NCBI GenBank assembly: GCA_003141555.1 | Contig: PLMN01000028.1 | Coordinates: 2,785-66,784, forward strand | Length of the DNA: 64,000 nucleotides | DNA from: Candidatus Aminicenantes bacterium | GTDB taxonomy: Bacteria > Acidobacteriota > Aminicenantia > Aminicenantales > UBA4085 | Reading direction: 5' to 3' | Shown: in pieces, positions 1-64,000 of the stretch | Position numbering within the stretch: the stretch's first letter is position 1 | How the letters are laid out: every line of letters starts with the position of its first letter | Notes under the pieces: generated by a model | Seen by the model: only the letters and a program-made list of their open reading frames with translations | Database searches by the model: none | Told to the model about the DNA's origin: nothing | Made by a program: the position numbers and the translations under genes

Positions 1-48
1 GAGGAAGCAACTTGAGAAACTAAGCCCATATTTCGCTGGTGTATAAGG

Positions 49-1373
49 ATGTTCGCAATTTGTTTTGAAGGAGGAGCCATCGTAAACTCTCTTCGAAGAC
101 CAATCCGAAAGAGAGGAGGAATTTTACTACGATGGCTCAACCGCATTATAGGACACCGTTCAAAAAAGCGCTATTGCAGTTCATCACGGAGCCGGATCCC
201 TTCCTGGCCATGCTCAAGTGGGTCATGACGGAGATGATGAGGATCGAGGCTGAAGCCAAGGTCGGGGCGACCAAAGGGAAGCACGCGTCAGAGCGGACGA
301 CGTATTTTTCCGGGGTCAGAGTCCGGCGGGTTGATACCCGCATGGGGACGATCTATCTGCTGGTCCCGAAGCTCCGGAAGGGCGGCTATGTGCCGTTCTT
401 CATCTCGGAAAGGCGGAGATCCGAGCAGGCGCTGATCGCCGTCGTCCAGGAAGCCTTTATCAACGGCGTCTCGACCCGAAAAATCGAACGGCTGGCCAAG
501 GCCATGGGCATCGAGAACATCTCCGCTTCCCAGGTCTCGGAGTTCAACAAGGACCTCGACGCCCAAGTCGCTGATTTTCGGACCCGGCCCCTGGCCGAGG
601 AATATCCGTTCCTCTGGATCGACGCCCTGTACCAGAAAGTCCGGGTCGAGGGGCGGGTAATATCTGTGGCCGTGATGATCGCCTGTGGGGTGAACCAGGC
701 CGGAATCCGTGAGATCCTGGCCGTGGAGCCCATGTTCGACGAATCCGAGGACAGCTGGCGATCGTTTTTCCGGAAGCTCAAGAGTCGGGGAATGAAAAGG
801 ACTGCGCTCTGTGTCTCTGACGCTCATGTCGGCATCCAAGCCGCGGTCCGCAAGGAGTGGCTGGGCGCCTCTTGGCAGCGCTGCAAGGTCCACTTCATGA
901 GGAACATCCTGGCCAAGGTCTCCCATCGCGAGAAAGGCCGTTTTGCGGCCCATCTGAAGCAGATCTGGCTCGAGCCCGATAAAAAGGGCGCCCGACGGGC
1001 GGCCGCGGCCCTGATCGAGGACTATGAGAAGCGGTTCCCTGATGCAATCCGATGCTTGGAGGAAGGGCTTGAGGACTCGCTCTCGTTCTACGACTTCCCG
1101 GAGGTTGACAAGAAGAGGATCTCCTCGACCAACGGCCAGGAGCGGCTGAACATGGAGATCCGCCGGCGGAGTCGCGTGGTCGGGGTGTTCCCCTCGCTCG
1201 AGTCCTATGTCCGCCTCACGATCTGCTATCTCGTCGAATACTCGGAAGACTGGGGAAGCGAACGCAGCTACATCCGGGAGGATAAGATCCTCGGATCCTT
1301 GGACAGGCTTCATGAGCTGACGGCTCAAGCGCCTAACTGAAGAGGCTTATGATGGCTCCGAAGTTGCGAACAT
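49..1373 (+). mobile_element. IS256-family insertion sequence; approximate boundaries from imperfect terminal inverted repeats
   Basis: Left end ATGTTCGCAA.. at 49-58 and right end ..TTGCGAACAT at 1364-1373 are reverse complements. A further shared GGAGCCATC / GATGGCTCC inner arm flanks a single mutator-type transposase ORF. No clean target-site duplication seen. Confidence 0.45.
132..1340 (+). CDS. IS256 family (mutator-type) transposase
   Basis: 402 aa. N-terminal MAQPHYRTPFKK...LAMLKWVMTEMMRIEAEAKVGA and overall architecture are typical of IS256/mutator transposases. RBS GGAGGA 8 nt upstream. Confidence 0.9.
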   Translation: MAQPHYRTPFKKALLQFITEPDPFLAMLKWVMTEMMRIEAEAKVGATKGKHASERTTYFSGVRVRRVDTRMGTIYLLVPKLRKGGYVPFFISERRRSEQALIAVVQEAFINGVSTRKIERLAKAMGIENISASQVSEFNKDLDAQVADFRTRPLAEEYPFLWIDALYQKVRVEGRVISVAVMIACGVNQAGIREILAVEPMFDESEDSWRSFFRKLKSRGMKRTALCVSDAHVGIQAAVRKEWLGASWQRCKVHFMRNILAKVSHREKGRFAAHLKQIWLEPDKKGARRAAAALIEDYEKRFPDAIRCLEEGLEDSLSFYDFPEVDKKRISSTNGQERLNMEIRRRSRVVGVFPSLESYVRLTICYLVEYSEDWGSERSYIREDKILGSLDRLHELTAQAPN

Positions 1374-1444
1374 TAGTTGACACGACCCATATTTCCCAGA
1401 TAGAAACCAAAAATTGCTATAATATTAGCTGCAAAGGCTGATGA

Positions 1445-1819
1445 ATAAAGGCTGATGGCGATATTAAAGCAGAAAAACGGAGAGACCTGATAGGTGAGAG
1501 CAAAAAAGAGGTCTTGCGGGTCCAGTTTGACCCCAGTGTGAAGCTGGAATTCCAGGGCGCAAAAATAACCAGTGATGGCGGTCTGCTGCTTTTCAGAGAG
1601 ATGGATGAAGTGATGGGATTGACGGTTTTGGCCGAGAAAATTCTTCAGGATCCGCGCACGGGCCAGAATACCTAGCACACGATGACGGCATTGCTTCGCC
1701 AAGCGGTATATGGACGGTTGGCCGGATACGAGGATACCAATGACGCCGAGCGGCTGCGAGTCGACCCGGCCCTGCAATGGGAGAATTCAATCTGTGATGG
1801 AGGAATCAGATGGCCTTGA
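1445..1819 (+). pseudogene. IS1380/IS4-like DDE transposase, N-terminal fragment with in-frame TAG, truncated after ~120 codons
   Basis: Frame translation ..VLRVQFDPSVKLEFQGAKITSDGGLLLFREMDEVMGLTVLAEKIL..(TAG)..LLRQAVYGRLAGYEDTNDAERLRVDPALQWE matches the conserved N-terminus of IS1380-type transposases. There is no ATG start, an internal stop at 1673-1675, and the gene ends ~330 codons early just before the ALDH gene. Confidence 0.5.
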
Positions 1820-1863
1820 TCGGTCATATGGGAAATCCCGGTTAAAATATGGAGGATTAAACA

Positions 1864-3327
1864 ATGGCAGTTGAACCAGCATCAAGCATGAGCACGCCAG
1901 ATTTCGGCGCCCTCGTCGCCCGTCACCGCAACTACTTCCTGTCGGGCGCGACCCGCTCTGCGGAATGGCGAAAAACCCAGTTGATCGCATTGCGGTCGAT
2001 GATGAAGGACCACGCCGAGGAGTTCTACGCCGCGTTGTGGACGGACCTCCGCCGCAACAGGACCGACGCGGATTGGACTGATGTGAAGTACATGACCAGC
2101 GAGATCGACCACGTGCTTGCTCACCTTCGGCGATGGATGAAGCCGTTAGCGGTGAGCACGCCTCTCGTTCTGACACCATCCCACACGCAGGTGCAGTTCG
2201 ATCCTCTCGGGGTCGGGCTGATTATCGGCACGTGGAACTATCCAGTGATGATGGTACTGTCAGCGTTAGTCTCGGCGATTTCCGCGGGGAACGCGGCTGT
2301 TATCAAGCCATCGGAAGTATCTCTAGCCACCGCCGAAGTGATCGCACGGCTCGTCCCCGAGTATCTGGACCGCAACGCGTTTTCAGTAGTGCTCGGCGCG
2401 GTACCCGAGACTACGGCACTACTGGAGCAGCAATGGGACCACATCTTTTTTACAGGTGGCTCGACCGTCGCCAAGGTGGTCATGACCGCGGCAGCGAAAC
2501 ATTTGACCCCAGTCGTGCTCGAACTGGGCGGGAAGAATCCCACCATCGTGCACTCCTCAGCCAACCTGCGCGTCGCGGCGCACCGCATCGCCTACGGGCG
2601 CTGGTTTAATTCGGGCCAGACGTGCACGGCGCCGGACTATGTCCTCGTGTTCAAGGACGTTGCCAAGGCATTTCTAGGACACCTGAAAGAAACGTTGCTT
2701 CAGTTCTACGGAGAGGATCCGCAGAAAAGCCCGGATTATGGCCGGATCGCCAGTTCCCATCACTTTGACCGTCTGACGAAGCTGCTCAGCAGCGGGACGA
2801 TCTTTCATGGTGGGCAGCACGACGGGACGGACCGTTTTATCGCGCCAACGGTGCTGGTCAACGTGTCGCCGGACTCGCCCGCAATGCAGGAAGAGATTTT
2901 CGGCCCCATCCTACCGGTACTGGAGGTCGCCGACGTTCGGGAAGTGATCGACTTCGTCAACGCGCGGCCGAGCCCTCTCGGTCTGTACTTGTTCTCTGAC
3001 GATCGGTCCGTAACCAAGCAGATCCTGAACTCGACGACATCGGGGGATGCCTGCGTCAACGACTGTACCCTTCAGCCGATCCTCCATGATTTGCCATTCG
3101 GCGGCGTCGGCAACTCCGGAATGGGCAAATATCACGGCGAGTGGGGATTCCGTACGTACACAAACGCGCGCGGTGTTCTGTACCACAGCACGCGACTCGA
3201 CTCAGCCGTCCGTTATCCTCCTTACGACCGTAACCAGAGGCTGCGGGAATTTGTGTTAAAGAGTGCTTCGATGGCTCCAAAATTACGAGCTTCTCTTGGC
3301 TCGTACCGGATTCCACTCGATTCGTAG
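1864..3327 (+). CDS. NAD(P)+-dependent aldehyde dehydrogenase, class 3 / fatty-aldehyde dehydrogenase-like
   Basis: 487 aa. Catalytic-Glu motif ELGGKNP and catalytic-Cys region GQTCTAPDYV are present, plus ALDH3-like overall spacing. RBS GGAGGA upstream. Confidence 0.85.
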   Translation: MAVEPASSMSTPDFGALVARHRNYFLSGATRSAEWRKTQLIALRSMMKDHAEEFYAALWTDLRRNRTDADWTDVKYMTSEIDHVLAHLRRWMKPLAVSTPLVLTPSHTQVQFDPLGVGLIIGTWNYPVMMVLSALVSAISAGNAAVIKPSEVSLATAEVIARLVPEYLDRNAFSVVLGAVPETTALLEQQWDHIFFTGGSTVAKVVMTAAAKHLTPVVLELGGKNPTIVHSSANLRVAAHRIAYGRWFNSGQTCTAPDYVLVFKDVAKAFLGHLKETLLQFYGEDPQKSPDYGRIASSHHFDRLTKLLSSGTIFHGGQHDGTDRFIAPTVLVNVSPDSPAMQEEIFGPILPVLEVADVREVIDFVNARPSPLGLYLFSDDRSVTKQILNSTTSGDACVNDCTLQPILHDLPFGGVGNSGMGKYHGEWGFRTYTNARGVLYHSTRLDSAVRYPPYDRNQRLREFVLKSASMAPKLRASLGSYRIPLDS

Positions 3328-3513
3328 ATCATCGAAGGCTTAATCGAAGACAACCGACTTCACCAATGACGTCATGGACAAAGCGGACTGAATGGAGATC
3401 GAAAGGATATGCTTATTTCCGGCTTTACTTCTATACGCAGCAAGATGAGATATATGATTTAATAGGTCAATTGCTTTTTCGAAGTGATCCGTCGATGACG
3501 AGGATGAATTCAC

Positions 3514-5217
3514 ATGAACTCGATAAAACTTCTCCTGGTTTCTGTCTTCGGGCCCTTCGGGGTGAGGGACGATTACGCTGAGGGAAATGGAATGCAGATG
3601 GAACTCTTCAACAACCAGATCACGAGGCAGCAGGGAGTCCACTCGCCCCGGCAGTCCTACTGGAGTTTCCCGCTGTACCTGCTCGCGGAGAATGTCTCGG
3701 TGCCTGCAACTGTTCTCGATTTTCCCGCCTGGGAAGAATTCACGAGGGAACTGGAAAAGGGTTACACTCACGTGGGCATCACTTTCATCGTCCCCAACGT
3801 CCTGAAGGCTCGAAGGATGGCCGAGCACATTAGATCGAAGCACCCTGAGATGAAGATAATACTGGGCGGCTTCGGCACCATGGTCCCGGCCCTGGAGACC
3901 ATCGTTCTCCACGACGGTGTATGCGACGGCGAGGGTGTGGAGTGGCTGAGGCGGTACTTCGGGGAAGACCCATCGGCACCCATCGTGCATCCTGCCATTT
4001 TCGGCCCAGCCTACGAGTACATCTATGGGGCAAGGATTCCCACGAAGGGGTCGATCCTGCTCACCGGGGTGGGATGCAACAATGCCTGCGAGTTTTGCGC
4101 CACCTCCTTCAAGTTCGGCAAGAAGTATGTGCCCTTCATGTCGACCGGGGCCCAGGTGTTCGATGCCTGTCTGAAGTCCGAAAAGGAACTGGGTTCAAGG
4201 GGATTTGCCATTATCGATGAGAATTTCCTCAAGAAGCCCCAACGGGCCAGGGAACTTCTTGCCCAGTTGGAGGCGCAGGAGAAGACCTACGTCTTCGACA
4301 TATTCTCCTCTGCCGAGGTGATCACCGATGTAGGCATCGATTTCCTCGTGCGACTCGGCATACACGTGATCTGGATCGGTGTCGAGTCGAGGGCGAACAC
4401 CCATGCGAAGCTTAAGGACATAGACATCGGCAACCTGATAGCTCAGCTCCAGGAAAATGGCATCTCGGTGATAACATCCGGCATCCTTTTCCTTGACCAC
4501 CACGACCAAGAGACCATCAGGGAAGATATCGAGTGGATCATTGGTCTCGGTTCCGACATGACCCAGTTCATGAACTACACACCCTACCCATGCACCGGCT
4601 TGTATGCAAGGCTCGCCGGGGAGGGAAGGCTCAAGGACATCCACTTTCGCTTCCACCATGGCGCGGGAGAACTAAACTGGAATCACCCGTACATCGTTGA
4701 TCCAAAGGAACAGGCTAACCTGCTGAAAGAAGCATTCAGGAGGAAGTACGAGGGCAGCGGCCCCGGCATCCTCAACATGGCCATCACCGCCATCCGGGGC
4801 TATGCGAAGGCCGAGGCCAATAGAACACGGAGGGAGGCGGAATCGCTTGTCTGGAACCCCGAGAGTCTGCAATACGAGAAGAGTGACCATCCTGCTGACG
4901 ACGTGTTCATGCGCCAGAGGATCAGACGTCTCCAGAAGATCGCCTTGAACTTGCGCCCCGTCCTGCTTCCTGCCCTCTTGTTCGCACCCAACAGGGCTTC
5001 CAGGATGAAGGCCTGGAATGCGATGAGACTGTATAAGAAAGTCCTTGGCAGATCCGGCCCGAGGGTGATCATAAAGGGGATCTTCCTGGTATTCACGGGT
5101 TTCATGGAACAAATCAAGCTGTGGTTCAGGAGAGCAAGCAGGTATGAGGATATCGTCTTTCAGCCTCCCAGTCGCAGGGTGGAGTACAGGATTCCTCGGT
5201 CGGAAATGGTAAACTGA
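3514..5217 (+). CDS. B12-binding-domain radical SAM protein, function unknown
   Basis: 567 aa. N-terminal Rossmann-like B12-binding-type segment (KIILGGFGTMVPAL) followed by the radical-SAM cysteine triad GVGCNNACEFCATSF (CxxxCxxC). C-terminal ~120 aa is hydrophobic/basic. GC is visibly lower than in neighbouring genes. Confidence 0.7.
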   Translation: MNSIKLLLVSVFGPFGVRDDYAEGNGMQMELFNNQITRQQGVHSPRQSYWSFPLYLLAENVSVPATVLDFPAWEEFTRELEKGYTHVGITFIVPNVLKARRMAEHIRSKHPEMKIILGGFGTMVPALETIVLHDGVCDGEGVEWLRRYFGEDPSAPIVHPAIFGPAYEYIYGARIPTKGSILLTGVGCNNACEFCATSFKFGKKYVPFMSTGAQVFDACLKSEKELGSRGFAIIDENFLKKPQRARELLAQLEAQEKTYVFDIFSSAEVITDVGIDFLVRLGIHVIWIGVESRANTHAKLKDIDIGNLIAQLQENGISVITSGILFLDHHDQETIREDIEWIIGLGSDMTQFMNYTPYPCTGLYARLAGEGRLKDIHFRFHHGAGELNWNHPYIVDPKEQANLLKEAFRRKYEGSGPGILNMAITAIRGYAKAEANRTRREAESLVWNPESLQYEKSDHPADDVFMRQRIRRLQKIALNLRPVLLPALLFAPNRASRMKAWNAMRLYKKVLGRSGPRVIIKGIFLVFTGFMEQIKLWFRRASRYEDIVFQPPSRRVEYRIPRSEMVN

Positions 5218-5460
5218 ATTGTTAGGGCAATGGTAAGCAGAATTCCCATTGTCTGATCCTCTCGATCGTTTCCCAACTTATTGCCCTGTCAAGTTTTTGG
5301 GGTCCACCTCACAATCCGTGGGCGAAACTTTTGAGCTTCTTCGACCGGCTGGGGTGCTTGAGTTTGCGCAGAGCCTTTAAGTTCTTTTCGGAGACAGATG
5401 AAGGATATGTCTTAATATATTGTTGATTGAGGTTCATTCACTATTTTGGCTTCACTGAAT

Positions 5461-6984
5461 TCAATAATACCTATCCATCGCCCGGTACTGGATCGCCTCG
5501 CTTAAATGCGCAGGGCCGATATCTTCCGCCCCCGCCAGGTCCGCGATCGTCCGCGCGACTTTAAGTGACCGGTCATAAGCCCGGGCGCTGAAGCCCAGCT
5601 TGGTCACGGCCGCCTCGAGCAGCCGCTCTCCTTCACGATCGATCCGGCAGAAGGCCTTGACCTCGCGCACGCCCATCTGGGCGTTAGCGAAGATCCGTCG
5701 CGTCTCGAAACGGGCAAGCTGGATCTTTCTCGCGCGCACCACTCGCTCCCGGATGGACATCGAGCTCTCGCCTTCGGTCCGGCCCACGATGTCCTGGAAC
5801 TTCACCCCGGGCACCTCGACCTGGATGTCGATCCGGTCGAGCAGCGGCCCCGAGATCTTGGCGTAGTATTTGCCCCGCTGGACGTCCGTGCATTCCTCCT
5901 CCCGGCGGGCCAGCCCGCGCAGGACATCTTCGCAGGGGTTCATAGCCGCGACGAGCATGAAGGACGACGGAAACGCGACCGTCATCGACGCGCGCGCGAT
6001 CGTCACCTGACCGTCCTCGACGGGCTGGCGCAGGCCCTCGAGCGCCTTGCGGTCGAATTCCGGCAGCTCATCCAGGAAGAGAACGCCGTGGTGGGCCAGG
6101 CTGACCTCGCCCGGCCTCGGGATCACGCCCCCGCCGATCAGCCCCGCTCCGGAAATCGTATGATGGGGAGCGCGGAACGGGCGCCGAACGATCGCCCCCT
6201 GCCCGGGCCGCAGCAGCCCGGCGGCGCTGTGGACCTGGGTCGCGCCGATCATCTCCTCGAATGTCATATCCGGGAGGATCGTGGGCAGGCGCCGGGCGAG
6301 CATCGTCTTTCCGGAGCCGGGCGGCCCGATGAGGAGGATGTTGTGGGCCCCGGCCGCGGCCACCTCGAGGGCGCGCTTTACGTGGGGCTGGCCCTTGACC
6401 TCGCGAAAATCCACCTCATGGTTCGACGCGGAGAGGACCTCGTCGGGCCAGGCCGCGCTCGGGGCGACGCGCCCGGGGTCGGTCAGAAGCTCCACCACCT
6501 GGACTAGGTCCGCCAGGCCGTAGATCGCCAAGCCGTCGACGAGCGCCGCCTCGCGCTCGTTGTCTTTGGGGACGACGAGGCCCCGGAAGCCGGCCGACTT
6601 GGCCAGAAGCGCCGCGGAGAGAACCCCTTTCACGGGCTTTAGCCGCCCGTCCAGGGCCAGCTCCCCGAGGACGAGATAATCCTTGAATCCCGCCGGGTCG
6701 ACGACCCCCAGGAAGGCCAGATGTCCCAGGGCGATCGGCAGGTCGAAGGCCGGCCCCTCCTTCCGCCGGTCCGCGGGCGCGAGGTTGACGGTCACCTTGC
6801 GCGAGGGAAAATCGTACCCACAGTTCTTGAGGGAGGCTTTGACCCGCTGCTGGCTCTCGCGGACCGAGGCGTCGGGCAAGCCGACGACGATATAGCTGGG
6901 AAGCCCCCCGCCGACATCCACCTCGACCTCGACGACATAGGCCTCGATGCCGCACAGGGCCGCGCTGAAGGATTTGATGAGCAT
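5461..6984 (-). CDS. comM: YifB/ComM family Mg-chelatase-like AAA+ ATPase
   Basis: 507 aa. MLIKSFSAALCGIEAYVVEVEVD...VVGLPDASVRESQQRVKASLKNCGYDFP N-domain and Walker A GPPGSGKTMLARRL. Full-length match to the YifB/ComM family. Confidence 0.9.
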   Translation of the reverse strand: MLIKSFSAALCGIEAYVVEVEVDVGGGLPSYIVVGLPDASVRESQQRVKASLKNCGYDFPSRKVTVNLAPADRRKEGPAFDLPIALGHLAFLGVVDPAGFKDYLVLGELALDGRLKPVKGVLSAALLAKSAGFRGLVVPKDNEREAALVDGLAIYGLADLVQVVELLTDPGRVAPSAAWPDEVLSASNHEVDFREVKGQPHVKRALEVAAAGAHNILLIGPPGSGKTMLARRLPTILPDMTFEEMIGATQVHSAAGLLRPGQGAIVRRPFRAPHHTISGAGLIGGGVIPRPGEVSLAHHGVLFLDELPEFDRKALEGLRQPVEDGQVTIARASMTVAFPSSFMLVAAMNPCEDVLRGLARREEECTDVQRGKYYAKISGPLLDRIDIQVEVPGVKFQDIVGRTEGESSMSIRERVVRARKIQLARFETRRIFANAQMGVREVKAFCRIDREGERLLEAAVTKLGFSARAYDRSLKVARTIADLAGAEDIGPAHLSEAIQYRAMDRYY

Positions 6985-7082
6985 GCCGTCCCTGGGAAAG
7001 ACGGCGGGCGCGGGGATTTTATATCAGGCCGCCGCCGTTTTCTTTCCCCGGCTCGGGGCATGCGGCCGATTAAGGCCTCGGC

Positions 7083-8246
7083 TTAAAGCGCGGAAAACAC
7101 CGAGATGTATTTCCCGATGATCGCATCCCAGGTGTAGTTCTCCCGGACATAGGCCAGGCCGTTCCTCCCCAGCAGCTTGCGAAGGCGCCGATCGCGCACG
7201 AGAAGCTCCAGGGCGACGCCGAACTCCTCCGCGGTCCGGTAAAATAATCCGCCGTTTCCGGCAAGGCAGTGCTGGCGCAGGGGATCGGTCGCACCCTGGA
7301 CGAGGATGGGGGTTTGAACCGCCATCGATTCGAGGGCGGCCATGCATAGGCTCTCGAGATGCGAGGGGTGGACGGTGGCCATAGCCTGGGCCATTGCCGT
7401 GTTCTTTTCCTCGGGTGGGACGAAGCCGAGATAGCGGATCCGCGGATGGGCCGGAAGGGGCATGAGAAGGTTCCCGATGAAGGCCAGGTCCAGATCGCGG
7501 AGGCGGGGGCTCGCCCGGAGGAACGCGTCGAGGAGCTCGGCGCAACCCTTGCCGGGCTCGATCCGCCCGGCGTAGAGGAGATAGGGCGCGAAGGCGCGGT
7601 ATTTCGCGGCGAAGGGCGAATCCTCGAGGCCCTCGGGGATATCGACGCCGACGCCGACCGTGTCCTGGTATTTGCCCTCGAACCCGAAATAGCGGCCGAG
7701 CATCGCCTTCTCGGCCTCGGTGTTGAACATGAACGCCGCCGGCGGCGCGAAGACCTCCTTCATGATCTCGAGGTGGAGGGCGGGCTCGTCATGGGCGGTC
7801 GGCACCAGGATCTTGGGCCCCTTGATCGCCTTCAGCCCCCAGTACGTGTTGTAATAAAGGTAGGTGAAGAACACGAACCGATCGTGGCTCCCTTCATCCG
7901 CCTCGAGGGCCCGGATCAGGGCGGGCGCGTACGGGCCCTGCTCCTCCATCCAGCGCAGCTCGTCGTCCCGGCCGTGGGGGTTGAAGAAGATCCAGTCGGA
8001 GTATGCGTTGAAAGACCGGATATCGCGCGGCTTGGCCACGGGAAAGCGGCGGATGACCACACCGTTCAGCACCGACTCGCCCTCGGGGTAGACGTTCTCC
8101 CATGTCACGTAATCCCGGGCCGTGGTCGTGTAGACCGTGCAGTCGTAGCCGCGGTCGGCCAGGCGCTCCGCCACCAGCCGGCAGTGGAGCTCGGACCCGC
8201 CCATGACCTCCTTGCCGTAGCGCTGGACCACGAAGGCGATCTTCAT
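7083..8246 (-). CDS. Glycosyltransferase family 4 (group 1), type A, copy 2
   Basis: 387 aa. Begins [41 protein letters not shown], a typical GT4 N-domain. Paralog of 10382..11551. Start ATG forms an ATGA overlap with the upstream gene stop. Confidence 0.75.
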
Positions 8247-9313
8247 CGGGACCTCAGCTCTTCGAAGCGGGCCAGGAGGAATTCCTCGCGGGGGAAGGCC
8301 TTGAGCCGGGCGAGCTCGCGCCGGCCGGCGGCCCGCAGCCGGTCGCGCAGAGCCGCGTCCCGGGCGACGATGTCCACGAGCTCGGCCGCGCGGTCCGGGC
8401 GGAACGAGCTCACCAGGACCCCCGATTCGCCCAGAGTGTAGGGCACGGCCGTGGACGCCAGGGCGACGACGGGCAGATCGAAGATCATGCTTTCGACGAG
8501 GGGCAGGCAGAAGCCTTCGTGCTCGCTGAGCGAGAGGAAAACGTCCGAAGCCTTATAGACGGCATACATCTCCTCGTCGGGGACGTGACCCAGGAACCGG
8601 ACCTCCTCGGGCTTCAAGTGGAACTCGTCCGCCATCCGGCTGACGCTTTCATAATACGAAGGGAAGGTTCCGGCCTTGCCGACCACGATCAGCCGGACGA
8701 GGGGCGAGATGTATTTTTTGAAGTAAAAGACGGTCTTGATCAGGTTCTCGATGCGCTTGTTGGGCGCGACGCGGCCGACGAACAGGATGTTCACCCGGTC
8801 GTCGCGCAGGAAATCGTACATGAAGCGGCTCATGGGCCGCTCGTACTTGGCGAAGTCGACGAACAGGGGGAAGACGTGCGTGTTGCCGTAGCCCAGAGCC
8901 GCGAGCTCGAGCCGGTTGAACTCCGAGTCCGCCAGGGCGAGGTCGACCGACGGCTCGAGCCACCGCAGCTCGCGCCGGCCGATGCGGGAGATGCGGGCCA
9001 TCTCCGGGTTCAAGCCCTCGAAGAACTCGGGCGGGGTGATGTTGTGATAGAGGATCGCTTTCTTGGACGGCAGCGCGGCCAGGCCCTGGGTCAGCGGGGA
9101 CGGGAGGGCAAAATGGAGGAGGGTGATGTCCGAGGCCGCGGGCGGAGGGAAGTCGCCGAACAGCCGCGCCTCGCCCTCCTGGCCGCGGTCGCGGGTCAGG
9201 CAGTAGATCTCCGACTCGTAGCCCCGGCTCCGGAGAAAGCCCCTGAGCTCGTAGGCCTCGTCGCCGATCGCGTCGCCGCGATGGAAGGCCGGGACCAGCT
9301 GATCGATCCTCAT
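8243..9313 (-). CDS. Glycosyltransferase family 4, type B, copy 2
   Basis: 356 aa when started at [19 protein letters not shown] (ATG 9313..9311, ATGA overlap with upstream stop). The listed 411-aa ORF carries an N-terminal high-GC extension. GT4 EX7E motif [11 protein letters not shown]. Confidence 0.7.
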
Positions 9314-10377
9314 CCCCGACCGATCCTCTCGACGTGCTCGAGCAAGACGCGGCTGACGTTCGACCGGCTGAACTTCTCGAGTGAGCGGAGCTGGCCCTCG
9401 ACGATCCGCGCCCGCAGCACCCTGTCCCGCTGGATCAGGTCGATGGCCGCCGCCGTCCGGAGGAAGTCCTTCCGGCAAAGGACGACGCCTCCGCCGTTCA
9501 TGGTCTCTTCGACCGCGCCGGCGGCGAAGCCGAACACCGGGATCCGGTTGTAGAAGGCCTCGAGGATCGGCACGCCGAACCCCTCGTGCTCGCTCAGGGA
9601 CAGATAGACATGAGCTGCTTTATAGAACGCCAGAAGCTCGGGGAACTCGAGGTGGTTGCTAAAATGGACGTCGGTCAGGCGCAGCCGGGCGGCGAGGTCC
9701 TGGAGCGAGGCCAGGTAGCGCTCCTGGCCCCGGTGGTCCCCGGCCAGGACGAGGCGGGAGTCGGGGTTGAAGTGCTTCTTGTAGAAATAGAAGGTCCTGA
9801 GGAGATCCTCGAACTTCTTGTTGGGGATGACCCGGCCGACGAAAAGGAGCGTTGTCTTGCCGTCGGCGAACAGGCGGGCGGTGACGGGATCGGGCCGGCC
9901 GTCGAACTTGGAAAAATCCATGAGGACGGGCAGGACGCCCGTGGCCTTGTAGCCGACGGCTTCGAGCTCCCGGCGGTTGAAGTCGGAGTCGCCCAGGGCC
10001 AGGTCGACCTTGTCCACGAAGAGGTTGATCTCGAGGCGGCCCTTGTAGCATTCCCGGGCGAGGATGCGGTGGGCGCCGACGAAGAACTCGGGGGGGGTGA
10101 TGTTGTGATAGATCATGATCTTCCGGTCCGGGACGCGGAAGAACATCTTCGAAACCGGCGAGCCGATCGAGAAATGGAAGATGACGACGTTCGACGGGGA
10201 GCTGAACTTCTTGTAATCGCGGTAGTCGCGGACATGGCGGGCCGACCGGGGGTCGAACATCTTGACGAAGATCTCGGACCGGAACCCGTTCTCGCGGAGC
10301 ACGCTCCGGATCTCGAGCATCTCGTCCGAGATCGCGTCGCCATAGCTCAGCGAGGTGGCGAATTGATGGACGTCCAT
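9310..10377 (-). CDS. Glycosyltransferase family 4, type B, copy 1
   Basis: 355 aa when started at MDVHQFATSLSYGDAISDE (ATG 10377..10375). Motif EGFGVPILEAF. Collinear paralog of 8243..9313. Confidence 0.7.
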   Translation of the reverse strand: MDVHQFATSLSYGDAISDEMLEIRSVLRENGFRSEIFVKMFDPRSARHVRDYRDYKKFSSPSNVVIFHFSIGSPVSKMFFRVPDRKIMIYHNITPPEFFVGAHRILARECYKGRLEINLFVDKVDLALGDSDFNRRELEAVGYKATGVLPVLMDFSKFDGRPDPVTARLFADGKTTLLFVGRVIPNKKFEDLLRTFYFYKKHFNPDSRLVLAGDHRGQERYLASLQDLAARLRLTDVHFSNHLEFPELLAFYKAAHVYLSLSEHEGFGVPILEAFYNRIPVFGFAAGAVEETMNGGGVVLCRKDFLRTAAAIDLIQRDRVLRARIVEGQLRSLEKFSRSNVSRVLLEHVERIGRG

Positions 10378-10381
10378 GGGC

Positions 10382-11551
10382 TCAGGCTCCCGTCCCGCGC
10401 AGGACCTCGAGGTACTTGCGTTCGATGATGTCCCAGGTGTAGCGCCCGCGGAAATAGGCCTCCCCGTTTCGCCCAAGCTCCTGCCGAAGCCGGGGCGTGG
10501 CCAGGAGGAGGTCCAGCGCGTCGCGGAATTCCGTGTAGGTCCGGTAATAAAGCCCCCCGTTCGACCGTCGGCATTGCCCCCGGAGGACGTCGCAGTGGGC
10601 ATTGGCCAGCACGGCCTTGCCCAGCGCCCAGGCCTCGAGGGTCACCATGGACAGGCTTTCGTAGAACGAGGGCATGACCAGGAGCTCGGCCCCGGCCAGG
10701 GCGTCGAACTTGTCCTGTTCGGGCAGGAATCCGAGAGGGCGGATATCATGATGGGCCGGGACCGGAAGGACGGCGGACCCGATCAGGACGAGCTTGACGG
10801 GCGACTCCGTGTCCCTCTTGAACTGGAGAAAATAGTCGAACAAGTGGGCGCAGCCCTTGTTGGCGTCGATCCGGCCGAGATAGAGGATGTACGGCCCGTC
10901 CAGGCCGTGTGTCCGGCGGAAGCGCTCCTCCGAGCGGTCGTCCGGGAGCTCGGTCCCGACGCCGACGACGAGCCCCGGGACGTCCCGGTTGCCCGAGAGC
11001 GCCTGGATCATGTCCCGCTCCTCCTCCGAATTGTAGATGAACGCCTTCGGGAGGAGGAACAGGTCCTTGAAGATCCTCATGTGGATCACCGGATCGTGCT
11101 CGGCCGTGGGCACGAGGACGCTTTTGGCCGGCGCGCTTTTGATGCCCCAGTAGGACTGGTAGTATCGGTAGCTGAAGAAAATGAAATGATCGTAATCCGC
11201 CTCATGGTCGCGGATGAAGGCCATCAACCCTGGCGACGTCGGACCCTCCTCGTCGAGCCAGGCGAGCTCCTCCTCAAGCCGGTGCTCGTCCCGGAGGACG
11301 CGGGCCTGGAGGCGGCTGAAGGCGTAAATGTCCCTCGATTTGGACACGGGAAAGCGGCGGACGAGCACGCCGTTGATGACTTCGGTCCCCGCCGGATAGT
11401 GGTCGGCCCAGGTGATGTAGTCATGGGCGCACGTCGTCAGCACTTCGACCGGGCCGTACTTGGCCATGTGCTCGGCCACCCAGCGGCAATGGAGCTCCGC
11501 GCCGCCGCTGATGTCGAGGCCGTAGCGCTGGACGACGAAGGCGAGGGTCAT
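10382..11551 (-). CDS. Glycosyltransferase family 4, type A, copy 1
   Basis: 389 aa. [40 protein letters not shown], paralogous to 7083..8246. Confidence 0.75.
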   Translation of the reverse strand: MTLAFVVQRYGLDISGGAELHCRWVAEHMAKYGPVEVLTTCAHDYITWADHYPAGTEVINGVLVRRFPVSKSRDIYAFSRLQARVLRDEHRLEEELAWLDEEGPTSPGLMAFIRDHEADYDHFIFFSYRYYQSYWGIKSAPAKSVLVPTAEHDPVIHMRIFKDLFLLPKAFIYNSEEERDMIQALSGNRDVPGLVVGVGTELPDDRSEERFRRTHGLDGPYILYLGRIDANKGCAHLFDYFLQFKRDTESPVKLVLIGSAVLPVPAHHDIRPLGFLPEQDKFDALAGAELLVMPSFYESLSMVTLEAWALGKAVLANAHCDVLRGQCRRSNGGLYYRTYTEFRDALDLLLATPRLRQELGRNGEAYFRGRYTWDIIERKYLEVLRGTGA

Positions 11552-12174
11552 TTCAGGGCTGTCTCCTCAAGGGCCCGCTCGCGCTTCTGGAGGTATTCCA
11601 GATCCTTTTCCAGAACCCGGACCTTGCTCTTAAGCATGTCGATCTCGATCTTCTGCGAAGTGGCGACCATGATCAGGTTGTGGGCCAGGTTGTGGAGGAG
11701 CTTGACGTATTCGTGGGTCTTGTTGAGGTCGCGGCGCGCCTCGTCGAGGCGAAGGTCGATGGCGGTGACGTCGCGGTCGATCCGGACGTTGGTCGCATGG
11801 AGGCTCGCCTGCGTGGCTCGGATCTCCTGATGGAGGGGCAGGCCGATCAGGCGCATGATCGGGAAAAAAGGCGAGAGCAGGCGCGCGGCCCGATCCTGAA
11901 GGTTGGATTTCGGGCCGGCGGGAGCGGGCGCCGGGCCCGCCTCCGGGGGCACGGGCGCCGGGCCGGGCTCGTCCGGTGGCGCGGCCGGGGCGGGCGGCGA
12001 AGCGGATTCCCCCGGTTCCGGGGCCGGAGCGGCCGCCGCGGCCTTTTCGATCTGGGCCATGAGGGCCGCGACGTCGACATGCTCGTAATCGATGTCGATC
12101 GCGTCCAGGATGTCCTTGACGGGCGGTTCGGGCTTGTCCATGGGCTTCTCCGCGCGGAGGCGTTCCGGCGTCAT
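11548..12174 (-). CDS. Hypothetical protein with Pro/Ala-rich linker and C-terminal coiled coil
   Basis: 208 aa. Low-complexity APAPEPG...PAPAAPPDEPGPAPVPPEAGPAPAPAGP segment followed by a heptad-like C-terminus (IEIDMLKSKVRVLEKDLEYLQKRERALEE). Start overlaps the GT gene stop, so it is co-transcribed with the GT cluster. Confidence 0.45.
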   Translation of the reverse strand: MTPERLRAEKPMDKPEPPVKDILDAIDIDYEHVDVAALMAQIEKAAAAAPAPEPGESASPPAPAAPPDEPGPAPVPPEAGPAPAPAGPKSNLQDRAARLLSPFFPIMRLIGLPLHQEIRATQASLHATNVRIDRDVTAIDLRLDEARRDLNKTHEYVKLLHNLAHNLIMVATSQKIEIDMLKSKVRVLEKDLEYLQKRERALEETALK

Positions 12175-12395
12175 TCCTTCCGTCCGGCCTTGGGCCGATA
12201 GAGATGATTCTCGTACACGCTCTGGACATCCTGAAGGTCGGGCAGGATCCGGAGCCGCATCTCCTCGATCTCCCGGACCTCGCGCTCGGCGAGCAGGCCG
12301 TCCTTGATGCGGGCGGCGATCCGCGCTTCGATCTCCCTCTCCAGGCGTTCCACCTCGTCATCCCCGAGGCTCGGGATCTTCAGAAAGTCGGTCAT
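12171..12395 (-). CDS. Small hypothetical protein (74 aa), charged and helical
   Basis: ORF with ATGA overlap to the downstream gene. MTDFLKIPSLGDDEVERLEREIEARIAARIKDG... No recognisable family. Confidence 0.35.
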   Translation of the reverse strand: MTDFLKIPSLGDDEVERLEREIEARIAARIKDGLLAEREVREIEEMRLRILPDLQDVQSVYENHLYRPKAGRKE

Positions 12396-12418
12396 GGCAT
12401 TCCCTCCGTCCTCCGGAC

Positions 12419-14428
12419 TCAGCGGATATATCCCAGCGCCCGGAGCTGGTCCTCGAGCGCTTTTGTCAATCCGGATTTCGCCGCGTCCCGGGTCCGGAGG
12501 ACCTTGGCCAAGCCCGAAGCGGCCGAGATGAGCTCCCGGGCGGGCTGGGCCTTCGCCGGATCGCGGGCGAGGTTCGTCTTCTCGCCGGGGTCGCGGGCAA
12601 GATCATAGAGCTCGACGGCCGGCGGGACGGGCGGCGGGGCGGGGAACGCGGCCAGGGCCTCGGGCTTGAACATGTCGTTCATGATGAGCTTGTCCCGGCC
12701 CGAACTCACCGCGATCCGAAACGGCGTCCGGAAACCCAGCACGTTCTCGGCCACGTCCGCCGTCACGGGCCGGTCGGCCGTTTCGCGGCCGTCGATCACC
12801 GGCCGGAGGCTTCGGCCGTCAAAGGCGGCCGGGTCGAACGGGACGCCGGCCTCCTCGAGGATCGTCGGCAGGACGTCGGTCAGGCGGACGGCCGGGGCGA
12901 GCTTCGTCCCGGCGGGCCGTGATCCGGGGAATTTCATGACCAGGGGAACCTTCAGCGACTCGTCATAGACGTTATGGCTGTGGCCCCAGCTCCCGTGCTC
13001 GTAGAACTCCTCGCCGTGATCGCTGAGCACGACGATGAACGTCCCGTCATAGAGGCCGAGCCGCTTCAGCTCGGCGTTCACCGGCCCGATCAAGGCGTCG
13101 TCCGTGTAGCGGATCTCGCCGTCGTAGAGCCCGACGACGTTCCGGCGCTCGTCCTCCGTGAGGGCTTTGAAAAAGGCGAGCTTCCCTCCGAGGTCCTCCA
13201 CGGTGTCGAACTTCTTCCACTTGGCGGAGGGCCCGGTGAACATGGCGTCGTACGGGGGCGGCGAATAATAAGGGCTGTGGACCTGGTAAGTGTGAAGGAA
13301 CAGGAAAAATTCTTTGTCCGCGTTCGCCCGGAGCCAGGAAATCGCCGCGCGCGCCGCGGCCTCCGCCAGGCGCGGGCCGGCGATGTCCCCCTGCCCCATC
13401 TCGTAGCTCGAGAACCCTTTGGAAAAGCCGTAGGCCGGGCTCAGGAAACCGCCGCCGGTGGACGCGCCGCAGAAATATCCCGCGGACCGCATCAGGTCGG
13501 CGAGGGTCGCACGCCCCGGATCCAGGCGCTCGTCCTCGTAGCGGACCTTGTGGTGAACGGCTTCCGTCCCGGTGAGAAGCGTCGCGTGCGAAGGTAGGGT
13601 CCAGGGCGAGGAGGCGTAGGTGTTGAGGAACAGAGCGCCGTCCTTGGCCAGCGCGTCGAGGGCGGGCGTCGTGGCCCGATCATAGCCGTAAGCCCCGACA
13701 TGATCGGCGCGCAGAGTGTCGATCGAGACGAGGATCACGTTGGGCCGCTTCCGAGTGCGGCTGTAGACGACCGGGTTCGTCCAGAAGGAAAAAAGGTCCC
13801 CGCGGCCGCCGGTCAAGAGGACGATCCGGCCTTTGCGCCCGCCGGCCGGAAGGGCGATGTTGTTCTGGGAAAAATTGACCGTCCGGGATTCCCGCAGGGC
13901 GGGCAGATTCAGGTGCCGCTCGAAGAGCGTCCGCCGCCGCCCGCCGATCTCGAGCAGGACGATGAAGTCGACGCCGGCATCCGTCCCGGGGCGGGCCGCG
14001 CGCAACGCCTCGGAACGCGCGTCGCGGACGATCCCGGTCCCGAAATCCAGGGCGCCATTCTCGGGGATATCTACCTCGACGGCATATTCGCTCTTCGGGG
14101 GGGCGAAGAGGATGTCGACCTCGGTGCTTCCGAGGTTCAGCTTTCTTTTTAGCCCGAGGCCGTTCTCCCCCACGCCCATCTCGGTCGCCGGGACGGATTC
14201 CATGGGGAAAAGAGCGGGGTCGGCGGCGGGCTCCCTGCCCAGGAACGGGCTTTCGCGGACGTCGGCGCGACTCAGGCGGTCCGCCAGCCGGGCGGTCCCC
14301 GGCGGCGCAGTCGGCCGGCGCGGCCCGCAGGCGGGCGACGCGATGGCGGACGCCGCCACCCCCGCCGCAAGGCAGACGGCCAAGATCTTTTCATGCACGG
14401 GGGACATTGTAAACGAATCGACGGGCAT
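12419..14428 (-). CDS. Alkaline-phosphatase-superfamily (sulfatase-like) hydrolase/transferase lipoprotein with ~240-aa N-terminal domain
   Basis: Metal-binding VILVSIDTLRADHVGAYGYD. The canonical CxPxR formylglycine site reads T-L-P-S-H (SSPWTLPSHATLLTG), i.e. Thr instead of Cys/Ser. Lipoprotein-type signal after the ATG at 14428 (LAAGVAASAIASPAC). The listed ORF start at 14470 is probably an over-extension. Confidence 0.7.
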   Translation of the reverse strand: MPVDSFTMSPVHEKILAVCLAAGVAASAIASPACGPRRPTAPPGTARLADRLSRADVRESPFLGREPAADPALFPMESVPATEMGVGENGLGLKRKLNLGSTEVDILFAPPKSEYAVEVDIPENGALDFGTGIVRDARSEALRAARPGTDAGVDFIVLLEIGGRRRTLFERHLNLPALRESRTVNFSQNNIALPAGGRKGRIVLLTGGRGDLFSFWTNPVVYSRTRKRPNVILVSIDTLRADHVGAYGYDRATTPALDALAKDGALFLNTYASSPWTLPSHATLLTGTEAVHHKVRYEDERLDPGRATLADLMRSAGYFCGASTGGGFLSPAYGFSKGFSSYEMGQGDIAGPRLAEAAARAAISWLRANADKEFFLFLHTYQVHSPYYSPPPYDAMFTGPSAKWKKFDTVEDLGGKLAFFKALTEDERRNVVGLYDGEIRYTDDALIGPVNAELKRLGLYDGTFIVVLSDHGEEFYEHGSWGHSHNVYDESLKVPLVMKFPGSRPAGTKLAPAVRLTDVLPTILEEAGVPFDPAAFDGRSLRPVIDGRETADRPVTADVAENVLGFRTPFRIAVSSGRDKLIMNDMFKPEALAAFPAPPPVPPAVELYDLARDPGEKTNLARDPAKAQPARELISAASGLAKVLRTRDAAKSGLTKALEDQLRALGYIR

Positions 14429-14561
14429 CTTCAACGCGCCGCACTCCAAGCCGGGGTCAGGTCTTAACATTTAACATGGCGGAGCCGGGTCTCATCGCTC
14501 GACATTTGTGAAGTGTTAAGACCCGCCCCCCCAGGGGAGTATTGAGACCCGACCCTCTTAT

Positions 14562-15317
14562 GTGCTAAGTATGGAAGCGGGAAACAGCATGACGAACATG
14601 AGGATCGTCCTGAGCTACGACGGGACGGATTATTGCGGGTGGCAGCGGCAGCCGGGGAAGCGGACCATCCAAGGCGAGATCGAGGCCGCCCTGGCCCGGA
14701 TCTTCCAGAAGAGCATCGCCCTCACCGGGGCCGGACGGACGGATGCCGGGGTCCACGCCCTCGGCCAGGCGGCCAACTTCAAGGTCGACCGGGACATGCC
14801 GGAAGCCGAGCTCTTCAAAGCCCTGAACGCCCTCCTGCCGGACGATATCCGCGTCGTGAGCCTGGACCGAGTCCCGGCCGGCTTCAATGCCCGCCGCGAC
14901 GCCAAGGGCAAGATCTACCAATACCGGATCTGGACCTCGCGCGCCGTCAGCCCGTTCGCCGTGCGCTATGTCCTCTACTGGCCCTATCCGCTCAACGTGA
15001 GCTGGATGCGGGCCGCGGCGGCGCTCTTCGCCCGGGAGGGCGATTTCACGGGGTTTTCCTCCAATCGCGACCTCCCGGCGGTGCGGAGCGTCGTCCGGTC
15101 CGAGCTCTGCAAGAAAGGCGAAGAGCTCGTCTACACCGTCGAGGCGCGCGGCTTCCTGCGGTACATGGTCCGGACGATGGTCGGGACGCTGCTCGAGGTC
15201 GGCCGGGGCCGGATCCCGGCGGCGGCCATCGAGGAGATATTCAAGGATAAAAAGCGTACCCTGGCTAGCCCCACGGCCCCGGCCAAGGGGCTCTGCCTGG
15301 TGAAGGTCATCTACTGA
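14562..15317 (+). CDS. truA: tRNA pseudouridine(38-40) synthase TruA
   Basis: 251 aa. MRIVLSYDGTDYCGWQRQPG...GAGRTDAGVHALGQAANF contains the catalytic Asp motif. The true start may be the internal MTNM/MRIV. Confidence 0.9.
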   Translation: MLSMEAGNSMTNMRIVLSYDGTDYCGWQRQPGKRTIQGEIEAALARIFQKSIALTGAGRTDAGVHALGQAANFKVDRDMPEAELFKALNALLPDDIRVVSLDRVPAGFNARRDAKGKIYQYRIWTSRAVSPFAVRYVLYWPYPLNVSWMRAAAALFAREGDFTGFSSNRDLPAVRSVVRSELCKKGEELVYTVEARGFLRYMVRTMVGTLLEVGRGRIPAAAIEEIFKDKKRTLASPTAPAKGLCLVKVIY

Positions 15318-15364
15318 TCCGGCGCGGCGGCGCCGCCCCGTCGGATCCCGCGTCCCGCAAATCC

Positions 15365-15799
15365 TTACTCTTTCAAGTCGAGCCCCAGGACGAGCGCGTC
15401 CTCGTCGGGCTTCGTGTAATAATTCTTGCGGACGGCGAGCAGCCGGAATCCCAGCTTCTCGTAGAGCGCCCGGGCGGACGCGTTGGAGAGGCGGACTTCC
15501 AGGGAAACGAACACCCCGCCCGCGGCGCGGGCCCAGTCCAGGACATCGCGGAGCATGGCCTCGCCGACGCCGGACCGCCGGAAATCCGGGTGGACGGCGA
15601 CGTTGTTGATCTGGACGTCGTCCTGGATCTTCCAGACCATGATGTAGCCGACGATCCGCTTCAAGGCCCGGTCGAAGGCCACCATGGGAAACGAAATTCC
15701 GTCGTTCTGGATCTCGCCCTGGAAGGTCGACGCGTGCCAGGGGTTGGAAAAAGAAAGGAGTTCGATGGCCAAGACCGCGTCGAGATCGGCCATCGTCAT
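15365..15799 (-). CDS. rimI: Ribosomal-protein-alanine N-acetyltransferase RimI (GNAT)
   Basis: 144 aa. MTMADLDAVLAIELLSFSNPW... GNAT motifs. Conserved tsaB-rimI adjacency. Confidence 0.8.
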   Translation of the reverse strand: MTMADLDAVLAIELLSFSNPWHASTFQGEIQNDGISFPMVAFDRALKRIVGYIMVWKIQDDVQINNVAVHPDFRRSGVGEAMLRDVLDWARAAGGVFVSLEVRLSNASARALYEKLGFRLLAVRKNYYTKPDEDALVLGLDLKE

Positions 15800-15833
15800 C
15801 CGCCGGAGGTCGAAGGTCCGGCCCGGGCCGGCG

Positions 15834-16511
15834 TTAATGTTTATTCTCCGCCTGGGATGAGCGGAAGTACAGCGGCTCGAGCGCCGCCGCGGAGACGCCG
15901 CCTCCCGCCGCGAGGATCTCGAAGCCCAGCAGCCCGACCTCGACGCCGATGAACGGCGAGAGGGATGAAATCCGGGCCGGCGGCCCCAACGCGGCCGCGA
16001 TCCGGTCCCCGCAGACCCCGATCCCGCTTCCGATCAAGCGGACCGGCCCGCCGCGCGGGACGAGACCCAGGAACCGGTCGGGGATGTACGCCCCCTGGGG
16101 AACGATCTCCTCAAGCCCGCCCGGCCCGACGCGAAATAAGGCCGCGTAGATCTCGCCTTTCTTGGCGTCGATCATGGGCGCCGCGAGGCCGGGATCGTCG
16201 CGGAACTTCCAGGCCAGGGCGCGGAGCGACGAGACCGGCGCCGCCGGCCGGCCCGAGGCAAAGGCGAAGGCCTTGACCGTGCTCAGCCCGATCCGGATCC
16301 CGGTGAAAGAGCCGGGACCCGTCGTGACGGCGAAAGCATCGATATCGCGGATCCCGAACCCCAGGGGCTTAAGCATCGCCTCGACGGAGGCCAGAAGCCG
16401 GGCGGAGTGGGACGACGGCGAGGCGTCCTCGAACTTGGAAAGAAGGCGGCCGTCCTCCAATACGGCGCCGGAGCCGTTGGGAGTCGTCGTATCTACGGCA
16501 AGGAGTCGCAT
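15834..16511 (-). CDS. tsaB: tRNA threonylcarbamoyladenosine biosynthesis protein TsaB (YeaZ)
   Basis: 225 aa. MRLLAVDTTTPNGSGAVLEDGRLL... inactive Kae1/TsaD paralog fold. Sits upstream of rimI. Confidence 0.8.
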   Translation of the reverse strand: MRLLAVDTTTPNGSGAVLEDGRLLSKFEDASPSSHSARLLASVEAMLKPLGFGIRDIDAFAVTTGPGSFTGIRIGLSTVKAFAFASGRPAAPVSSLRALAWKFRDDPGLAAPMIDAKKGEIYAALFRVGPGGLEEIVPQGAYIPDRFLGLVPRGGPVRLIGSGIGVCGDRIAAALGPPARISSLSPFIGVEVGLLGFEILAAGGGVSAAALEPLYFRSSQAENKH

Positions 16512-16571
16512 GGGTACCGTCCGAAAACCCCATCGGACCGCGGCCGCACCGCGGCCCGGGGGATATCCGGC

Positions 16572-17117
16572 CTATTTCGTTCCGGCCGGTTTCCCATACT
16601 TGAACAGGTCTCCGGCCCGGAAGATATCATACTGCACGCCGCCCATCGGGTCGAGGGCGAACACCGCCGGCCGGGTAAGGTTCCCCCCCTTTCCCGTCCG
16701 GACGTCGAACCGGACGACGTCGCCGCTCGCGAGCTTCCTCTGCGCGAGCAGGCGGTCGAGATCGAGGATTTTCAGGACGGGCAGGCCCGAATTGACCGCG
16801 TTCCGGAAATAGATCGCCGAATAGGACGGAGCGAGGATCGCCCCGACCTTGAGGGCGATGAAGCAGTCGACGGCTTGCTGGCGCGAGGAGCCCGCGCCGA
16901 AATTGCGGCCGGCGACGATGATGTCGCCCGGCGCGCACTTCCCGGGAAAATCCGTCCAGCCCTCCAGGTTCCCGAAGGCGAGGGGACCCATCTGGGCGAT
17001 ATCGGAGATGGCCAGGTGGGCGTTGTGGAAGATCTGGTCGGTGTCGATGTCCTCGATGATCCGGCCCGCCGCGTCGAGCAGCACCCAGAGCCGGCCTTGG
17101 CGGATGTCGGTGTCCAT
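16572..17117 (-). CDS. leuD: 3-isopropylmalate dehydratase small subunit (LeuD-type, aconitase family), set 1
   Basis: 181 aa. ...DIDTDQIFHNAHL...GDIIVAGRNFGAGSSRQQA... swivel-domain motifs. Immediately downstream of leuC. Confidence 0.8.
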   Translation of the reverse strand: MDTDIRQGRLWVLLDAAGRIIEDIDTDQIFHNAHLAISDIAQMGPLAFGNLEGWTDFPGKCAPGDIIVAGRNFGAGSSRQQAVDCFIALKVGAILAPSYSAIYFRNAVNSGLPVLKILDLDRLLAQRKLASGDVVRFDVRTGKGGNLTRPAVFALDPMGGVQYDIFRAGDLFKYGKPAGTK

Positions 17118-17118
17118 G

Positions 17119-18321
17119 TTACAGGTCCTCCGGACCGCGGATTTCGCCGGCCACGCACGACGCGGCGGCGACCGCCGGGCCGGCCAGATAAGTCTTGCCC
17201 TTGCCCTGCTTACCCGGGAAGTTCCGGTTCCCGGTGCTGATTTGCGTTTCGCCCTTGCCGGTCAGCCCGGCGTGGCCCTCGGCGCAGCCGCCGCAGCCCG
17301 GGTTGATGACGATCGCCCCGCTCCGGAACAGGGTCTCCAGGATGCCGCGCTCGAGGATCTCCTCGTAGACGCGCCGCGTGGCGGGCACCACCTTCAGCAT
17401 AACGCCCGGCTTGACCTTGCGGCCGCGCAGCACCTCGGCCGCCCGGGCGAGGTCCTCGGTCCGGCCGTTGGTGCACGAGCCGATGAAGCCCGAGTCGATC
17501 TTGATGCCCTTGACCCCGGCCAGGGGTTTGACCGTGTTCGGCGAGGGCGGAACCGCGACCTGGGGCGGGAGGCCGGTGACGTCCACCTCGACGACGGCCG
17601 TGTAGGCGGCGCCGAGGTCGGCCGCCAAGCCGCCCTCCCGGGAGACGAAGCCGATGATCCCGGCCATCTCGGTGATCATGCTGCAGAGCGTGATCCGTCC
17701 GGCGGGCGAGAGCGCTTCCGCCGCGGGCCCGGAGAACTCGGCCGAGCGGAGGGCGATCTTCTTCGTCCCGAGCTCCCGGCAGAGGAAGAGAGTCAGGTCT
17801 TTCGCCCCGGCTTGGGCCGAGGGAGTTCCCTTGAGCACGACCTTGACGCTCTCCGGGACTTCGAACCAAGCCCTGCCCGTCTTGAAGGCGAAGGCGATGT
17901 CTACGTCTCCCATCCCCTGCCCGAAGCATTCCACGGCCCCGAGGATGTTGAGGTGGCTGTCCGTGCCGACCACGGTCGTGCCGGGAGCGGCCAGACCTTC
18001 CTCGATCATGACGTGCGAGCCGATGCCCGCGTCCACGTCATATACCCTGATCCCGTGCTTGCGGGCGAAGTCGCGGCAGAGCTGCTGGTTGTCGGCATAC
18101 TTCAGAGAACAGGCCGGCGCGCAGAGGTCGAAGGTGAAGAAAGTCTTGCGAGCGTCGGCCGGCGATTCGCCCGGGTACTCGCGCTCAAAATTCTTGACGA
18201 CATTCGCCCCGCCGAAGTCGCGGGCGGAGCGGACGTCCAGATCCATCCAGACGATCCGGCCGGGCGCGACTTCGTCGGGCGAGTGCGACTGGATGATCTT
18301 TTCGATGATCGTCTTGGCCAC
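17119..18321 (-). CDS. leuC: 3-isopropylmalate dehydratase large subunit (type II/archaeal-type LeuC), set 1
   Basis: About 400 aa from GTG 18321..18319 (VAKTIIEKIIQSHS, matching LeuC N-termini). The listed 532-aa ORF has a 132-aa Arg/Gly-rich artifact extension. Fe-S ligand cysteines present (GSCTNGR). Confidence 0.8.
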   Translation of the reverse strand: MAKTIIEKIIQSHSPDEVAPGRIVWMDLDVRSARDFGGANVVKNFEREYPGESPADARKTFFTFDLCAPACSLKYADNQQLCRDFARKHGIRVYDVDAGIGSHVMIEEGLAAPGTTVVGTDSHLNILGAVECFGQGMGDVDIAFAFKTGRAWFEVPESVKVVLKGTPSAQAGAKDLTLFLCRELGTKKIALRSAEFSGPAAEALSPAGRITLCSMITEMAGIIGFVSREGGLAADLGAAYTAVVEVDVTGLPPQVAVPPSPNTVKPLAGVKGIKIDSGFIGSCTNGRTEDLARAAEVLRGRKVKPGVMLKVVPATRRVYEEILERGILETLFRSGAIVINPGCGGCAEGHAGLTGKGETQISTGNRNFPGKQGKGKTYLAGPAVAAASCVAGEIRGPEDL

Positions 18322-18335
18322 GGCGCGGCCCCCGC

Positions 18336-19451
18336 TTAGAGCTTGGCCGCCACGGCGGCGCCCATGTCGAGCGTCGTGGCGGCGCCGCCCATGTCGTAGG
18401 TCCGGACCTTGCCTTCCTTGATGACCTCGGCTACCGCCCCCTCGAGCGCGCGGGCCTTGTCCTTCTCGCCCAGCCACTCGAGCATCAGGACCGCGGCCAG
18501 GAACGTAGCCAGGGGGTTGACCTTGTAGAGGCCGGCGTATTTGGGGGCGGAGCCGTGGGTCGGCTCGAAGACGGCGTATTTGTCGCCGATGTTGCCCGCC
18601 GAGGCGAAGCCCAACCCGCCCACGAGCTGGGCAGCCAGGTCGGAGATGATGTCGCCGAACAGGTTCTCGGCCACCAGGACGTCGTAGTCCTGGGGGTTCT
18701 TGACGAGCCACATGCACATGGCGTCGATGTTGGCCTCCTTCATGGGGATGTCGGGGAACTGTTTGGCGATCTCGCGCGAAACGCTCAGCATCAGGCCGCC
18801 GGTCTCGCGGAGGACGTTGGGCTTTTCGACGATGGTCACGGACCGGCGCCCGGCCTTGCGGGCGTATTCGAAGGCCGCCCGGACAATGCGCTCGCAGCCC
18901 TTGCGGGTCATGATCCGGGTCGAGAGGGCGATCTCGTTCAGGGGGACATCCTTAAAGGCCTTCATCTTGGGGTGGATCATCAGCGCGTCCTTGACGGACT
19001 GCGGCAGCGGGAAGAATTCGACGCCGGCATACATTCCCTCGGTGTTCTCCCGGAAGATGACCAGGTCGATGTTGTCCCGATAATTCAGGGGATTTCCCGG
19101 ATAAGCCTTGCAGGGTCGGAGATTCGTATAGAGGTCGAACTCCTGGCGGAGTCGGACGATGGGGCTGAAGTAGGACAGGCCCTTGCTCTGGAGCGCGGGG
19201 GCGAGCTCCCGGTCCGCGTCGGCCCTGGGCTTGGATGTGATCGCCCCGAACAGGCAGCAATCGGTCTCCTTCAGGAGCTTGATCGTCCGATCCGGAAGGG
19301 CATTGCCCTCTTTGCACCAATATTGCCAGCCGATATCGCCGTATGTGTACACGGCGTCGACGGACAGCTTCTTGAGGACGGCCATGGCCGCTTCCACCAC
19401 TTCGATTCCGACGCCGTCGCCGGGCAGAACTGCGATCTTGTATTTCGCCAT
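18336..19451 (-). CDS. leuB: Isopropylmalate/isocitrate dehydrogenase-family decarboxylating dehydrogenase (LeuB-like)
   Basis: 371 aa. MAKYKIAVLPGDGVGIEV... and SPIVRLRQEFDLYTNLRP beta-decarboxylating dehydrogenase signature. Exact substrate (3-IPM vs isocitrate/homoisocitrate) cannot be decided from sequence alone. Confidence 0.75.
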   Translation of the reverse strand: MAKYKIAVLPGDGVGIEVVEAAMAVLKKLSVDAVYTYGDIGWQYWCKEGNALPDRTIKLLKETDCCLFGAITSKPRADADRELAPALQSKGLSYFSPIVRLRQEFDLYTNLRPCKAYPGNPLNYRDNIDLVIFRENTEGMYAGVEFFPLPQSVKDALMIHPKMKAFKDVPLNEIALSTRIMTRKGCERIVRAAFEYARKAGRRSVTIVEKPNVLRETGGLMLSVSREIAKQFPDIPMKEANIDAMCMWLVKNPQDYDVLVAENLFGDIISDLAAQLVGGLGFASAGNIGDKYAVFEPTHGSAPKYAGLYKVNPLATFLAAVLMLEWLGEKDKARALEGAVAEVIKEGKVRTYDMGGAATTLDMGAAVAAKL

Positions 19452-19611
19452 GATGGGCTCCTTTTGGTATTGAAAGGGAAGACTATTTTATCCGCAGGGC
19501 CGAGTGCGGTCAACCTTATCTGAGGCTCAAGTTGACATTGCATCATCAGATTATCCGGCATTTCGAGTCACTGAGATAATAGTTCTAAAAATAGCGCTGC
19601 AATTCGTTGAC

Positions 19612-19653
19612 TTGACAAATCCACATCACTGCTCTATCTTCGTAGAGCAGTGA
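19612..19653 (+). promoter_or_regulatory. Putative promoter (TTGACA-N17-TATCTT) overlapping a perfect 11-bp inverted repeat operator TCACTGCTCTA-N5-TAGAGCAGTGA
   Basis: TTGACA at 19612-19617. The palindrome arms at 19627-19637 and 19643-19653 overlap the GTG start of the GntR gene. This is a typical YtrA-type autoregulatory operator. Confidence 0.45.
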
Positions 19654-20078
19654 TTAGATCCAATAAAATTCTGAATTTCAAAGTTGACGCCAAATCGGCT
19701 ATCCCGGCCTACGAGCAGATTAAACGTGCCATCAAACTGGCCATCGTCTCTGGTTACTTGGAGGAAGGAGACCAACTCATGTCTCTCCGGGAGCTCGCCC
19801 TGAAGCTCACCGTCAATCCCAACACTATAATCAAGGTTTATGACCAACTCGAGACAGAGGATTTCATCTATTCCAAGCCGGGGGCAGGCTATTACGTCAA
19901 GGTTGATCACGCCAGAATCCTACCGAGAAGACGCGATCTTTTTCAAGAAATCACTGAGGAATATATTTCGAAAGCTCTGCAACTTGGATACTCCGGCGAA
20001 GACATGTCCAAAGAAATTTCCCAATTAACTGGCGAGAACATGTTGATTCGGGACAGAAAGGATAAATCTGATGATTGA
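19650..20078 (+). CDS. GntR-family transcriptional regulator, YtrA subfamily
   Basis: 142 aa. Winged-HTH SAIPAYEQIKRAIKLAIVSGYLEEGDQLMSLRELALKLTVNPNTIIKVY and a short C-terminus. Sits upstream of an ABC ATPase/permease. Confidence 0.75.
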   Translation: MIRSNKILNFKVDAKSAIPAYEQIKRAIKLAIVSGYLEEGDQLMSLRELALKLTVNPNTIIKVYDQLETEDFIYSKPGAGYYVKVDHARILPRRRDLFQEITEEYISKALQLGYSGEDMSKEISQLTGENMLIRDRKDKSDD

Positions 20079-20895
20079 ATTAGACGAGGTGTCGTTCAAC
20101 TATGGTAAGAAAATGGTCTTTAAAAACTTCAACCTCCGGATACCCCATGGTCAGGTCTGCCTAATTACCGGAATTAATGGTGTGGGGAAAAGCACGTTGT
20201 TGCGATTGATAGCGGGGGTGCTAAGACCGGCTAAAGGAGAGATCCGGTTTGATCCAGATATGGGAGTTGATCCCAGAGCTAAAATAGGGTTCATCTCAGA
20301 TGCCTTGAGCCTTTATGATAGCCTGACGATCACGCAGGCCATCGATTTCCACAAGTCCGTCTATACCCTTCCTTCATTTGATGATTCCTTAATCCGGCAC
20401 ACTAAAATTGGCCGCGACCAGAAGATTAAAGAGTTATCTACAGGACAACGCACCATATTCCACCTGAGCTTAGTTCTTTCCATCGAACCCGAGATTCTGT
20501 TGATCGATGAGATCATCCATTCTATTGATGCCTATTTGCGAAAAATCTTTCTAGAACAGATTGTCCAACTCTTAATAAAACGATCCGTTACCGTAGTCAT
20601 GGTTAACGTTAACTTCCATGATATCGAACACCTGGTGGAAAGGGTGATTCTGTTGAAGTCCGGTAAGATCGCTGTTGATGAAAAAATTGAAGAGCTCAAG
20701 ACCAAGATCAAGAAGATCATTTCCGGGAACCGCCCGGAATTCATGAATATTCTCTCACAAATCGATTATTCAGACCATTCAGAGTTTTACGTATACCCCT
20801 ATATGGACGATCTCAAAGAGAAAATCGACGGCGAAATTGTTGATCTGAATTTAACGGAGATCGTTTCGGCCTTCATCGGAGGCGAATATGCTTAA
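20071..20895 (+). CDS. ABC transporter ATP-binding protein
   Basis: Walker A GINGVGKSTLL, degenerate signature LSTGQRT, Walker B LLIDEI. Low GC. Confidence 0.8.
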   Translation: MIELDEVSFNYGKKMVFKNFNLRIPHGQVCLITGINGVGKSTLLRLIAGVLRPAKGEIRFDPDMGVDPRAKIGFISDALSLYDSLTITQAIDFHKSVYTLPSFDDSLIRHTKIGRDQKIKELSTGQRTIFHLSLVLSIEPEILLIDEIIHSIDAYLRKIFLEQIVQLLIKRSVTVVMVNVNFHDIEHLVERVILLKSGKIAVDEKIEELKTKIKKIISGNRPEFMNILSQIDYSDHSEFYVYPYMDDLKEKIDGEIVDLNLTEIVSAFIGGEYA

Positions 20896-21616
20896 GAAGG
20901 AATGCTTCGAGGCCATAAAGAAACTCCTCGAATCACTGCTTATCTTGGTTGTTATTCCCCTGGCGATTGTATGGGACAAGCTCGTTGCCCATAGCGGCTG
21001 GCCGTATGCGGATGTTTTCCAAGCAGGATGTATTGCGACACTGGTCATCTATGCCATTTATGCAGGGGCGACGATATTTCAGCCCGAGAGAAAAGATAAG
21101 GCATTTGAATATTTGTTTTCATTACCGCTGACCCGCTCTCGAATCGTTATGGCGAAGGTGTTGCCGCGATTCGTCATTCTCGAGATGCTTTTTCTGCTTT
21201 CGGTGGTACTCATCGGGCCTGGGGTTCTGGCCTCTGGAATAATTTTCATCTTACTTTTCTTTGGGGCCGTTTCTCTAAGCATCGCGGTAAACTCCGTCAT
21301 TCTTAATCTTATCGGAGTATCCTTTATATTTGGCGCTTTCCAGCCGTGCTGTAATATTATGTCCTTTCTTCTTGGGAAGCTCGGCGTGAATTTTCCCAAC
21401 GATTTAGCTTTCATATGCGTACAGATATGCGCTGCGTTGATCCTATTAGTTCCTTTATGGTTGGCGTTCTGGCTGACATTTAAGAAACTGGATGTCAGGC
21501 CCATAAGGCTACAGATGAATACTTACTATTTCATTCTATTACCGAGCTTGGCCGGTCTCGTCGCTTTCATCCTTTTATTTTACAGAAAAGCCATGTATTG
21601 GATCATGGCCCGATAA
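20888..21616 (+). CDS. ABC-2-type permease / polytopic membrane protein
   Basis: 242 aa, about 6 hydrophobic segments, translationally coupled to the ATPase. No soluble domains. Confidence 0.5.
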   Translation: MLKKECFEAIKKLLESLLILVVIPLAIVWDKLVAHSGWPYADVFQAGCIATLVIYAIYAGATIFQPERKDKAFEYLFSLPLTRSRIVMAKVLPRFVILEMLFLLSVVLIGPGVLASGIIFILLFFGAVSLSIAVNSVILNLIGVSFIFGAFQPCCNIMSFLLGKLGVNFPNDLAFICVQICAALILLVPLWLAFWLTFKKLDVRPIRLQMNTYYFILLPSLAGLVAFILLFYRKAMYWIMAR

Positions 21617-21631
21617 GTGATCATTAAGAAA

Positions 21632-21889
21632 TCAGCGATAGACTTTCCCCCGCGGCCGGATCCGGATGACGAGGACAATCAATTCCCGGTCGGAAAACGT
21701 GTAGATGACCCGATAATCGCCGCTTCGAAAACTCCAGAGCAGACCGTCTTTTCCCTTGAGCGGCTTCCCACCGCGAGGATCCGCTAAGAGCTTCTCCCGG
21801 ATTTCCTTAAGGATGCGCCGGGAGACATCCTGCCCGAGTCTTTTGAGGTCCTTCTTGACGCTCTTTTTGAAGAAAAGCCGATAGGTCAT
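21632..21889 (-). CDS. RelE/ParE-family type II toxin
   Basis: 85 aa. MTYRLFFKKSVKKDLKRLGQDVSRRILKEIREKL...DYRVIYTFSDRELIVLVIRIRPRGKVY is the typical RelE/ParE fold signature. Confidence 0.75.
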   Translation of the reverse strand: MTYRLFFKKSVKKDLKRLGQDVSRRILKEIREKLLADPRGGKPLKGKDGLLWSFRSGDYRVIYTFSDRELIVLVIRIRPRGKVYR

Positions 21890-22125
21890 CAGATATCCCA
21901 GCCGAGCTCGGCCAGAAATTCCGTCTCGCTAAGGATCTCGTCCTGCGCATCCTTCAGCCGCTCGACGGCGATCTGGTAGTCCGCCCAGGTCTCGAGATAT
22001 ATTTCGAGCGCATCCCGGACGATTTCGTTCGTATTGCGTTTCCGCGCCTCGGCGATTTCCTCGATCGAGGCGACCATTTTCATCGGCAGCCGCGCGGAGA
22101 TGGTCTTGGTCACTTGTTTTCCCAT
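21889..22125 (-). CDS. RHH-type antitoxin (CopG/ParD-like)
   Basis: 78 aa. MGKQVTKTISARLPMKMVASIEEIA... ribbon-helix-helix N-terminus. Overlaps the toxin start by 1 nt. Confidence 0.6.
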   Translation of the reverse strand: MGKQVTKTISARLPMKMVASIEEIAEARKRNTNEIVRDALEIYLETWADYQIAVERLKDAQDEILSETEFLAELGWDI

Positions 22126-22148
22126 GGAGACATCCTTGATTGTTTACA

Positions 22149-22167
22149 TTGTTTGCATTGCAAACAA
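22149..22167 (-). promoter_or_regulatory. Perfect 19-bp palindrome TTGTTTGCA-T-TGCAAACAA upstream of the antitoxin; putative toxin-antitoxin operator
   Basis: Located about 25 nt upstream of the antitoxin start. Preceded by the partial repeat TGTTTACATTG. Confidence 0.4.
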
Positions 22168-22371
22168 TATCCTAGAAAACCGGCTTCGTCAAGGATGTTT
22201 TTATGCGGAAATCGGTGACACGATCCCAATTCAAGAGAATTGGGTCATGTCACCGAATTCCGCAAATCGCCGATTTCACTCCCGTCCTTTCTTAGGTTTC
22301 TCAACCTTAGAAAGGACGCGTGATCATAATGGCAAATCTCAGTAAAGCGCGGAGGCGCGCCCGCCGCCGAC

Positions 22372-22860
22372 CTATTTCTTCTCGAGCTTCTTCTTCGTCC
22401 ATTCGATCAGGCCGCCGGCCTCCAAGATGCCCAGGACCGACGCGGGCAGCGGCGGGAAGCTGAAGACGCGCCCCTTGGCCAGGATCCGGCCGCCGGCGAA
22501 GTCGATCTCGGCCTCGTCGCCCGCCGCGAGCGCGTCCGCCGCCTCCTCGCATTGGATCACGGGCAGGCCGAGGTTGATCGCGTTCCGGAAGTAGATTCGG
22601 GCGAACGACTTGGCCACGACCGCCTGCACGCCCGCCGCACGCAAGCAGGCCGCGGCCTGCTCCCGAGAGCTCCCGCAGCCGAAATTCTTGCCGGCGAGGA
22701 TGATGTCGCCCGGTTTGACGCCTTTGGCGAAAGCCGGGTCGAGGTCCTCGAGGGCCTTGGCCGCCATCTCCTCGGGCTTCAGCTGCTGGTAAGTGTACTT
22801 GCCGGCGTAGATGACGTCGGTGTTGACGTTGTCCCCGTATTTCCAGATCTTGCCTTTCAT
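22372..22860 (-). CDS. LeuD-type aconitase-family small subunit, set 2
   Basis: 162 aa from ATG 22860 (MKGKIWKYGDNVNTDVIYAGKY...GKNFGCGSSREQA). The listed 436-aa ORF is a read-through artifact. ATGA overlap with the upstream LeuC-type gene. Confidence 0.8.
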   Translation of the reverse strand: MKGKIWKYGDNVNTDVIYAGKYTYQQLKPEEMAAKALEDLDPAFAKGVKPGDIILAGKNFGCGSSREQAAACLRAAGVQAVVAKSFARIYFRNAINLGLPVIQCEEAADALAAGDEAEIDFAGGRILAKGRVFSFPPLPASVLGILEAGGLIEWTKKKLEKK

Positions 22861-24113
22861 CGCACGTAGCTCCTGGGGTCGGTGATCTTTCCCTCGATGG
22901 CGGAGGCCGCGACCGTAGCCGGCGAAGCGAGGTAAATCTCGGAGTCTCGGCCGCCCATCCGCCCCTTGAAATTGCGGTTGGACGTGCCGACCACGATTTC
23001 TCCCGGCGCAAGGATGCCCTCGTGCGCGCCCAGGCACGGGCCGCATCCGGGATTGACCATCACGCAGTTGGCTTCGAGGAAGATCTCGATCAGGCCCTTG
23101 CGCACGGCCGCGAGATAGACTTCGCGCGAGGCCGGCAGGACGAGCGTCCGGATATTGGGATGGACCTTGCGGCCCTTGAGGATCGCGGCCGCGACCTCGA
23201 GGTCCTCGAGCCGTCCGTTGGTGCACGTCCCGATCAAGGCCTGGTGGAAGGGCTTGCCGGCCACGGCCGACACGGGCTTGACGTTGTCGACCGAATGAGG
23301 GCAGGCGATCATGGGCTCGAGCGCCGAGAGGTCGTATTTCAGCACGGCCTCGTAGGCCGCATCGGGATCCGATTTCAGGACGACATAGGGTCCCTTCGCC
23401 CGCTCCTTGAGCCAGGCGAGCGTCTTGTCGTCGACCTCGAAGTACCCGTTCTTGGCGCCCATTTCGGCGGCCATATTGCATAGGACCATGCGCGAGGCGA
23501 GGCTGAACTCCCCCGCCGCCGGCCCGGCGAACTCCACCGCTTCGTAGTTCGCCCGGTCCGCGCCTTGGTCGCCCAAAATCTTGAGGATCGCGTCCTTGGC
23601 GTAGACCCCGGCCGGGAACCGGCCGCTGAACTCGATCCGGAGCGTCTCGGGCACGCGCAGCCAGATTTCGTCCGTGGCCCACAGGCTGGCCGTCTCGGTC
23701 CGGCCGATGCCGGCGGAGAACGCTCCGAAGGCGCCGTAGGTGGTGGTGTGGGAGTCGCTGCCCATGATCACCGCGCCCGGCAGGGCAAAACTCGCCTCGG
23801 AGAAGACCTGGTGGCAGACCCCGGCGTGGATGTCGAAGAAGTGCGGAATCCTCTGCTCCGCCACGAACTCCCGGATCGTCTTGTGGTTCTGGGCGTACTT
23901 CTCGTCGGCCGCCGGGACGATATGGTCCAGGACAATGACGATCTTCTGCGGCGCGACGACTTTCTTCAGGCCCAGCTTCTTGAACTCGCCGATGATAGCC
24001 GAGGAGTTGTCGTGGGACAGATAGTAGTCCGGCGAGACGGTGATCACCTCGCCCGCCCGCACCGGCCGGCCGGCCTTGCGGCCCAGCGCTTTCTCCGAGA
24101 ATGTCAAACCCAT
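22857..24113 (-). CDS. LeuC-type aconitase-family large subunit (type II), set 2
   Basis: 418 aa. MGLTFSEKALGRKAGRPVRAGEVITVSPDYYLSHD..., Fe-S ligands GTCTNGR and MGSDSHTTTYGAFGAF. Paralog of set 1. Confidence 0.85.
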   Translation of the reverse strand: MGLTFSEKALGRKAGRPVRAGEVITVSPDYYLSHDNSSAIIGEFKKLGLKKVVAPQKIVIVLDHIVPAADEKYAQNHKTIREFVAEQRIPHFFDIHAGVCHQVFSEASFALPGAVIMGSDSHTTTYGAFGAFSAGIGRTETASLWATDEIWLRVPETLRIEFSGRFPAGVYAKDAILKILGDQGADRANYEAVEFAGPAAGEFSLASRMVLCNMAAEMGAKNGYFEVDDKTLAWLKERAKGPYVVLKSDPDAAYEAVLKYDLSALEPMIACPHSVDNVKPVSAVAGKPFHQALIGTCTNGRLEDLEVAAAILKGRKVHPNIRTLVLPASREVYLAAVRKGLIEIFLEANCVMVNPGCGPCLGAHEGILAPGEIVVGTSNRNFKGRMGGRDSEIYLASPATVAASAIEGKITDPRSYVR

Positions 24114-24126
24114 CCGATCCCCCTTC

Positions 24127-24669
24127 TTATTCCTTGAAGATGTCGAAGTTGACGAAGTCGGCGTGGTTGATGATGATCGCCTCGATCGTCCGCTTCAGCC
24201 CGTCGCCCTCCTTGGAGTGGGCGGCGATCATATGAACGACGTCCTGGGGCAGGTCGTATTTGTAGGCGAAGGCCGCGCCCGAGATGGGGTGGCGCAGCAG
24301 CTCGCCCTCGCGGCTCTTTTGGAAGACCCCCTGCTCGCGCTTGAACTCGAAGAGCTTGCCCACGTCGTGGAGGATCGCCCCCGACAGGAGCAAATCGCGC
24401 TGGATCGCGATCTTCCCGGCGTAGGACGTGCCCAACGCCTCGGCGATCTGGAGCGCCGTCCGGGTGACGGCCCGGGTGTGGTCAATGAGGCTGATGTCGG
24501 TCTTCTTGATGAGCAGGGTGAAGGGCATCTTCTCCAGATCCGCGGCCGTCCAGCCTCCCTTGCGGGCGGCTTCGACCCAGACCGTCAGCGTCTGTTCGCG
24601 GAGCTTGGCGTCGCCGATCAGCCCGATCTCGGGAATGAGCTTCAGAAATTCGTCCCGCTCGTCCTTCAT
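24127..24669 (-). CDS. HD-domain metal-dependent phosphohydrolase-like protein
   Basis: 180 aa. H..HD..D pattern (IDHTRAV, ILHDVGK, INHAD). Embedded in the operon between the CS-like gene and the LeuC-type gene. Confidence 0.6.
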   Translation of the reverse strand: MKDERDEFLKLIPEIGLIGDAKLREQTLTVWVEAARKGGWTAADLEKMPFTLLIKKTDISLIDHTRAVTRTALQIAEALGTSYAGKIAIQRDLLLSGAILHDVGKLFEFKREQGVFQKSREGELLRHPISGAAFAYKYDLPQDVVHMIAAHSKEGDGLKRTIEAIIINHADFVNFDIFKE

Positions 24670-25445
24670 GGCAGCTTCCTTTCGGGAGGACCGTCGTATT
24701 CGAAATCCTCCGGGTCGATTTTGCGCATGGGCTTCATCCGCGTCTTCTCCTCGTGGACATGGGCCACCAGGCCCGGCACGCGGGAGATGATAAAGAAGGC
24801 GTTCCCGATCTCGGGCGGGATGCCGAGGTCGCAGAGGAGGGCGGCGATCGCCCCGTCGACGTTGATCGGCAGCGTCTTGCCGCCGGCCTGCTCGGCCAGG
24901 GCGGCTTCCACCCCGCGTGCGATCCGGACGAACCGGCCGGACAAATGGAGCTCCTCGGCCAGGGCGAACAGCTTGGCCGTGCGTGGATCCCGAGTGTGGA
25001 TCCTGTGGCCGAAGCCCGAGGCGCGCTTGCCCTTGGCCTTCATCTCGTCGAGCACGGCCTTGATGGCCGCGGGCTCGCCGGCCGCCTCCGGGGCGCGCTT
25101 GGCGATCTCGAGGAACAGGCGCTGGCCGTCCTCGATAGCCCCGCCGTGGAAGCGGTTGATGGCCAGGACGCCGGCCGCGACCGCCGCGTTGAGCTCGGCC
25201 CCGGTCGAAGCGACCGTCCGGGCGGCGAGCACGGACGGAGGGCTCGCCCCGTGGTCGATCGACGAGACGAAGATGGCATCGACGAGCCGTCCGACTTCGG
25301 CCGAGGGAAATTCCCCCTTAAGAGCGAGGTAGATGGCCTGGGCGAAGGAGATCCTGCCCATCAAATCGGCGATGGGGTAGCCGCGCAGGACGATCCTGTT
25401 CGGCTTGATCTCCGTGATCCCGGTCTTCCATTTTTCTTCGGGCAT
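24666..25445 (-). CDS. Small citrate-synthase-family protein, citryl-CoA lyase (CCL)/ATP-citrate-lyase C-domain-like
   Basis: 259 aa. SIDHGASPPSVLAARTVASTG (DHG active-site region as in ACL/CCL) and GFGHRIHTRDPR (citrate-synthase His-Arg signature region). The short, stand-alone form matches CCL rather than a full citrate synthase. Confidence 0.7.
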   Translation of the reverse strand: MPEEKWKTGITEIKPNRIVLRGYPIADLMGRISFAQAIYLALKGEFPSAEVGRLVDAIFVSSIDHGASPPSVLAARTVASTGAELNAAVAAGVLAINRFHGGAIEDGQRLFLEIAKRAPEAAGEPAAIKAVLDEMKAKGKRASGFGHRIHTRDPRTAKLFALAEELHLSGRFVRIARGVEAALAEQAGGKTLPINVDGAIAALLCDLGIPPEIGNAFFIISRVPGLVAHVHEEKTRMKPMRKIDPEDFEYDGPPERKLP

Positions 25446-25458
25446 CGGTCCCTCCGGT

Positions 25459-26352
25459 CTATTTCAGAATTTCCGCCGCTTTCGCCGGGATGTCGGCGAT
25501 CGCCTCGACGACATGCACGCCGACGTCGCGGAGCCGTGCGACCTTGCCGGCGTACGATCCGCGTCCTCCCTCGACGATCGCCCCGGCATGCGAGAAGCGC
25601 GTCCCCGACTTGGCTGCCTTGCCGCCGATATAGGCGATGAGCGGCTTGGTGAACTTCCCCGCGGCGATGAGATCAGCCACCCTCTCCTCCTGGGTCGTGC
25701 CGATCTCGCCGAACATGACCGCCGCCCGGGTCTGGTCGTCGCGCTCGAAAAGCTCCATGATTTCGGGATGGGACAGGCCGACGACGGCGTCCCCCCCGAC
25801 GTGGACGATGGTGCTCTGGCCGAAGCCGGCCCGGGTCAGGTAGTAGGAGATGGCCGAGGTCATCCCCCCGCTGCGGGAGCTGACGCCCAGGACGCCAGGC
25901 TTGAACCATTCCCGGGCGCGCTGGGCTCGGCCGCCGATCATGCCCAAGACCGCCTTCCCGGGGCTGAGCAGCCCAAGGGTGTTCGGGCCGACGAACCGCG
26001 CCCCCGTTTCGCGCGCCGCGCGGGCGATCTCGAGGACGTCGTAGATGGGAACCCGGTCGGGGACGATGACCAGCAGCTTGACGCCGGCGGCGATCGCCTC
26101 GAGCGCGGCGTTCTTGACGAGCGTCGCGGGGATGAAGATGACGCTGATGTCGATCGGGCCCCGCTTCTCGCGGGCCTCTTCGACGGAATCGTAGACCGGT
26201 ACGCCATAGACATCCTGGCCGCCGCGGCCCGGCGTCACGCCGGCCACGACGTTGGTCCCGTAGTCCTTCATGAGCTGGGTCCGGGCCATGCCTTCGCGGC
26301 CCGTGATCCCCTGGATGACGACCCTGGATTTTTCGTCGACGAGGATGGACAT
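25459..26352 (-). CDS. Succinyl-CoA synthetase alpha (SucD)-like CoA-binding subunit; putative citryl-CoA synthetase small subunit
   Basis: 297 aa from ATG 26352 (MSILVDEKSRVVIQGITGREG...VAGVTPGRGG), collinear with SucD. Phosphohistidine region present. Start lies 4 nt after the upstream gene stop. Confidence 0.8.
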   Translation of the reverse strand: MSILVDEKSRVVIQGITGREGMARTQLMKDYGTNVVAGVTPGRGGQDVYGVPVYDSVEEAREKRGPIDISVIFIPATLVKNAALEAIAAGVKLLVIVPDRVPIYDVLEIARAARETGARFVGPNTLGLLSPGKAVLGMIGGRAQRAREWFKPGVLGVSSRSGGMTSAISYYLTRAGFGQSTIVHVGGDAVVGLSHPEIMELFERDDQTRAAVMFGEIGTTQEERVADLIAAGKFTKPLIAYIGGKAAKSGTRFSHAGAIVEGGRGSYAGKVARLRDVGVHVVEAIADIPAKAAEILK

Positions 26353-26356
26353 GGCC

Positions 26357-27916
26357 TCAGCCCTCCCTTTCCCGCAGCCCGGCCCGATATTCGGCAAGGC
26401 CCGGGATGGGCAGCTGGATGTCGATGGCCGCCTTCTCATGGAATCGGCAGAAGATCTCGCAGGCCAGGCACTCGGTGCACTTCCCCTTCCTGGCCTCCTC
26501 GGGGGTGATCGCCAGGGCCGGCCGGCCGTCATCGAGCTTGAGGATCTTCGGGGCGCAGGCTTCGATGCAGCCCTTGGTAGCGCAGGAGGCGCACCGCTCG
26601 CGATCGATGGACAGCTTCCCGGTCAGGGTGTCAAACGCATAGGCGCCCTCGGCGGGCTTGAATGCCGCGAGGGGCTTGACCTCGTGCCGCACTTCTCCGC
26701 CCTCGCGGATCAGCTGCTCGAGGCGGGCCGCGCAGGCCTCGGGAGAGTCGTCGCGGCCGTAGCCTTCGACTTTGCCCGGCAAGCCGCGGCCGTAGGTTCC
26801 CAGGATGCGGATGGCCTCCTCCTCGCAGTTGCCGCCGAGGCGGATGACCGCCGGAATGGCGAGCCTCTCCTCGACGAAGGCCTTGACCATGCCCCGCGCC
26901 GAGTGGAACTGTTCCTGGCTCGCAACGCCCGAGCCCGAGGCGAAGTAGCCGCGGATGCCGGGCTGGGAGAGGATGATCCGGGCTGCCCGGTAGACCTTGC
27001 TCGCGGGCGGGTTGCCGCTCGTGTCGCAGAAGTTGGCCAGCTTGAAGCCCCGGGCGAGCACCGCGTCCATGGACATCATCGAGCCGCCGCCGCCCGCGCC
27101 GTGGAAGCCGATGACCCGGTCGTCCGGGCCGATCGCGTCCGTCATCTGGAAGAAGTAGAACGTCCCGCGGTAGTCCTTCTCCTCGACCTTGTAGGCGATC
27201 TTCTCGAGCTCGGTCGGCGGCCGGTCGAATTCGCGGGCGACCTCGATCCCGAGCTCGGGATGCCGGAAGACGGCGTAATCGTCCACGACGAGGTGGCAGT
27301 CGGCGGCGAAGACCGCATCGTCCGCCGTCAGGACGAGCGGATTGACTTCCGCCGACCGGGCGTCCTTGGAGCGGGCGACCTTATAGAGCTTGGTCAGGAG
27401 CTCGGCGGTCTGGAGCATGATCCCGCCGGAAAGCCCGGTCCGCCGAACGAGGTTGCGGGCTTCGAACTCGCGCAGGCCGGTCCCGACGTCGATCGGCCAG
27501 GTGGCGATCTTCTCGGGGTGAAGCTTGGCGATCGCCTCGACGCCAGTTCCCCCCACGGCGCTGAAGATGAGGACGGGGCACTTCCGGGCGTCGTCCATCA
27601 CCAGGCCGGCGAAGAACTCGGCCTTCACCGCGAGCTTCTCTTCGACCAGGATGCGGTCGACCGTGAAATGCCCGACTTTCATCCCGATCAGCCGCCCGGC
27701 CTTTTCTTCGGCCTCGGCGGCCGTGTCGGCAAACTGGATCCCCCCGAGGCCAGCCCGACCCGTGAGCCAGACCTGGATCTTGAGGACGACCGGCCGTCCG
27801 ATCCTGCGGGCGATGTCTCCGGCTTCGGCCGCCGAGAAGGCGACCTCTCCCTCGGGGACGCGGATGCCGCCTTCCCGGAGGAGCTTCTTGCTCTGATACT
27901 CGTACAGTCTAGCCAC
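26357..27916 (-). CDS. SucC-like ATP-grasp CoA-ligase beta subunit (putative citryl-CoA synthetase large subunit) fused to a C-terminal 2x[4Fe-4S] ferredoxin domain
   Basis: About 519 aa from GTG 27916 (V-ARLYEYQSKKLLREGGIRV matches the SucC N-terminus, with RBS AAGGAAGG 5 nt upstream). The C-terminal ~120 aa carry CASCATKGCIEACAP and CTECLACEIFC cluster motifs. The listed 734-aa ORF has a 215-aa artifact extension. Confidence 0.7.
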   Translation of the reverse strand: MARLYEYQSKKLLREGGIRVPEGEVAFSAAEAGDIARRIGRPVVLKIQVWLTGRAGLGGIQFADTAAEAEEKAGRLIGMKVGHFTVDRILVEEKLAVKAEFFAGLVMDDARKCPVLIFSAVGGTGVEAIAKLHPEKIATWPIDVGTGLREFEARNLVRRTGLSGGIMLQTAELLTKLYKVARSKDARSAEVNPLVLTADDAVFAADCHLVVDDYAVFRHPELGIEVAREFDRPPTELEKIAYKVEEKDYRGTFYFFQMTDAIGPDDRVIGFHGAGGGGSMMSMDAVLARGFKLANFCDTSGNPPASKVYRAARIILSQPGIRGYFASGSGVASQEQFHSARGMVKAFVEERLAIPAVIRLGGNCEEEAIRILGTYGRGLPGKVEGYGRDDSPEACAARLEQLIREGGEVRHEVKPLAAFKPAEGAYAFDTLTGKLSIDRERCASCATKGCIEACAPKILKLDDGRPALAITPEEARKGKCTECLACEIFCRFHEKAAIDIQLPIPGLAEYRAGLREREG

Positions 27917-27993
27917 CAGGACCTTCCTTGTTGCAGATTCGAGGGCGTGAGAAAAGTCTAGTATACCCAAACGCCGAGGCGAAAAAAAGGGGG

Positions 27994-29025
27994 CTATACC
28001 CCCCGCAAAGCCGCGTTCCGAGCCCGTTCGATGAGCCGCCGGATGTGAGCGGGCGGGGTATCCGGGGTCAGGGCGCAGCCGGCATTGACGACCAGCCGGG
28101 GAGAGTCCCGGAACACGTCGAGCAGCCCGTCCACCGCGTCCGCGACGCGCTCGGGCGGCCCGTTGCGGAGAACCCCCGCCGGGTCGATGTTGCCGAACAG
28201 GGTCAGTCGATCGCCGCAGGCGTCGCGGGCCGCCCGGGTCGGCGTGAGGCTGTCCAGCTCGAGGGCATCGGCCCCCGTGGAGGCCATGTCGGGCAGGATG
28301 AGGGAGGCGTCCCCGCAGATGTGGAGCAGGTACGGAAGGCCGAGCTCGTGGGACGCGGCCGCCAGCGCCCGCTCGTAGGGAAGGGCGAACGTCCGGTACA
28401 TGGCCTGAGAGATCATCGACGGCCCCGCCGGGCTGTCGCCGTTCGAAAGCATGTCGACTCCCGAGGCCGCTACGAGCCGCAGGAAGGCGAGGCAAGCGTC
28501 GGCGCAGTAATCGAGCAGCCGGAACGGCCCCTCGCCGCCTTCCACCAGGTCCATGAGCCAATCGGCCGGCGAGCGCATCATGCCCGCCAGAGAGAACGGC
28601 GCTTGATCACAGTTGCCGCGGACGAAAACCGCCGGCCCGAAATGGGCCTTGACCAGGCGGCAGGTCTCGACCCAGACGGCGATCCGCGGGTCGGCGGCGA
28701 GGTCGGGAGGGGGAAGATCGCGGACGGCCTCGAGGCGCAGGATCCGGGGACGGACGACGAGCGCCGGCTCGTCCTCCGGAAAATCGAGGCCGACGCCCAG
28801 CGCGCCGGCGAGAGTCGCCGTATCGAAGTCGATCAGGACGCCGTCGAGGCCGTAGCGCTCGGTCGCGTCAATGAAAGCCCGGGCCGCTTTCGCCGGGCTC
28901 TCCCGGAACTGCCGCATGGTCAATCCCGCTTCCCGGGCGGCCGACCGGAAATTGTGGAGGAGGACGGGCCGGCGGTCGGGCCAGCGGCCTTCGAGAGCGG
29001 CGCGGATGCGTTCGAATCCCGTCAT
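27994..29025 (-). CDS. Uroporphyrinogen decarboxylase (URO-D) family protein; possibly a methyltransferase-like member
   Basis: About 343 aa from MTGFERIRAALEGRWPDRRPV, with a URO-D/MtaA-like TIM-barrel layout. Assignment is by family resemblance only. Confidence 0.6.
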   Translation of the reverse strand: MTGFERIRAALEGRWPDRRPVLLHNFRSAAREAGLTMRQFRESPAKAARAFIDATERYGLDGVLIDFDTATLAGALGVGLDFPEDEPALVVRPRILRLEAVRDLPPPDLAADPRIAVWVETCRLVKAHFGPAVFVRGNCDQAPFSLAGMMRSPADWLMDLVEGGEGPFRLLDYCADACLAFLRLVAASGVDMLSNGDSPAGPSMISQAMYRTFALPYERALAAASHELGLPYLLHICGDASLILPDMASTGADALELDSLTPTRAARDACGDRLTLFGNIDPAGVLRNGPPERVADAVDGLLDVFRDSPRLVVNAGCALTPDTPPAHIRRLIERARNAALRGV

Positions 29026-29198
29026 GCGGCGGTGAGGATTTCGGGGCGCATCCAGGATCTCGGCGGCATGGAGTCCTCCTCTCATCCGGACGGCACGATG
29101 GGCGAGGCCGGCCGCTTCATTTATATCACAAAAACGCCGAGAGCGGACCCTCCGAAGGTCTTTGGCCGGGGATCATCGGCGCCCAGGCCGGCGAGACC

Positions 29199-30209
29199 GT
29201 GGACTTCATCGTCCCCGCCGTGCTGGGGATCGTGCTCATTGGGATCGGCGGCTCGATCGTCAAGCCCTGCATCGCCGGCACGGTCCAGAAGACCGCCGGC
29301 ACGCAGGCGACGCTCGGCTTCGGCATCTTCTACATGATCATCAACATCGGCTCGATCTCGGGCCGGGGCGTCTCCTACATCGTCCGGACCAACCTCGGCA
29401 TCCCGGCCATATTCACCTATGTTTCCACGGTTTTCGCCCTGATCGGGCTGATCGTCGTCCTGTTCATCTACCGCGAGCCCAAATTCGTGAGCGACGGCCT
29501 GAAGGACGGGCAACAGGTCCACAAGAAGACGCTCCCCGAAGCCGTCGTCGGAATCTTCCTCGTCCTGCGGAACCTCAAATTCGTCTTCTTCCTGATCGTG
29601 ATGAGCATGTTCTGGTTCCTGTACGTCCAGCTCTACAACCTAGTGCCCCTCTACCTGCGTTACCTCGACCCCAACGCGCCCGTCGAGCTCTACCAACTGG
29701 CCAATCCGATCATGATCGTCGGCTTCCAGATGCTGATCACGAGAATGGTCAAGCGCTGGACGCCGGTCAAGTCCATCATGCTCGGCGCGGCGGTCGTGAC
29801 TGCGGGCATGGCCCTCAACGTCCTGCCCTCGCTCCTCTCGGGCGATCCGACTCATCGCGTCTCGGTCCTGGGCCTAGCTCTCCCCTTCGCCGGCCTGTTC
29901 ATGATCGTCTCCATCGCTTCCCAGGCCACGGGCGAGATGATGGCCTCGCCCCGCGTCTACGAGTATCTGGGCGCGATTGCGCCCAAAGGCGAGGAGGGGC
30001 TGTTCACGGGCTACGCCAACCTGCCCCTGGCCTTGGCGACCATCGTCGGGGGGAAGATCGGGGGCAAGATGTTCGAGCACTACATCTCGGACCCGCAGAA
30101 GGCCGGGCTGCCGGTGAACACCGTGCCCATGTGGCTCATCATCGCCGGGATCGGGGTGCTGTCGATCATCGGTCTCGGGATATACGACCGCCTCGTCCGG
30201 AAAAAATGA
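29199..30209 (+). pseudogene. POT/PTR2-family (proton-dependent oligopeptide) MFS transporter, N-terminally truncated
   Basis: The POT motif FYMIINIGSISG and about 8 transmembrane segments are present, but roughly 100-130 N-terminal residues (TM1-3) are missing. Only ~110 nt separate it from the divergent URO-D-family gene. The called start is GTG. Confidence 0.45.
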
Positions 30210-30246
30210 GGGAGCCGGGGGATTTCGCCCCGCCGGCGTTGACTGG

Positions 30247-30687
30247 TCAGCTCGGCCGCATGAGGACGAGGTTCTTCAGGCCGTTCTTCTGAAACTCCTC
30301 GTAGTACTGGTCGACCAGCTTGCGCTCCTCGTCCTGGCGCTCGTCGGAACTCATGCCGTCGACCGCCTTCTCCCCGTAGCGGGAGACGAGGTCCCGGTCG
30401 GCGAGCCGGTATTCGAGCTCGTCCCAGAAGGCATCATTCTTATATTCGTCGAGGTCGGCGAGCCATTCGTCCTCGGTCGAGCTCTTGGGATACCAGGCGT
30501 TCTGCTCCTCGTCGTAATAGGTCGTCTTTTCCAGGCCGCAATCCCGGGCTTTGCTGTAGACATAATCCTCGAGGGCGTCCGACTCCTCGTCGATGTCCTC
30601 GGAGTGGAACCCGTTGACCACCCAGTTGCCGAGGTAGACCAGCCGCATCAGCTGGGCGTATTGATCTCTCGTGAACTTGATTTCCAT
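30247..30687 (-). CDS. Acidic hypothetical protein (146 aa)
   Basis: Strongly D/E/Y/W-rich ORF (MEIKFTRDQYAQLMRLVYLGNW...). No family recognised. Confidence 0.4.
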   Translation of the reverse strand: MEIKFTRDQYAQLMRLVYLGNWVVNGFHSEDIDEESDALEDYVYSKARDCGLEKTTYYDEEQNAWYPKSSTEDEWLADLDEYKNDAFWDELEYRLADRDLVSRYGEKAVDGMSSDERQDEERKLVDQYYEEFQKNGLKNLVLMRPS

Positions 30688-30780
30688 CGCATCCGCTCCT
30701 TAGGGGCCGGCGCCCGGCCCGGGAGCATACAATACGCCGTCCGGGCGCGGGACGCAAGGCAGCGGTAGCGATCGGGGGGG

Positions 30781-31167
30781 CTATTCCAGCCAGATCTTGA
30801 GCGAGCCGTCGCGGCCCGTGATCTCGACGAGGGACATCGGGCCGGCCTTTCTCAGATCCGCCAGCAAATCGGCGAGATCGAGGTCGCAGCGCCCATGCCC
30901 GGTGTCGATCCGGGTATGGCCCACGCCGCGGGCGATGATGTCCACGAGGACGAGGGGCAGGGTCATCCGGAGCTCTTCGCCGCCCGTCCGCGAGTCCACG
31001 ACAAGGACTTTCAGGAAGCGGGCCTCAGCTCCGGGCCGGTAATCGGGATTCTCCCGGACGGCCTTCTTGATGATCTGAAAATCGTCCCTTTTCTCCGCGC
31101 CGGCCGAGGGGACGGCCAACGCGACCGCGAGGACGGCGGCCAAGGCCGCAGTCATGATCTTTTTCAT
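30781..31167 (-). CDS. Small secreted protein carrying an unknown C-terminal domain ('IWLE' domain)
   Basis: 128 aa from MKKIMTAALAAVLAVALAVPSAGA (signal peptide). The C-terminal ~70 aa are homologous to the C-terminus of 31199..32059. The listed 253-aa ORF is an artifact extension. Confidence 0.5.
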   Translation of the reverse strand: MKKIMTAALAAVLAVALAVPSAGAEKRDDFQIIKKAVRENPDYRPGAEARFLKVLVVDSRTGGEELRMTLPLVLVDIIARGVGHTRIDTGHGRCDLDLADLLADLRKAGPMSLVEITGRDGSLKIWLE

Positions 31168-31198
31168 GGGGTCTCCTTCGCTCAGCCGGCGGCCCGGA

Positions 31199-32059
31199 TC
31201 ACTCGATCCAGATCCGGAGGGTCGTTCCGGTCTTGAGGTCATTGACTTCGAACACCGTGCCCCGGGCGCTTTGAAGGTCCCGGAGGATCCGGTTGACATC
31301 GTAGCCCTTCTCCCGAATGACGGCTTTCTGCTCCTCGGGGATGGCCGTGAGGGCCAGGTCGGCGAGGGCCCAGGGGATATTGAGCTCGAATTCCACTTTC
31401 TTGGAGGTCGAGTCGAGGACCATGATCCGGAGCATCCGGACCCTTTTCTCCGCCGGCCGATCCTCGAGCCCGGCCAGGGCCTCGGGCGACACGCGAAGGA
31501 GGGCGATTCGCGCCCGGTCCCGGAGCTCGCCGCTCGACTCATCTTCGATGATCCGCTTGAGGACGGGCACGCTCTGGTCGGCGATCCGCTTCTCCTTGAC
31601 GTAGCTCAGCTGGATGGCCGCGTAGTAGCGGACCGCCTTTTCGGGATGGGCAATCCGGCTCTCGACCTCCCGGAGGAACCCCTTGTCGCCCCGGTCGTAG
31701 AGCTTCATGGCCAGGTCGATGACCGAGACTTCGGCGTCTTCGCCCAGGTTCCGGTTCCGGTCCTTGAGCTTCAGATAATCCTTGAACGAGGCCAGGGCCT
31801 CCCGCTCGCGGCCTTCCTGCTCGCCCAGGCACTTCGATCTGTAGTAAACCGCCTGCGGGGCGAGAGGGCTCTGCGGGTAGCGGGCCAGGAAGTCCTCGAG
31901 GCGCGCCTGGGCCTCCGCCCACTTCTCGTCGAACACGAGTTGTTTCGCCTCCTGGAACCGCTTGTCGCCGTCGCCCGTCTGGGCCGGGACGAACGCGGCC
32001 GCGGCCAGGACCAGGCCCACCGCCAGAATGACGCGGAGCGTTTTCATGTCAGACCTCAT
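31199..32059 (-). CDS. Secreted TPR-like protein with the same unknown C-terminal domain
   Basis: Signal peptide MKTLRVILAVGLVLAAAAFVPAQ, a helical repeat region, and C-terminal ...TVFEVNDLKTGTTLRIWIE paralogous to ...SLVEITGRDGSLKIWLE of the neighbouring gene. Confidence 0.55.
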   Translation of the reverse strand: MRSDMKTLRVILAVGLVLAAAAFVPAQTGDGDKRFQEAKQLVFDEKWAEAQARLEDFLARYPQSPLAPQAVYYRSKCLGEQEGREREALASFKDYLKLKDRNRNLGEDAEVSVIDLAMKLYDRGDKGFLREVESRIAHPEKAVRYYAAIQLSYVKEKRIADQSVPVLKRIIEDESSGELRDRARIALLRVSPEALAGLEDRPAEKRVRMLRIMVLDSTSKKVEFELNIPWALADLALTAIPEEQKAVIREKGYDVNRILRDLQSARGTVFEVNDLKTGTTLRIWIE

Positions 32060-32846
32060 TGTCCTGAAGCTCCTTTTTCAGAAGCTCGATCTTCAGGAGA
32101 AGCTGTTTTTGTTCAATGTAGTCCTTGATCCGGGCGGCCTCGGCCTCGGAGAGCTCGCCGCTCACGGCCGACAGCTCGAGGAACAGGACTTCGATCTGGT
32201 TGCAGATTTCCCGGGCCTTGGACATGCGTACGGAATCGAGCTGGCCGTTGATGAGCCGCTTTCTCGACAGCATGTCCCGCACCGGCCCGGCGTCCGGCCC
32301 CTGCTCGAGCAGCCGGGCCCGGCCCGGCGCGGCCTGGACAAAGTCCAGGAGGAGATACTGGCTCTTGTCGAGATAGTCGAGGGTATCGCGCCGGGCCATC
32401 TGGTATTCCACCCGGTCGATGAAGTCCCGGCTCGCCACGACCTTTGTCCCCGCGACCTGGACGCTCGGCCGGCGGCTCAGGACGAGGAATGCCCCCCCCG
32501 CTCCGAGAATGATCCCGGCCAGAAGGCCGGCCATCGCCGGGCGGAACCGAGGGACAAAGAGCGTCCGGCCGGCCGAAGGACGCCGGGCCGGAAGCGGGCG
32601 GGGGCCGCAAAAGGCGGCGTCCGCGATCCGCTCCGCGTGCGCGTTCCAATCGATGTCCGCCATCGCGGCGGAGAGGTCCTCGCGGACCCGGCCGGCGCCT
32701 TCGGCGATCCGCCGGATCTCGTCCCGGCTCCGCCGGCATTCCGGACAGCGCCCCAGATGGCGTTCCAAGGCTCCGTCGTCCCCGCCGTCCGCCTCGCCCG
32801 GGGCGAGCGCGGCCAGCCGCTTTTGGATCTTTCGGCAATCGTTCAT
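32049..32846 (-). CDS. Zinc-binding anti-sigma factor (ZAS-type, single TM)
   Basis: Start MNDCRKIQKRL at 32846 forms an ATGA overlap with the sigma-factor stop. HLGRCPECRR zinc motif. One transmembrane helix (LLAGIILGAGGAFLVL). Confidence 0.7.
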   Translation of the reverse strand: MNDCRKIQKRLAALAPGEADGGDDGALERHLGRCPECRRSRDEIRRIAEGAGRVREDLSAAMADIDWNAHAERIADAAFCGPRPLPARRPSAGRTLFVPRFRPAMAGLLAGIILGAGGAFLVLSRRPSVQVAGTKVVASRDFIDRVEYQMARRDTLDYLDKSQYLLLDFVQAAPGRARLLEQGPDAGPVRDMLSRKRLINGQLDSVRMSKAREICNQIEVLFLELSAVSGELSEAEAARIKDYIEQKQLLLKIELLKKELQDNEV

Positions 32847-33430
32847 GTTTCCCATCCCAGATAGGGCGCCATCAGGGCCCTGAGGTTGCGAATGGCCTTG
32901 AAATGAAGGGATTTCACGGTCCCAAGGGAGATGCCCAGGGCGGCGGCGATGTCCTCGTTCGTCAGCTGGTCGTAATGCCGCATGATGAAGATCGTCCGCT
33001 GGCGCTCGGCGAGCCGGTCGACGCACCGGGTGAGGACGTCCTTCAGATCGCGCGACCGCTCCCCGCCGCCCGGGCTCGTGTCCGGGAGGTCGAGTTCTTC
33101 GACGGTCGCCCCGCTGTCGTGCTCGCGCTGCTTCAAGGTCCGGCGGCCGTAGTGGTCGATGCAGAGGTTTCGGGCGATCTGAAGGAGCCAGGCTTCGAAG
33201 GGATGCCCGGGCCGGTAGGTCCCGACCTTCTGGTAAAGCCTGAGGAAGGTCTCCTGGACGAGGTCCAGCGCGTCCTCCTTGTCCCGGACGAAGCCGTAGG
33301 CTACGGCGAAGACCTTCTTCTGGAAAAGGCGGGTGAGCGCCACGAAGGCTTCCCGGTCTCCGGCCTGGACCCTGCGGACAAGGTCAGGGACGCCGGCGGC
33401 CTCGGCGGCGGAGGCTGTCAACCTGTCCAT
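32843..33430 (-). CDS. ECF (sigma-70 family) RNA polymerase sigma factor
   Basis: Region-2 (FVALTRLFQKKVFAVAYGFVRDKEDALDLVQETFLRLY) and region-4 HTH (DIAAALGISLGTVKSLHFKAIRNL). Confidence 0.85.
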   Translation of the reverse strand: MDRLTASAAEAAGVPDLVRRVQAGDREAFVALTRLFQKKVFAVAYGFVRDKEDALDLVQETFLRLYQKVGTYRPGHPFEAWLLQIARNLCIDHYGRRTLKQREHDSGATVEELDLPDTSPGGGERSRDLKDVLTRCVDRLAERQRTIFIMRHYDQLTNEDIAAALGISLGTVKSLHFKAIRNLRALMAPYLGWET

Positions 33431-33577
33431 GCCGTCCCATGATAATCCAAATGAGATTTCCATTCATCAGCGGATACGGGCGGGCGGGGGAAAAGGTTTA
33501 CGGGGGAGGGACGTTGAAAATCCCCCTTCCCGAGAATCCTCTCGTCCGGGGGGTTATATTTTAGGGACGGGAACCGA

Positions 33578-33868
33578 TTAAAATTTACGGAAGTCTCTTC
33601 TCTCCCCTCCCTCTTTCCGTTCGCGGGGGCGATCGGTTCGGGGACGAGCTTCATTGACGATGATCTTGCGGCCTTCAAGGTCGGTGCCGTTCATCCGGTT
33701 TCGGGCCTCTTCCGAAGCTTCCGGCGTCGCCATTTCCACGAAGCCGAAGCCCCGCCCTTGAAGGATGTTGACGGAGGTAACCTCGCCGAACGGGGAAAAC
33801 GCTTCCTTGAGCTTTTCTTCGGTAGTCTTGTAGTTGAGGTTACCGACATACAATTTTTTAGAGAACAT
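33578..33868 (-). CDS. RRM-domain RNA-binding protein
   Basis: MFSKKLYVGNLNYKTTEEKLKEAF..RGFGFVEM: RNP2 (LYVGNL) and RNP1 (RGFGFVEM) motifs plus an RG-rich tail. Confidence 0.8.
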   Translation of the reverse strand: MFSKKLYVGNLNYKTTEEKLKEAFSPFGEVTSVNILQGRGFGFVEMATPEASEEARNRMNGTDLEGRKIIVNEARPRTDRPRERKEGGERRDFRKF

Positions 33869-34001
33869 TAAAAAAACCTCCTGACCCTCACCTCGCCGTC
33901 GGGTTCCGATTCGCACCGTCGGCCCGCCCGGCCGTCAAAGGGGTCGCTCCATCTTTCCATATTCAAATTTGAAAATCAAGGGTGGAGAAAAGGCGCGGCA
34001 G

Positions 34002-34298
34002 CTATCTTCGGATGATGACTTTTTCGTCCGGTTTCATCAGCCACAGCTGCCGGCGGGCTTCCTTGTCCACGGCCTGCGGGTTCGTCTCGAGGGCCGCGAC
34101 TTCCTTCTCGAGCCGGGCCTTCTCCTGCTTCTTGGCTTCGACGTCCTTGAGCAGGATATCGTACGTCTTTCGGGCCCGGGACATCTCGATCAGGCCTTTC
34201 TTGCCGAAGAAGGACGCGATGAGCAGGATGAAGAGGACGAAAGCCAAGGCCCCGACGGCCGCCTTCATTTTCCAGGCGCCCGGCTTGGCCTCCTTCAC
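34002..34298 (-). CDS. Septum formation initiator (FtsB/DivIC-like)
   Basis: 98 aa. N-terminal TM followed by a coiled coil (KKQEKARLEKEVAALE). Size and architecture are typical of FtsB. Confidence 0.5.
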   Translation of the reverse strand: MKEAKPGAWKMKAAVGALAFVLFILLIASFFGKKGLIEMSRARKTYDILLKDVEAKKQEKARLEKEVAALETNPQAVDKEARRQLWLMKPDEKVIIRR

Positions 34299-35713
34299 CC
34301 GAGCTTCTCCTCAGCGGCCGCCACCAGGCTCTCGAGGTCGGCCCGCGAGCCGGCTTCCGCGTAGCAGCGGATGAGCGGCTCGGTCCCGGAGACGCGGAGG
34401 AGGAGCCAGTCATCGTCGGCCAGCTCGATTTTCCAGCCTTCGATCGCCTCCGCCTTGAGCACCGCCCGGCCCGCCAGGCGGGAGGGCGGATTCTCGACGA
34501 GCTTCCGCAGCTTCCTCTGCCGTTCGGAAGTGAGGGGGATATTTTTCTGGACGCCGAACCGCTCCCCATATTCCTTGAAGAGATCGTCGATCAGCCCGGC
34601 CAGGCTCTTGCCCGAGGCGGCTACCATCTCGGCCACGAGCAGCCCGGCCAGGATCCCGTCCTTCTCCGGGAGGTGGTCCCGGACGGCGATCGAGGCGCTC
34701 TCCTCGCCGCCGAAGATGATCAGGCCGTGAAGGAACAGCTCGGCGATGTATTTGAAGCCGACCTGTGTCCGGTGGAGGGGGAGATCGTACCGGCGGGCGA
34801 TGCGGTCGACGAGATGGGTGGTCGCAACCGATCGCGCCACGCCGCCGCGCCAGCCTTTGACCCCGACGAGGTAATTGAGGACCAGGGAGAGGATCAGGTT
34901 CGGGGAGATGAACCGGCCCCGGTGGTCCACGATTCCGAACCGATCGCCATCGGCGTCGGTCGCAACCCCGAGATCGCATCCCATGTCCGGGACGAGCTTG
35001 ATCAGCTCCGCGAGGTTCTCCTCTGTGCAGGACGGGGCGATGCCGCCGAAGTAAGGGTCGAGATAGCCGTGGATCTCCTCCATGGGGATCTTGTTGTTTT
35101 CGAGGATCTCGTCCAGGTATTCCCGGCTCGTGCCGTAGAGCAAGTCTACGCCGACCTTCAGGCCCGACTTCCGGATGACGTCGAAATCGATCTTGCCCTG
35201 GAGAAAGGCGAGATAATCATCCTTCAGATCGATCCGCCGGATGAAATCCGTCCTGGGGTAGCGCGGCGTGAAATCATAGCCCTTGCTGAGCGCCCGGAAT
35301 TCCGCCTCGATCTCGTCCGTTTCCGCGGGCAGCGCCGGCGCCCCGGTCTCCGTGTTGTATTTCAGGCCGTTGTATTCGGGAGGATTGAAGGACGCCGTGA
35401 AATTGAGGCCGCCCTGGGCCTTTCGCTTGATGATCTGGAGGGCCTGGGCCTGGGAAGGGGCGTCCCGCTCGGCGAGGAACACGCCGATATCGTTGTGGGA
35501 CAGGATCTTGGCCGCTTCCGCGGCATAGCGCTCCGACAGGAACCGGGTGTCGTAATTGACCACGACCGATATGCCGCAGCCCGGAAATTTCCTCTTGAGA
35601 ACATTGGCGATGGCCTGGGTCACGATCCGGACGTTCTGGAAGGTGAATTCCTCCCCCATGACCGCGCGCCAGCCCGATGTTCCGAAATGAACCACTTTCC
35701 AAAAAGTTATCAC
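34295..35713 (-). CDS. Phosphoglucomutase/phosphomannomutase (alpha-D-phosphohexomutase family)
   Basis: 472 aa. Active-site phosphoserine loop TASFNPPEYNG and metal-binding DADGDR. Confidence 0.85.
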   Translation of the reverse strand: MITFWKVVHFGTSGWRAVMGEEFTFQNVRIVTQAIANVLKRKFPGCGISVVVNYDTRFLSERYAAEAAKILSHNDIGVFLAERDAPSQAQALQIIKRKAQGGLNFTASFNPPEYNGLKYNTETGAPALPAETDEIEAEFRALSKGYDFTPRYPRTDFIRRIDLKDDYLAFLQGKIDFDVIRKSGLKVGVDLLYGTSREYLDEILENNKIPMEEIHGYLDPYFGGIAPSCTEENLAELIKLVPDMGCDLGVATDADGDRFGIVDHRGRFISPNLILSLVLNYLVGVKGWRGGVARSVATTHLVDRIARRYDLPLHRTQVGFKYIAELFLHGLIIFGGEESASIAVRDHLPEKDGILAGLLVAEMVAASGKSLAGLIDDLFKEYGERFGVQKNIPLTSERQRKLRKLVENPPSRLAGRAVLKAEAIEGWKIELADDDWLLLRVSGTEPLIRCYAEAGSRADLESLVAAAEEKLG

Positions 35714-35968
35714 AAGCCCGGCCGAAAAGCAATCCGCCCAGGGATCGGGGTAAGGCCGACGGCGGGCCGGGGGGTGAGAAAGAAATCACCCCCGAATTCA
35801 CCTTCCCTGAGGATTGCCCCCACGGCCGGTCCGCGGAAAATGAGTCCCGAATGCGGCAGGTTGCCGGAGGAATCAAGATATGCCAAAAATTGTCAAAATT
35901 GAGTTTGACAATAGGCGAAATTTTTGTTATTCCCAGTAGGGGGAATTATAATTATTACAAAAGCCCGT

Positions 35969-36454
35969 ATGGAAAAAAGCGCGATTTACCCGGGTTCCTT
36001 CGACCCCATCACGAATGGGCACGAAGATATCATCCGACGCGGCGCCAATTTGTTCCCCCGGATCGTCGTCGCCGTGCTCGAAAACCCGCGCAAGGAAACT
36101 CTTTTCTCCACCGCCGAACGCATTGATATCATCCGCGAGATTTTCAAGGATATTCCAGCCATCGAGGTCAAGGCCTTTCACGGTTTACTGGTGGATTTCG
36201 CCCGGGACAACGGCATTCGGATCCTCATCCGGGGGTTGCGCGCCGTTTCGGACTTCGAGTATGAATTCCAGATGGCCCTGATGAACCTGAACCTCAACGC
36301 CGAAATCGAAACGCTGTTCATGATGCCCAGCGCGAAATACGCCTTCCTCAGCTCGAGCCTGGTCAAAGAGGTCTACCGCCTCGGCGGATCGGTCGAAGGC
36401 CTGGTGGCGCCCTACGTCGAGAGCCGTCTCCGTGAGAAATTCCGGAGGGGATGA
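35969..36454 (+). CDS. coaD: Phosphopantetheine adenylyltransferase
   Basis: MEKSAIYPGSFDPITNGHEDII contains the nucleotidyltransferase H/TxGH motif. 161 aa. Confidence 0.9.
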   Translation: MEKSAIYPGSFDPITNGHEDIIRRGANLFPRIVVAVLENPRKETLFSTAERIDIIREIFKDIPAIEVKAFHGLLVDFARDNGIRILIRGLRAVSDFEYEFQMALMNLNLNAEIETLFMMPSAKYAFLSSSLVKEVYRLGGSVEGLVAPYVESRLREKFRRG

Positions 36455-36488
36455 GAGTCATATCCATGAAGCGAAGGACGGTCGGGCG

Positions 36489-37568
36489 ATGTTCGGACTG
36501 AAGAGCAACAAAGCCGTCGTCGGGCTGGATATCGGCTCGACCGCCATCAAGGCCGTCGAGCTGCGGGCCGGGACCAAAGGCAAGCGGGCCGTGTACGACG
36601 TGGCGAAGATCGGCTACGAGGCGCTTCCCCGCGACGCGATCGTCGAGGGGGCGATCGTCGAACCCGCGGCCGTGGTCGAGACGATCAAGACGCTCTTCGA
36701 GAAAAGCAAGATCGGCAACAGGGACGTCGTCATCTCGGTCTCCGGCAACTCGGTCATCATCAAGAAGATCTCCCTACCCGCCATGGAGACCGAAGAGCTG
36801 GCCGAATCGATCATCTGGGAGGCCAAGCACAACATCCCCTATCCCTACGAGGAGACGCACGTCGACTATGCCATCCTCAAGCCCCCGCCGGGAGCCCAGG
36901 AGCGCAACCTCGAGATCCTGCTTGTCGCCGTGAAGAAGGACAAGATCGACGCCCTCCGGAGCGTCATCCACCAGGCGCGCAAAAACCTGGAAGCCGTCGA
37001 GGTCGACGCCTTCGCTTTGTCGAATGCCCTCGAGATCAACTACCCCGAGGACTTCGAAGAGAAGACGACGGCCCTGGTCAACATCGGGGCGAACGTCACC
37101 ACGCTGGTCATCACCGAAAAGGGCTCGCCCCAGCTCTTCCGCGACCTGGCCATCGGAGGCGCCTTTTTCCTGGACAACATCCGCAAGGACCTGAATCTCG
37201 GCCCGGACGCGGCCGAAAGCCTGCTCCGGGGCGACCGCCCATCCGGGATTCCCGCAGGGGAAATCGAAGCCGTCCTCAGCCTGAACATCAAGGGTCTGCT
37301 CGGAGAGATCGAGAAGACTTTTACCTTCTACCAGGCCGAGAACAAGCGGGAGAAGAAGATCGAGCAGATCTATATCTGTGGGGGGCTGGCCGGCCTGCCC
37401 GAGCTGGCGTCCGCCTTTGAGGCGAAATTCGAGACGAAGACGGTCATATTCGACCCGTTCCGCCGGGTCCAATATAATGAGAAGAAGCTGAGCCCGGTGT
37501 ATTACCAGGAGATGGCCTCGTTCTTTGGAGTCGCCGTAGGGCTGGCGACGCGCCAGAAAGAGAAATGA
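36489..37568 (+). CDS. pilM: Type IV pilus assembly ATPase-like protein PilM
   Basis: Actin-like fold start VGLDIGSTAIKAVEL. Followed by pilNOPQ. Confidence 0.85.
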   Translation: MFGLKSNKAVVGLDIGSTAIKAVELRAGTKGKRAVYDVAKIGYEALPRDAIVEGAIVEPAAVVETIKTLFEKSKIGNRDVVISVSGNSVIIKKISLPAMETEELAESIIWEAKHNIPYPYEETHVDYAILKPPPGAQERNLEILLVAVKKDKIDALRSVIHQARKNLEAVEVDAFALSNALEINYPEDFEEKTTALVNIGANVTTLVITEKGSPQLFRDLAIGGAFFLDNIRKDLNLGPDAAESLLRGDRPSGIPAGEIEAVLSLNIKGLLGEIEKTFTFYQAENKREKKIEQIYICGGLAGLPELASAFEAKFETKTVIFDPFRRVQYNEKKLSPVYYQEMASFFGVAVGLATRQKEK

Positions 37569-37572
37569 TCCC

Positions 37573-38205
37573 ATGATCCGCGTCAACCTGGTCAAGTCCG
37601 AGAAGAAGGATGTCGAGAAGCGGCCTTTCTCCGACCAGGAGGAGCAGCCCAAGGAAAAAAAGAAGAAGCCCCCCATCGGCAACCTTCTCATCGCCCTGGC
37701 GATCGTGGCCATCGCCGCCCTCGCCTTCCTCCAGAAAAAATCAATCGATTCGGAGCGCGCCCTTCTCGCTGACGCCCAGGCGGAAAAGGCCAAGCTTCAA
37801 CCCGTGGTGGCCAAGCTCGACCTGGTCGAGCAGGAGAAAGCATTCCTCGAGAAGAAGATCGACCTGATCAGCGGCCTCAAGGCCCGCCAGAGCGGCGCGG
37901 TTCGGATCATGGAGGAGGTCAGCCGCGATCTCCCCGACTGGGTCTGGTTGACGGAAGAGAACCTCCGTCCCCAGGGCCTCGAGCTCAAGGGCCGGGCCTT
38001 GTCCAACATCCAGATCTCCGACTTCATGCGGAACCTGGAGAAGAGCGGGATCTTCGACAACGTCGGGCTCCTGACCTCCGTTCAGCGCAATCAGGGCGCC
38101 AATACCTATCTCGAGTTCACGGTGACGGCCGCCATCACGCCGCCCGCGGCGCCTGCGGCCGCATCGGCGCCGGGGGCCAAGACCAAGGTAGCGGGGAACC
38201 GATGA
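37573..38205 (+). CDS. pilN: Type IV pilus assembly protein PilN
   Basis: Single N-terminal TM then coiled coil. Position in the pilMNOPQ operon. Confidence 0.7.
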   Translation: MIRVNLVKSEKKDVEKRPFSDQEEQPKEKKKKPPIGNLLIALAIVAIAALAFLQKKSIDSERALLADAQAEKAKLQPVVAKLDLVEQEKAFLEKKIDLISGLKARQSGAVRIMEEVSRDLPDWVWLTEENLRPQGLELKGRALSNIQISDFMRNLEKSGIFDNVGLLTSVQRNQGANTYLEFTVTAAITPPAAPAAASAPGAKTKVAGNR

Positions 38206-38804
38206 AAAAGCAGCCCTGGACGACCTACGCCCTCCTAGCCGCCGTCCTGGCCGGCCTGCTCTATTTCCTTTACTACAAGCCCCGGCAGGATGAGCTCTCC
38301 GGCCTCCGCGAGGAGCGCATCGGGCTCGAGGATGAGCTCGGCCAGCTCCGATCGAAGAAGCGCCAGCTCGATACGATCGAGAAAGAGCTCGCCCGGCTGG
38401 GAACGTCCCTGGCCGAGCTCGAAACGATTATCCCTCGCAAGAAGGAACAGAGCGAGATCGTCCGCAACATCCAGCAGATGGCCCTGGACACCGGGATCGA
38501 AACCGTCCTCCGCATCGCCCCGGATCGGGAAGTGAACCGGGAGTTCTACTCGGAGTGGCCCATTGCGATCGAGATCATCGGCAGCTACCATGCCCTGGGC
38601 ACGTTCTTCGACCGGATCCTGCACTTTCCGAGAATTTTCAATATCGACGATTTCTCGATCACGGCCCTTCCCAGCCAGGCGGCCGAGAGCACGATCTCCG
38701 CCCGCTTCACGGCCCGGACGTATTTCTTCATGGAGGAGAGCCAGATCAAGAAGCCCGAGGCCCCCAAGTCCAAGAAGCCCGTGAGTAGCGCCAATGAAAT
38801 CTAA
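38202..38804 (+). CDS. pilO: Type IV pilus assembly protein PilO
   Basis: N-terminal TM, coiled coil, and operon position. Confidence 0.7.
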   Translation: MKKQPWTTYALLAAVLAGLLYFLYYKPRQDELSGLREERIGLEDELGQLRSKKRQLDTIEKELARLGTSLAELETIIPRKKEQSEIVRNIQQMALDTGIETVLRIAPDREVNREFYSEWPIAIEIIGSYHALGTFFDRILHFPRIFNIDDFSITALPSQAAESTISARFTARTYFFMEESQIKKPEAPKSKKPVSSANEI

Positions 38805-39249
38805 GACCATCGCCGGATTCCTGGCGGGAGGCGCTGTCCTGGCCCTCCTTGCGGGCCCCCTGGGCGCCCAGCAAGCCTCTCCGGGGAAGAAGGAAGAGCC
38901 GGCCGCGTTCTCCTACAGCTCCGGCGGCCGGCGCGACCCATTTAAAGACCTGCTCGGCGGCCAGGAGGTGAGGGAGAAGAGGGTCATCACCGGCTTCGCC
39001 GATCTTCTCCTGGACGAGATCAAGATCATGGGCATCGTCGCCACGAAAGCCGACCGGGTGGCCATCGTCGCCCTGCCCGAGGGGTTCCCCGTTTCGGTCC
39101 ACGAAGGGGATCGGTTCGCCGAAGGCTACATCCTTTCGATCGGGGACGGGCAGGTCGTTCTGCGAAAGACGCGGGACCGGGGCATACCGCTCCAGAAGCC
39201 GCGGGACATCGTCAAGGAAATAACGCCTGAGGAGCGCCAAGATGAATAG
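38794..39249 (+). CDS. pilP: Type IV pilus assembly protein PilP (periplasmic)
   Basis: Signal peptide, about 150 aa, operon position. Confidence 0.6.
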   Translation: MKSKTIAGFLAGGAVLALLAGPLGAQQASPGKKEEPAAFSYSSGGRRDPFKDLLGGQEVREKRVITGFADLLLDEIKIMGIVATKADRVAIVALPEGFPVSVHEGDRFAEGYILSIGDGQVVLRKTRDRGIPLQKPRDIVKEITPEERQDE

Positions 39250-41491
39250 GATACTTCACCGGCTCGTTCCCGCCGTTGTGGGCCTGTCGCTCGTCCTGCC
39301 CGGCGCCGGGCTTCAGACCCCGTCTCCTCTCGCGTCGTTGACCAAGGTGTCCCTGACGCCGTCCCGGGTGAGCGTCAAGATCGTCCTCGAGCCCTCAGCC
39401 GCGGTCCCGAACATCCGGGGGGCCTACGCCCAGGACAACCCGGCCGAGCTCATCCTCGACCTCGGCCGCATCCAGCCCCCCGCGGCGCCCGCGGTCCCCG
39501 CCGGCGAGACGCTCGTCCGCGATGTCAAAATCCAGCCGGGAGCCGATTCCCGGGTTTCGCTCCTCGTGTTCCTGAAGGAACCCGTCCCCTACCGGATTTC
39601 ATCTGAATCCGGACGGACGATCATCGAGCTGGCGAGAATCCTGGCCGCGGATGAGCCCACGCTCACCCCCGAAATCCAGGCGGCGCTCGATCAAGCGAAG
39701 GACGCCGACACGCCCGTTGCCTTCGATGTCGCGGACCAGGCCGACCGGACCGACGTCACGGCCCGGCTCGGCCGGAAAGCCGTCACGAACATCTTCGCCC
39801 TGGCCAACCCCCTGAGGCTCGTCGTCGACATCTACGGCGCCGTCCTGGGGGCGCCGACGCGGACGCATCAGATCGGGATCTCCGGCATCGAACAGGTCAA
39901 GATCGGCCAGTTCAAGAGCGCGCCGGCCCCGGCCGTCACGCGCGTGGTCTTCGAGCTCGCGGGCGCCCGGCCGTACACCCTGGTCAATTCCTCGACGGGC
40001 TTCACGATTTCCGTGGCTAAGGACGCACCCGCCGCCGGCGAGCCGCAGCTTCCGGCGGGCACCCCGAAGGATCCCGCGCCCGCCCCGGCGCCGGTCCTGG
40101 CCACGATCGCCGACCCCGCCAAGATCGCGGCCGGCGATCCCCCGCTAATCCAGGACAAGACGGAGAAGAAGGCGGACGAGCCGACCGCGAAAGACGACAG
40201 GACCAAGGCCCGGACCGTCCATGACGCGCAGGAAAAGTATTCCGGCACCCTGATCAGCCCCAAATTCCTGGACGCCGACCTCAAGCAGGTCGTCCTCTGG
40301 CTGGGCGAGTTCGCCGGCTTGAACGTCGTCTTCGACCCCGAGGTCCGGGGCACGGTCACGGTCAATTTCGATTCGATCCCCTGGGATCAGTTCCTAGACA
40401 TCATCCTCAAGATCAACAACCAGGGCAAGTCCCTCGAAGGGAATGTCCTCCGGATCGCGCCCGTGAGCAAGCTGGCCGAGGAGGAAAAGGCCCAGCAAAC
40501 CTTCCGCGACGCCAAGGAGTCGTCCGGCCCCCTGACGACCAAGATCTTCACCCTGTCCTACGCGAAATCCCATGACGTCGTGGAGCTCCTGAAAAACAAG
40601 AAGTCGGCCCGGGGCGAGATCGTGACCGACGACCGGACGAACACGGTCATCGTTTCCGACGTCAAGGAAAGGATCGACCTGATGGAGAGCCTGATCGCCA
40701 CCCTGGACCAGGGGACGCCCCAGGTCCAGATCGAAACGCGCATCGTCGAGGCGACCTCGAACTTCGCCCAGAACCTCGGCATCCAATGGGGCGTCAAGGG
40801 CATTTCCGACCCGTTCTACGGCAACCAGACCTCGCTCCAGTTCCCGAACAAGATCCTCGTCGACGGGGCGATGATCCCCACGGGCACGGTCACGAAGGGC
40901 ATCGGCGGGCCGCTCGGCGGCTACGCCGTCAACCTGCCGGCCGCATCGTTCAACAGCGCCATCGGCCTGTCGTTCGCCAACGTCCTCGACACGTTCCGCC
41001 TGGACGTCGCCCTGAGCGCCCTCGAGTCGTCCGGCGAGGGCAAGATCCAGTCGACCGAGCGGATCACGACCCAGAACAATCAGGAAGGCTACGTCAACCA
41101 AGGCCGCCAGATCCCGGTCCAGACCTCGGCCAATTTCACGGTCACGACCCAGTACGTCAACGCGGGCCTGGAGCTCCGGGTCACGCCCCAGATCACGGCC
41201 GAGGGCACGATCATCATGAAGATCGAGATCAAAAACGACGCGGCCGACTTCGCCAACCTGGTCAACGGCATCCCGCCGATCACCACCCAGAGCGCCAAGA
41301 CCACGGTCACGGTGGCCGACGGCGGCACGACCGTCATCGGCGGCGTCTACCGGATCGAAGATTCGATCACCCATGACAGCGTGCCTTTTCTCCACCAGAT
41401 CCCGATTCTCGGCAACCTGTTCAAATCCTTCTCCAAGACCAAGTCAAATCGGGAGCTCCTGATCTTCATCACCCCGAGGATCCAGAAATAG
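39242..41491 (+). CDS. pilQ: Type IV pilus secretin PilQ with N-terminal AMIN-like domains
   Basis: 749 aa. C-terminal secretin core (..TNTVIVSDVKERIDLMESLIATLD.. and ..VPFLHQIPILGNLFKSFSKTKSNRELLIFITPRI). Confidence 0.85.
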   Translation: MNRILHRLVPAVVGLSLVLPGAGLQTPSPLASLTKVSLTPSRVSVKIVLEPSAAVPNIRGAYAQDNPAELILDLGRIQPPAAPAVPAGETLVRDVKIQPGADSRVSLLVFLKEPVPYRISSESGRTIIELARILAADEPTLTPEIQAALDQAKDADTPVAFDVADQADRTDVTARLGRKAVTNIFALANPLRLVVDIYGAVLGAPTRTHQIGISGIEQVKIGQFKSAPAPAVTRVVFELAGARPYTLVNSSTGFTISVAKDAPAAGEPQLPAGTPKDPAPAPAPVLATIADPAKIAAGDPPLIQDKTEKKADEPTAKDDRTKARTVHDAQEKYSGTLISPKFLDADLKQVVLWLGEFAGLNVVFDPEVRGTVTVNFDSIPWDQFLDIILKINNQGKSLEGNVLRIAPVSKLAEEEKAQQTFRDAKESSGPLTTKIFTLSYAKSHDVVELLKNKKSARGEIVTDDRTNTVIVSDVKERIDLMESLIATLDQGTPQVQIETRIVEATSNFAQNLGIQWGVKGISDPFYGNQTSLQFPNKILVDGAMIPTGTVTKGIGGPLGGYAVNLPAASFNSAIGLSFANVLDTFRLDVALSALESSGEGKIQSTERITTQNNQEGYVNQGRQIPVQTSANFTVTTQYVNAGLELRVTPQITAEGTIIMKIEIKNDAADFANLVNGIPPITTQSAKTTVTVADGGTTVIGGVYRIEDSITHDSVPFLHQIPILGNLFKSFSKTKSNRELLIFITPRIQK

Positions 41492-41503
41492 GAGGGACCA
41501 GCG

Positions 41504-42115
41504 ATGGCTAAAATCCCCACACAACGCACGCCGTGGCTGCTCGCGGCGCTCGCCGCGGGCTTCCTCCTCCTGCCGGCCTGCAACCCGGTGGAAAACACCA
41601 CCACATCGGCGACGCTCTTCCAGGTCGTCAGCCTGACCGGGAAGGACCTCGCCAACCAGGACCAGAATTTCGCCTTGTCGGACGTCCTTTACGTGGATCC
41701 CAATACCGGGGCCCAGTCCTGGGTCGCCGATGTGGCGAAGGTCACCTTCTCGGCCGAGCTCCTCGACCCCAAATCCCTCAACGGCGCGTCCGCCTACAAC
41801 GACATCACGGTGACGCGGTATGTCGTGACGTTCCAGCGCGCGGACGGGAAGAATTCCCAGGGCGTCGACGTCCCCTACTCATTCGAGGGGAACCTTTCGA
41901 TCCTCATCCCCATCGGCCAGGCGACCGCCGCGACGTTCGTCATCGTCCGCGAAATCGCCAAGCAGGAGCCGCCCCTTTTGAATCTCAAGAATGCGCTCCC
42001 GGGCGACGGACTGTATGTCACGGCCAAAGTCGATTTCTACGGCCACGACGGGGCCAACAAGACCGTCAAGGCGACGGGCTACCTGCCCGTGACCTTCGCC
42101 AACTACGCCAATTAA
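41504..42115 (+). CDS. Lipoprotein of unknown function
   Basis: Lipobox LLPAC after signal MAKIPTQRTPWLLAALAAGFLL. 203 aa. Confidence 0.5.
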   Translation: MAKIPTQRTPWLLAALAAGFLLLPACNPVENTTTSATLFQVVSLTGKDLANQDQNFALSDVLYVDPNTGAQSWVADVAKVTFSAELLDPKSLNGASAYNDITVTRYVVTFQRADGKNSQGVDVPYSFEGNLSILIPIGQATAATFVIVREIAKQEPPLLNLKNALPGDGLYVTAKVDFYGHDGANKTVKATGYLPVTFANYAN

Positions 42116-42129
42116 GGAGGACGGGAGCC

Positions 42130-42582
42130 ATGAGAGCACGAACCTTCGGCCTGACGGTCCTCCTGGCGGCCGGGCTGGCCTTCGGGCCGGCCTGCCAGCG
42201 CAGCTCCTTGAGCGAGCCGGGGCCGGTCGGCCCCTCGGCGATCTACCAGACGTTCACCCTGAGCGTCAGCACCGACGTGATCATGGCCGGGACCACCCGG
42301 ACGCCGGTCGAAGTGAAGGCCGTCGTCAAGCAGGGCAACGCGCCGGTGAAAGATGACATCGTCTATTTCACGATCACATCCGGGGTGGGATATTTCTCCG
42401 ATTTCACCACGCGCGTCGCGGTCTCCACGAATGAGAACGGCGTCGCGTCGGTCACATACCTCGGACCGCTCAAAAGCGAGATCGCGTCCGACGTGACCAC
42501 GTATTTCCGGGCCCAGCTCCAGACCGACCAGGTGGAGCCCATCTATAAGGACATCTGGGTCCACATCCTCCTCGGAAGCTAA
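42130..42582 (+). CDS. Lipoprotein of unknown function, predicted beta-rich
   Basis: ATG at 42130 with RBS AAGGAGGA. Lipobox FGPAC. The listed 349-aa ORF in this frame is a read-through artifact. Confidence 0.5.
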   Translation: MRARTFGLTVLLAAGLAFGPACQRSSLSEPGPVGPSAIYQTFTLSVSTDVIMAGTTRTPVEVKAVVKQGNAPVKDDIVYFTITSGVGYFSDFTTRVAVSTNENGVASVTYLGPLKSEIASDVTTYFRAQLQTDQVEPIYKDIWVHILLGS

Positions 42583-44720
42583 TCGAACCGGGTCACCGAC
42601 CTGCGCCCCTGGACCGCTCCCAGGATGAGCTCGAGACCCGCGTCCAGGACTTCCGGATTCTCCGCCTTCAGGATGATCTGTAGTCCTTTTTCCCCCTTGG
42701 CCGCCGAAGGCGGCGCCAGGCCCGGCCCGACCGCTTCGAGCCCGTGCCCGAAATCCCGGGCGAGGCGGACGAGCTCCCGCGCTTTCCGGGCAATCGGGCG
42801 GAGGTCCCGGCCCGGGAGGACGATCTCGGCCATGGCCGAGAAGGGAGGGTAGCCCATAAGCCGCCGGAATCCGATCTCGACCCCGAAGAAGGCTTCGTAA
42901 TCCCGGCGGGCCGCCTCGCGGACGGCATGGTGGTCCGGGGCCGACGTCTGGACGAGGGCGTCTCCGTCCGGCGCGGCGAGGCGCGTCATGCGCAGGATGG
43001 AGCGGAACGTGCGCTGGGCCGATCGGAAGTCCGGATGGGCCAATCGGACCTCGGGATTCAGGACAACCGCGCATCCCGCCCCGGGGAGATCCTGGTGGGC
43101 CAGCATCTCCGTCCCCACGAGGAGGTCGATCCGGCCCGCCGCCCACGACGCCGCGGCCTTCTCCCGGGCGGACCGAGTCCGGACGCGGTCGCTGTCGAAG
43201 CTCGCGATCCGGGCCGCGGGAAAAGCCTTCCGGAGCTCATCCTCGATCGCCTCGACGCCCACCCCGCGCGGCTCCATCACCCGGCCGCCGCATTCGGGGC
43301 AGGCTTTCTCCCGCGGGCGCGAGTCGCCGCAGTAGCGGCAGACCAGCCGTTCGTCCTTTTTATGGTACGTCAGGGCGATCTCGCAGCGCTCACACCGGGG
43401 AACATGGCCGCAGCGCGGGCAGATGAGGAACGAGGCGAACCCGCGGCGCTGGACAAAGATCAGGCTGGGCCTCCCCCGCCCGAGATTATCCCCCAGCCGT
43501 TCCATGACCCGCCGGGCGATAAGGCCGCGCTCGCCCCGGTCGTCCACGATCTCAGCCGGCCGCACCGTCCCCGGCCGCGGCAACGAGATCAGATAGCCGC
43601 CCTCCCGAGCCCGGTGGAAGGCCTCGACCGTCGGCGCGTCGGAGCCCAGGACGAGGAGGGCCCCCCGGTCCTCGGCCGCCATCCAAGCCGCCCGGCGGGC
43701 GTCGTAGGCCGGGCTTTCGGTCTGGACGTGGGATTCGTCGGATTCGTCCTCGACGACGACGAGGCCCAGGCTCTCGACCGGCGCGAAGAGCGCGGAGCGC
43801 GGGCCGAGGACGATCCGCGCTTCGCCGTCCCGGATCCTGCCCCATTCCGCCTCGCGAAGCGCGTCCGGCTGCTGGCCGTGCAGGACGGCGGCGTTCTCAC
43901 CCAGCTTTTTCTCCAAGACCTCCCGGAGCGGGTCCGCCAGGGCGAGCTCGGGGACCAGGACCAGGACCTGGCGGGACCGGGCGAGGACCTTGGGGATGAG
44001 CTGCAGACAGGCGGACAGCCTCGCCTCGGCGTCGCCGAACAGGAGCCACGGCGAAAAGCGGCCCCGGGCGAGGGCCGCGTCGGCAGCGGCCAGCGCGGAT
44101 CGGAGGGCCGGGCCGACGGAGAAGTCGAGCTCGAGCTGGGCCGGTGAGGCCGGAGGGAGCAGCCGGGCCTTCCGGACCGCGGGCACGGCTTTCTCCCGGG
44201 CTTCGAGCCAGCCCTTCTTCCTCATGCGCGAGACCACGGAAACGGGATTCTTGATCCCGGATTTCCGCCTGATATGGAGGAGCGTGTAGGCGTTCGGGCC
44301 GAGAACGTCGGCTGCCTTTTTCTCCTCCGGGGATAGGCTCCCGTCCTTGAGGGCCGCACGCCCCTCTTCCGTGAGAGCGACCTTGGTCGAGGTCCTGATC
44401 TCCCGCGAGGGCGGGAGGCAGGCCGCAAGGAGCTCGCCCCAGGACGAGCCGAAATGGAGGCCAAGGCGGCGGGTGAAGTCCACGGCGCGCGGGGGGACGA
44501 CGGGCTCGGGATCGAGGATCTCGAGGATCTCCTTCAGGACGAGGCCCTCGTCCGGCGGCCGATCGTCGACCGCGACGATGAATCCGGCCAGCGTTTTTCG
44601 CCCGAGCGGGGCCAGCGCGCGCTTCCCCACCAGGGCGTCGACCGCCAGGCGGTCGGGGACGATGTAGCGGAAGCTCCGGGCGAGAGGCAGGGGGAAGACG
44701 AGGTCGGCGAAGAGGGTCAT
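42579..44720 (-). CDS. priA: Primosomal protein N' (PriA helicase)
   Basis: MTLFADLVFPLPLARSFRYIVPDRL... 3'-DNA-binding domain, helicase motifs, and Cys-rich zinc region CPRCGHVPRCERCEIALTYH..CRYCG. Confidence 0.85.
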   Translation of the reverse strand: MTLFADLVFPLPLARSFRYIVPDRLAVDALVGKRALAPLGRKTLAGFIVAVDDRPPDEGLVLKEILEILDPEPVVPPRAVDFTRRLGLHFGSSWGELLAACLPPSREIRTSTKVALTEEGRAALKDGSLSPEEKKAADVLGPNAYTLLHIRRKSGIKNPVSVVSRMRKKGWLEAREKAVPAVRKARLLPPASPAQLELDFSVGPALRSALAAADAALARGRFSPWLLFGDAEARLSACLQLIPKVLARSRQVLVLVPELALADPLREVLEKKLGENAAVLHGQQPDALREAEWGRIRDGEARIVLGPRSALFAPVESLGLVVVEDESDESHVQTESPAYDARRAAWMAAEDRGALLVLGSDAPTVEAFHRAREGGYLISLPRPGTVRPAEIVDDRGERGLIARRVMERLGDNLGRGRPSLIFVQRRGFASFLICPRCGHVPRCERCEIALTYHKKDERLVCRYCGDSRPREKACPECGGRVMEPRGVGVEAIEDELRKAFPAARIASFDSDRVRTRSAREKAAASWAAGRIDLLVGTEMLAHQDLPGAGCAVVLNPEVRLAHPDFRSAQRTFRSILRMTRLAAPDGDALVQTSAPDHHAVREAARRDYEAFFGVEIGFRRLMGYPPFSAMAEIVLPGRDLRPIARKARELVRLARDFGHGLEAVGPGLAPPSAAKGEKGLQIILKAENPEVLDAGLELILGAVQGRRSVTRFD

Positions 44721-45478
44721 GTCCGGCCGAGATGGGCCAGGACCTGCTTCATGTCGTCCCAGACCATCTTCTTGATCTCCCGGTTGCCCTCGTTGCGGAT
44801 GAGATACGACGGATGGAACGTGGGCATGACCGGGATGCCGTTCCAATCGTAGAATCGGCCGCGGATCGACGTCATCCCCCCGAAGGCATGGGGGACGAAG
44901 AAGTCCGTGGCGACTTTGCCGAGGCTGACGAGGATCTTCGGCCGGATCGCGGCGATCTGGGCTACGAGGAACGGCGTGCAGAAGTCGATCTCGTCGCGCT
45001 GGGGAACGCGGTTGTCCGGCGGGCGGCACTTGACCATGTTGGCGATGAAGACCCGGCTCCTCTCGAGCTTCATGGCTTCGATGATCTTCGTCAGGAGCTG
45101 TCCCGCCCGGCCGACGAAAGGCCGCCCTTGAAGGTCCTCATCGCGCCCCGGGCCCTCGCCGACGAACATCAGCTCGGCCGCCGGATTGCCCTCGCCGGGC
45201 ACGGCCTGGGTGCGGCCGGCGGCCAGCCGGCATTTCCGACAGGCCAGGATCTGATCGCGGATGAGGCCGAGATCGAGGGCTGCCGTGGATTTGTCGGGCG
45301 GGACCGGCGGAGCGATCGCTGCCGGGATGGTTGGCACCGCCGGGGCCCCCGTTTTCCGGGCTTTCGCCTCCGGCTTGAAGATGAAGTCCGCGCCGATGTC
45401 GCTGAAAAACTTCAGCCGCTCCTCGAGCTCGGCCCGTTTGCGGTCAGCGTCTCCGGGCATGGGCCTTCTCGATCGCAT
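44717..45478 (-). CDS. Uracil-DNA glycosylase family 4 with ~60-aa N-terminal extension
   Basis: GEGPG motif (ELMFVGEGPGRDED), Fe-S cysteines, and C-terminal HPSYLIRN. Confidence 0.8.
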   Translation of the reverse strand: MRSRRPMPGDADRKRAELEERLKFFSDIGADFIFKPEAKARKTGAPAVPTIPAAIAPPVPPDKSTAALDLGLIRDQILACRKCRLAAGRTQAVPGEGNPAAELMFVGEGPGRDEDLQGRPFVGRAGQLLTKIIEAMKLERSRVFIANMVKCRPPDNRVPQRDEIDFCTPFLVAQIAAIRPKILVSLGKVATDFFVPHAFGGMTSIRGRFYDWNGIPVMPTFHPSYLIRNEGNREIKKMVWDDMKQVLAHLGRT

Positions 45479-46637
45479 CCCAGATTTCGCGGCTCAGCTC
45501 GCGCTTGCTCATCTTGGCCGTCGGCGCCGCGGCGCCCGCGGCGTCGATCAGCAGGGCCTGGTTGTCATCGGAGTCGAAGCCGACCCCCTCGGCCGCGACG
45601 TCGTTGGCCACCATGAAGTCCAGGTTTTTCGCTTTGACCTTGGCCAAGGCGTTCTCCCGGAGGTTTTCGGTCTCGGCGGCGAACCCGACCAGGTACTGGG
45701 TCGTCTTGCGGCCCCCGAGGGACTTCAGGATGTCCGGGGTCCGGACCAGGGCCAGGCTGTCCGGCAGGTCGGGCTTCTTGATCTTCCGGCCCGCGGGCGC
45801 GGCGAAGCGGAAATCGGCCACGGCCGCGGCCATGACGACGAAATCGGCCTGCGGAAACTCCCGCAGGACGGCCGCTTCCATCTCGGCCGCGGTTTCAACC
45901 CGGACGACCTCGGCCTTGGCCGGCGGGAAGATCGCGACCGGCCCGGTCACGAGCACGACGCGCGCCCCCCGGGCGATCGCCTCGCGGGCCATCTCGTAGC
46001 CCATCTTGCCCGACGACCGGTTCGAGAGGAACCGAACCGGATCAAGGGGCTCCCGGGTCGGACCGGCCGTGACGAGCACGGTCCGCCCCCGGAGCGACTC
46101 GCTCCGCCTCAGGAGCTCGAGGCCTCGGGCCACGATCTCCCCGGGCTCGGCCAGCCGGCCGACCCCTTCATCGCCGCAGGCCAGGTACCCCCGGCCCGGC
46201 TCCACGAACTCCACGCCCCGGGACCGGAGCTCGCGGACGTTGGCCTGCGTCTTGGGATGGAGGAACATGGCCGCGTTCATGGCGGGGGCGATCAGCACCG
46301 GCCCCTCCACGGCCAGATAAAAGGTCGAGAGGAAATCGTCGGCGATGCCGCGGGCGAACTTGGCGATGATGTTGGCCGTAGCCGGGGCCACGACCAGGAG
46401 CCCTATTTCCTTGGCCAGGGCGACATGGGCCACCGACCAGGGAAGGTCGTCGGCGAACATGTCGACGATCGCCTTGCGGCCGGAGAGCGAGCTGAACAGG
46501 AGCGGCGAGACCAGCCGGGCCGCGTTCCGGGTCATGACCGCCTGGACCTCGTGTCCCGCTTTTTGGAAGCCGCGCAGGATTTCGCAGGCTTTGTAGATGC
46601 TGACCGAGGACGTGACCCCCAATGCGATCTTGGCCAT
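45444..46637 (-). CDS. coaBC: Bifunctional phosphopantothenoylcysteine decarboxylase/phosphopantothenate-cysteine ligase
   Basis: MAKIALGVTSSVSIYKACEILRGFQKAGHEVQAVMT is the flavoprotein N-domain. C-terminal CoaB ligase domain present. Confidence 0.9.
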   Translation of the reverse strand: MAKIALGVTSSVSIYKACEILRGFQKAGHEVQAVMTRNAARLVSPLLFSSLSGRKAIVDMFADDLPWSVAHVALAKEIGLLVVAPATANIIAKFARGIADDFLSTFYLAVEGPVLIAPAMNAAMFLHPKTQANVRELRSRGVEFVEPGRGYLACGDEGVGRLAEPGEIVARGLELLRRSESLRGRTVLVTAGPTREPLDPVRFLSNRSSGKMGYEMAREAIARGARVVLVTGPVAIFPPAKAEVVRVETAAEMEAAVLREFPQADFVVMAAAVADFRFAAPAGRKIKKPDLPDSLALVRTPDILKSLGGRKTTQYLVGFAAETENLRENALAKVKAKNLDFMVANDVAAEGVGFDSDDNQALLIDAAGAAAPTAKMSKRELSREIWDAIEKAHARRR

Positions 46638-46692
46638 GGCTCTTTCCCTCGCCGGTTCCCCGCGCCCCTCATCCGCCTCGGGCCGGACGGGC

Positions 46693-47292
46693 CTAGGCTC
46701 CGAAGCTCCGGAGGATGGGCCTCACCTGGGCTTTGCGCTCCGAAAGCCGACAGCGGGACGCGAGGATGATCGACTCCAGCTCGAGCACGGCCCGGTCGAG
46801 GCGGTCGTTGATCACGATGTAATCGAACCGGTCGTAGTCCTTGATCTCCAGGCGGGCGGTTTTGAGGCGGCTTTCGACGATCGCGGGCTTGTCCTCGCCG
46901 CGCCCGGCGAGGCGGCGCTTCAGCTCCCGGAAGGCCGGGGGCAGGATGAAGACGAAGACGGCGTCGAGGTCCAGGGCCCGGACCTGCCGGGCGCCCTGGA
47001 CGTCGATATCCAGGAGCACGTCGCCGCCCTTGCCCCGGCTGGTGACCTCGCGCTTCGACGTCCCGTAGAGCTGGCCGTGGACGACGGCCCACTCGACGAA
47101 GGCGTTGCGCCGGATCTTCCGCTCGAACTCCGCCCGGTCGACGAAGTGGTAGTCCCGGCCGTCCTTCTCGGACGGGCGCCGGGGCCGGGTCGTGTGCGAC
47201 ACGGAGAAGCGGACCCCGCGCAGGTCGCGCAGGACGTGGCGGAGGATCGTCGATTTCCCGCTGCCCGACGGGCCGGTGACCACGATCAACAT
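46693..47292 (-). CDS. gmk: Guanylate kinase
   Basis: P-loop VVTGPSGSGKST plus GMP-binding region. 199 aa. Confidence 0.9.
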   Translation of the reverse strand: MLIVVTGPSGSGKSTILRHVLRDLRGVRFSVSHTTRPRRPSEKDGRDYHFVDRAEFERKIRRNAFVEWAVVHGQLYGTSKREVTSRGKGGDVLLDIDVQGARQVRALDLDAVFVFILPPAFRELKRRLAGRGEDKPAIVESRLKTARLEIKDYDRFDYIVINDRLDRAVLELESIILASRCRLSERKAQVRPILRSFGA

Positions 47293-47303
47293 AGGCGCCT
47301 CCC

Positions 47304-48182
47304 CTACTCCAGGTTCTGGACCTGCTGGCGGATGCTCTCGATCTCGCCCTTGATCAGGAGCCCTTCCTTGGTGATCCCGATGTCCTGCGATTTGGAGTTG
47401 AGGGTATTGGCCTCGCGGGTCAGCTCCTGGGCGAGGAAATCGAGCATCTTGCCGGCCGGCTCCCCTTTCGGGGCGGCGACGAGCTTCAGGGCGGTGCCGA
47501 GGTGGCTCTTCAGGCGCTGGATCTCCTCGGCGACGTCGTAGCGCTGGGTCAGGTAGGCCACCTCCTCGGTCAGCCGCTCCCGGTTCTGGGGGGCGGCGCC
47601 GTTCAGCTCCTTGACCTTCTGGGAGAGCCGCTGCTTCACCAGGCGGGGCTGCCGCTTCATAAGCTTCTCGACCCGGCCGACCGCCCGTCCCACGTTCCGG
47701 ACATGGACCCGGATCTGGGCGGCGGTCTTCACGCCCTCGGCCTTGCGCGTCCGGATGACGTCGTCAAGCGTCCGGAGGAAGGCGCGCTCGAGGAAGCCCG
47801 CCTCCGCCGGGCCGAGGTCCTTGCGCCGGAGCTCCACGAGCTGCGGGATCCGGAACAGGCTATCGGCGGAAAAGACCAGGTCCTGCCCCACCTTGCCCGA
47901 GACGCGCCGCATCGAGGCCAGCACCTTTTCGAGAAGCCCCTCGTTGATGCGGAGATCCCAGCTGCCGGCGTCGGGGAAATCCAGGTCGAGTGAGACCTCG
48001 ACCCGCCCCCGGCTGATCCGCTGTTGGCACAGCGTCCGGAGTCGGCCCTCGACCTCGCCGTCCGGGGCGCCCTTGCAGATCCAGTCGAAGAAGCGGTGGT
48101 TCAAGCTCTTGATCGACACCTTCGCCCGCAGCGTCCGCGAAGCGTAGCTCCGCTCGGCGAAGCCGGTCATGCTCTGGATCAT
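47304..48182 (-). CDS. yicC: YicC/YloC family stress-induced protein
   Basis: MIQSMTGFAERSY...SLNHRFFD is the YicC N-domain. C-terminal DUF1732-like region. Confidence 0.8.
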   Translation of the reverse strand: MIQSMTGFAERSYASRTLRAKVSIKSLNHRFFDWICKGAPDGEVEGRLRTLCQQRISRGRVEVSLDLDFPDAGSWDLRINEGLLEKVLASMRRVSGKVGQDLVFSADSLFRIPQLVELRRKDLGPAEAGFLERAFLRTLDDVIRTRKAEGVKTAAQIRVHVRNVGRAVGRVEKLMKRQPRLVKQRLSQKVKELNGAAPQNRERLTEEVAYLTQRYDVAEEIQRLKSHLGTALKLVAAPKGEPAGKMLDFLAQELTREANTLNSKSQDIGITKEGLLIKGEIESIRQQVQNLE

Positions 48183-49990
48183 CGGGAATTCTCCTCGTCC
48201 TCGGGAAACTGGAGGTCGTGCAGTTTGCGGTAGAGACCGCTCTTCCCCATCAGCTCGTCGTGCGGGCCCGACTCGACGATCCGCCCCTTGTCGATGACCA
48301 GGATTCGGTCGGCGCTCCGGATGGTGGACAGCCGGTGGGCGATGATGAAGGTCGTCCGGTCCCGCATGACCGCGGCCAGGGCCGCCTGGATCAGCCGCTC
48401 GGACTCGGAGTCGAGGGCCGAGGTCGCCTCGTCGAGGATCAGGATGGGCGGGTTCTTGAGCAGGGCCCGGGCGATCGCCAGGCGCTGCCTCTGGCCGCGG
48501 GAGAGCTGTCCCCCGCGCTCCCCGATGGGCGCGTCATAACCCAGGGGAAGATCTATGATGAACCGGTGGCATTCCGCGGCCTTGGCCGCGGCCTGGATCC
48601 GGTCTTCGGACACGTTCTCGAGCCCGTAGGCGATGTTGTTCCGGACGGTGTCGTTGAAGAGGACGATGTCCTGGGTCACGAGCCCGATCTGGGACCGGAG
48701 CGAGAGGAGGGTGACGTCGGTGATGTCGATACCATCGATCGTGATCCGCCCCCGGTCGGGCTCGTAAAACCGCGAGAGGAGGTTGATGAGCGTCGATTTC
48801 CCGGCGCCGCTCAGCCCGACCAGGGCCACGGTCTGGCGGGGCAAGGCCTCGAAATCGACGTCGAACAGGACCGGCCGCCCGGGCACGTAGGCGAAGCCGA
48901 CCTTCTCGAACCGGACATGCCCCTGGACCGGGGGGAGCGGGTAGGCCGTCGGCTTGTCCTGAATCTGGGGCGGCACTTGGAGGACCTCCTGGACCCGGTC
49001 CAGGCAGGGGATCGCCTGCTGGATGACGTTGTTCGCCCGGCTCAGGCGCTTGATCGGCTGGAACATGTAGAAGATGGCCGTGGCGAACGCGGCGAAATCG
49101 CCCGGGCTGATGTGGTTCTGGGCGATCCGTTTGGAACCGATGAAAAGGATGAAGGCCCCGACGACGCCTCCGATGAATTCCATGAAGGGCGAGGAGAGCG
49201 ACGAGATCCAGGACAGCCGGATGTTGATCCGGTAATAATTGGCGGTCGACTTCAGGAACTTCCGGAGCTCGAAGGCCTCCATGGTGAAGGCCTTGACGAT
49301 CCGGTTGCCGGTGATCGTCTCGTGGAGGATGTCGTAGAGCTCCGACATCTTGAGCTGGGCCTGGCGGCCCGTCCGCTTGAGCCGGCGGCTGAAGGCGGCC
49401 AGGGGGACGATGGCCAGGGGCATGATGACCAGGGCCATGAGGGCCAGGGTCCAGTCCTTGACGAACATCCCGACGAGGAGCGCGACCAGGATGAACGCCT
49501 CCTCGATGATGTCCGCCATGGCGCTCGAGACCGCGTCCCGGATGCGGTCGACGTCGTTCGTCAGCCGCGACATCAGGTCGCCCGTGGTGGCCTGGTCGAA
49601 GTAGGCCGAGGACTGGCGGATGATGTGCCCGTAGAGATCGTCGCGCATCGTCTTGACGACCCTGTTGCCCACGACCTTCATGCACAGCGAGGACAGGAAC
49701 GTGAACAGCCCCTTCCCGAAGATGACGGCCACCAGGACGAAGGGCAGGACGCTCCGGATGTTCTGGCGGCTGATCCGGAGAAAGTTCCAGAGGAGATCCA
49801 GGGCGCGGGTCGTGGTCGGAGCGGCCGATGCGGCCGAGGCGGCTGCGGGCGCCAGGCGGAGCATGTCGTCGACGATCGGCTGGACGAGGTCGACGAAGAT
49901 GTACGTGAACAGCGAGACGAAGAGCGTGGAGGCGAAGGCCAGGAAGAGCCACTTCTTCTCGCTGAACGTCACCTTCAGGAGTTGGAACAT
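48179..49990 (-). CDS. ABC transporter permease/ATP-binding fusion, MsbA-like lipid exporter
   Basis: 6-TM domain followed by an NBD: Walker A GLSGAGKST, signature LSRGQRQRLAIARALL, Walker B ILILDEATSALD. Confidence 0.85.
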   Translation of the reverse strand: MFQLLKVTFSEKKWLFLAFASTLFVSLFTYIFVDLVQPIVDDMLRLAPAAASAASAAPTTTRALDLLWNFLRISRQNIRSVLPFVLVAVIFGKGLFTFLSSLCMKVVGNRVVKTMRDDLYGHIIRQSSAYFDQATTGDLMSRLTNDVDRIRDAVSSAMADIIEEAFILVALLVGMFVKDWTLALMALVIMPLAIVPLAAFSRRLKRTGRQAQLKMSELYDILHETITGNRIVKAFTMEAFELRKFLKSTANYYRINIRLSWISSLSSPFMEFIGGVVGAFILFIGSKRIAQNHISPGDFAAFATAIFYMFQPIKRLSRANNVIQQAIPCLDRVQEVLQVPPQIQDKPTAYPLPPVQGHVRFEKVGFAYVPGRPVLFDVDFEALPRQTVALVGLSGAGKSTLINLLSRFYEPDRGRITIDGIDITDVTLLSLRSQIGLVTQDIVLFNDTVRNNIAYGLENVSEDRIQAAAKAAECHRFIIDLPLGYDAPIGERGGQLSRGQRQRLAIARALLKNPPILILDEATSALDSESERLIQAALAAVMRDRTTFIIAHRLSTIRSADRILVIDKGRIVESGPHDELMGKSGLYRKLHDLQFPEDEENSR

Positions 49991-50000
49991 CGGACTCCGG

Positions 50001-51029
50001 TCAGACCGCCTTGCCCGTGAGAATCTTCCGGGCCAGCTCGAAGGCATTTAACGCCGAGCCGCGGGTCAGGTTGTCGGCCACGAGCCAGATCCAGGCCGCC
50101 CGCGGATTCCCCGCCTCGGTCTTGAGCTGCCCGACGAAGATCTCGTCCTTGCCCGAGACCGACACCGAGGACGCCGAAACGCCTTCCCGAAACGGGCTCA
50201 TCTTGAAGACGGGGCTCTTGGCGAAGACGGCCTCGAGGTCGCCGATCCCGGCCGCGCGGTCGAGCTCGGCGTAGGTCATGATCGAATAGGTGTGGAAGAC
50301 GGGGGCCTGGATGAAGGACATGGACAGGGGGAAATCCGGGCTCGACAGGACGCGCCGGATTTCCGCCGCGACGCGGAGCTCGTCGGGCCGGAACCCGCGC
50401 TCGTCGGTAGGCCCGGTATGGGACAGGATGTTGTAGGCGATCTGCTCCTTGAAGACCTTTTTCTTGGGCGTATGGCTGTTGAGGAGGGCCACGCTTTGGC
50501 TGGCCAGCTCCTGGATGCCGGGGTCGTCGAACGCCGAAACCGGCTCGAGGACGAAGGTGACGGCCTTGGCCACTCCGAAAGCCGACCGCAGGCGGTCGAA
50601 CATGGGAGCGAGCATGATCGTCGCCGGATGGGGGTTGGCGACGAGGAGCCCGCCCTCCGGACGGACCTTGCCGTCATTGACGCCGGCCACGAGCAGGGGG
50701 ACGTCCAACCGGTCGTTGAATGATTCCGAAAGGTCGATGGCCTTGAGTTCCCCCGCCAGGGCGCGCCGGCCGAAGGCCAGATTCGTCTCCCGATCCGCGG
50801 CCAGAAAGATGAGGTCCATCGCCGCCAGGGCATCCTCTTGAAGCCCATGGATGACCTTGGGCTCCTTCTTGAACTCCGTGAGCTTGCTGTATTCTTCCTC
50901 GACCTCCGGGTCGAAGAACTCGAGATCGAAGGCCGGGAACTTCTTCTGGGCGAACACGTTCTTGATTTCTTTGCCGCGGAGCGAATCCGTGCCGAGGAGG
51001 GCCAGCTTGAATCTTTTCTTGGCTTTCAT
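50001..51029 (-). CDS. USG-1/aspartate-semialdehyde-dehydrogenase-family protein lacking the catalytic cysteine
   Basis: 342 aa, collinear with Asd. The active-site motif position reads ANPHPAT in place of NP-N-C-ST, while the His is retained (VFHTYS). The whole protein contains no cysteine. Confidence 0.7.
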   Translation of the reverse strand: MKAKKRFKLALLGTDSLRGKEIKNVFAQKKFPAFDLEFFDPEVEEEYSKLTEFKKEPKVIHGLQEDALAAMDLIFLAADRETNLAFGRRALAGELKAIDLSESFNDRLDVPLLVAGVNDGKVRPEGGLLVANPHPATIMLAPMFDRLRSAFGVAKAVTFVLEPVSAFDDPGIQELASQSVALLNSHTPKKKVFKEQIAYNILSHTGPTDERGFRPDELRVAAEIRRVLSSPDFPLSMSFIQAPVFHTYSIMTYAELDRAAGIGDLEAVFAKSPVFKMSPFREGVSASSVSVSGKDEIFVGQLKTEAGNPRAAWIWLVADNLTRGSALNAFELARKILTGKAV

Positions 51030-51064
51030 GGCGTCAGTCCGCTAAGAATATCATAATGAACGAC

Positions 51065-52057
51065 TTATTTCAATTTTTGGTTTTCGCCGAAGATACCGAG
51101 CAGACGCGCGGCCAGTTCGGGCCAGGCGAACTCGGCAATCTTCCGGCGGCCCGCTTCGGCGAGGCGCGCCCGAAGCTCCGGATCCCGGGCCAGGCGGCGG
51201 AGCCGGCGGGCAAGAAGGAAGGGCATCGGGAACGGGACGACGAGCGCGGTCCGGCCGTCGAGCGCGAAATCGCGCGTGCCGCTCCGGGTGCAGACGACGG
51301 GCAGGCCGCAGGCCATGGCCTCGGCCGAGGTGTTCGACCAGCCGGCCCGCCGTTCGGCCATGAGGAAGATGTCGGCCCGGGAGAACAGCTCGGCCATCCG
51401 GTCCTGGGGAAGGTCCAGATGGAATTCGAAGGGGACCTTGGATTTGATCAAAGGGCGCGGATCTCGCCGGTCCCGCCCGACGAGGGCGTCAAAGAGAATA
51501 AGGCGGATCGACGGGAATTCGCGACGGAGCCGCTCAACGGCGCGGATCGCCTGCGGCACGCCCTTGCGGCGCCGGGTGATCCGGCCGTAGCACAGGATGA
51601 CAGGCCCGGCGGGATGCGGGCCCTCCGCCGGGAGGGGATGGAAGACGTCAAGGTTCACGCCCCCTGCCGCCCGTCGGCAGACGATGCCGTACTTCCGCTC
51701 CATCCGGCGGCAGATCCCCTCGGAATTGCCCAGGAAGAGAAGGTCTTTTCTCGAGGCGACCACCCGCTCCTGCTTGTGGCCCTCGAGGACGAAATAGAAA
51801 TATTTTGCCCGCGCCCGGAGCTCCTCGAACCGGGGCAGGATGGAATACTCGCTGCAGAGGACGACGTCGAACTCCCGATCTCCAAGCTTCGAGAACGGCA
51901 GGACCTCGCCCCGGAACTCGAACCAAACGGGCGAGCCGCCTTCCGGATGGAAAAGGGTGAATGCGTGCCCGCAGCGGACGAGCTCGTTGCCGAGCTCAAG
52001 GTAGCGGCGGACACCGCCGAAGACTTCGACGTGCGGGAGAAGGGCGGCGATCTTCAT
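51065..52057 (-). CDS. Glycosyltransferase family 4
   Basis: MKIAALLPHVEVFGGVRRYLELGNELVRCGHAFTLF... C-terminal GT4 domain. Confidence 0.7.
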   Translation of the reverse strand: MKIAALLPHVEVFGGVRRYLELGNELVRCGHAFTLFHPEGGSPVWFEFRGEVLPFSKLGDREFDVVLCSEYSILPRFEELRARAKYFYFVLEGHKQERVVASRKDLLFLGNSEGICRRMERKYGIVCRRAAGGVNLDVFHPLPAEGPHPAGPVILCYGRITRRRKGVPQAIRAVERLRREFPSIRLILFDALVGRDRRDPRPLIKSKVPFEFHLDLPQDRMAELFSRADIFLMAERRAGWSNTSAEAMACGLPVVCTRSGTRDFALDGRTALVVPFPMPFLLARRLRRLARDPELRARLAEAGRRKIAEFAWPELAARLLGIFGENQKLK

Positions 52058-52345
52058 GCGATCAGGTCTGGACAGGGGCTATTCTAGCAAAAAGCGGGGC
52101 GGCCGCCTAGGACGAATCGGGGGATTCCGCCCGGAAAAATTTGGTCAGTTTCACCCCTTTTCAGTCAATCTATGGTCAACGTAGAATTTGGTGGCCCATG
52201 TGGAGTATTACAGCGACCAACACAGTATCGATATCACAGGAAGGTTCGACGCTCGGAAATAGCGGGGCGTCAGTAGCAGCAGCGGTGCGGCAAGGCGCCG
52301 CGAATCGACGCCTGCCTCGCTTTCTGTCCCCCCTTCTGCCGGCAA

Positions 52346-54406
52346 CTACTTGACGACTTTCGGCTGCGGCAGGAAGTTCTCCATCACCCACAGCTCAATC
52401 TTGGGAGTTTCAATAATGCTGTACGCAAAGCGGCGGTTGTCCGGATTAAGCGTGAAGGAGTCTCCTATTTTGGGAATGGAGAGATCCAGCTTTAACGGCG
52501 CCCCGCCTTGCGCCGGAACCCGCCAGAATTGCCGATTTTCGGTATAAATCGCCTCGGCGATGATGTAACGGCCGTCCCTCGTCCACCTCAATCTGTACAC
52601 CTGGGCCAAACCGCGGAATAGCTCGCGCGGCTCACCTCCGTTGAGGGACACGATTTTTACGGCGCCATTCACCTGGAACACCACCTGCCGGCCGTCCGGC
52701 GAGAGGTCGTAGTACAACACCCCTGCCTTGGCAACTTCCGACACCTCGCCGGTGTCGAGGTTGCGTTTCATGATGATGTTCCCCCCCTTCACGAACACCA
52801 GGGTCTTCCCGTCCGGGCAGAGCCTGGGGCACTGGCCTTCATCCGCCAATCTCGAGATTTCGCTCGTTTCAATGTCAATTCGGAAGATCGCAGTTTCCGT
52901 GTCTGTGGACGCGGGCGCGATGATGGAGCGGCCGTCCGGTGCCCAATAGAGCGCGCCGACGCTACGAAGACGCGGCGACAGGAAGCGCTCTTCCCCGGTT
53001 GCAGCGGACCAGATTGTAAGGATGTTGTTTCCGGGAATATCTGCACCTGCGCGGGATACATAGAGCAATTTCTTACCGTCGGGTGACCATGATGGCTGTG
53101 ACGGTGGCCCGATATAACGCGTCGTGACCGGCGCGGGGGGGACGGGCACCTTGCCGGTTTCAAGGTCGACCTCACAGATGTAAAGGCCGCCTGAATTGGT
53201 GAAAGTCCCATAGTAAAGCGAGCCGTCGGGTGCAAAGCCAGCGGCTTCTGAATTATAGCCGAAGTCCTTTTTCAAAAGCTCCGGTTCTCCTTGCTGCTTC
53301 CCCTCGCTGATGGGAACGCTCCAGATGTCCCACGTCCCTGCGCGGTCGCTGAAGAAGACGAAGCTTTTCCCGTCCGGAGCCCAGGCAAGCACTTGATCCT
53401 CCGCCGGATGCGCCGCCACAACAACTTCATTCCGGCCATCGGCGGTCATTATGAAGATGTCGTCATGGGTTGGGCTTCCCTTACCCGCGGACGCGAACGC
53501 AACGAATCGCCCATCGGGCGATAAACGGGCGTAAGTGCTTTTGGCAACACCGCCCGGCGCTGCATGAATGTTCTTTAAAAAGCGGACCGAGCCGTCCGTT
53601 GTCGAGATAAAAATTATTTCGTACGCCTCGCCCCCATTGCCCAGGCTGCGATCGCGAATGGCGAAGATGGACCTCCCATCCGGTGACCAGTCCAAGGGAT
53701 AGACCACAGAGTCTTTCTCACTAATAAGTAGGCGGGAGCCTGAGCCATCCAGGTTTCTGATCCTCAGATCGCATCGGACCTCGTCTTCCGAGAACGACAT
53801 GTACGCGATTTGATTTCCGTCGCGCGAGAACGCTTGGAGACCGATGAGTAATTTTTCTTTCTCGTTCCAGGGCAGTCTGTTTTTGATTCGACTCCTCTGT
53901 CGGCTCGCAACTTCAAACTGCACCACGTCACCCGTGTCCCCGTCTATTCCTCTGAAGTACTTGCCATCCGCCGTCAAGGCGTTTTCGACGGCGGGAAGGT
54001 CTTGGACCCAGAGCCTGCGCAGCTGAAAGCCCGTGGGCGGGGAAGCGAAAACAGCACCCCCCGATGTCATCAAGGCGAGTTTTTCCCGGGCGATCATAAC
54101 CGTTTCGGATTGTTCGGGATAATTATCGATAACGGATTGAAAGGCTTTCTGGGCTTCCGTCACACCGGCCTTCTGGTAGCAGAGGCCGATATAAAGCTGG
54201 GATTTCGCGGCGGATTCGCGTTCCTTGGGGAATTTCTGGACAATCTCCCGAAAAAGCTTGATGGCCCCCTCGAGATCCCCGAGGCTTTCCATTGTGTACT
54301 TGGCCTTCTCGAACAGGACCTTCGCATCCGGCGCACTCTGGGCGCCGAACGCCAGGATAAAGCTGAAGAGGATCGCCCCCACCCCCATGATTTTTGTTCT
54401 CATCAT
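52346..54406 (-). CDS. Secreted TPR + TolB-like WD40/beta-propeller repeat protein
   Basis: Signal peptide MMRTKIMGVGAILFSFILAFGAQSA (ATG 54406, RBS GGAAGGAG). Repeated ..SPDG..L/I..F... propeller blades (WSPDGRSI, LSPDGRFV, WAPDGKSF, FAPDGSLY, WSPDGKKL, WAPDGRSI, CPDGKTL, LSPDGRQV). Confidence 0.7.
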   Translation of the reverse strand: MMRTKIMGVGAILFSFILAFGAQSAPDAKVLFEKAKYTMESLGDLEGAIKLFREIVQKFPKERESAAKSQLYIGLCYQKAGVTEAQKAFQSVIDNYPEQSETVMIAREKLALMTSGGAVFASPPTGFQLRRLWVQDLPAVENALTADGKYFRGIDGDTGDVVQFEVASRQRSRIKNRLPWNEKEKLLIGLQAFSRDGNQIAYMSFSEDEVRCDLRIRNLDGSGSRLLISEKDSVVYPLDWSPDGRSIFAIRDRSLGNGGEAYEIIFISTTDGSVRFLKNIHAAPGGVAKSTYARLSPDGRFVAFASAGKGSPTHDDIFIMTADGRNEVVVAAHPAEDQVLAWAPDGKSFVFFSDRAGTWDIWSVPISEGKQQGEPELLKKDFGYNSEAAGFAPDGSLYYGTFTNSGGLYICEVDLETGKVPVPPAPVTTRYIGPPSQPSWSPDGKKLLYVSRAGADIPGNNILTIWSAATGEERFLSPRLRSVGALYWAPDGRSIIAPASTDTETAIFRIDIETSEISRLADEGQCPRLCPDGKTLVFVKGGNIIMKRNLDTGEVSEVAKAGVLYYDLSPDGRQVVFQVNGAVKIVSLNGGEPRELFRGLAQVYRLRWTRDGRYIIAEAIYTENRQFWRVPAQGGAPLKLDLSIPKIGDSFTLNPDNRRFAYSIIETPKIELWVMENFLPQPKVVK

Positions 54407-54491
54407 CCGGCTCCTTCCCATCAACATTCCTTTTGCACTCCCAATATAGCCGGTCGACGCGTCGAAATTGTCAAGGAAGTGTAAAAGATTG

Positions 54492-55184
54492 TCAGACGAG
54501 CCGATACCCCTCGCCATAGACGGACAGGATGTGCTTCGGATGGGCCGGATCCTCCTCGATCTTCTTTCTCAATTTCAGGATATGATTGTCGACCGTCCGG
54601 GTCGTCGGGAATTTTTCATATCCCCAGATTTTTTCAAGGAGCGCTTCCCGGGTGACGACCTCACCCGCGTGTTCGATCAAGTGCTTGAGGATGCTCATTT
54701 CCAGGGACGAGACGTCCGTCCATTTCCCTTTTCGTTGGACTTTGAACGCGGCGAAATCCACTTCGCAGGCGCCGATCCGATGACGGGATCCCGCCGCCCC
54801 GCCGCCCGCCTTCGATCGTCGGAGCAAGGCCTTAATCCTCGCCTGAAGCTCCCGGAGCCCGAACGGCTTGATCATGTAATCGTCGGCCCCGATCTCCAAT
54901 CCGACGACCTTGTCCGCCTCCTCCCCTTTGGCGGTCAACATAAGGATCGGAATCCCGGACCCGGTCTTCCGGATCTCCCGACAGACCTCGAGCCCGTCCA
55001 TCTCCGGCATGCGGATATCGAGGAGGACGAGATCGGGCGCCTCCGTCAAGGCGAGGCGCAGACCCTCTTTGCCGTTTGCGGCCAGGAGGATCTCGTAGCC
55101 CTCATCCGCCAGGTTGAGCTTGAGCCCTTTGGCCAAGTCCATTTCATCCTCGACGATCAGAATCTTTTCGTTCATGACCTTCAT
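54492..55184 (-). CDS. OmpR-family two-component response regulator
   Basis: Receiver domain (ILIVEDEMDL..DLVLLDIRMPEMDG..LTAKG) plus winged-helix C-domain. Confidence 0.85.
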   Translation of the reverse strand: MKVMNEKILIVEDEMDLAKGLKLNLADEGYEILLAANGKEGLRLALTEAPDLVLLDIRMPEMDGLEVCREIRKTGSGIPILMLTAKGEEADKVVGLEIGADDYMIKPFGLRELQARIKALLRRSKAGGGAAGSRHRIGACEVDFAAFKVQRKGKWTDVSSLEMSILKHLIEHAGEVVTREALLEKIWGYEKFPTTRTVDNHILKLRKKIEEDPAHPKHILSVYGEGYRLV

Positions 55185-57280
55185 GCTCCCGGCCCGACCT
55201 GGATGGGCAGGAAAACGGAGAACTCGCTCCCCTTGCCGTATTCGCTCCTTGCCTCGACCCGGCCGCCGTGGGCTTCGACGATGTGCTTGACCAGAGTCAG
55301 GCCCAGGCCGCTCCCGCCCCCGCCTCCGGACGGATCGTTCCCGCCGCGATAGAATTTGTCGAAAATCCGGGGCAGGTCCGTGGGGGCGATCCCTTTCCCT
55401 TTGTCGGCGATCCGGAGAACGGCCTGTCCGTTCTCGAGCGAAAGACGGATGCCGACGTCCTTCTCGTTCGGCGAGAATTTCATGGCGTTGCTCAACAAAT
55501 TAACGACGACGCTGGCGATCGCTTCGCGGTCGAACCGCACGGCCGGAAGATCGGCGGCGATGTCCTCCCGGATCGAGAAGCCTTTCTTTTCCAGATGATA
55601 GCGATAGGATTCCACGGTTTCACTCACCACGGCAGCCAAGTCTCCGAGCCGGAAATCGAATTCTTTCCGCCCCATCTCGATCCTCGAAAAATCAAGAACG
55701 TTGTTGATCAAATGGGACAACCGTTCGCTCTCTTTGGCGATGATCTTCAAGGCATCTTTCTTCTCAGGATCGCCCAAGTTCGGTTTTTGTTCCAAAGTTT
55801 CGGCATACAACCGAATGAGCGTCAGCGGCGTCTTGAGCTCATGGGAGATCGTATGAACGAATTCCGTTTTTTGGGCGGTGACTTGGGCTTCCCGGGAGAT
55901 GCTTCGGATAATAAGCCCGGCCCCGACCGCCATGAGAACGACTACGATCAAAATGAGCAGGATATAAAAGATATTTTCCCGTGCGGCCGCACGGTCGAAA
56001 TCGAGCATGGCGGGCTGGGAAACGACCAGCTTGAACGGCAGCGGAAATTCCCGGAACGAAAAAGGGATCACGCCCGCGGCGACCGCGGGAGTGCCCACCG
56101 ATTCCCCTGGTACTTCGGCAAGGATATTTTTCCCCATGGTATCCAGGAGACTAAAAGTAGCACCCGAACTTTTGTCTAGATCTCCCAGGACGGAAGGAAC
56201 GATAGACTTCATGAGAGATGCCGTTTCCCAACACACTCCGGCGATCGCGGGGCCCTCCGCGCCCGAAGCCGGGACGGGAGCGAAGGAGATGAGAAATGAG
56301 TCTCCATCGCCGGGCAGAAGAAAGCGTCCCGGGCGGTCCCGGGAGATGGAAGGATCGAGGGCGGAAGCTTCCTTGATCCGGAGCACGATCGAGGTTTGGA
56401 GAAGATCGCGAAATCGCAGGTCTTGCTGGAATCCCATCGCGCGGACCTTTATAAGACGATAGGACTTTTCGAGAGCTAGGTAACGAGGATCCTGGATTCG
56501 CGGCTCGACGGTGGCCTCGATCTCCATCCGGAAAAATTGATATCCGGCTAGATCGATCGGCCATACCCCCCCATCGATTTTTCCCCGCAGCTCAATCAGA
56601 ACGGACAATCTCCGTTCCTCGTTTCCCCGGAGGCCTTCGATGTCCGCGATCCGCATCGCGGCGATGATTCCAAAGGGATGGCCGGAGGAATCGCTCAGCC
56701 GCCCGAACTTGGCGGCCAATTCATCGAAATCCGCGAGCGCCCCCGGATAATCCCGGAGTACGATCGCGCACCGGCCTCGCGCCATCAGGGCCAAGGCCCG
56801 GCACCGCTCAGAGGATGATGCTTCGGCCGCCTTTCGATACAATTCCGCGGCCTGGCGAAAATCCTTGGCTTGGTATTCCGCCTTCTCCGCTTCGGCCCAA
56901 TAGCGGCCACCTTCTCGACCAGCCTCCCCGTCGGAACAGGAGAACGAGGCTTCGTCCTTCTTTACTACTTCCGGATTCAGGATCTTATAATCGGCTGAGA
57001 GAAGAAATGTCCGACCCGCATCCGCGTCCGAGGACGCGTCATGTCCTCCGGCGAGCCTGACCCGTTCGAGGCCATGGATTCTATCTTCAATGGATTTCAG
57101 GGCCGCTTCTCCGGATAGATAGAGGCTCATGCCGTAAAGTTTCCGGGCCGCTTCCCGTCGTCTCGAGATGGAATTGAATCCCAGATACCCGACGACGAGC
57201 GAAGGGAGAACGACGGATATCAAGACGATCAGGACGATTCTGCGCCTGCCGGATGTTCCTCGAGCGACTGAGATCGCCAC
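55181..57280 (-). CDS. Sensor histidine kinase with large periplasmic/TPR-like N-domain
   Basis: Two TM segments, H-box HELKTPLTLIRLYAETLE, and ATPase G-boxes (GGSGLGLTLVKHIVEAHGG). Confidence 0.8.
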   Translation of the reverse strand: MAISVARGTSGRRRIVLIVLISVVLPSLVVGYLGFNSISRRREAARKLYGMSLYLSGEAALKSIEDRIHGLERVRLAGGHDASSDADAGRTFLLSADYKILNPEVVKKDEASFSCSDGEAGREGGRYWAEAEKAEYQAKDFRQAAELYRKAAEASSSERCRALALMARGRCAIVLRDYPGALADFDELAAKFGRLSDSSGHPFGIIAAMRIADIEGLRGNEERRLSVLIELRGKIDGGVWPIDLAGYQFFRMEIEATVEPRIQDPRYLALEKSYRLIKVRAMGFQQDLRFRDLLQTSIVLRIKEASALDPSISRDRPGRFLLPGDGDSFLISFAPVPASGAEGPAIAGVCWETASLMKSIVPSVLGDLDKSSGATFSLLDTMGKNILAEVPGESVGTPAVAAGVIPFSFREFPLPFKLVVSQPAMLDFDRAAARENIFYILLILIVVVLMAVGAGLIIRSISREAQVTAQKTEFVHTISHELKTPLTLIRLYAETLEQKPNLGDPEKKDALKIIAKESERLSHLINNVLDFSRIEMGRKEFDFRLGDLAAVVSETVESYRYHLEKKGFSIREDIAADLPAVRFDREAIASVVVNLLSNAMKFSPNEKDVGIRLSLENGQAVLRIADKGKGIAPTDLPRIFDKFYRGGNDPSGGGGGSGLGLTLVKHIVEAHGGRVEARSEYGKGSEFSVFLPIQVGPGA

Positions 57281-57370
57281 GTCTTATTCCCTGCTTGAAT
57301 CTTAACAAATATCTCTCTCGGAATGTCAAAACATTGTAAAAGATTGTTAAGTATCGGATGAGAAAGGCTA

Positions 57371-57399
57371 TTGAATCGATCCCGACAATTGGATATAAT
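57371..57399 (+). promoter_or_regulatory. Sigma70-type promoter TTGAAT-N17-TATAAT for tRNA-Phe
   Basis: -35 at 57371-57376, -10 at 57394-57399, about 21 nt upstream of the tRNA 5' end. Confidence 0.5.
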
Positions 57400-57420
57400 G
57401 CGGCCCGAGTTGACGAACGA

Positions 57421-57493
57421 GGCGAGGTAGCTCAGTCGGTAGAGCGAGGGACTGAAAATCCCTGCGTCGGCGGTTCAATTCCGTCCCTCGCCA
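57421..57493 (+). tRNA. tRNA-Phe (anticodon GAA)
   Basis: 73 nt. Acceptor stem GGCGAGG/CCTCGCC, D-arm GCTCAGTCGGTAGAGC, anticodon loop CTGAAAA (GAA), T-arm GGCGGTTCAATTCCGTC. CCA is not encoded. Confidence 0.9.
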
Positions 57494-57614
57494 TTCCCTT
57501 CCCCCTCCCCGAGAGATGCGCGAAAATCATTGTTTTTATTGATCTTTATACCTGTCTGGAGCCTCGGAAATACCGAGAAAGAGTGAGAAAATAAGCGAAA
57601 CGGGATGAAGTGAT

Positions 57615-57705
57615 TGTGGCGTAAAACTACGCCACAGTCGGCCCCGAGAAATTCTAATTATTGGATTTTGGTGAGGGCTATTGTGGCGTGGTTTTTAGGC
57701 CACAC
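57615..57705 (+). repeat. Two copies of ATTGTGGCGT, each followed by its inverted complement (hairpins TGTGGCGT-N6-ACGCCACA and TGTGGC-N11-GCCACA)
   Basis: Read directly at 57615-57635 and 57680-57705 in the AT-rich leader between the tRNA and the first islet gene. Confidence 0.4.
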
Positions 57706-57855
57706 TCCTGACGCAAGCATTTTTTCAGTTTGAGACACAATCTGGTCACAGTGCCCAAAAATTATTAGAGTAAAAATAGAAATAATTTAAGATTTTTTTC
57801 TCGTTCATCTGTAGCGACTTCCAGAGCCTTTTTTTGCCTCGCCCCGTCCTCTGAT

Positions 57856-57884
57856 TTGACATTTAATATAATATATTATATTAT
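57856..57884 (+). promoter_or_regulatory. Strong sigma70-like promoter TTGACA-N17-TATTAT (islet module 1)
   Basis: -35 at 57856-57861, -10 at 57879-57884. About 20 nt of upstream sequence is identical to the module-2 promoter. Confidence 0.5.
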
Positions 57885-57918
57885 TCATTTGGAAATTAGG
57901 ATTGAAAGGAGAAAAAGG

Positions 57919-58839
57919 ATGAACGAAGCGGAGGACGGAGGAACGGCGAAGGTGCGGCGGGCCAACCTGCAGAAGGGCTACGAAACGGAAAAGTGGGAAA
58001 CCGTATACGCCGGCATGCGGGCCCAGGGCAAAACGATTGCCCAGGCGAAGGCTGAGGCGTGGGCTCTGGTGGATTCCATGCGGCGGGCCGAGGCGATCCA
58101 GGACCGTGACGCCGTGCTGGACAAGGTGTTTGCGGAATCCGCTGGCGCTGACATGGTAGCCGCCGCCGCCCAGGCGCCGGGCTTGGATCCCGCGGCCGCT
58201 TCCCTGGCTTGGGAGAGCAAGGGCCAGGCCGAGTACTGCGAAGGCTGCGGCCAGCAAGCTTGCAACGTGATTCTGAAGATTGGCGAAATCTGTGGCGACC
58301 GGATCGAGCCCGACAGGGCCCTGGACGAGTACGTTGAGGCGAATACGGACCAGGCCCAGCCGATTGAGGACCCGGACACGGATGACGCCGGCTGCCCCAG
58401 CGCGGTTGACGAAAAGTCGCCGGCCCAGCTGGTCCGGTGCCCCAGTTGCGGAATGGCCATGTTGCGGCGCGAGCCCTGCGCGTATTGCGGCGCCCGGTTC
58501 GATGAACCGGCCTCGACCGAAGAAAACCTGGCCGCCGAAATGGCCGCCCAGAATAAGGCCAAGCGGGCCGCCAAAAGAGCCACGTTGAAGGGCGCTAAAG
58601 GCCGCCTCTCCAAGAATGCCATAAAGGAAATTTTAATGGCCTCTAAGGTATTCGCTGAGCCGCCCGCCCGCAAGAAGGCCCGCAAGGCCCGGGTTTCCAT
58701 GAAGCAGCCCAGCGAAGAAACGATCGACAAGTGGATGTTCGATGGCTACTGCAAGGCGACGGACGGCTGCAGGGTCGAGCCGGACGGCACGTGCGAGCAC
58801 GGCTGCAAGTCCTGGGCGCTTGTGCTGAATCTGATCTGA
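57919..58839 (+). CDS. Hypothetical protein with multiple CxxC zinc-ribbon-like motifs (306 aa)
   Basis: ATG 57919 with RBS AAAGGAG. Motifs CEGCGQQAC, CPSCG...CAYCG, and C..GC..C..C. Basic KR-rich segment. No recognisable family. Confidence 0.5.
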   Translation: MNEAEDGGTAKVRRANLQKGYETEKWETVYAGMRAQGKTIAQAKAEAWALVDSMRRAEAIQDRDAVLDKVFAESAGADMVAAAAQAPGLDPAAASLAWESKGQAEYCEGCGQQACNVILKIGEICGDRIEPDRALDEYVEANTDQAQPIEDPDTDDAGCPSAVDEKSPAQLVRCPSCGMAMLRREPCAYCGARFDEPASTEENLAAEMAAQNKAKRAAKRATLKGAKGRLSKNAIKEILMASKVFAEPPARKKARKARVSMKQPSEETIDKWMFDGYCKATDGCRVEPDGTCEHGCKSWALVLNLI

Positions 58840-58852
58840 AAGGGGAAATGCA

Positions 58853-59041
58853 GTGAAAGAATATTACAACGTGGGCGGGATGCAGGACCAAATTGAGAAG
58901 GGTCATTTTGCCATTATCCGGGATCGAAAAAGGCTTATGTCAGGGATGCCGTTGTACAAGGCCAAGGAATATGCAGAGAGATTCGGCGGCAAGGTCGTTG
59001 ACATGGAATCCCCTGCATGGGCCGGGCTGAAAGAGGAATGA
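58853..59041 (+). CDS. Small hypothetical protein (62 aa)
   Basis: ORF with RBS-like GGGGAAATG context. Stop overlaps the next start (ATGA). Confidence 0.35.
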   Translation: MKEYYNVGGMQDQIEKGHFAIIRDRKRLMSGMPLYKAKEYAERFGGKVVDMESPAWAGLKEE

Positions 59042-59460
59042 ACATGAGTGCTTTTATGCTGAGCGACTACGCCCTTTCCAAACTGGCCCGAGCCGCCCTG
59101 GCCGTGGCCCCTGACCTATTCGCTGGCTACAATGACGGGCACAAATCAATGACTATCTATGGCAGCCCGACGCCCGCCGAGTGGTTGGCCACGGACCTCT
59201 TTTTGCTCAACGGCCTGGCCATGCGGGCGCGATACGGCGAGGTCCACGACGCCGCTGAATTCCGCTACGAGGAATCCCGGGGCGGCCACGATACCGACGT
59301 CCGACTTTACAAGTCAATCCGCTGCTTTCTCTACCAGTGCAGCGAGGGCGACGTGCCTGAAAAGCCCTTGTTCAAGCTGATGGAGCAGTTTTCCGCGGAC
59401 GTTGCCGGTGATATAATCTGGGCACTCCCCAGCTGGGACGAGCTGCCCTGGGGGGAATGA
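59038..59460 (+). CDS. Hypothetical protein (about 140 aa)
   Basis: ATGA-coupled to both the preceding and the following gene. No family recognised. Confidence 0.4.
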   Translation: MNMSAFMLSDYALSKLARAALAVAPDLFAGYNDGHKSMTIYGSPTPAEWLATDLFLLNGLAMRARYGEVHDAAEFRYEESRGGHDTDVRLYKSIRCFLYQCSEGDVPEKPLFKLMEQFSADVAGDIIWALPSWDELPWGE

Positions 59461-59654
59461 GGATCAAAAAAATGGGCACAAGAGTCAAGAAAACGGACAA
59501 GCGGCCCCGCGGCAGGCCGGTTTCGACGGGTACCGGGAAGGGGATCTCGCTCTACCTTCCCGTCAAGCTGATACAGGCCTTGAAAGCGAAGGCGCCGAAG
59601 GGCCACACCCTGGAAGCGTTCATCCGGGAGATACTGGAATTCTATCTCTTGTAG
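59457..59654 (+). CDS. AT-hook + ribbon-helix-helix-like small DNA-binding protein (65 aa)
   Basis: KRPRGRPVSTGTGKGISLYLPVKLIQALKAKAPKGHTLEAFIREILEFYL: RGRP AT-hook followed by a beta-alpha-alpha RHH pattern. Paralog of 60761..60946. Confidence 0.5.
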   Translation: MRIKKMGTRVKKTDKRPRGRPVSTGTGKGISLYLPVKLIQALKAKAPKGHTLEAFIREILEFYLL

Positions 59655-60123
59655 TAATCGTACCAGTGGCCGGCCGCTGCGTCATGACGTATATTTCAGC
59701 CCGGATCGTCGCCGGGCCGCCTCCCCCTGCCCCGGTCAGCTCCCGCCAGCTTTTCTGAGGGCCAATCTTCCAGCTTTCCCTAGCTTCACGGCTGCATCCA
59801 AGTCCGGCGCGTTCGTCTGCTGGAAGGCCGCCCTCGATAGATGCTCGAAACACAGGAATCCAAGTCCCGTCATCGTCTGCATGATTTAGACGAGGGAAGG
59901 GGCTTTGAACAATCCCGCCGCCCTACCTGATGATACCATTTTCTCGAGGAAAATGCCTCCCAGGAAGAGACAGAAAGAGACTCAAAAAGACCATTTCTGT
60001 TACAATTTTAGGGACATTCATTTAATTTTCGGCGAGCAAAAACAAAAGATTTTATAAGATTTATTTGTCGTTGTATTTTCATCGATATACAGAACATTTT
60101 CTGGCAGCCGATCCCCTCCTGAT

Positions 60124-60152
60124 TTGACATTTAATATATTCTAATATATTAT
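60124..60152 (+). promoter_or_regulatory. Second copy of the TTGACA-N17-TATTAT promoter (islet module 2)
   Basis: -35 at 60124-60129, -10 at 60147-60152. Flanking CTGATTTGACATTTAATAT is identical to module 1. Confidence 0.5.
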
Positions 60153-60194
60153 ATGGCCATGATAAACAATGAAAAGGAAAAACAGGGGGCTAGA

Positions 60195-60443
60195 ATGGAA
60201 AAGCAGGCAGTCCATAATTCCAAATGCGTGGTCGAGTACGACCCCGAGCGGAAAGAAATTTTCGCTCGGGATTTAACCGACACATTCAACGAGCCGGCCA
60301 TTTATAGCAAAACGAAGCGCGGGATCCGGGCGGCTTGGGATGAGCTGACGAAAACCTTTACGCCTGAAACCCGACTCCACGATGTTGTCAAAACGCTGGA
60401 AGCGAAAAACATCCGGACGCACTACTGGTGCATGGTGGATTAA
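60195..60443 (+). CDS. Hypothetical protein (about 82 aa)
   Basis: ATG 60195 preceded by a GGGGG RBS. The upstream ATG at 60153 abuts the -10 element and is unlikely to be transcribed. Confidence 0.4.
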   Translation: MEKQAVHNSKCVVEYDPERKEIFARDLTDTFNEPAIYSKTKRGIRAAWDELTKTFTPETRLHDVVKTLEAKNIRTHYWCMVD

Positions 60444-60454
60444 AGGGGGGCATT

Positions 60455-60757
60455 ATGCCTGCATTTACAGCGAAGGGGAATGAACTCTTCATCGAGGGCC
60501 GCAAGGTCCTCGCGGGATGGGAATCGTTTTCAGGATGGTACTGGTTCGCGACGGAGAAGTCCGAGGAGCGGAAGCTCAGCGATGGCGGGGGCTCTGTCTT
60601 TGACGGGGTGGCTGTTGATGATACGATATGGTTCGGATTCATACAGGGCCAGGTGTCGGAATGGGGCTATTTCAGCGAAGCCGAGATCAGGCGGCTGGGG
60701 TCCAGAGCGTGGAGGATCAAAGAATGCGATCTCCCGTTCTCTGGCCGGAGAAGATAA
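60455..60757 (+). CDS. Hypothetical Trp/Gly-rich protein (about 100 aa)
   Basis: ATG 60455 with RBS AAAGGGGGG. No family recognised. Confidence 0.4.
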   Translation: MPAFTAKGNELFIEGRKVLAGWESFSGWYWFATEKSEERKLSDGGGSVFDGVAVDDTIWFGFIQGQVSEWGYFSEAEIRRLGSRAWRIKECDLPFSGRRR

Positions 60758-60760
60758 AAT

Positions 60761-60946
60761 ATGATCGCAAAGAAACTGAAATCAGCGAAGCCCCGGCGCG
60801 GCCGGCCTGTGTCCACGGGGACCGGGGTTTCGATTTCGCTCTATCTCCCAAAGCCAATGATGGACGCCCTTTTCAAGATGACGCCCAAGGGATCCACGCT
60901 CGGGGATACGATCCGGAAACTGATCGCCGAAAGGCTGGGCCGTTAG
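60761..60946 (+). CDS. AT-hook + RHH-like small DNA-binding protein (61 aa), paralog of 59457..59654
   Basis: KPRRGRPVSTGTGVSISLYLPKPMMDALFKMTPKGSTLGDTIRKLIAERL is collinear with the module-1 protein. Confidence 0.5.
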   Translation: MIAKKLKSAKPRRGRPVSTGTGVSISLYLPKPMMDALFKMTPKGSTLGDTIRKLIAERLGR

Positions 60947-61246
60947 CTTATTCCATGGCCAGCCGTTCCGGCCGGTCAGATGAACTGGCATCGTCGAGGT
61001 AAGGCAAGCTCCCTCGCTGGAAGGCCGGGGCTGACAGAGTTCGTATTTCGGATATCCGAGGCTCCGCATGGTCCCCATGTGATCAGCGATAATCATTATT
61101 CCCCGTCCAACGACGATTATTTAGATTCCATGAGCCGGGAAATATATTTCACTGATCACGTGAGTTACAAAAAGGTGCATTTCTGCTGAAAATAGAGAGT
61201 AGGGGAGGCTCTCTATGAGGCAAAGAACACTAGTTTCCTTGACGCG

Positions 61247-62425
61247 GTGCATGGAAGCGGTAAAATGAAAGCACGAGTTTGGGAGACATCTGTGAGCGGA
61301 AAAGATTGCGGGCTATCTGGGAAATCCCGCCGAATACCTCTTCGCAGGTTTCCCGCCCTGATCCAGAAAACGACTGTCGCCTTGCTCTTCGGAGGCCGCT
61401 CCGCGGAGCACGAGGTTTCGATCCGCTCGGCCGCCGCTGTCTTTCGCAACCTTGACCCGAAGAAATTCCGCGTCGCCGCGATCTACATCGACAAGTGCGG
61501 CCGCTGGAAGCGAGTCGCCTCTCCCCTGTTGCCTATCGAACGGCTGGCCGCCGGTCCGGCCTCCGATTTCCTGCCCTGGGCCGGGACAAAGTCCGCCCCT
61601 CCGATCCGGGCGGACATCTATTTCCCCGTGCTCCACGGACCTTACGGAGAGGACGGCACCATCCAGGGGCTCCTCGAGATGGCCGACGTCCCCTTCGTCG
61701 GGCCGGGGGTCCTCGGCTCCGCAGTGGGCATGGACAAGGCCGTGATGAAGGTCCTGTTCGAGGCCGCGGGCGTGCCGATCGTCCCCTTTCGCGTCGTCCG
61801 GGAGGCCGCCTGGCGGCGGGACCCTGGCGCCGTCCTCCGCGCCGTCCGGCGCGAGTTCGGGTTGCCGCTCTTCGTGAAGCCGGCGAATCTCGGCTCGAGC
61901 GTCGGTATCACCAAGGTCGCGGACCGCGCGGCGACGCGGGCCGCAATCGAGCTCGCGTTCGCTTACGACCGGAAGGTCCTCGTCGAAAAAGGCATCCGGG
62001 GCCGCGAACTCGAATGCAGCGTCCTGGGCAACGACGCGCCCGAAGCATCGCTCCCCGGCGAGGTCATCCCGCACGGCGAATTCTACGACCAAAACAGCAT
62101 GTACATCGCCGGCCGGACCGTCTTCTATATCCCCGCTCGCCTGCCCGCCGGCGTCGTGCAGGCCGTTCGGAAAGCAGCCGTGGCGGCCTTCACTGCCTGC
62201 GAATGCGAGGGCATGGCTCGCGTCGATTTCTTCCTCGAAGGAGGAAGCGGGCGGCTTTACGTCAATAAGCTCAATACCATCTCGAGCTTCACCGAGATCA
62301 GTATGTACCCCAAGCTCTGGGAGGCTAGCGGCCTGGCCTACCCCCGCCTCCTCGAACGGCTCCTCGGTCTCGGGTTCGAACGGCATAAAGCGAAAAAGCG
62401 ATGCATAGTGAGAACGCGGCCATGA
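61247..62425 (+). CDS. ddl: D-alanine--D-alanine ligase
   Basis: ALLFGGRSAEHEVSIRSAAAV N-domain and ATP-grasp motifs (LFVKPANLGSSVGI). Host-like high GC. The N-terminus as called may be over-extended by about 30 aa. Confidence 0.85.
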   Translation: MHGSGKMKARVWETSVSGKDCGLSGKSRRIPLRRFPALIQKTTVALLFGGRSAEHEVSIRSAAAVFRNLDPKKFRVAAIYIDKCGRWKRVASPLLPIERLAAGPASDFLPWAGTKSAPPIRADIYFPVLHGPYGEDGTIQGLLEMADVPFVGPGVLGSAVGMDKAVMKVLFEAAGVPIVPFRVVREAAWRRDPGAVLRAVRREFGLPLFVKPANLGSSVGITKVADRAATRAAIELAFAYDRKVLVEKGIRGRELECSVLGNDAPEASLPGEVIPHGEFYDQNSMYIAGRTVFYIPARLPAGVVQAVRKAAVAAFTACECEGMARVDFFLEGGSGRLYVNKLNTISSFTEISMYPKLWEASGLAYPRLLERLLGLGFERHKAKKRCIVRTRP

Positions 62426-62522
62426 GGACGTTCTCTGGTCGTCCTATCCCGAAATATCATTTCGCTTTGTTATGGAATCAAATTTCTGCGATAGACTACG
62501 AAGCTCATTCTCATATGTCACA

Positions 62523-62774
62523 TTAATTCCTTTTTCGTTCTAATAGCCCAAAAATAATCCCGTATAGAATTGCGATAACTAAAGCGAGGAGTATTACCGA
62601 AACTGTATTTGTGCTGGCGCTAATGTTAAATATTTTGATTACTGCCTTTGACCAATTCTCCAGCATGTTATAAAAATTAGGAAGGAATTTTCTTATTAAT
62701 TCACTTACCAGTAATCCGAATACAATACTCAATATAAAAGACGAACCATGATGGGCACCATGTCTCAGAGGCAA
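62523..62774 (-). CDS. Small two-TM membrane protein (83 aa), AT-rich
   Basis: Two hydrophobic helices. Lies in the low-GC terminal segment next to clpP. Confidence 0.35.
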   Translation of the reverse strand: MPLRHGAHHGSSFILSIVFGLLVSELIRKFLPNFYNMLENWSKAVIKIFNISASTNTVSVILLALVIAILYGIIFGLLERKRN

Positions 62775-62802
62775 TAAGATGGCTCCTTTAGGATTTAAGA
62801 AC

Positions 62803-63363
62803 TCATCTTTTATTGAGTTTTAAAAGCGGAATTATGTGATCGATAATTCCGAATTTCTTCGCTTCCTTGACGTTTAGCCAGAGATCCCTTTGTATACTCT
62901 TTTCTATTATGTCTTTGGATTTTTTTGTATGAAACGAAAGAATCTTAATCATCCGATCTTCCAGATCGACTATATTTTCCGCAGCTATCTTTAAATCAGA
63001 CGTTGTCCCTGAAGTCTGCGCCCAAGCCTGATGCAGGAGAATCCGCGAGTTCATCGTCGCGTATCTTTTTCCGGATTCCCCAGCTGCAAGAATCCAAGCC
63101 GCCATCGAAAAAGCCGGGCCGATACAAAATGTCGATATTGGAGCCTCAATCATTTGAATACAGTCGTATATTGCTAATCCGGCATAAACACTTCCGCCGC
63201 CGCTTGAAATATAGAGCCGAATATCCGATTTTTTATCAAGACTATTCAATACCAACAAATTGGTAATGACATGATCAGCGCTGGAATTGTCAATCTCGCC
63301 GGAAAGATAAATAATCCGATTCTCTAACAGATGCTGCAGAGGAGACATCGATATTTTTGCCAA
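62803..63363 (-). CDS. clpP: ATP-dependent Clp protease proteolytic subunit (divergent, low-GC copy)
   Basis: 186 aa. Ser-His-Asp triad positions conserved (GPAFSMAAW, RILLHQAW, IQRDLW). Very AT-rich, in contrast to the host genes. Confidence 0.8.
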   Translation of the reverse strand: MAKISMSPLQHLLENRIIYLSGEIDNSSADHVITNLLVLNSLDKKSDIRLYISSGGGSVYAGLAIYDCIQMIEAPISTFCIGPAFSMAAWILAAGESGKRYATMNSRILLHQAWAQTSGTTSDLKIAAENIVDLEDRMIKILSFHTKKSKDIIEKSIQRDLWLNVKEAKKFGIIDHIIPLLKLNKR

Positions 63364-63377
63364 TACAATCTCCTTTC

Positions 63378-64000
63378 TTATCGATACTTTATTTTGGCGA
63401 TTTTTACCCTGTTTTTTTTTAGTTCTCTATCGAACGAAATACTTTCGATCGCATCCCAATCCGAGCCGAGTTTGCATTCCGCCAGAATCGATCCCAATTG
63501 CTCGTCCAAGACGTGGTTAAGCTTTCTGGCTCCATATTCCTTACTAAAACCTTCTTCGATAATGAGATCTATCGCTTTTTCCGATAAAAATAAAATCTTT
63601 TCGTTTTGTTTTTCCAATTGCTGGCGTTTTTGTTCTATAAAGCCCTTCATCATTTCTCTGCTTAATGGTTTCAAAATCAATATTTCATCTATCCTTCCAA
63701 GGAACTCGGGGGGAAATACGTTTCTAACCTCCTCTTGAACCCCGGCTTTTATGTCCTCCCAGCCTTTATTAGCTCTTGGATAATCGATGATGGCATCTCG
63801 GCCGCTGAAGCCGATATTTGCGGTCATAAGAATAGTAGTGCTATCGAAATATAGTTCGTTGCCGAGGTAGTCTAGTATTCTTCCTGCGTCGAATATCTGA
63901 AGGAAAAGCATCCAGATCTCTCGACTCGCTTTTTCAATCTCATCGAGAAGAAGAATCGCGTTTGGCTTGCTGCGGATTTGATAAGTGAGAAAAGGTACTT
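63378..64000 (-). CDS. ClpA/ClpC-type AAA+ chaperone, C-terminal part (5' end lies beyond the window)
   Basis: The D2 sensor-2/small domain PEFLGRIDEILILKPLS and ..EYGARKLNHVLDEQL are present. The frame stays open upstream of the listed ATG through ..ILLLDEIEKASREIW (Walker B) to the window edge. Confidence 0.75.
   Translation of the reverse strand, partial: VPFLTYQIRSKPNAILLLDEIEKASREIWMLFLQIFDAGRILDYLGNELYFDSTTILMTANIGFSGRDAIIDYPRANKGWEDIKAGVQEEVRNVFPPEFLGRIDEILILKPLSREMMKGFIEQKRQQLEKQNEKILFLSEKAIDLIIEEGFSKEYGARKLNHVLDEQLGSILAECKLGSDWDAIESISFDRELKKNRVKIAKIKYR

What the first reader, a model, noticed from the sequence alone, without database searches (positions are those of the whole stretch)
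16572..24113. Two divergent LeuC/LeuD sets plus one IDH/IPMDH-family dehydrogenase in one chromosomal neighbourhood
Set 1 (leuD1-leuC1) lies directly after the LeuB-like dehydrogenase. Set 2 (leuC2-leuD2) ends the CCS/CCL operon. The two LeuC proteins have clearly different N-termini (VAKTIIEKIIQSHSPDEV.. versus MGLTFSEKALGRKAGRPV..). No leuA-type or nifV-type synthase is present. One set is probably the genuine isopropylmalate isomerase. The other may serve as an aconitase, homoaconitase or methylcitrate/citramalate isomerase. The dehydrogenase could be shared between them.
Basis: partly seen in the sequence, partly recalled or inferred. Interest (0 to 1): 0.6.

Follow-up and report, generated by a model that had tools for sequence, protein, structure and literature searches.

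The report
Citrate-linked module with two aconitase-like enzymes
The two LeuC/LeuD pairs and the dehydrogenase are not a leucine pathway plus a spare copy: they belong to one gene module, conserved across many uncultured anaerobes, that sits next to citrate-making or citrate-splitting enzymes, and one of the pairs is an uncharacterised aconitase-family enzyme with a rebuilt active site.

Summary
The minus strand carries DH (18336-19451), LeuC1 (17119-18321), LeuD1 (16572-17117), LeuC2 (22857-24113) and LeuD2 (22372-22860). LeuC2/D2 end a ccsA-ccsB-ccl-HD operon. The pairs are about 36% identical.

The "neighbourhood" is one cluster. In related Aminicenantes contigs all nine genes are contiguous. 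Here a 2.9 kb low-GC insertion splits them.

Set 2 keeps every aconitase catalytic residue. Set 1 belongs to a separate clade (bootstrap 100). It has Gln72-position Arg, no His101, His147 replaced by Ser/Thr, Asn258 replaced by Ser and Arg452 replaced by Lys, conserved in 120/120 relatives and across phyla.

Two independent samplings gave 55 genome loci and 120 metagenome loci. Both pairs, this DH type (conserved insertion, SPIV loop) and the HD protein recur together. Citrate enzymes of several kinds lie beside them. LeuA does not.

The set 2 clade also contains homoaconitases of lysine (AAA) clusters.

Best reading: a non-canonical citrate/isocitrate/2-oxoglutarate segment. Neither pair looks like a genuine isopropylmalate isomerase. 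Which pair does which step, and what HD does, is inferred only.

The parts
26357..27922 (-). ccsA-like large subunit (SucC/ATP-grasp family, 521 aa) with a C-terminal extension carrying two ferredoxin-like Cys motifs
   Evidence: Pfam ATP-grasp_2 167.6 bits; Citrate_bind 25.7 bits, just under its gathering score. NCBIfam SucC models are below cut-off. Fer4 hits reach only 17-21 bits. Contiguous with the module in L003, L005, L006, L007, L038 and L199.
25459..26352 (-). ccsB-like small subunit (SucD family, 297 aa)
   Evidence: CoA_binding, Ligase_CoA and Succ_CoA_lig domains. sucCoAalpha scores 291 bits, below the 353 cut-off.
24666..25445 (-). citryl-CoA lyase (CCL, 259 aa)
   Evidence: NCBIfam NF004869 268.5 bits (cut-off 212) and NF004866 261.5 bits (cut-off 245). 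Full-length match to Hydrogenobacter thermophilus CCL 6hxp, E 1.7e-62; the HGGA, GxGHR..DPR and NVDG motifs are aligned.
24127..24669 (-). HD-domain protein (180 aa), a conserved module member of unknown substrate
   Evidence: Pfam HD 56.4 bits. H64, H101-D102, H127, H146, H151 and D171 are invariant in 22 homologues. It lies directly upstream of the first LeuC of the module in 21 of 55 and 29 of 119 related loci. No PDB sequence match. The AF2 model (pLDDT 84) shows only a generic HD phosphohydrolase fold.
22857..24113 (-). LeuC2: aconitase-family large subunit with the canonical active site, in the (homo)aconitase-type 'YTY' clade
   Evidence: PRK00402 554 bits and hacA_fam 527.8 bits are above the subfamily cut-offs. 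The IPMI, HacA and aconitase equivalogs are not reached. 423.8 bits to M. jannaschii IPMI 4nqy and 359 bits to HACN 4kp2. The His at the Gln72 position and the equivalents of D100-H101, H147, D165-S166-H167, N258, E262, 3 Cys, N446, R447 and R452 are all present. Its clade with HCS-linked LeuC has bootstrap 80.
22372..22860 (-). LeuD2: small subunit with GSSR and substrate loop GKYTYQQL
   Evidence: LEUD_arch 183 bits (cut-off 109); equivalogs not reached. Loop aligned against YLVY (MJ1277), YLRT (MJ1271) and YNLT (PH1724). The x-T-Y loop is conserved across phyla in module copies.
22283..22318 (.). 16-nt-arm hairpin just downstream of the LeuD2 stop; possible terminator of the ccs-leuD2 unit
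   Evidence: Inverted repeat I5, 94% complementary, 4-nt loop. Not tested further.
19452..22371 (.). Low-GC insertion that splits the cluster. It holds RHH antitoxin 21889-22125 (-), ParE toxin 21632-21889 (-), ABC-2 permease 20888-21616 (+), ABC ATPase 20071-20895 (+) and GntR regulator 19650-20078 (+)
   Evidence: GC 0.39-0.51 against 0.62-0.70 in the flanks. Pfam hits. Absent at this junction in L003 (13-nt gap) and L006 (175-nt gap). No flanking direct repeats found.
18336..19451 (-). Module-type beta-decarboxylating dehydrogenase (371 aa), on the IDH/HICDH branch, with a conserved 15-residue insertion and an S-P-I-V substrate loop
   Evidence: Iso_dh 307.7 bits. All NCBIfam equivalogs are below cut-off; the best are AksF2 345/540, LEU3_arch 326/410 and IDH PRK08997 314/510. 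Best PDB hits are NAD-IDH 6lky (246 bits) and Thermus HICDH (235 bits). The equivalents of R119, R129, R153, Y160, K230, D283, D307 and D311 are aligned. The insertion and SPIV are conserved across phyla.
17119..18321 (-). LeuC1: large subunit of a distinct, uncharacterised aconitase-family clade with a remodelled active site
   Evidence: Below all NCBIfam cut-offs (383.3/385). R34 sits at the Gln72 position, L66 at His101, S102-H103 at His147, L124 at Thr168, S214 at Asn258 and K371 at Arg452. The Cys ligands, D121-S122-H123, E218 and N365-R366 are kept. The signature is present in 120/120 homologues and in distant clusters and phyla. Clade bootstrap 100.
16572..17117 (-). LeuD1: small subunit partner of LeuC1. 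GSSR is kept; the loop is HNAHLAIS (clade consensus HNRYLAIT)
   Evidence: LEUD_arch 95.8 bits, below the 108.95 cut-off. Loop alignment; clade-wide loops. Fused to LeuC1 in many lineages (about 600 aa).

Best explanation
The five genes of the finding, together with ccsA, ccsB, ccl and the HD gene, form one conserved module: ccsA-ccsB-ccl-HD-leuC2-leuD2-DH-leuC1-leuD1. In this window a recently acquired low-GC insertion cuts it in two.

The module most likely runs the tricarboxylate segment citrate <-> cis-aconitate <-> isocitrate <-> 2-oxoglutarate + CO2, using non-canonical enzymes.
- CCS/CCL makes or cleaves citrate via citryl-CoA.
- The two LeuC/LeuD-type [4Fe-4S] hydro-lyases carry out the citrate/isocitrate isomerisation.
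- The Iso_dh-family enzyme does the oxidative decarboxylation or reductive carboxylation.

Set 2 has a canonical catalytic apparatus and belongs to a (homo)aconitase-type clade. Set 1 is a new subfamily that has lost the His101 general acid, His147, Asn258 and Arg452 and gained an Arg at the Gln72 position.

My preferred sub-model is a split isomerase. Set 1 would do the citrate <-> cis-aconitate half and set 2 the cis-aconitate <-> isocitrate half. This would parallel PrpD or AcnD plus AcnB in the methylcitrate cycle, and Aco2 plus Lys4 in fungal lysine synthesis.

Neither pair is a dedicated isopropylmalate isomerase.

Shown: gene content, active-site differences, clade structure, conserved synteny and the link to citrate enzymes. 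Inferred: the substrates, the division of labour between the pairs, the direction of flux and the role of HD.
For: 1. One cluster. The nine genes are contiguous and co-directional in L003 (13 nt between leuD2 and DH), L006, L148, L161, L187 and L194. The leuD2/DH junction carries different inserts in the window, L005 and L007.

2. Sampling by set-1 LeuC (55 genome loci; Aminicenantes, Anaerolineae, Bacteroidota, Planctomycetota, Thermoplasmatota, Marinimicrobia, TA06, Acidobacteriota and others). A canonical-type LeuC is also present in 25, module-type DH in 20, HD in 21 and citrate-lyase-type genes in 14. Unsupervised clustering of all neighbouring ORFs found no other recurrent family.

3. 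Independent sampling by the LeuD2 loop (120 metagenome loci). By ORF clustering, DH is in 54 loci, HD in 27, CCL in 13, CitDE in 11 and CitF in 9. By tblastn and motif classification, set-1 LeuC is in 20 loci and any citrate-lyase-type gene in 28.

4. Different citrate enzymes sit beside the module in different lineages: CCS+CCL; CitF+CCL; a CitD-CitE fusion plus CitF (Pfam CitF 441-459 bits); and a full-length citrate synthase.

5. CCL passes the NCBIfam citryl-CoA lyase cut-offs and matches the H. thermophilus CCL structure 6hxp over its full length at E 1.7e-62.

6. Set 2 keeps all aconitase catalytic and binding residues. The set 1 substitutions are invariant in 120/120 homologues and across phyla, so a distinct function is under selection.

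7. LeuC2 clusters (bootstrap 80) with LeuC genes that lie next to homocitrate synthase (TIGR02146 equivalog passed) and LysX/LysY/LysK-like genes. These are tricarboxylate-acting homoaconitases. The cluster lies apart from M. jannaschii IPMI and from LeuC genes next to LeuB.

8. In L010 and L038 the gene order ccsA-ccsB-ccl-HD-leuC1-leuD1-leuC2-leuD2-DH follows the proposed reaction order.

9. In L111, L169 and L173 a PrpD/MmgE-family gene sits directly after DH or leuD2. This is where leuC1-leuD1 sits in Aminicenantes.

10. Precedent: Dehalococcoides mccartyi has a biochemically confirmed IDH in an operon with an 'aconitase large subunit' and an 'aconitase small subunit' (PMC4720418 supplement).
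Against: - No enzyme of the module has been assayed. Everything about substrates rests on context and residues.
- The DH keeps the equivalent of E. coli IDH Ser113 but has Ile at Asn115. It has Val at the position of Thermus HICDH Arg85. From the literature as I recall it, the R85V mutant loses isocitrate activity.
- The same S-P-I-[VL] loop occurs in the predicted homoisocitrate dehydrogenases of AAA clusters.
- Neither LeuD loop has the Arg seen in the methanogen homoaconitase loop (YLRT).
- Set 2 scores higher against M. jannaschii IPMI than against its HACN.
- A canonical-site enzyme such as set 2 could in principle do both half-reactions, which would leave set 1 unexplained.
- Each pair also occurs without the other nearby. 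Examples are L096 and L153 (leuC2-leuD2-DH-tsaB), Bacteroidales (DH-HD-leuC1D1) and Thermoplasmatota (CitF-CCL-leuC1D1). This fits isozymes as well as a split enzyme.
- L192 has a module-type DH next to LysX and homocitrate synthase.
- The trees are NJ only. Many loci are short MAG or metagenome contigs.
- I could not inspect whole genomes for acnA/acnB/icd/leuABCD.
Confidence: 0.5

Rival explanations
1. Two rounds of 2-oxoacid chain extension or shortening. One pair is an aconitase (citrate/isocitrate) and the other a homoaconitase (homocitrate/homoisocitrate). A single bifunctional isocitrate/homoisocitrate dehydrogenase and a promiscuous lyase or ligase link oxaloacetate, 2-oxoglutarate and 2-oxoadipate, for lysine synthesis or breakdown.
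For: - The LeuC2 clade contains LeuC genes of AAA-lysine clusters that lie next to homocitrate synthase.
- The DH loop SPIV resembles SPIL in the predicted homoisocitrate dehydrogenases.
- The best NCBIfam hit of the DH is a homoisocitrate dehydrogenase model, and Thermus HICDH is a top PDB hit.
- L192 joins a module-type DH to LysX-HCS.
- One DH per two hydro-lyase pairs is what this model predicts.
Against: - Homocitrate synthase is absent from the window and from nearly all module loci (5 of 119).
- The module has only one condensing or cleaving system, and it is of citrate type.
- No LysW-pathway genes recur next to the module.
- HCS-linked clusters contain no set-1 pair.
Confidence: 0.17
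2. Two aconitase isozymes. Both pairs catalyse the full citrate/isocitrate isomerisation. They differ in stability, regulation or kinetics, as AcnA and AcnB do in E. coli.
For: Each pair is found with DH, HD and citrate enzymes in the absence of the other nearby. Both keep the Fe-S ligands and the GSSR catalytic serine motif.
Against: The pairs are usually adjacent and tightly spaced or overlapping in one operon (L018, L022, L029), which is unusual for alternative isozymes. Set 1 lacks the His101 general acid and three further active-site residues of aconitase, so an identical reaction is doubtful.
Confidence: 0.13
3. Set 2 (or set 1) is the organism's genuine isopropylmalate/citramalate isomerase for leucine or isoleucine synthesis. 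The other pair is an aconitase-like enzyme. The DH doubles as LeuB.
For: - LeuC2/LeuD2 are most similar among solved structures to M. jannaschii isopropylmalate/citramalate isomerase (423.8 and 162.5 bits).
- The DH pocket is hydrophobic at two positions, Ile and Val.
- NCBI annotates LeuC2 homologues as 3-isopropylmalate dehydratase.
Against: - IPMI equivalog cut-offs are not reached (457/610.65 and 173.7/245.85).
- No LeuA in the window or beside the module in 175 loci.
- The LeuC2 clade groups with homocitrate-synthase-linked genes, not with M. jannaschii IPMI or LeuB-linked LeuC.
- The LeuD2 loop x-T-Y differs from YLVY.
Confidence: 0.1
4. The module acts on another 2-substituted malate, for example citramalate formed from pyruvate plus acetyl-CoA by CCL-type or CitE-type enzymes. 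Alternatively, set 1 plus HD performs chemistry that is not a hydro-lyase step at all.
For: - From general knowledge, citramalate lyase is a CitDEF-like complex.
- The LeuD1 and DH loops are hydrophobic.
- Set 1 lacks the usual acid catalyst.
- The HD partner has no known role in aconitase chemistry.
Against: CCL matches a proven citryl-CoA lyase over its full length at E 1.7e-62, and the oxaloacetate-binding motifs align. A full-length citrate synthase replaces it in L029. No glutamate mutase or methylaspartase genes recur nearby.
Confidence: 0.1

Closest known systems
Methanocaldococcus jannaschii isopropylmalate/citramalate isomerase (MJ0499/MJ1277; PDB 4nqy, 3vba)
   Same: Same two-subunit archaeal-type LeuC/LeuD architecture. 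It is the best solved-structure match for both pairs. Set 2 shares all catalytic residues.
   Different: - The small-subunit loop is YLVY there, against YTYQQL (set 2) and HLAIS (set 1).
- Neither pair reaches the IPMI equivalog scores.
- Set 1 has six active-site substitutions.
- The genomic partners here are citrate enzymes, not LeuA/LeuB.
Homoaconitases: M. jannaschii HacA/HacB (4kp2, 2pkp) and the LeuC/LeuD genes of bacterial AAA-lysine clusters (Thermus LysT/LysU type)
   Same: LeuC2 passes the hacA_fam subfamily cut-off. It clusters with homocitrate-synthase-linked LeuC genes that share the x-T-Y loop. From the literature as I recall it, Thermus homoaconitase performs only the second half-reaction, which is the behaviour proposed here for set 2.
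   Different: The HacA/HacB equivalog scores are not reached, and there is no YLRT Arg. The module lacks homocitrate synthase and sits with citrate enzymes instead. Set 1 is outside this clade.
Aconitases (mitochondrial, AcnA, AcnB; fused PRK07229 type) and the putative two-subunit aconitase next to IDH DET0450 in Dehalococcoides mccartyi
   Same: Same superfamily, the same Fe-S ligands and the same catalytic Ser-Ser-Arg motif. The Dehalococcoides operon (aconitase large subunit, small subunit, validated IDH) has the same logic as leuC2-leuD2-DH.
   Different: - All aconitase models score far below cut-off.
- Set 1 lacks His101, His147, Asn258 and Arg452.
- The Dehalococcoides IDH keeps the classical substrate residues, whereas the DH here does not.
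- I could not obtain the Dehalococcoides subunit sequences to compare them.
Two-enzyme isomerisations: PrpD or AcnD/PrpF plus AcnB (methylcitrate cycle); Aco2 plus Lys4 (fungal lysine pathway)
   Same: The dehydration and rehydration halves are split between two enzymes. A PrpD-family gene occupies the position of leuC1-leuD1 in three loci. There are three components (set 1, HD, set 2), as with AcnD/PrpF/AcnB.
   Different: The resemblance is by analogy only. No activity data exist, and HD is unrelated to PrpF. What these systems do is taken from my knowledge of the literature and was not tested here.
Thermus thermophilus homoisocitrate dehydrogenase (1x0l, 3asj) and homodimeric NAD-IDH (6lky, 6ltf)
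   Same: They are the best structural-sequence matches to the DH (235-246 bits). All catalytic Arg/Tyr/Lys/Asp residues align.
   Different: The DH has Val where Thermus has Arg85 and Ile where IDHs have Asn115. It also carries a 15-residue insertion (SKPK...KG) and a second insertion of about 19 residues that are conserved in the module type only.
Hydrogenobacter thermophilus citryl-CoA synthetase / citryl-CoA lyase (CCS/CCL; 6hxp)
   Same: CCL is a clear family member (cut-offs passed; full-length match at E 1.7e-62). The gene trio ccsA-ccsB-ccl is the same.
   Different: The host lineages are mostly described as fermentative heterotrophs, not rTCA autotrophs (Aminicenantes in PMC5459899). 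ccsA carries an extra C-terminal Cys-rich ferredoxin-like tail. The operon continues into HD and LeuCD-type genes.

Membership tests
3-isopropylmalate isomerase (LeuC/LeuD, archaeal type) | Reaches the curated equivalog score (TIGR02083 LEU2 610.65; TIGR02084 leud 245.85) | tested here: not met
   LeuC2 457.0, LeuC1 294.6; LeuD2 173.7, LeuD1 76.0.
3-isopropylmalate isomerase (LeuC/LeuD, archaeal type) | Genomic association with leuA and leuB in a leucine operon | tested here: not met
   No LeuA-type gene in the window. None recurs in 55 + 120 related loci. The only LeuA-family neighbours are homocitrate synthases.
3-isopropylmalate isomerase (LeuC/LeuD, archaeal type) | Hydrophobic small-subunit substrate loop of the YLVY type | tested here: not met
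   LeuD2 has YTYQQL and LeuD1 has HLAIS, against YLVY in MJ1277. LeuB-linked LeuD genes show varied Y-L-x-x loops, so this rule is weak.
Aconitase (aconitate hydratase) | Full set of catalytic and binding residues (pig numbering): D100-H101, H147, D165-S166-H167, N258, E262, C358/C421/C424, N446-R447, R452, S642-S643-R644 | tested here: inconclusive
   Set 2 has all of those present in a large/small-subunit enzyme. Set 1 lacks H101 (Leu), H147 (Ser, with His shifted by one), N258 (Ser) and R452 (Lys), and has Arg at Q72.
Aconitase (aconitate hydratase) | Reaches a curated aconitase model score (PRK07229 612; TIGR01342 719; AcnA/AcnB models) | tested here: not met
   LeuC2 320.9 and 271.6; LeuC1 220.5 and 186.1.
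Aconitase (aconitate hydratase) | Converts citrate to isocitrate | not testable with these tools
   Only contextual support: citrate lyase/synthase systems on one side and an IDH-family DH on the other.
Homoaconitase (HacA/HacB; LysT/LysU) | Family and equivalog scores (hacA_fam 385.7; HacA_Meth 550; HacB 230; PRK14023 229) | tested here: inconclusive
   LeuC2 passes the hacA_fam subfamily cut-off (527.8) but not the equivalog (458.3). LeuD2 scores 169/160 against 230/229. LeuC1 (356.6) and LeuD1 fail all.
Homoaconitase (HacA/HacB; LysT/LysU) | Association with homocitrate synthase and homoisocitrate dehydrogenase | tested here: not met
   No homocitrate synthase in the window. However, LeuC2's clade includes homocitrate-synthase-linked members.
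Isocitrate dehydrogenase | Substrate-loop Ser113 and Asn115 (E. coli numbering), and curated model scores | tested here: not met
   The loop is S-P-I-V: Ser is present, and Asn is replaced by Ile. IDH models score 313.8/510 and lower. The catalytic residues are conserved.
Homoisocitrate dehydrogenase | Curated model scores; Arg85 of the Thermus enzyme | tested here: not met
   AksF2 345.2/540, AksF 301.3/500. Val sits at the Arg85 position. The loop does resemble SPIL in the predicted HICDHs of AAA clusters.
Citryl-CoA lyase | Curated model score and homology to the characterised H. thermophilus enzyme | tested here: met
   NF004869 268.5 (cut-off 212); NF004866 261.5 (cut-off 245). 6hxp E 1.7e-62 over the full length.
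Citryl-CoA synthetase | SucC/SucD-like two-subunit ligase with a citrate-binding domain, encoded next to ccl | tested here: inconclusive
   The domain architecture and adjacency are met. Citrate_bind is only weak (25.7/26.8). No dedicated curated model was hit.

The most novel reading that the evidence does not exclude
Set 1 (LeuC1/LeuD1, often fused, usually preceded by the HD protein) is a new functional class in the aconitase superfamily. It would be a [4Fe-4S] hydro-lyase that works without the His101 general acid and specialises in one half of the citrate/isocitrate (or homocitrate/homoisocitrate) isomerisation. The module would then be a split aconitase operating in many uncultured anaerobic phyla. 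It might also be the kind of enzyme that supplies the first half-reaction that Thermus-type homoaconitases cannot perform.
Probability: 0.3. Interest if true: 0.75.

Novelty: new variant of a known kind. Interest (0 to 1): 0.62.

Why it matters
Annotation pipelines label both pairs as isopropylmalate dehydratase or homoaconitase family, and the dehydrogenase as IPMDH/IDH. Metabolic reconstructions of Aminicenantes, Bacteroidales, Anaerolineae, Thermoplasmatota, Marinimicrobia and others therefore probably credit these organisms with leucine-pathway steps they may not have. The same reconstructions may miss a citrate/2-oxoglutarate link.

If the module is a non-canonical aconitase plus isocitrate dehydrogenase, it fills apparent gaps in the TCA branch of many uncultured anaerobes. 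In lineages where it sits with citrate lyase, it suggests a route from glutamate or 2-oxoglutarate to acetate and oxaloacetate by reductive carboxylation.

The set 1 clade is also a natural experiment in aconitase catalysis. The cluster ligands and catalytic serine are kept, but the classical acid-base histidines are gone.

Tried and rejected
- The small-subunit loop rule (YLVY = IPMI, YLRT = HACN) did not classify either pair. LeuB-linked LeuD genes from archaea and bacteria show many different Y-L-x-x loops.
- The Ser113/Asn115/Arg85 rule for the DH gave an IPMDH/HICDH-like answer that conflicts with the citrate context. I left it as evidence against.
- The three homologous-protein searches returned only close relatives (at least 65-77% identical, named generically), so they gave no functional names.
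A narrower one worked.
- NCBIfam on eight distant set-1 relatives found no equivalog.
- No direct repeats or other mobile-element borders were found around the insertion.
- Eight literature searches found no description of this module or of a two-pair aconitase. Only the Dehalococcoides operon note was useful.
- I considered the methylcitrate cycle. I rejected it because 2-methylisocitrate is a tertiary alcohol that a dehydrogenase cannot oxidise, and no PrpB is present.
- I considered the methylaspartate/citramalate route. I rejected it because no mutase or methylaspartase genes recur.
- I considered phosphonate pathways. I rejected them because no PEP mutase is present.
- I could not test for acnA/acnB/icd/leuA elsewhere in the genomes, because only loci of at most 21 kb are retrievable.

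Full report
**1. Observation**

| Gene | Coordinates | Length |
|---|---|---|
| LeuD1 | 16572-17117 | 181 aa |
| LeuC1 (GTG start, VAKTIIEK...) | 17119-18321 | 400 aa |
| Iso_dh-family dehydrogenase (DH) | 18336-19451 | 371 aa |
| LeuD2 | 22372-22860 | 162 aa |
| LeuC2 (MGLTFSEK...) | 22857-24113 | 418 aa |

Pfam and NCBIfam confirm the families. LeuC2/LeuD2 close a tightly packed run ccsA-ccsB-ccl-HD-leuC2-leuD2 (26357-27922, 25459-26352, 24666-25445, 24127-24669). DH-leuC1-leuD1 is equally compact and is followed by tsaB.

The pairs are only 36% (LeuC) and 35% (LeuD) identical. No LeuA/NifV-type gene and no further aconitase or Iso_dh paralogue occurs anywhere in the window. Close homologues carry names from Candidatus Aminicenantes, and the contig is a 170 kb metagenome assembly.

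**2. One cluster, not a neighbourhood**

In a related 4.28 Mb contig (L003) the nine genes ccsA-ccsB-ccl-HD-leuC2-leuD2-DH-leuC1-leuD1 are contiguous on one strand. Only 13 nt separate leuD2 from DH. L006, L148, L161, L187 and L194 show the same arrangement.

In the window the leuD2/DH junction holds a 2.9 kb segment with GC 0.39-0.51, against 0.62-0.70 in the flanks. It encodes an RHH/ParE toxin-antitoxin pair, an ABC-2 transporter and a GntR regulator.

L005 has a different gene (GFO_IDH_MocA family) at the same junction, and L007 has a 1.5 kb gap there. I found no terminal repeats for the insert.

**3. Family tests**

Scores below are bits against the curated cut-off.

| Protein | Best models |
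|---|---|
| LeuC2 | PRK00402 554/385 and hacA_fam 527.8/385.7 (both passed); IPMI 457/610.65; methanogen HacA 458.3/550; aconitase 320.9/612 |
| LeuC1 | PRK00402 383.3/385 (fails even the subfamily cut-off) |
| LeuD1 | LEUD_arch 95.8/108.95 |
| DH | AksF2 345/540; LEU3_arch 326/410; IDH 314/510; IPMDH 290/393 |
| CCL | citryl-CoA lyase 268.5/212 (passed) |

CCL also gives a full-length match to the H. thermophilus enzyme 6hxp (E 1.7e-62).

Among solved structures both pairs are closest to M. jannaschii IPMI and HACN. Set 2 matches strongly (423.8/359 bits for LeuC2; 162.5/119.3 bits for LeuD2). Set 1 matches weakly and equally to both (242/239 bits; 72/67 bits).

**4. Active sites**

I mapped LeuC residues onto pig mitochondrial aconitase through the printed alignments.

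LeuC2 and 120 homologues have His at the Gln72 position, as MJ0499 and MJ1003 do. They keep the equivalents of D100-H101, H147, D165-S166-H167, N258, E262, the three Cys ligands, N446, R447 and R452.

LeuC1 and all 120 of its homologues differ at six positions:
- Arg at the Gln72 position (A-R-D)
- Leu at H101 (F-D-L)
- Ser/Thr at H147, with a His one residue later (G-S-H)
- Leu/Met at T168
- Ser at N258
- Lys at R452 (N-R-N-F-x-G-K-Q-G)

They keep the Cys ligands, D-S-H, E262 and N446-R447. LeuD1 keeps G-S-S-R.

The same signature appears in about twenty 50%-identity clusters out of 1.84 billion representatives, several of them LeuC-LeuD fusions of 600-640 aa. It also appears in sequences from a dozen phyla. 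At the H101 position the clade has Leu, Cys, Tyr or Thr but never His.

This is a selected, distinct active site and not decay. No NCBIfam equivalog covers the clade.

**5. Small-subunit loops**

At the loop that reads YLVY in MJ1277 (IPMI), YLRT in MJ1271 (HACN) and YNLT in PH1724:
- LeuD2 has YTYQQL, one residue longer.
- LeuD1 has HLAIS.

Across phyla the module's LeuD2 copies keep x-T-Y. LeuD1 copies read HN[RA][YH]L[AHT][IV]T. LeuD genes next to LeuB-like genes show assorted Y-L-x-x loops.

**6. Comparative genomics, sampling A**

A scan of one genome per GTDB species with a set-1 LeuC alignment returned loci from many lineages:
- Aminicenantes
- Anaerolineae
- many Bacteroidales and other Bacteroidota
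- Planctomycetota
- Thermoplasmatota, including Aciduliprofundum
- Marinimicrobia
- TA06 and Zixibacteria
- Fibrobacterota, Fermentibacterota, Krumholzibacteriota, Eisenbacteria and Calditrichota
- Acidobacteriota

All are MAGs. No cultured species appeared among hits of at least 45% identity.

tblastn synteny and motif classification gave these counts in 55 loci.

| Feature | Loci |
|---|---|
| Canonical-type LeuC also present | 25 |
| Module-type DH | 20 |
| HD | 21 |
| Citrate-lyase-type genes | 14 |

Typical orders are:
- DH-HD-leuC1-leuD1-leuC2-leuD2 (L022, L039, L045)
- ccsA-ccsB-ccl-HD-leuC1-leuD1-leuC2-leuD2-DH (L010, L038)
- DH-HD-leuC1D1 alone (several Bacteroidales)
- CitF-ccl-leuC1D1 (Thermoplasmatota L024, L027)

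All-against-all clustering of every ORF in these loci found no other family shared by more than a few lineages.

The citrate enzymes were confirmed by Pfam. CitF scored 441-459 bits. The CitD-CitE fusions showed ACP plus HpcH_HpaI domains. L029 has a full-length citrate synthase followed by SucCD-like genes.

**7. Comparative genomics, sampling B**

Sampling A forces set 1 to be present. I therefore sampled independently with a degenerate DNA pattern for the LeuD2 loop (N-T-D-x-x-[FY]-[PA]-G-[KR]-Y-T-Y) in metagenome contigs, which gave 120 loci.

Clustering and tblastn found the following.

| Feature | Loci |
|---|---|
| DH | 54 |
| HD | 27-29 |
| CCL | 13-15 |
| CitDE | 11 |
| CitF | 9 |
| Any citrate-lyase-type gene | 28 |
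| Set-1 LeuC (including an I-G-Q-H subtype) | 20 |
| PrpD/MmgE-family gene | 4 |
| Gamma-carbonic-anhydrase/PaaY-like gene | 7 |
| LeuA-family gene | 4-5 |

All the LeuA-family genes pass the equivalog cut-off for homocitrate synthase TIGR02146 (440-486 bits against 413.55). They sit with LysX-, LysY- and LysK-like genes, that is, in alpha-aminoadipate lysine clusters.

Set 2 with DH, HD and citrate enzymes also occurs without set 1 nearby. Examples are L169 (CitDE-CitF-HD-leuC2-leuD2-DH-PrpD-like), L199, and L096 and L153 (leuC2-leuD2-DH-tsaB).

One module copy, L112, comes from a human gut metagenome.

**8. Phylogeny**

I built NJ trees of LeuC sequences and ran a 100-replicate bootstrap on 69 taxa and 408 columns.

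| Grouping | Bootstrap |
|---|---|
| Set 1 monophyletic | 100 |
| Module LeuC2 plus homocitrate-synthase-linked LeuC | 80 |
| Homocitrate-synthase-linked subclade, nested inside | 99 |

M. jannaschii IPMI and HACN, and the LeuC genes adjacent to LeuB-like genes, fall outside the second grouping.

Set 2 therefore belongs to a clade whose members with interpretable context act on tricarboxylates. These are NJ trees on context-labelled metagenome sequences, so I treat them as indicative.

**9. The dehydrogenase**

All catalytic residues align. Its best relatives among solved structures are homodimeric NAD-IDHs and Thermus homoisocitrate dehydrogenase.

Its substrate loop is Y-F-S-P-I-V-R-L-R. Ser lies at the E. 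coli Ser113 position, Ile at Asn115 and Val at Thermus Arg85.

The DH type that travels with the module is about 370 aa. It carries a conserved insertion (I-T-S-K-P-K-x-x-A-x-x-E-L-x-P-x-L-x-x-K-G-x-x-Y-x-S-P-I-V) in every phylum examined.

The DH next to homocitrate synthase is a different, shorter type of about 335 aa with G-Y-R-S-P-I-L, about 40% identical. L192 is an exception: a module-type DH follows LysX-HCS-leuC2...leuD2.

The loop therefore looks more like a homoisocitrate or isopropylmalate pocket than a classical isocitrate pocket. This is the main evidence against my reading. The conserved Lys-rich insertion could supply the missing carboxylate contacts, but that is speculation.

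**10. The HD protein**

It has the full H...HD...H...H...D metal-binding pattern. Only about 1,900 homologues exist at E <= 1e-5, all named generically, and there is no PDB sequence match. A confident model (pLDDT 84) resembles only generic HD phosphohydrolases.

It always lies directly upstream of whichever LeuC comes first in the module. It is part of the system, but its role is unknown.

**11. Interpretation**

*Shown:*
- One conserved module.
- Two distinct, module-specific hydro-lyase clades, one with a remodelled active site.
- A module-specific DH type.
- Repeated juxtaposition with non-homologous citrate-forming or citrate-cleaving systems.
- Absence of LeuA.

*Inferred:*
- The module carries citrate <-> isocitrate <-> 2-oxoglutarate.
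- I favour a split isomerisation, with set 1 handling citrate/cis-aconitate and set 2 handling cis-aconitate/isocitrate. The reasons are as follows. The pairs are usually adjacent and translationally coupled. Gene order in L010 and L038 matches that reaction order. A PrpD-family gene replaces set 1 positionally in three loci. From the literature as I recall it, close relatives of set 2 (Thermus-type homoaconitases) perform only the second half-reaction.
- Direction probably differs by lineage: cleavage where CitDEF is the partner, synthesis where citrate synthase is, and either way with CCS/CCL as in this window.

The alternatives remain open and are scored in the rival explanations:
- two chain lengths, with a shared bifunctional DH
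- isozymes
- other substrates

**12. Comparison with what is known**

The components belong to known superfamilies. A two-subunit putative aconitase next to a validated IDH has been noted in Dehalococcoides (PMC4720418).

I found no description of three things:
- the set-1 clade
- the paired architecture with HD
- the module-type DH

I therefore class it as a new variant of a known kind.

**13. Limits**

- There are no activity data.
- I could not inspect whole genomes.
- Many contigs are short.
- Bin labels are sometimes doubtful. L008 is labelled 'Eubacteriales' and L009 'Thermotogaceae', yet both are syntenic with Aminicenantes and 57-65% identical.
- Statements about Thermus homoaconitase, the Thermus HICDH R85V mutant, PrpD/AcnD/AcnB and fungal Aco2/Lys4 rest on my knowledge of the literature, not on tool results.

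Noticed in passing
window 19452-22371: A 2.9 kb low-GC (0.39-0.51) insert lies between leuD2 and DH. It carries an RHH/ParE toxin-antitoxin pair, an ABC-2 permease, an ABC ATPase and a GntR regulator. The same junction carries other inserts in relatives (a GFO_IDH_MocA gene in L005, a 1.5 kb gap in L007), so it looks like an insertion hotspot. No terminal repeats were found.
   Followed up: partly
window 26357-26680 (C-terminus of ccsA): The CCS large subunit has a tail of about 80 residues with two ferredoxin-like Cys motifs (CxxCxxxxCxxxCP and CxxCxxCxxxC). Pfam Fer4 hits reach only 17-21 bits. The long form (515-526 aa) is kept in L003, L005, L006, L038 and L199. An Fe-S domain on a citryl-CoA synthetase is unexpected.
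   Followed up: partly
window 27994-29085 (-) and 29199-30209 (+): Directly upstream of ccsA lies a URO-D/MtaA-CmuA-like methyltransferase homologue (below NCBIfam cut-offs). Beyond it, diverging, is an MFS/POT-family transporter. An MFS gene also flanks ccsA in L003.
   Followed up: no
L024 231-2495; L027 1-2249: In Thermoplasmatota a CitF (citrate CoA-transferase alpha subunit) gene is followed directly by a CCL gene and then the fused leuC1-leuD1. No CitD or CitE is present. This could be an ACP-independent citrate lyase built from CitF plus CCL.
   Followed up: partly
L111 1832-3208; L169 4142-5515; L173 3224-4597: A PrpD/MmgE-family gene (weak hits to 2-methylcitrate dehydratase models, far below cut-off) sits directly after DH or leuD2 in module copies that lack set 1.
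   Followed up: partly
L136 3993-4502; L038 14790-15365; five further loci, cluster 15: A gamma-carbonic-anhydrase/PaaY/CaiE-like hexapeptide-repeat gene follows leuD2 or DH in several module copies. It could relate to CO2 supply or to CoA-thioester hydrolysis.
   Followed up: no
L112 (human gut metagenome contig, 1044-9353): A complete module HD-leuC1'-leuD1'-leuC2-leuD2-DH-CitDE-CitF occurs in a human gut metagenome assembly. It has the I-G-Q-H subtype of set 1 and a DH loop S-A-I-L.
   Followed up: partly
L192 5261-12142: A module-type DH (66% identical to the window's) and a YTY-type leuC/leuD lie next to LysX and a homocitrate synthase. About 1.3 kb of unrelated ORFs separates leuC from leuD. 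This is a possible bridge between the citrate module and lysine AAA clusters.
   Followed up: partly
L008, L009: These contigs are labelled 'uncultured Eubacteriales' and 'uncultured Thermotogaceae'. They carry Aminicenantes-like synteny (leuC1-leuD1-tsaB; leuD2-DH-leuC1) at 57-65% identity, so the bin taxonomy may be wrong.
   Followed up: no
window 1-6000 and 52000-64000: GC drops to 0.53-0.57, and to 0.445 at 62-64 kb, against about 0.65-0.69 in the middle of the window. Further foreign or differently composed segments may be present.
   Followed up: no

What the first reader, a model, noticed from the sequence alone, without database searches (positions are those of the whole stretch)
22372..27916. 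Single operon linking a citryl-CoA synthetase/citryl-CoA lyase-like trio to a LeuCD-type aconitase-family dehydratase
Six tightly coupled minus-strand genes are separated by gaps or overlaps of 13 nt or less.

- SucC-like ATP-grasp CoA ligase
- SucD-like subunit
- A 259-aa citrate-synthase-family protein with a DHG motif and a GFGHR signature region, which is CCL/ACL C-domain-like
- HD-domain protein
- LeuC-type large subunit
- LeuD-type small subunit

In Aquificaceae and some other autotrophs, SucCD-like CcsAB plus CCL cleave citrate in the reductive TCA cycle. Here they are co-transcribed with an aconitase-superfamily isomerase instead of a LeuA-type synthase. That argues the LeuCD pair acts on citrate/isocitrate (or a citrate analog such as methylcitrate or citramalate) rather than in leucine synthesis. 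An IDH/IPMDH-family dehydrogenase follows once the intervening low-GC insertion is discounted. This would be a compact citrate-cleavage (or reverse, citrate-forming) module built from Leu-pathway paralogs in a high-GC bacterium. I am not aware of this gene order having been described.
Basis: partly seen in the sequence, partly recalled or inferred. Interest (0 to 1): 0.85.

Follow-up and report, generated by a model that had tools for sequence, protein, structure and literature searches.

The report
Probable homocitrate-pathway operon in Aminicenantes
A gene cluster conserved across many uncultured anaerobic bacteria joins citrate-lyase-type enzymes to an isomerase and a dehydrogenase that carry the substrate-recognition motifs of fungal lysine-pathway enzymes, so it more likely makes or splits homocitrate (between 2-oxoglutarate and 2-oxoadipate) by an undescribed route than cleaves citrate for carbon fixation.

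Summary
The six tightly packed minus-strand genes are real. They form the front of an ancestral nine-gene cluster, which a low-GC insertion has split in this window. The host is an Aminicenantes bacterium.

- **Lyase end.** The SucCD-like pair is not succinyl-CoA synthetase. It belongs to a clade allied to citryl-CoA synthetase (CCS) and ATP-citrate lyase (ACL), and it carries a C-terminal 2x[4Fe-4S] domain. The 259-aa protein is closest to Hydrogenobacter citryl-CoA lyase (CCL).
- **Conservation.** CCS-like, CCL-like and a small HD-like protein recur in many phyla. They sit beside an aconitase-family hydratase and/or a PrpD-like dehydratase, plus one Iso_dh enzyme. In some lineages CitF, or a CitDEF-like set, replaces the CCS/CCL parts.
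- **Substrate motifs.** The LeuD-type loop is GKYTYQ, as in fungal homoaconitase (Lys4). Fused counterparts in the same slot pass NCBI's homoaconitase model. The dehydrogenase has the fungal homoisocitrate-dehydrogenase helix SPIVxLR and lacks the Asn that isocitrate dehydrogenases use.

Best reading (about 0.5): acetyl-CoA + 2-oxoglutarate <-> homocitryl-CoA <-> homocitrate -> homoisocitrate -> 2-oxoadipate. The citrate version is the main rival (about 0.2). The direction, the fate of the product and the role of the HD protein are all unknown.

The parts
26357..27916 (-). g1: large subunit of an ADP-forming acyl-CoA synthetase (SucC/CcsA-like), 519 aa, with a C-terminal ferredoxin-like domain
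   Evidence: ATP-grasp_2 at 3.5e-49, with a weak Citrate_bind hit. It scores below the SucC cut-off, 236.6 against 370. The C-terminal domain alone matches CcsA 6hxq_B best, sharing RPPTE, GGGGS and GNPPAxKxY..IILSxPGIRG. The clade motif is FCDTSGNPPASKVY.
26438..26617 (-). 2x[4Fe-4S]-type ferredoxin-like domain fused to g1 (CASCATKGCIEAC ... CTECLACEIFC)
   Evidence: Weak Fer4_9 and HgcB_ferredoxin hits. The same fusion, 505-540 aa, occurs in many phyla.
26909..26932 (-). g1 loop SGVASQEQ, at the position of the ACLY citrate-contact loop S343-T348 (SIANFT); CcsA has GTANN here
   Evidence: ACLY contact residues are taken from PMC11365397. The register against human ACLY was set from a remembered sequence, not from a computed alignment.
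25459..26352 (-). g2: small (alpha, CoA-binding, phosphohistidine) subunit of the synthetase, 297 aa
   Evidence: CoA_binding, Ligase_CoA and Succ_CoA_lig hits. It scores below the SucD cut-offs, 291 against 336-353.
24666..25445 (-). g3: citryl-CoA-lyase-like protein (short citrate-synthase-family lyase), 259 aa
   Evidence: Best PDB match is H. thermophilus CCL 6hxp, 214 bits and 47% identity. It passes NCBIfam citryl-CoA lyase subfamily models NF004869 and NF004866 but not equivalog NF004864. Compared with Ht CCL, the family has its own deletions next to the DPR and C-terminal Arg.
24127..24669 (-). g4: small HD/HDIG-domain protein of unknown role, a constant member of the module
   Evidence: HD at 4.4e-15. 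Orthologs of 40-47% identity sit in the same slot in Zixibacteria, Chloroflexota and other lineages. No close solved structure exists.
22857..24113 (-). g5: large subunit of an aconitase-family hydro-lyase (archaeal IPMI/HACN type), 418 aa
   Evidence: NF001614 at 554 bits and hacA_fam at 528 bits; the LEU2 equivalog is not reached. Best PDB match is MJ0499.
22372..22860 (-). g6: small subunit, 162 aa, with specificity loop GKYTYQ at 22786-22803
   Evidence: LEUD_arch at 183 bits. The loop is identical to that of fungal homoaconitases. YTY is conserved in the Aminicenantes loop types listed.
19500..22340 (.). Low-GC insertion splitting the ancestral cluster. It holds GntR (19650-20078 +), an ABC ATPase (20071-20895 +), an ABC permease (20888-21616 +), ParE (21632-21889 -) and RHH (21889-22125 -).
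   Evidence: GC is 0.42-0.54 against about 0.66 in the flanks. The block is absent from most relatives.
18336..19451 (-). Iso_dh: beta-decarboxylating dehydrogenase, 371 aa, with substrate helix FSPIVRLR at 19146-19166
   Evidence: No NCBIfam equivalog is reached; the best is homoisocitrate DH AksF2. The SPIV helix matches S. pombe HICDH 3ty3. Orthologs of 63-68% identity lie in the module in three other lineages.
17119..18321 (-). LeuC1: second, more divergent aconitase-family large subunit, 400 aa
   Evidence: NF001614 at 383 bits, just under the 385 cut-off. It follows Iso_dh in most Aminicenantes loci.
16572..17117 (-). LeuD1: second small subunit, 181 aa; loop HNAHLAISD here, HNA(H/F)LHIT(D/E) in most relatives
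27988..28004 (-). Terminator-like hairpin plus T-run between the URO-D-like gene and g1
   Evidence: This is a consensus match only.
19485..19513 (-). Sigma-70-like promoter match upstream of Iso_dh, at the edge of the insertion
   Evidence: This is a consensus match only.

Best explanation
The six genes are the front of a conserved nine-gene module that interconverts acetyl-CoA + 2-oxoglutarate and 2-oxoadipate through homocitrate. The module uses a thioester route in place of the usual LeuA-type homocitrate synthase.

**Proposed steps.** All substrate assignments are inferred. The gene families, motifs and synteny are shown.
1. g3, a citrate-synthase-family lyase, reversibly joins acetyl-CoA and 2-oxoglutarate into homocitryl-CoA.
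2. g1/g2, a CcsA/CcsB-like ADP-forming synthetase, interconverts homocitryl-CoA + ADP + Pi and homocitrate + CoA + ATP. In the forming direction this conserves the thioester energy as ATP.
3. The second aconitase-family pair, LeuC1/LeuD1, dehydrates homocitrate to cis-homoaconitate. A PrpD-like dehydratase fills this role in other phyla.
4. g5/g6, with the Lys4-type loop, hydrates cis-homoaconitate to homoisocitrate.
5. Iso_dh, with the Lys12-type helix, oxidatively decarboxylates homoisocitrate to 2-oxoadipate.

**Why a separate dehydratase fits.** Citrate-synthase, ACL and citrate-lyase chemistry is pro-3S. The product would therefore have the opposite configuration to classical (R)-homocitrate. 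That would require a separate dehydratase, as in the methylcitrate cycle.

**Left open.** The HD protein is an obligatory but unassigned partner. The ferredoxin-like tail of g1 may be a redox sensor. The net direction (biosynthetic or cleaving) and the fate of 2-oxoadipate are not determined.
For: **Conserved synteny**
- The unit is collinear across about 80 Aminicenantes species and in metagenome loci. Counts there are HD 41/41, isomerase 31/32, Iso_dh 20/23, LeuC1 14/16 and CCS 25/25.
- The same core recurs elsewhere: Zixibacteria L088, L091, Chloroflexota L089, L115, L136 and L171.

**Isomerase**
- The loop in g6 is GKYTYQ, and GKYTYT in Chloroflexota. The fused proteins have FTYK and LTYR.
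- The loop is identical to that of fungal homoaconitase fragments, GKYTYQD and GKYTYKD, for example Coemansia 'mitochondrial Homoaconitase'.
- It differs from the IPMI loop YLVY and the methanogen HACN loop YLRT.
- The fused 644-aa protein in the same slot scores 755 bits on the NCBIfam homoaconitase equivalog (cut-off 529.9). It scores only 370 on aconitate hydratase PRK07229 (cut-off 612).

**Dehydrogenase**
- The helix xSPIVxLR(Q) is present in all 45 motif hits among the loci fetched by then, and in four other lineages.
- It matches S. pombe HICDH, YSSPIVALRK. IDHs have RSxNVxLR.

**A second (de)hydratase is recurrent**
- LeuC1D1 fills the slot in Aminicenantes. PrpD-like proteins fill it in L087, L089, L092, L093, L115, L133, L149 and L174.
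- Lys4-type and Thermus homoaconitases catalyse only homoaconitate <-> homoisocitrate and need a second enzyme (PMC3556520).

**Lyase end**
- g1 lacks residues matching ACLY citrate contacts N346, T348 and R379, having ASQE and RLGG instead. CcsA keeps ANN.
- The g3 family has conserved deletions next to the Arg329-type and Arg421-type residues.
- Three different pro-3S thioester lyase systems occupy the same slot: CCS+CCL; CitF+CCL (L133); and a CitDE fusion plus CitF that both score below the citrate-lyase cut-offs (L174).
- No ORF with the LeuA/HCS signature was found in 2.2 Mb of flanks.
Against: - **No biochemistry.** Every substrate call rests on motifs and context.
- **Citrate-acting relatives.** g3 is 47% identical to a proven citryl-CoA lyase and keeps all catalytic and Arg residues. 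The CitF in L133 just passes the citrate-lyase alpha equivalog, 517.8 against 501.45.
- **Overall similarity of g5/g6.** They are closest to M. jannaschii IPMI, not to Lys4. They do not reach the homoaconitase equivalog themselves.
- **Overall similarity of Iso_dh.** It scores slightly higher against NAD-IDH structures (246 bits) than against fungal HICDH (187 bits).
- **No use for the product nearby.** No LysW was found in 2.2 Mb. No lysine riboswitch or other Rfam family was found in seven loci. The lower alpha-aminoadipate pathway is therefore not linked.
- **Own knowledge, not re-verified here.** The role of the Ile-Val pair in excluding isocitrate (the Thermus HICDH R85V work) and the stereochemical argument.
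- **PrpD does not exclude citrate.** PrpD-type enzymes can also dehydrate citrate.
- **Unexplained partner.** The HD protein has no place in the proposed chemistry.
Confidence: 0.5

Rival explanations
1. Citrate version. g1/g2 + g3 cleave citrate with ATP (reductive TCA), or form it with ATP gain. g5/g6, with LeuC1D1 or PrpD, act as a split aconitase. Iso_dh is an isocitrate dehydrogenase. Together they link acetyl-CoA + oxaloacetate with 2-oxoglutarate, for example for glutamate synthesis in anaerobes that lack citrate synthase.
For: - g3 is closest to H. thermophilus CCL and passes the citryl-CoA lyase subfamily models.
- The C-terminal domain of g1 is closest to CcsA.
- The CitF in L133 reaches the citrate-lyase alpha equivalog.
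- A lyase/synthase - aconitase-family - Iso_dh order mirrors the citrate synthase/aconitase/IDH operons of anaerobes (own knowledge).
- ACL and CCS/CCL reactions are near equilibrium, about -8 kJ/mol (PMC13147460).
- PrpD-type enzymes can dehydrate citrate (own knowledge).
Against: - Iso_dh lacks the IDH Asn115-type residue and has the homoisocitrate-specific Ile-Val pair.
- The isomerase loop equals that of Lys4. The fused orthologous-slot proteins fail the aconitate hydratase model but pass the homoaconitase model.
- g1 lacks the ACLY/CcsA citrate-contact residues.
- CitE and CitF in L174 fall below the citrate-lyase cut-offs.
- Sources label the close relatives as Aminicenantes. One metagenomic study predicts an Aminicenantes mat member to be a fermentative anaerobe.
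Confidence: 0.2
2. Promiscuous or iterative 2-oxoacid elongation. The same lyase, synthetase and dehydrogenase work on two chain lengths, for example oxaloacetate -> 2-oxoglutarate -> 2-oxoadipate, as methanogen AksADEF do. The two isomerase pairs of Aminicenantes each serve one chain length rather than one half-reaction.
For: - Two aconitase-family pairs with different loops, YTY and LHIT, flank a single dehydrogenase.
- The best NCBIfam hit of Iso_dh is the methanogen AksF2 type.
- Evidence points to both citrate-like and homocitrate-like features.
Against: - Outside Aminicenantes the second slot is a PrpD-like protein, which is a dehydratase and not an isomerase. That fits a half-reaction split better.
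- The Ile-Val helix is associated with strict homoisocitrate use in yeast (own knowledge).
Confidence: 0.12
3. Another citrate analogue is the substrate: 2-methylcitrate, citramalate, a phosphonate analogue, or an unknown hydroxy-tricarboxylate. The pathway would be catabolic, with the CoA ester cleaved to acetyl-CoA plus a 2-oxoacid.
For: - PrpD-family proteins recur.
- The CitE-like protein of L174 also resembles itaconate-degradation lyase RipC.
- The unexplained HD protein suggests a step that is missing from the simple scheme.
Against: - 2-Methylisocitrate has a tertiary alcohol and cannot be a substrate of an Iso_dh enzyme (chemistry).
- The citramalate and IPM loops (YLVY) are absent.
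- No methylisocitrate lyase or PEP mutase is consistently linked.
Confidence: 0.1
4. Nothing special. g1/g2 are the cell's TCA succinyl-CoA synthetase, g5/g6 are housekeeping LeuCD, and the adjacency is a lineage-specific accident.
For: - JGI annotates homologs as succinyl-CoA synthetase beta subunit.
- g5/g6 are about 55% identical to M. jannaschii IPMI.
Against: - g1 and g2 fall below the SucC and SucD cut-offs. The SCS motifs GGGA and GGITRCD are replaced.
- The linkage is conserved across several phyla, with non-orthologous replacement of individual parts.
- The IPMI loop is absent, and no leuA or leuB is linked.
Confidence: 0.03

Closest known systems
Citryl-CoA synthetase (CcsA/CcsB) plus citryl-CoA lyase (Ccl) of Hydrogenobacter thermophilus (reductive TCA cycle); PDB 6hxq and 6hxp
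   Same: - The three-protein architecture is the same: an SCS-like large and small subunit plus a citrate-synthase-family lyase of about 260 aa.
- g3 is 47% identical to Ccl, with the catalytic His, His and Asp and the Arg residues kept.
- The C-terminal domain of g1 shares the RPPTE, GGGGS and GNPPAxKxY motifs.
   Different: - g1 carries an extra 2x[4Fe-4S] domain. Overall it is closer to Thermus SCS-beta than to CcsA.
- It has ASQE where CcsA and ACLY have AN(N/F)T.
- g3 has family-specific deletions beside two substrate Arg residues and misses the Ccl equivalog cut-off.
- The genomic partners are a homoaconitase-type and a homoisocitrate-DH-type enzyme plus an HD protein, not reductive-TCA enzymes. 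The relatives' source labels and one metagenomic study point to fermentative anaerobes, not autotrophs.
Upper alpha-aminoadipate pathway (homocitrate synthase Lys20/21, Aco2 + homoaconitase Lys4, homoisocitrate dehydrogenase Lys12) of fungi, and its Thermus and archaeal counterpart
   Same: - The isomerase specificity loop is the same, GKYTYQ.
- The dehydrogenase substrate helix is the same, SPIVxLR.
- Fused bacterial counterparts pass the homoaconitase equivalog.
- A second (de)hydratase is needed or present, as in fungi and Thermus.
   Different: - No LeuA-family homocitrate synthase is linked. Its place is taken by thioester-dependent lyase systems.
- No LysW-type or other lower-pathway genes lie nearby.
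- g5/g6 are a split enzyme of archaeal IPMI/HACN descent, not the fused Lys4 lineage.
- An HD protein is an added constant member.
Citrate lyase CitDEF (citrate (pro-3S)-lyase) and the methylcitrate cycle (PrpC/PrpD/aconitase)
   Same: - In some lineages CitF, or a CitD-CitE fusion plus CitF, replaces CCS/CCL in the same module.
- A PrpD-like dehydratase paired with an aconitase-family hydratase mirrors the methylcitrate cycle. There, a citrate-synthase-family product needs a separate dehydratase (PMC3556520).
   Different: - The module ends in a beta-decarboxylating dehydrogenase, not a methylisocitrate lyase.
- The CitE and CitF homologs in L174 score below the citrate-lyase cut-offs.
- Aminicenantes use CCS/CCL and a second LeuCD-type pair instead of CitDEF and PrpD.
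Archaeal-type isopropylmalate/citramalate isomerase (M. jannaschii MJ0499/MJ1277) and methanogen homoaconitase (MJ1003/MJ1271)
   Same: These are the closest solved structures to g5 (424 bits) and g6 (162 bits). The two-subunit architecture is the same, and g5/g6 pass the subfamily models.
   Different: The specificity loop is YTYQ, not YLVY (IPMI) or YLRT (HACN). The equivalog cut-offs for LeuC/LeuD and HacA/HacB are not reached. There is no leucine-pathway context.

Membership tests
Succinyl-CoA synthetase SucCD | Scores at or above the NCBIfam SucC and SucD equivalog/subfamily cut-offs | tested here: not met
   g1 scores 236.6 against 370, and 232.9 against 375.55. g2 scores 290.9 against 336, and 291.2 against 353.2.
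Succinyl-CoA synthetase SucCD | Beta-subunit C-domain motifs NFLD(I/V)GGGA and NIFGGI(T/V)RCD | tested here: not met
   g1 has NFCDTSGNPPAS and FASGSGVASQEQ, plus the D-YRG insert of the ACL/CCS-type proteins.
CCS/CCL citrate-cleaving system (Aquificaceae type) | Short citrate-synthase-family lyase with catalytic His (HGGA), His (GxGHR), Asp (NxD) and substrate Arg residues | tested here: met
   The alignment to 6hxp gives 214 bits and 47% identity with all these residues present. NF004869 and NF004866 are passed.
CCS/CCL citrate-cleaving system (Aquificaceae type) | Citryl-CoA lyase equivalog model NF004864 reached | tested here: not met
   238.5 against a cut-off of 261.
CCS/CCL citrate-cleaving system (Aquificaceae type) | Large subunit keeps the citrate-contact loop A-N-x-T shared by ACLY (343-348) and CcsA | tested here: not met
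   g1 has V-A-S-Q-E-Q. It has Leu where ACLY has R379. Contact residues are from PMC11365397. The register to human ACLY was set from a remembered sequence.
CCS/CCL citrate-cleaving system (Aquificaceae type) | [quoted passage not shown] | tested here: not met
   None lies in the annotated parts of the 64-kb window. The partners are Lys4- and Lys12-type enzymes instead.
CCS/CCL citrate-cleaving system (Aquificaceae type) | ATP- and CoA-dependent cleavage of citrate | not testable with these tools
   This needs an enzyme assay.
Isopropylmalate isomerase LeuCD (leucine synthesis) | LeuC and LeuD equivalog models reached | tested here: not met
   LEU2 scores 457 against 610.65, and leud 173.7 against 245.85. 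Only subfamily models are passed.
Isopropylmalate isomerase LeuCD (leucine synthesis) | Hydrophobic small-subunit specificity loop Y-L-V-(Y/M) | tested here: not met
   g6 has Y-T-Y-Q, and YTY is conserved in the Aminicenantes loop types listed.
Isopropylmalate isomerase LeuCD (leucine synthesis) | Linkage to leuA or leuB | tested here: not met
   No ORF with the LeuA signature was found in 175 sequences (motif search only). The linked Iso_dh fails the leuB equivalogs.
Homoaconitase, Lys4 type | Specificity loop G-K-Y-T-Y-(Q/K/N) in the swivel domain / small subunit | tested here: met
   g6 has GKYTYQ. Fungal homoaconitase fragments have GKYTYQD and GKYTYKD.
Homoaconitase, Lys4 type | NCBIfam equivalog TIGR00139 reached | tested here: not met
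   g5 scores 282 and g6 99 against a cut-off of 529.9. The fused protein in the same slot of L091 does reach it, at 755. g5/g6 therefore work like the family by loop and context but are not members by descent.
Homoaconitase, Lys4 type | Accompanied by a separate enzyme for homocitrate -> homoaconitate | tested here: met
   LeuC1D1 was found in 14/16 Aminicenantes-like loci. PrpD-like proteins fill the role elsewhere. The requirement is documented in PMC3556520.
Homoisocitrate dehydrogenase (Lys12 type) | Substrate helix S-P-I-V-x-L-R (Ile-Val where IDH has Asn-Val and Thermus HICDH has Ile-Arg) | tested here: met
   The window has FSPIVRLR. S. pombe 3ty3 has SSPIVALR. All 45 motif hits are xSPIVRLR.
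Homoisocitrate dehydrogenase (Lys12 type) | Curated homoisocitrate DH model reached | tested here: not met
   AksF2 scores 345 against 540, and iso_homocit_dh 196 against 680. No fungal-type model is in the library.
Isocitrate dehydrogenase | Ser113 and Asn115 (S-x-N) on the substrate helix, and IDH equivalog models | tested here: not met
   The helix is S-P-I, with Asn replaced by Ile. All IDH equivalogs score below their cut-offs.
Aconitase (AcnA, AcnB, PRK07229 type) | Aconitate hydratase models reached | tested here: not met
   g5 scores 320.9 against 612 on PRK07229. The fused L091 protein scores 370 against 612.
Complete alpha-aminoadipate lysine pathway | LeuA-family homocitrate synthase and LysW-type (or saccharopine) lower pathway | tested here: not met
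   No HCS-signature ORF and no LysW-like ORF was found in 2.2 Mb of flanks. Whole genomes could not be searched.

The most novel reading that the evidence does not exclude
A widespread but undescribed bacterial way of making or splitting homocitrate through a CoA or ACP thioester. A citrate-synthase-family 'homocitryl-CoA lyase' and a ferredoxin-domain 'homocitryl-CoA synthetase' would replace LeuA-type homocitrate synthase and could conserve the thioester as ATP. CitF or CitDEF-like enzymes would serve as alternatives. The system would feed homoaconitase- and homoisocitrate-dehydrogenase-type enzymes that carry the same substrate-recognition motifs as fungal Lys4 and Lys12. A new HD-family protein would be an obligatory partner.
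Probability: 0.42. Interest if true: 0.82.

Novelty: new variant of a known kind. Interest (0 to 1): 0.72.

Why it matters
**If the homocitrate reading is right**
- It adds a new reaction class to the citrate-synthase/ATP-citrate-lyase superfamily: a C7 substrate, possibly with ATP conservation.
- It gives a second, non-homologous solution for the first step of 2-oxoacid chain elongation.
- It shows that the substrate-recognition motifs of fungal Lys4 and Lys12 are also present in enzymes of uncultured anaerobic bacteria.

**A practical point**
- Metagenomic surveys that score 'CCS + CCL' as a marker of the reductive TCA cycle would misassign autotrophy to these heterotrophic lineages. The affected lineages include Aminicenantes, Zixibacteria, Chloroflexota, KSB1 and Calditrichota.

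**If the citrate reading is right**
- A ferredoxin-fused CCS with a split 'aconitase' and an unusual IDH in fermenters would still be a new TCA variant.

Either way, the conserved HD protein marks an unassigned step or control point.

Tried and rejected
- **Ordinary SucCD.** Rejected on cut-offs and motifs.
- **g5/g6 as housekeeping LeuCD, with Iso_dh-LeuC1D1 as LeuB-LeuCD.** I considered this because g5/g6 look more canonical than LeuC1D1. I rejected it because neither small subunit has the IPMI loop, and because the Iso_dh orthologs travel with the lyase module in phyla that lack LeuC1D1.
- **Iso_dh as IDH.** Rejected on the substrate helix.
- **Methylcitrate cycle.** Rejected on chemistry (2-methylisocitrate has a tertiary alcohol) and on the absence of a linked PrpB.
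- **Riboswitch or T-box clue to the end product.** No Rfam family was found in seven loci.
- **Link to the lower lysine pathway.** No LysW-like ORF was found. The flanks between g6 and Iso_dh in variant loci hold only a GFO/IDH/MocA-like oxidoreductase, or a serine-dehydratase-like gene plus an OCD-family gene.
- **HD protein function.** A profile search of the PDB gave only a marginal HD-GYP-like hit, E = 0.013. PADLOC and PHROGs were not tried.
- **Structure prediction.** Not attempted. No HD or CCL homologs qualified for an alignment, and a single-sequence model would not resolve substrate specificity.
- **Literature.** Ten searches found no description of this cluster, of 'homocitryl-CoA', or of CCS/CCL in Aminicenantes, Zixibacteria and the like. 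The Caldithrix genome paper does not mention citrate enzymes.
- **Whole-genome presence or absence.** Whether citrate synthase, aconitase, IDH, leuA or the dap/lys genes are present could not be tested. Only 20-kb loci are retrievable.

Full report
**1. The observation**

ORF listing and translation confirm six minus-strand genes:
- g1, 26357-27916 (519 aa; GTG start behind an AAGGAAGG Shine-Dalgarno sequence);
- g2, 25459-26352 (297 aa);
- g3, 24666-25445 (259 aa);
- g4, 24127-24669 (180 aa);
- g5, 22857-24113 (418 aa);
- g6, 22372-22860 (162 aa).

The spacings are +4, +13, -4, +13 and -4 nt. These are ATP-grasp_2 (SucC-like), CoA_binding/Ligase_CoA (SucD-like), the citrate-synthase C-terminal domain, HD, Aconitase and Aconitase_C.

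A terminator-like hairpin at 27988-28004 separates g1 from the upstream URO-D/MtaA-like gene.

**2. Organism and extent of the unit**

A 100% identical g1 exists in public assemblies. The closest named relatives are Candidatus Aminicenantes MAGs.

I scanned one genome per species with an alignment of the HD protein. This returned 146 relatives. The best 80 are Aminicenantes/Acidobacteriota by label or, where the MAG label is evidently wrong, by identity and synteny. A tblastn of the window proteins on these loci shows two things:
- g1-g6 are collinear in every locus long enough to show it.
- In most loci an Iso_dh gene, a second LeuC-type gene and a second LeuD-type gene follow g6 directly. 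An example is L006, where g6 ends at 10213, Iso_dh runs 10286-11398, LeuC1 starts at 11415 and LeuD1 at 12619.

The ancestral unit therefore has nine genes. In the window, a low-GC block (GC 0.42-0.54 against about 0.66) lies between g6 and Iso_dh (18336-19451). It carries RHH/ParE, GntR and an ABC transporter, and it is an insertion. LeuC1 (17119-18321) and LeuD1 (16572-17117) follow.

**3. The synthetase and the lyase**

- **Not SucCD.** g1 and g2 score below the curated SucC and SucD cut-offs.
- **g3.** Its best solved relative is H. thermophilus citryl-CoA lyase, at 214 bits and 47% identity, with the catalytic His/His/Asp and the Arg residues kept.
- **g1.** The whole protein is nearest to Thermus SCS-beta. 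Its C-terminal, substrate-side domain alone is nearest to H. thermophilus CcsA and shares RPPTE, GGGGS and GNPPAxKxY..IILSxPGIRG.
- **Clade structure.** A search of 1.8 billion cluster representatives, followed by an alignment, separates three groups:
  - canonical SCS (FLDIGGGA ... NIFGGITRCD);
  - ACL/CCS-type proteins (NYxEYSGNPP ... ANFT);
  - the g1 clade (FCDTSGNPPASKVY ... SGVASQEQF), which shares the D-YRG insert with the ACL/CCS group.
- **Citrate contacts.** Human ACLY contacts citrate through residues 343-348 and R379, among others (PMC11365397). CcsA keeps A-N-N at the loop. g1 has A-S-Q-E there, and Leu at the R379 position. I set the register to human ACLY from a remembered sequence.
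- **g3 family signature.** Compared with Ht CCL, the family has a one-residue deletion before the DPR arginine (GFGHR(I/L)HTx-DPRT) and a two-residue deletion before the C-terminal arginine. Both are conserved in five lineages.

These proteins are therefore CCS/CCL-like in architecture but distinct at the positions that see the acid substrate.

**4. The module in other phyla**

Proteins of 48-55% identity to g1 that carry the ferredoxin tail are labelled by their sources as coming from many lineages. These are Spirochaetes, Gemmatimonadetes, Acidobacteria, Marinimicrobia, Calditrichaeota, Zixibacteria, Cloacimonetes, KSB1, Eremiobacterota, Vulcanimicrobiota and Chloroflexota.

Their contexts:

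| Locus | Gene content |
|---|---|
| Zixibacteria L088 | Iso_dh (divergent strand), CCS-L, CCS-S, CCL, HD-like, fused 645-aa aconitase-family protein |
| L091 | CCS-L, CCS-S, CCL, HD-like, fused 644-aa protein, Iso_dh, all on one strand |
| Chloroflexota L089 | the same, with a split LeuC/LeuD pair, Iso_dh and a PrpD-like protein |
| L087 | CCS-L, CCS-S, CCL, HD, PrpD-like |

The Iso_dh proteins are 63-68% identical to the window's, and the HD-like proteins are 41-45% identical.

A metagenome scan with a CCL-like alignment added more cases:
- L115, L136 and L171 have the same core.
- L133, L134 and L149 have CCL-HD-Iso_dh(-PrpD) without CCS. In L133 a CitF (citrate-lyase alpha family), a class I/II aminotransferase and a TrmB regulator are encoded divergently.

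Contexts reached from homoaconitase-like small domains show two further variants:
- Ignavibacteriaceae L092 has Iso_dh ... HD, aconitase-family and PrpD-like genes.
- L174 has HD-like, PrpD-like, aconitase-family and Iso_dh genes, then a CitD-CitE fusion and CitF. Both of the latter score below the citrate-lyase cut-offs.

The invariant core has four parts:
- the HD-like protein;
- one particular Iso_dh;
- an aconitase-family hydratase and/or a PrpD-like dehydratase;
- a thioester-dependent C-C lyase system, which comes in three non-orthologous forms.

This conservation rules out chance adjacency.

**5. Which acid?**

*Isomerase.*
- g5/g6 are overall closest to M. jannaschii isopropylmalate/citramalate isomerase.
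- The small-subunit specificity loop is GKYTYQ, not the IPMI loop YLVY or the methanogen homoaconitase loop YLRT.
- The same x-T-Y loop is found in the split Chloroflexota protein (GKYTYT) and in the fused proteins (FTYK, LTYR), which are of different descent but sit in the same slot.
- I searched with a remembered yeast Lys4 segment. This returned fungal homoaconitase fragments, for example Coemansia 'mitochondrial Homoaconitase', with GKYTYQD or GKYTYKD. It also returned bacterial proteins that NCBI names homoaconitase.
- The fused L091 protein scores 755 bits on the NCBIfam homoaconitase equivalog (cut-off 529.9). It scores only 370 on aconitate hydratase PRK07229 (cut-off 612).

*Dehydrogenase.*
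- No NCBIfam equivalog is reached. The best hit is a homoisocitrate DH model.
- The substrate helix is FSPIVRLR. Bona fide IDHs have R-S-x-N-V-x-L-R. S. pombe homoisocitrate dehydrogenase (3ty3) has S-S-P-I-V-A-L-R.
- The SPIV helix is present in all 45 motif hits among the loci fetched by then. It is also present in the Zixibacteria, L091, Chloroflexota, Ignavibacteria and L174 proteins.
- From my own knowledge (Miyazaki and co-workers on Thermus HICDH), the residue pair Ile-Arg85 allows isocitrate use. The R85V change, which mimics yeast HICDH, abolishes it. I could not re-verify this in the library.

*Second (de)hydratase.*
- Fungal and Thermus homoaconitases catalyse only homoaconitate <-> homoisocitrate. 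A second enzyme makes homoaconitate from homocitrate (PMC3556520).
- The module carries exactly such a second enzyme. It is LeuC1D1 in Aminicenantes, found in 14/16 loci, with loop consensus HNA(H/F)LHIT, which is also not an IPMI loop. It is a PrpD-like protein elsewhere.
- The same paper recalls that the citrate-synthase-family product (2S,3S)-methylcitrate needs PrpD, because aconitases cannot dehydrate it.
- Citrate synthase, ACL and citrate lyase are all pro-3S enzymes; NCBIfam names CitE 'citrate (pro-3S)-lyase'. By inference, condensation with 2-oxoglutarate in the same geometry would give the enantiomer of classical (R)-homocitrate. That would again call for a dedicated dehydratase.

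*Absences.*
- No ORF with the LeuA/homocitrate-synthase signature occurs in 175 sequences, 2.2 Mb (motif-based, no positive control).

**6. Best model and its limits**

The best-supported reading is a homocitrate-series module:

acetyl-CoA + 2-oxoglutarate <-> homocitryl-CoA (g3) <-> homocitrate + ATP (g1/g2) -> cis-homoaconitate (LeuC1D1) -> homoisocitrate (g5/g6) -> 2-oxoadipate (Iso_dh).

- **Shown:** the families, motifs, synteny and non-orthologous replacements.
- **Inferred:** every substrate, the stereochemistry and the direction.

Points against the model:
- g3's nearest characterised relative acts on citryl-CoA.
- L133's CitF just passes the citrate-lyase model.
- g5/g6 and Iso_dh do not reach any homoaconitase or HICDH equivalog themselves.
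- No LysW-like gene and no Rfam riboswitch links the module to lysine.
- The constant HD protein has no assigned step. It has only a marginal PDB relative, and many orthologs replace the His of the HD dyad with Ala.

ACL-type reactions are close to equilibrium (PMC13147460). ATP-yielding synthesis and ATP-dependent cleavage are therefore both feasible. The CitF and CitDEF variants would make the overall reaction an ATP-independent lyase.

My confidences are about 0.5 for the homocitrate model, 0.2 for the citrate version, 0.12 for a promiscuous or iterative elongation system, 0.1 for another analogue, and 0.03 for an uninteresting coincidence.

**7. Novelty**

Ten literature searches found no description of this gene order. 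They also found no CCS/CCL in these phyla, and the term 'homocitryl-CoA' appears in no paper. A 2017 study did note orphan CCS/CCL genes in a Planctomycetes bin and read them as reductive-TCA genes (PMC5459899).

The cluster is common in metagenomes, so it is not rare biology. It is unrecognised biology. I rate it a new variant of known kinds: a CCS/CCL-type lyase system and the upper aminoadipate pathway, joined.

Practical consequence: scoring CCS + CCL homologs as reductive-TCA markers, as in PMC9802188, risks false calls of autotrophy in these lineages.

Noticed in passing
window 26438-26617 (-), C-terminus of g1: A two-cluster ferredoxin-like domain (CxxCx4CxxxC ... CxxCxxCxxxC) is fused to the SucC/CcsA-like subunit. 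The same fusion (505-540 aa) occurs in many phyla, while sister proteins of 405-425 aa lack it. No role is known; it may be a redox sensor or an electron-transfer module.
   Followed up: partly
window 19500-22340: A low-GC block (0.42-0.54 against about 0.66) has been inserted into the ancestral cluster. It carries an RHH antitoxin and ParE toxin (21632-22125, -) and a GntR regulator with an ABC-2 transporter (19650-21616, +). A sigma-70-like promoter match (19485-19513, -) sits at its edge, in front of Iso_dh.
   Followed up: partly
window 24355-24372 (LHDVGK of g4); alignment A3: In many non-Aminicenantes orthologs of the HD protein, the His of the HD dyad is Ala (LLADVGK). H64, D102, H127, H146, H151, H169 and D171 stay invariant. 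This is unusual for a classical HD phosphohydrolase.
   Followed up: partly
window 17001-17027 (LeuD1 loop): The window's LeuD1 loop HNAHLAISD is an outlier. Nearly all related species have HNA(H/F)LHIT(D/E).
   Followed up: no
window 27994-29025 (-): A URO-D/MtaA-CmuA-family methyltransferase-like gene (below the family cut-offs) lies directly upstream of g1, followed by a terminator-like hairpin. Relatives have a DAO-family oxidase or nothing at this position, so it is not part of the module.
   Followed up: partly
L133:5699-8758 (-): A variant of the module has no CCS. It has a divergently encoded CitF (which passes the citrate-lyase alpha equivalog), a class I/II aminotransferase and a TrmB-family regulator next to CCL-HD-Iso_dh-PrpD.
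   Followed up: partly
L174:6486-15028: A third variant runs HDIG-like, PrpD-like, Lys4-type aconitase-family, Iso_dh, a CitD-CitE fusion and CitF. The citrate-lyase homologs score below their equivalog cut-offs. Several genes are fragmented, probably by frameshifts in a long-read assembly.
   Followed up: partly
L160/L161:7357-12660, L169: Some lineages have only the CCS-L/CCS-S/CCL trio. It is followed by a nitroreductase-family gene and a UbiD-family decarboxylase, with no HD, isomerase or Iso_dh. The trio may therefore serve another pathway there.
   Followed up: no
L011/L001:12354-14925 and L014:12292-14861: In two Aminicenantes species, a serine-dehydratase-like gene (SDH_alpha, about 525 aa) and an ornithine-cyclodeaminase/mu-crystallin-family gene sit between g6 and Iso_dh on the same strand. 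In four others, a GFO/IDH/MocA-like oxidoreductase of about 416 aa sits there on the opposite strand.
   Followed up: no
record titles of L013, L015, L019, L020, L031, L087 and others: Many MAGs that carry Aminicenantes-type synteny and 60-75% identical proteins are labelled 'uncultured Eubacteriales', 'Clostridiales bacterium' or 'Candidatus Desulfaltia'. A locus with bacterial-looking neighbours is labelled 'Thermofilaceae archaeon'. These are probably taxonomic mislabels or mis-binning.
   Followed up: no
window 7083-14470 and 36432-41491: Elsewhere in the window there is a run of four GT4 glycosyltransferases plus a sulfatase-family protein, and a pilM-N-O-P-Q type IV pilus block. A semialdehyde dehydrogenase-family gene at 50001-51029 gives only weak Pfam scores.
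   Followed up: no
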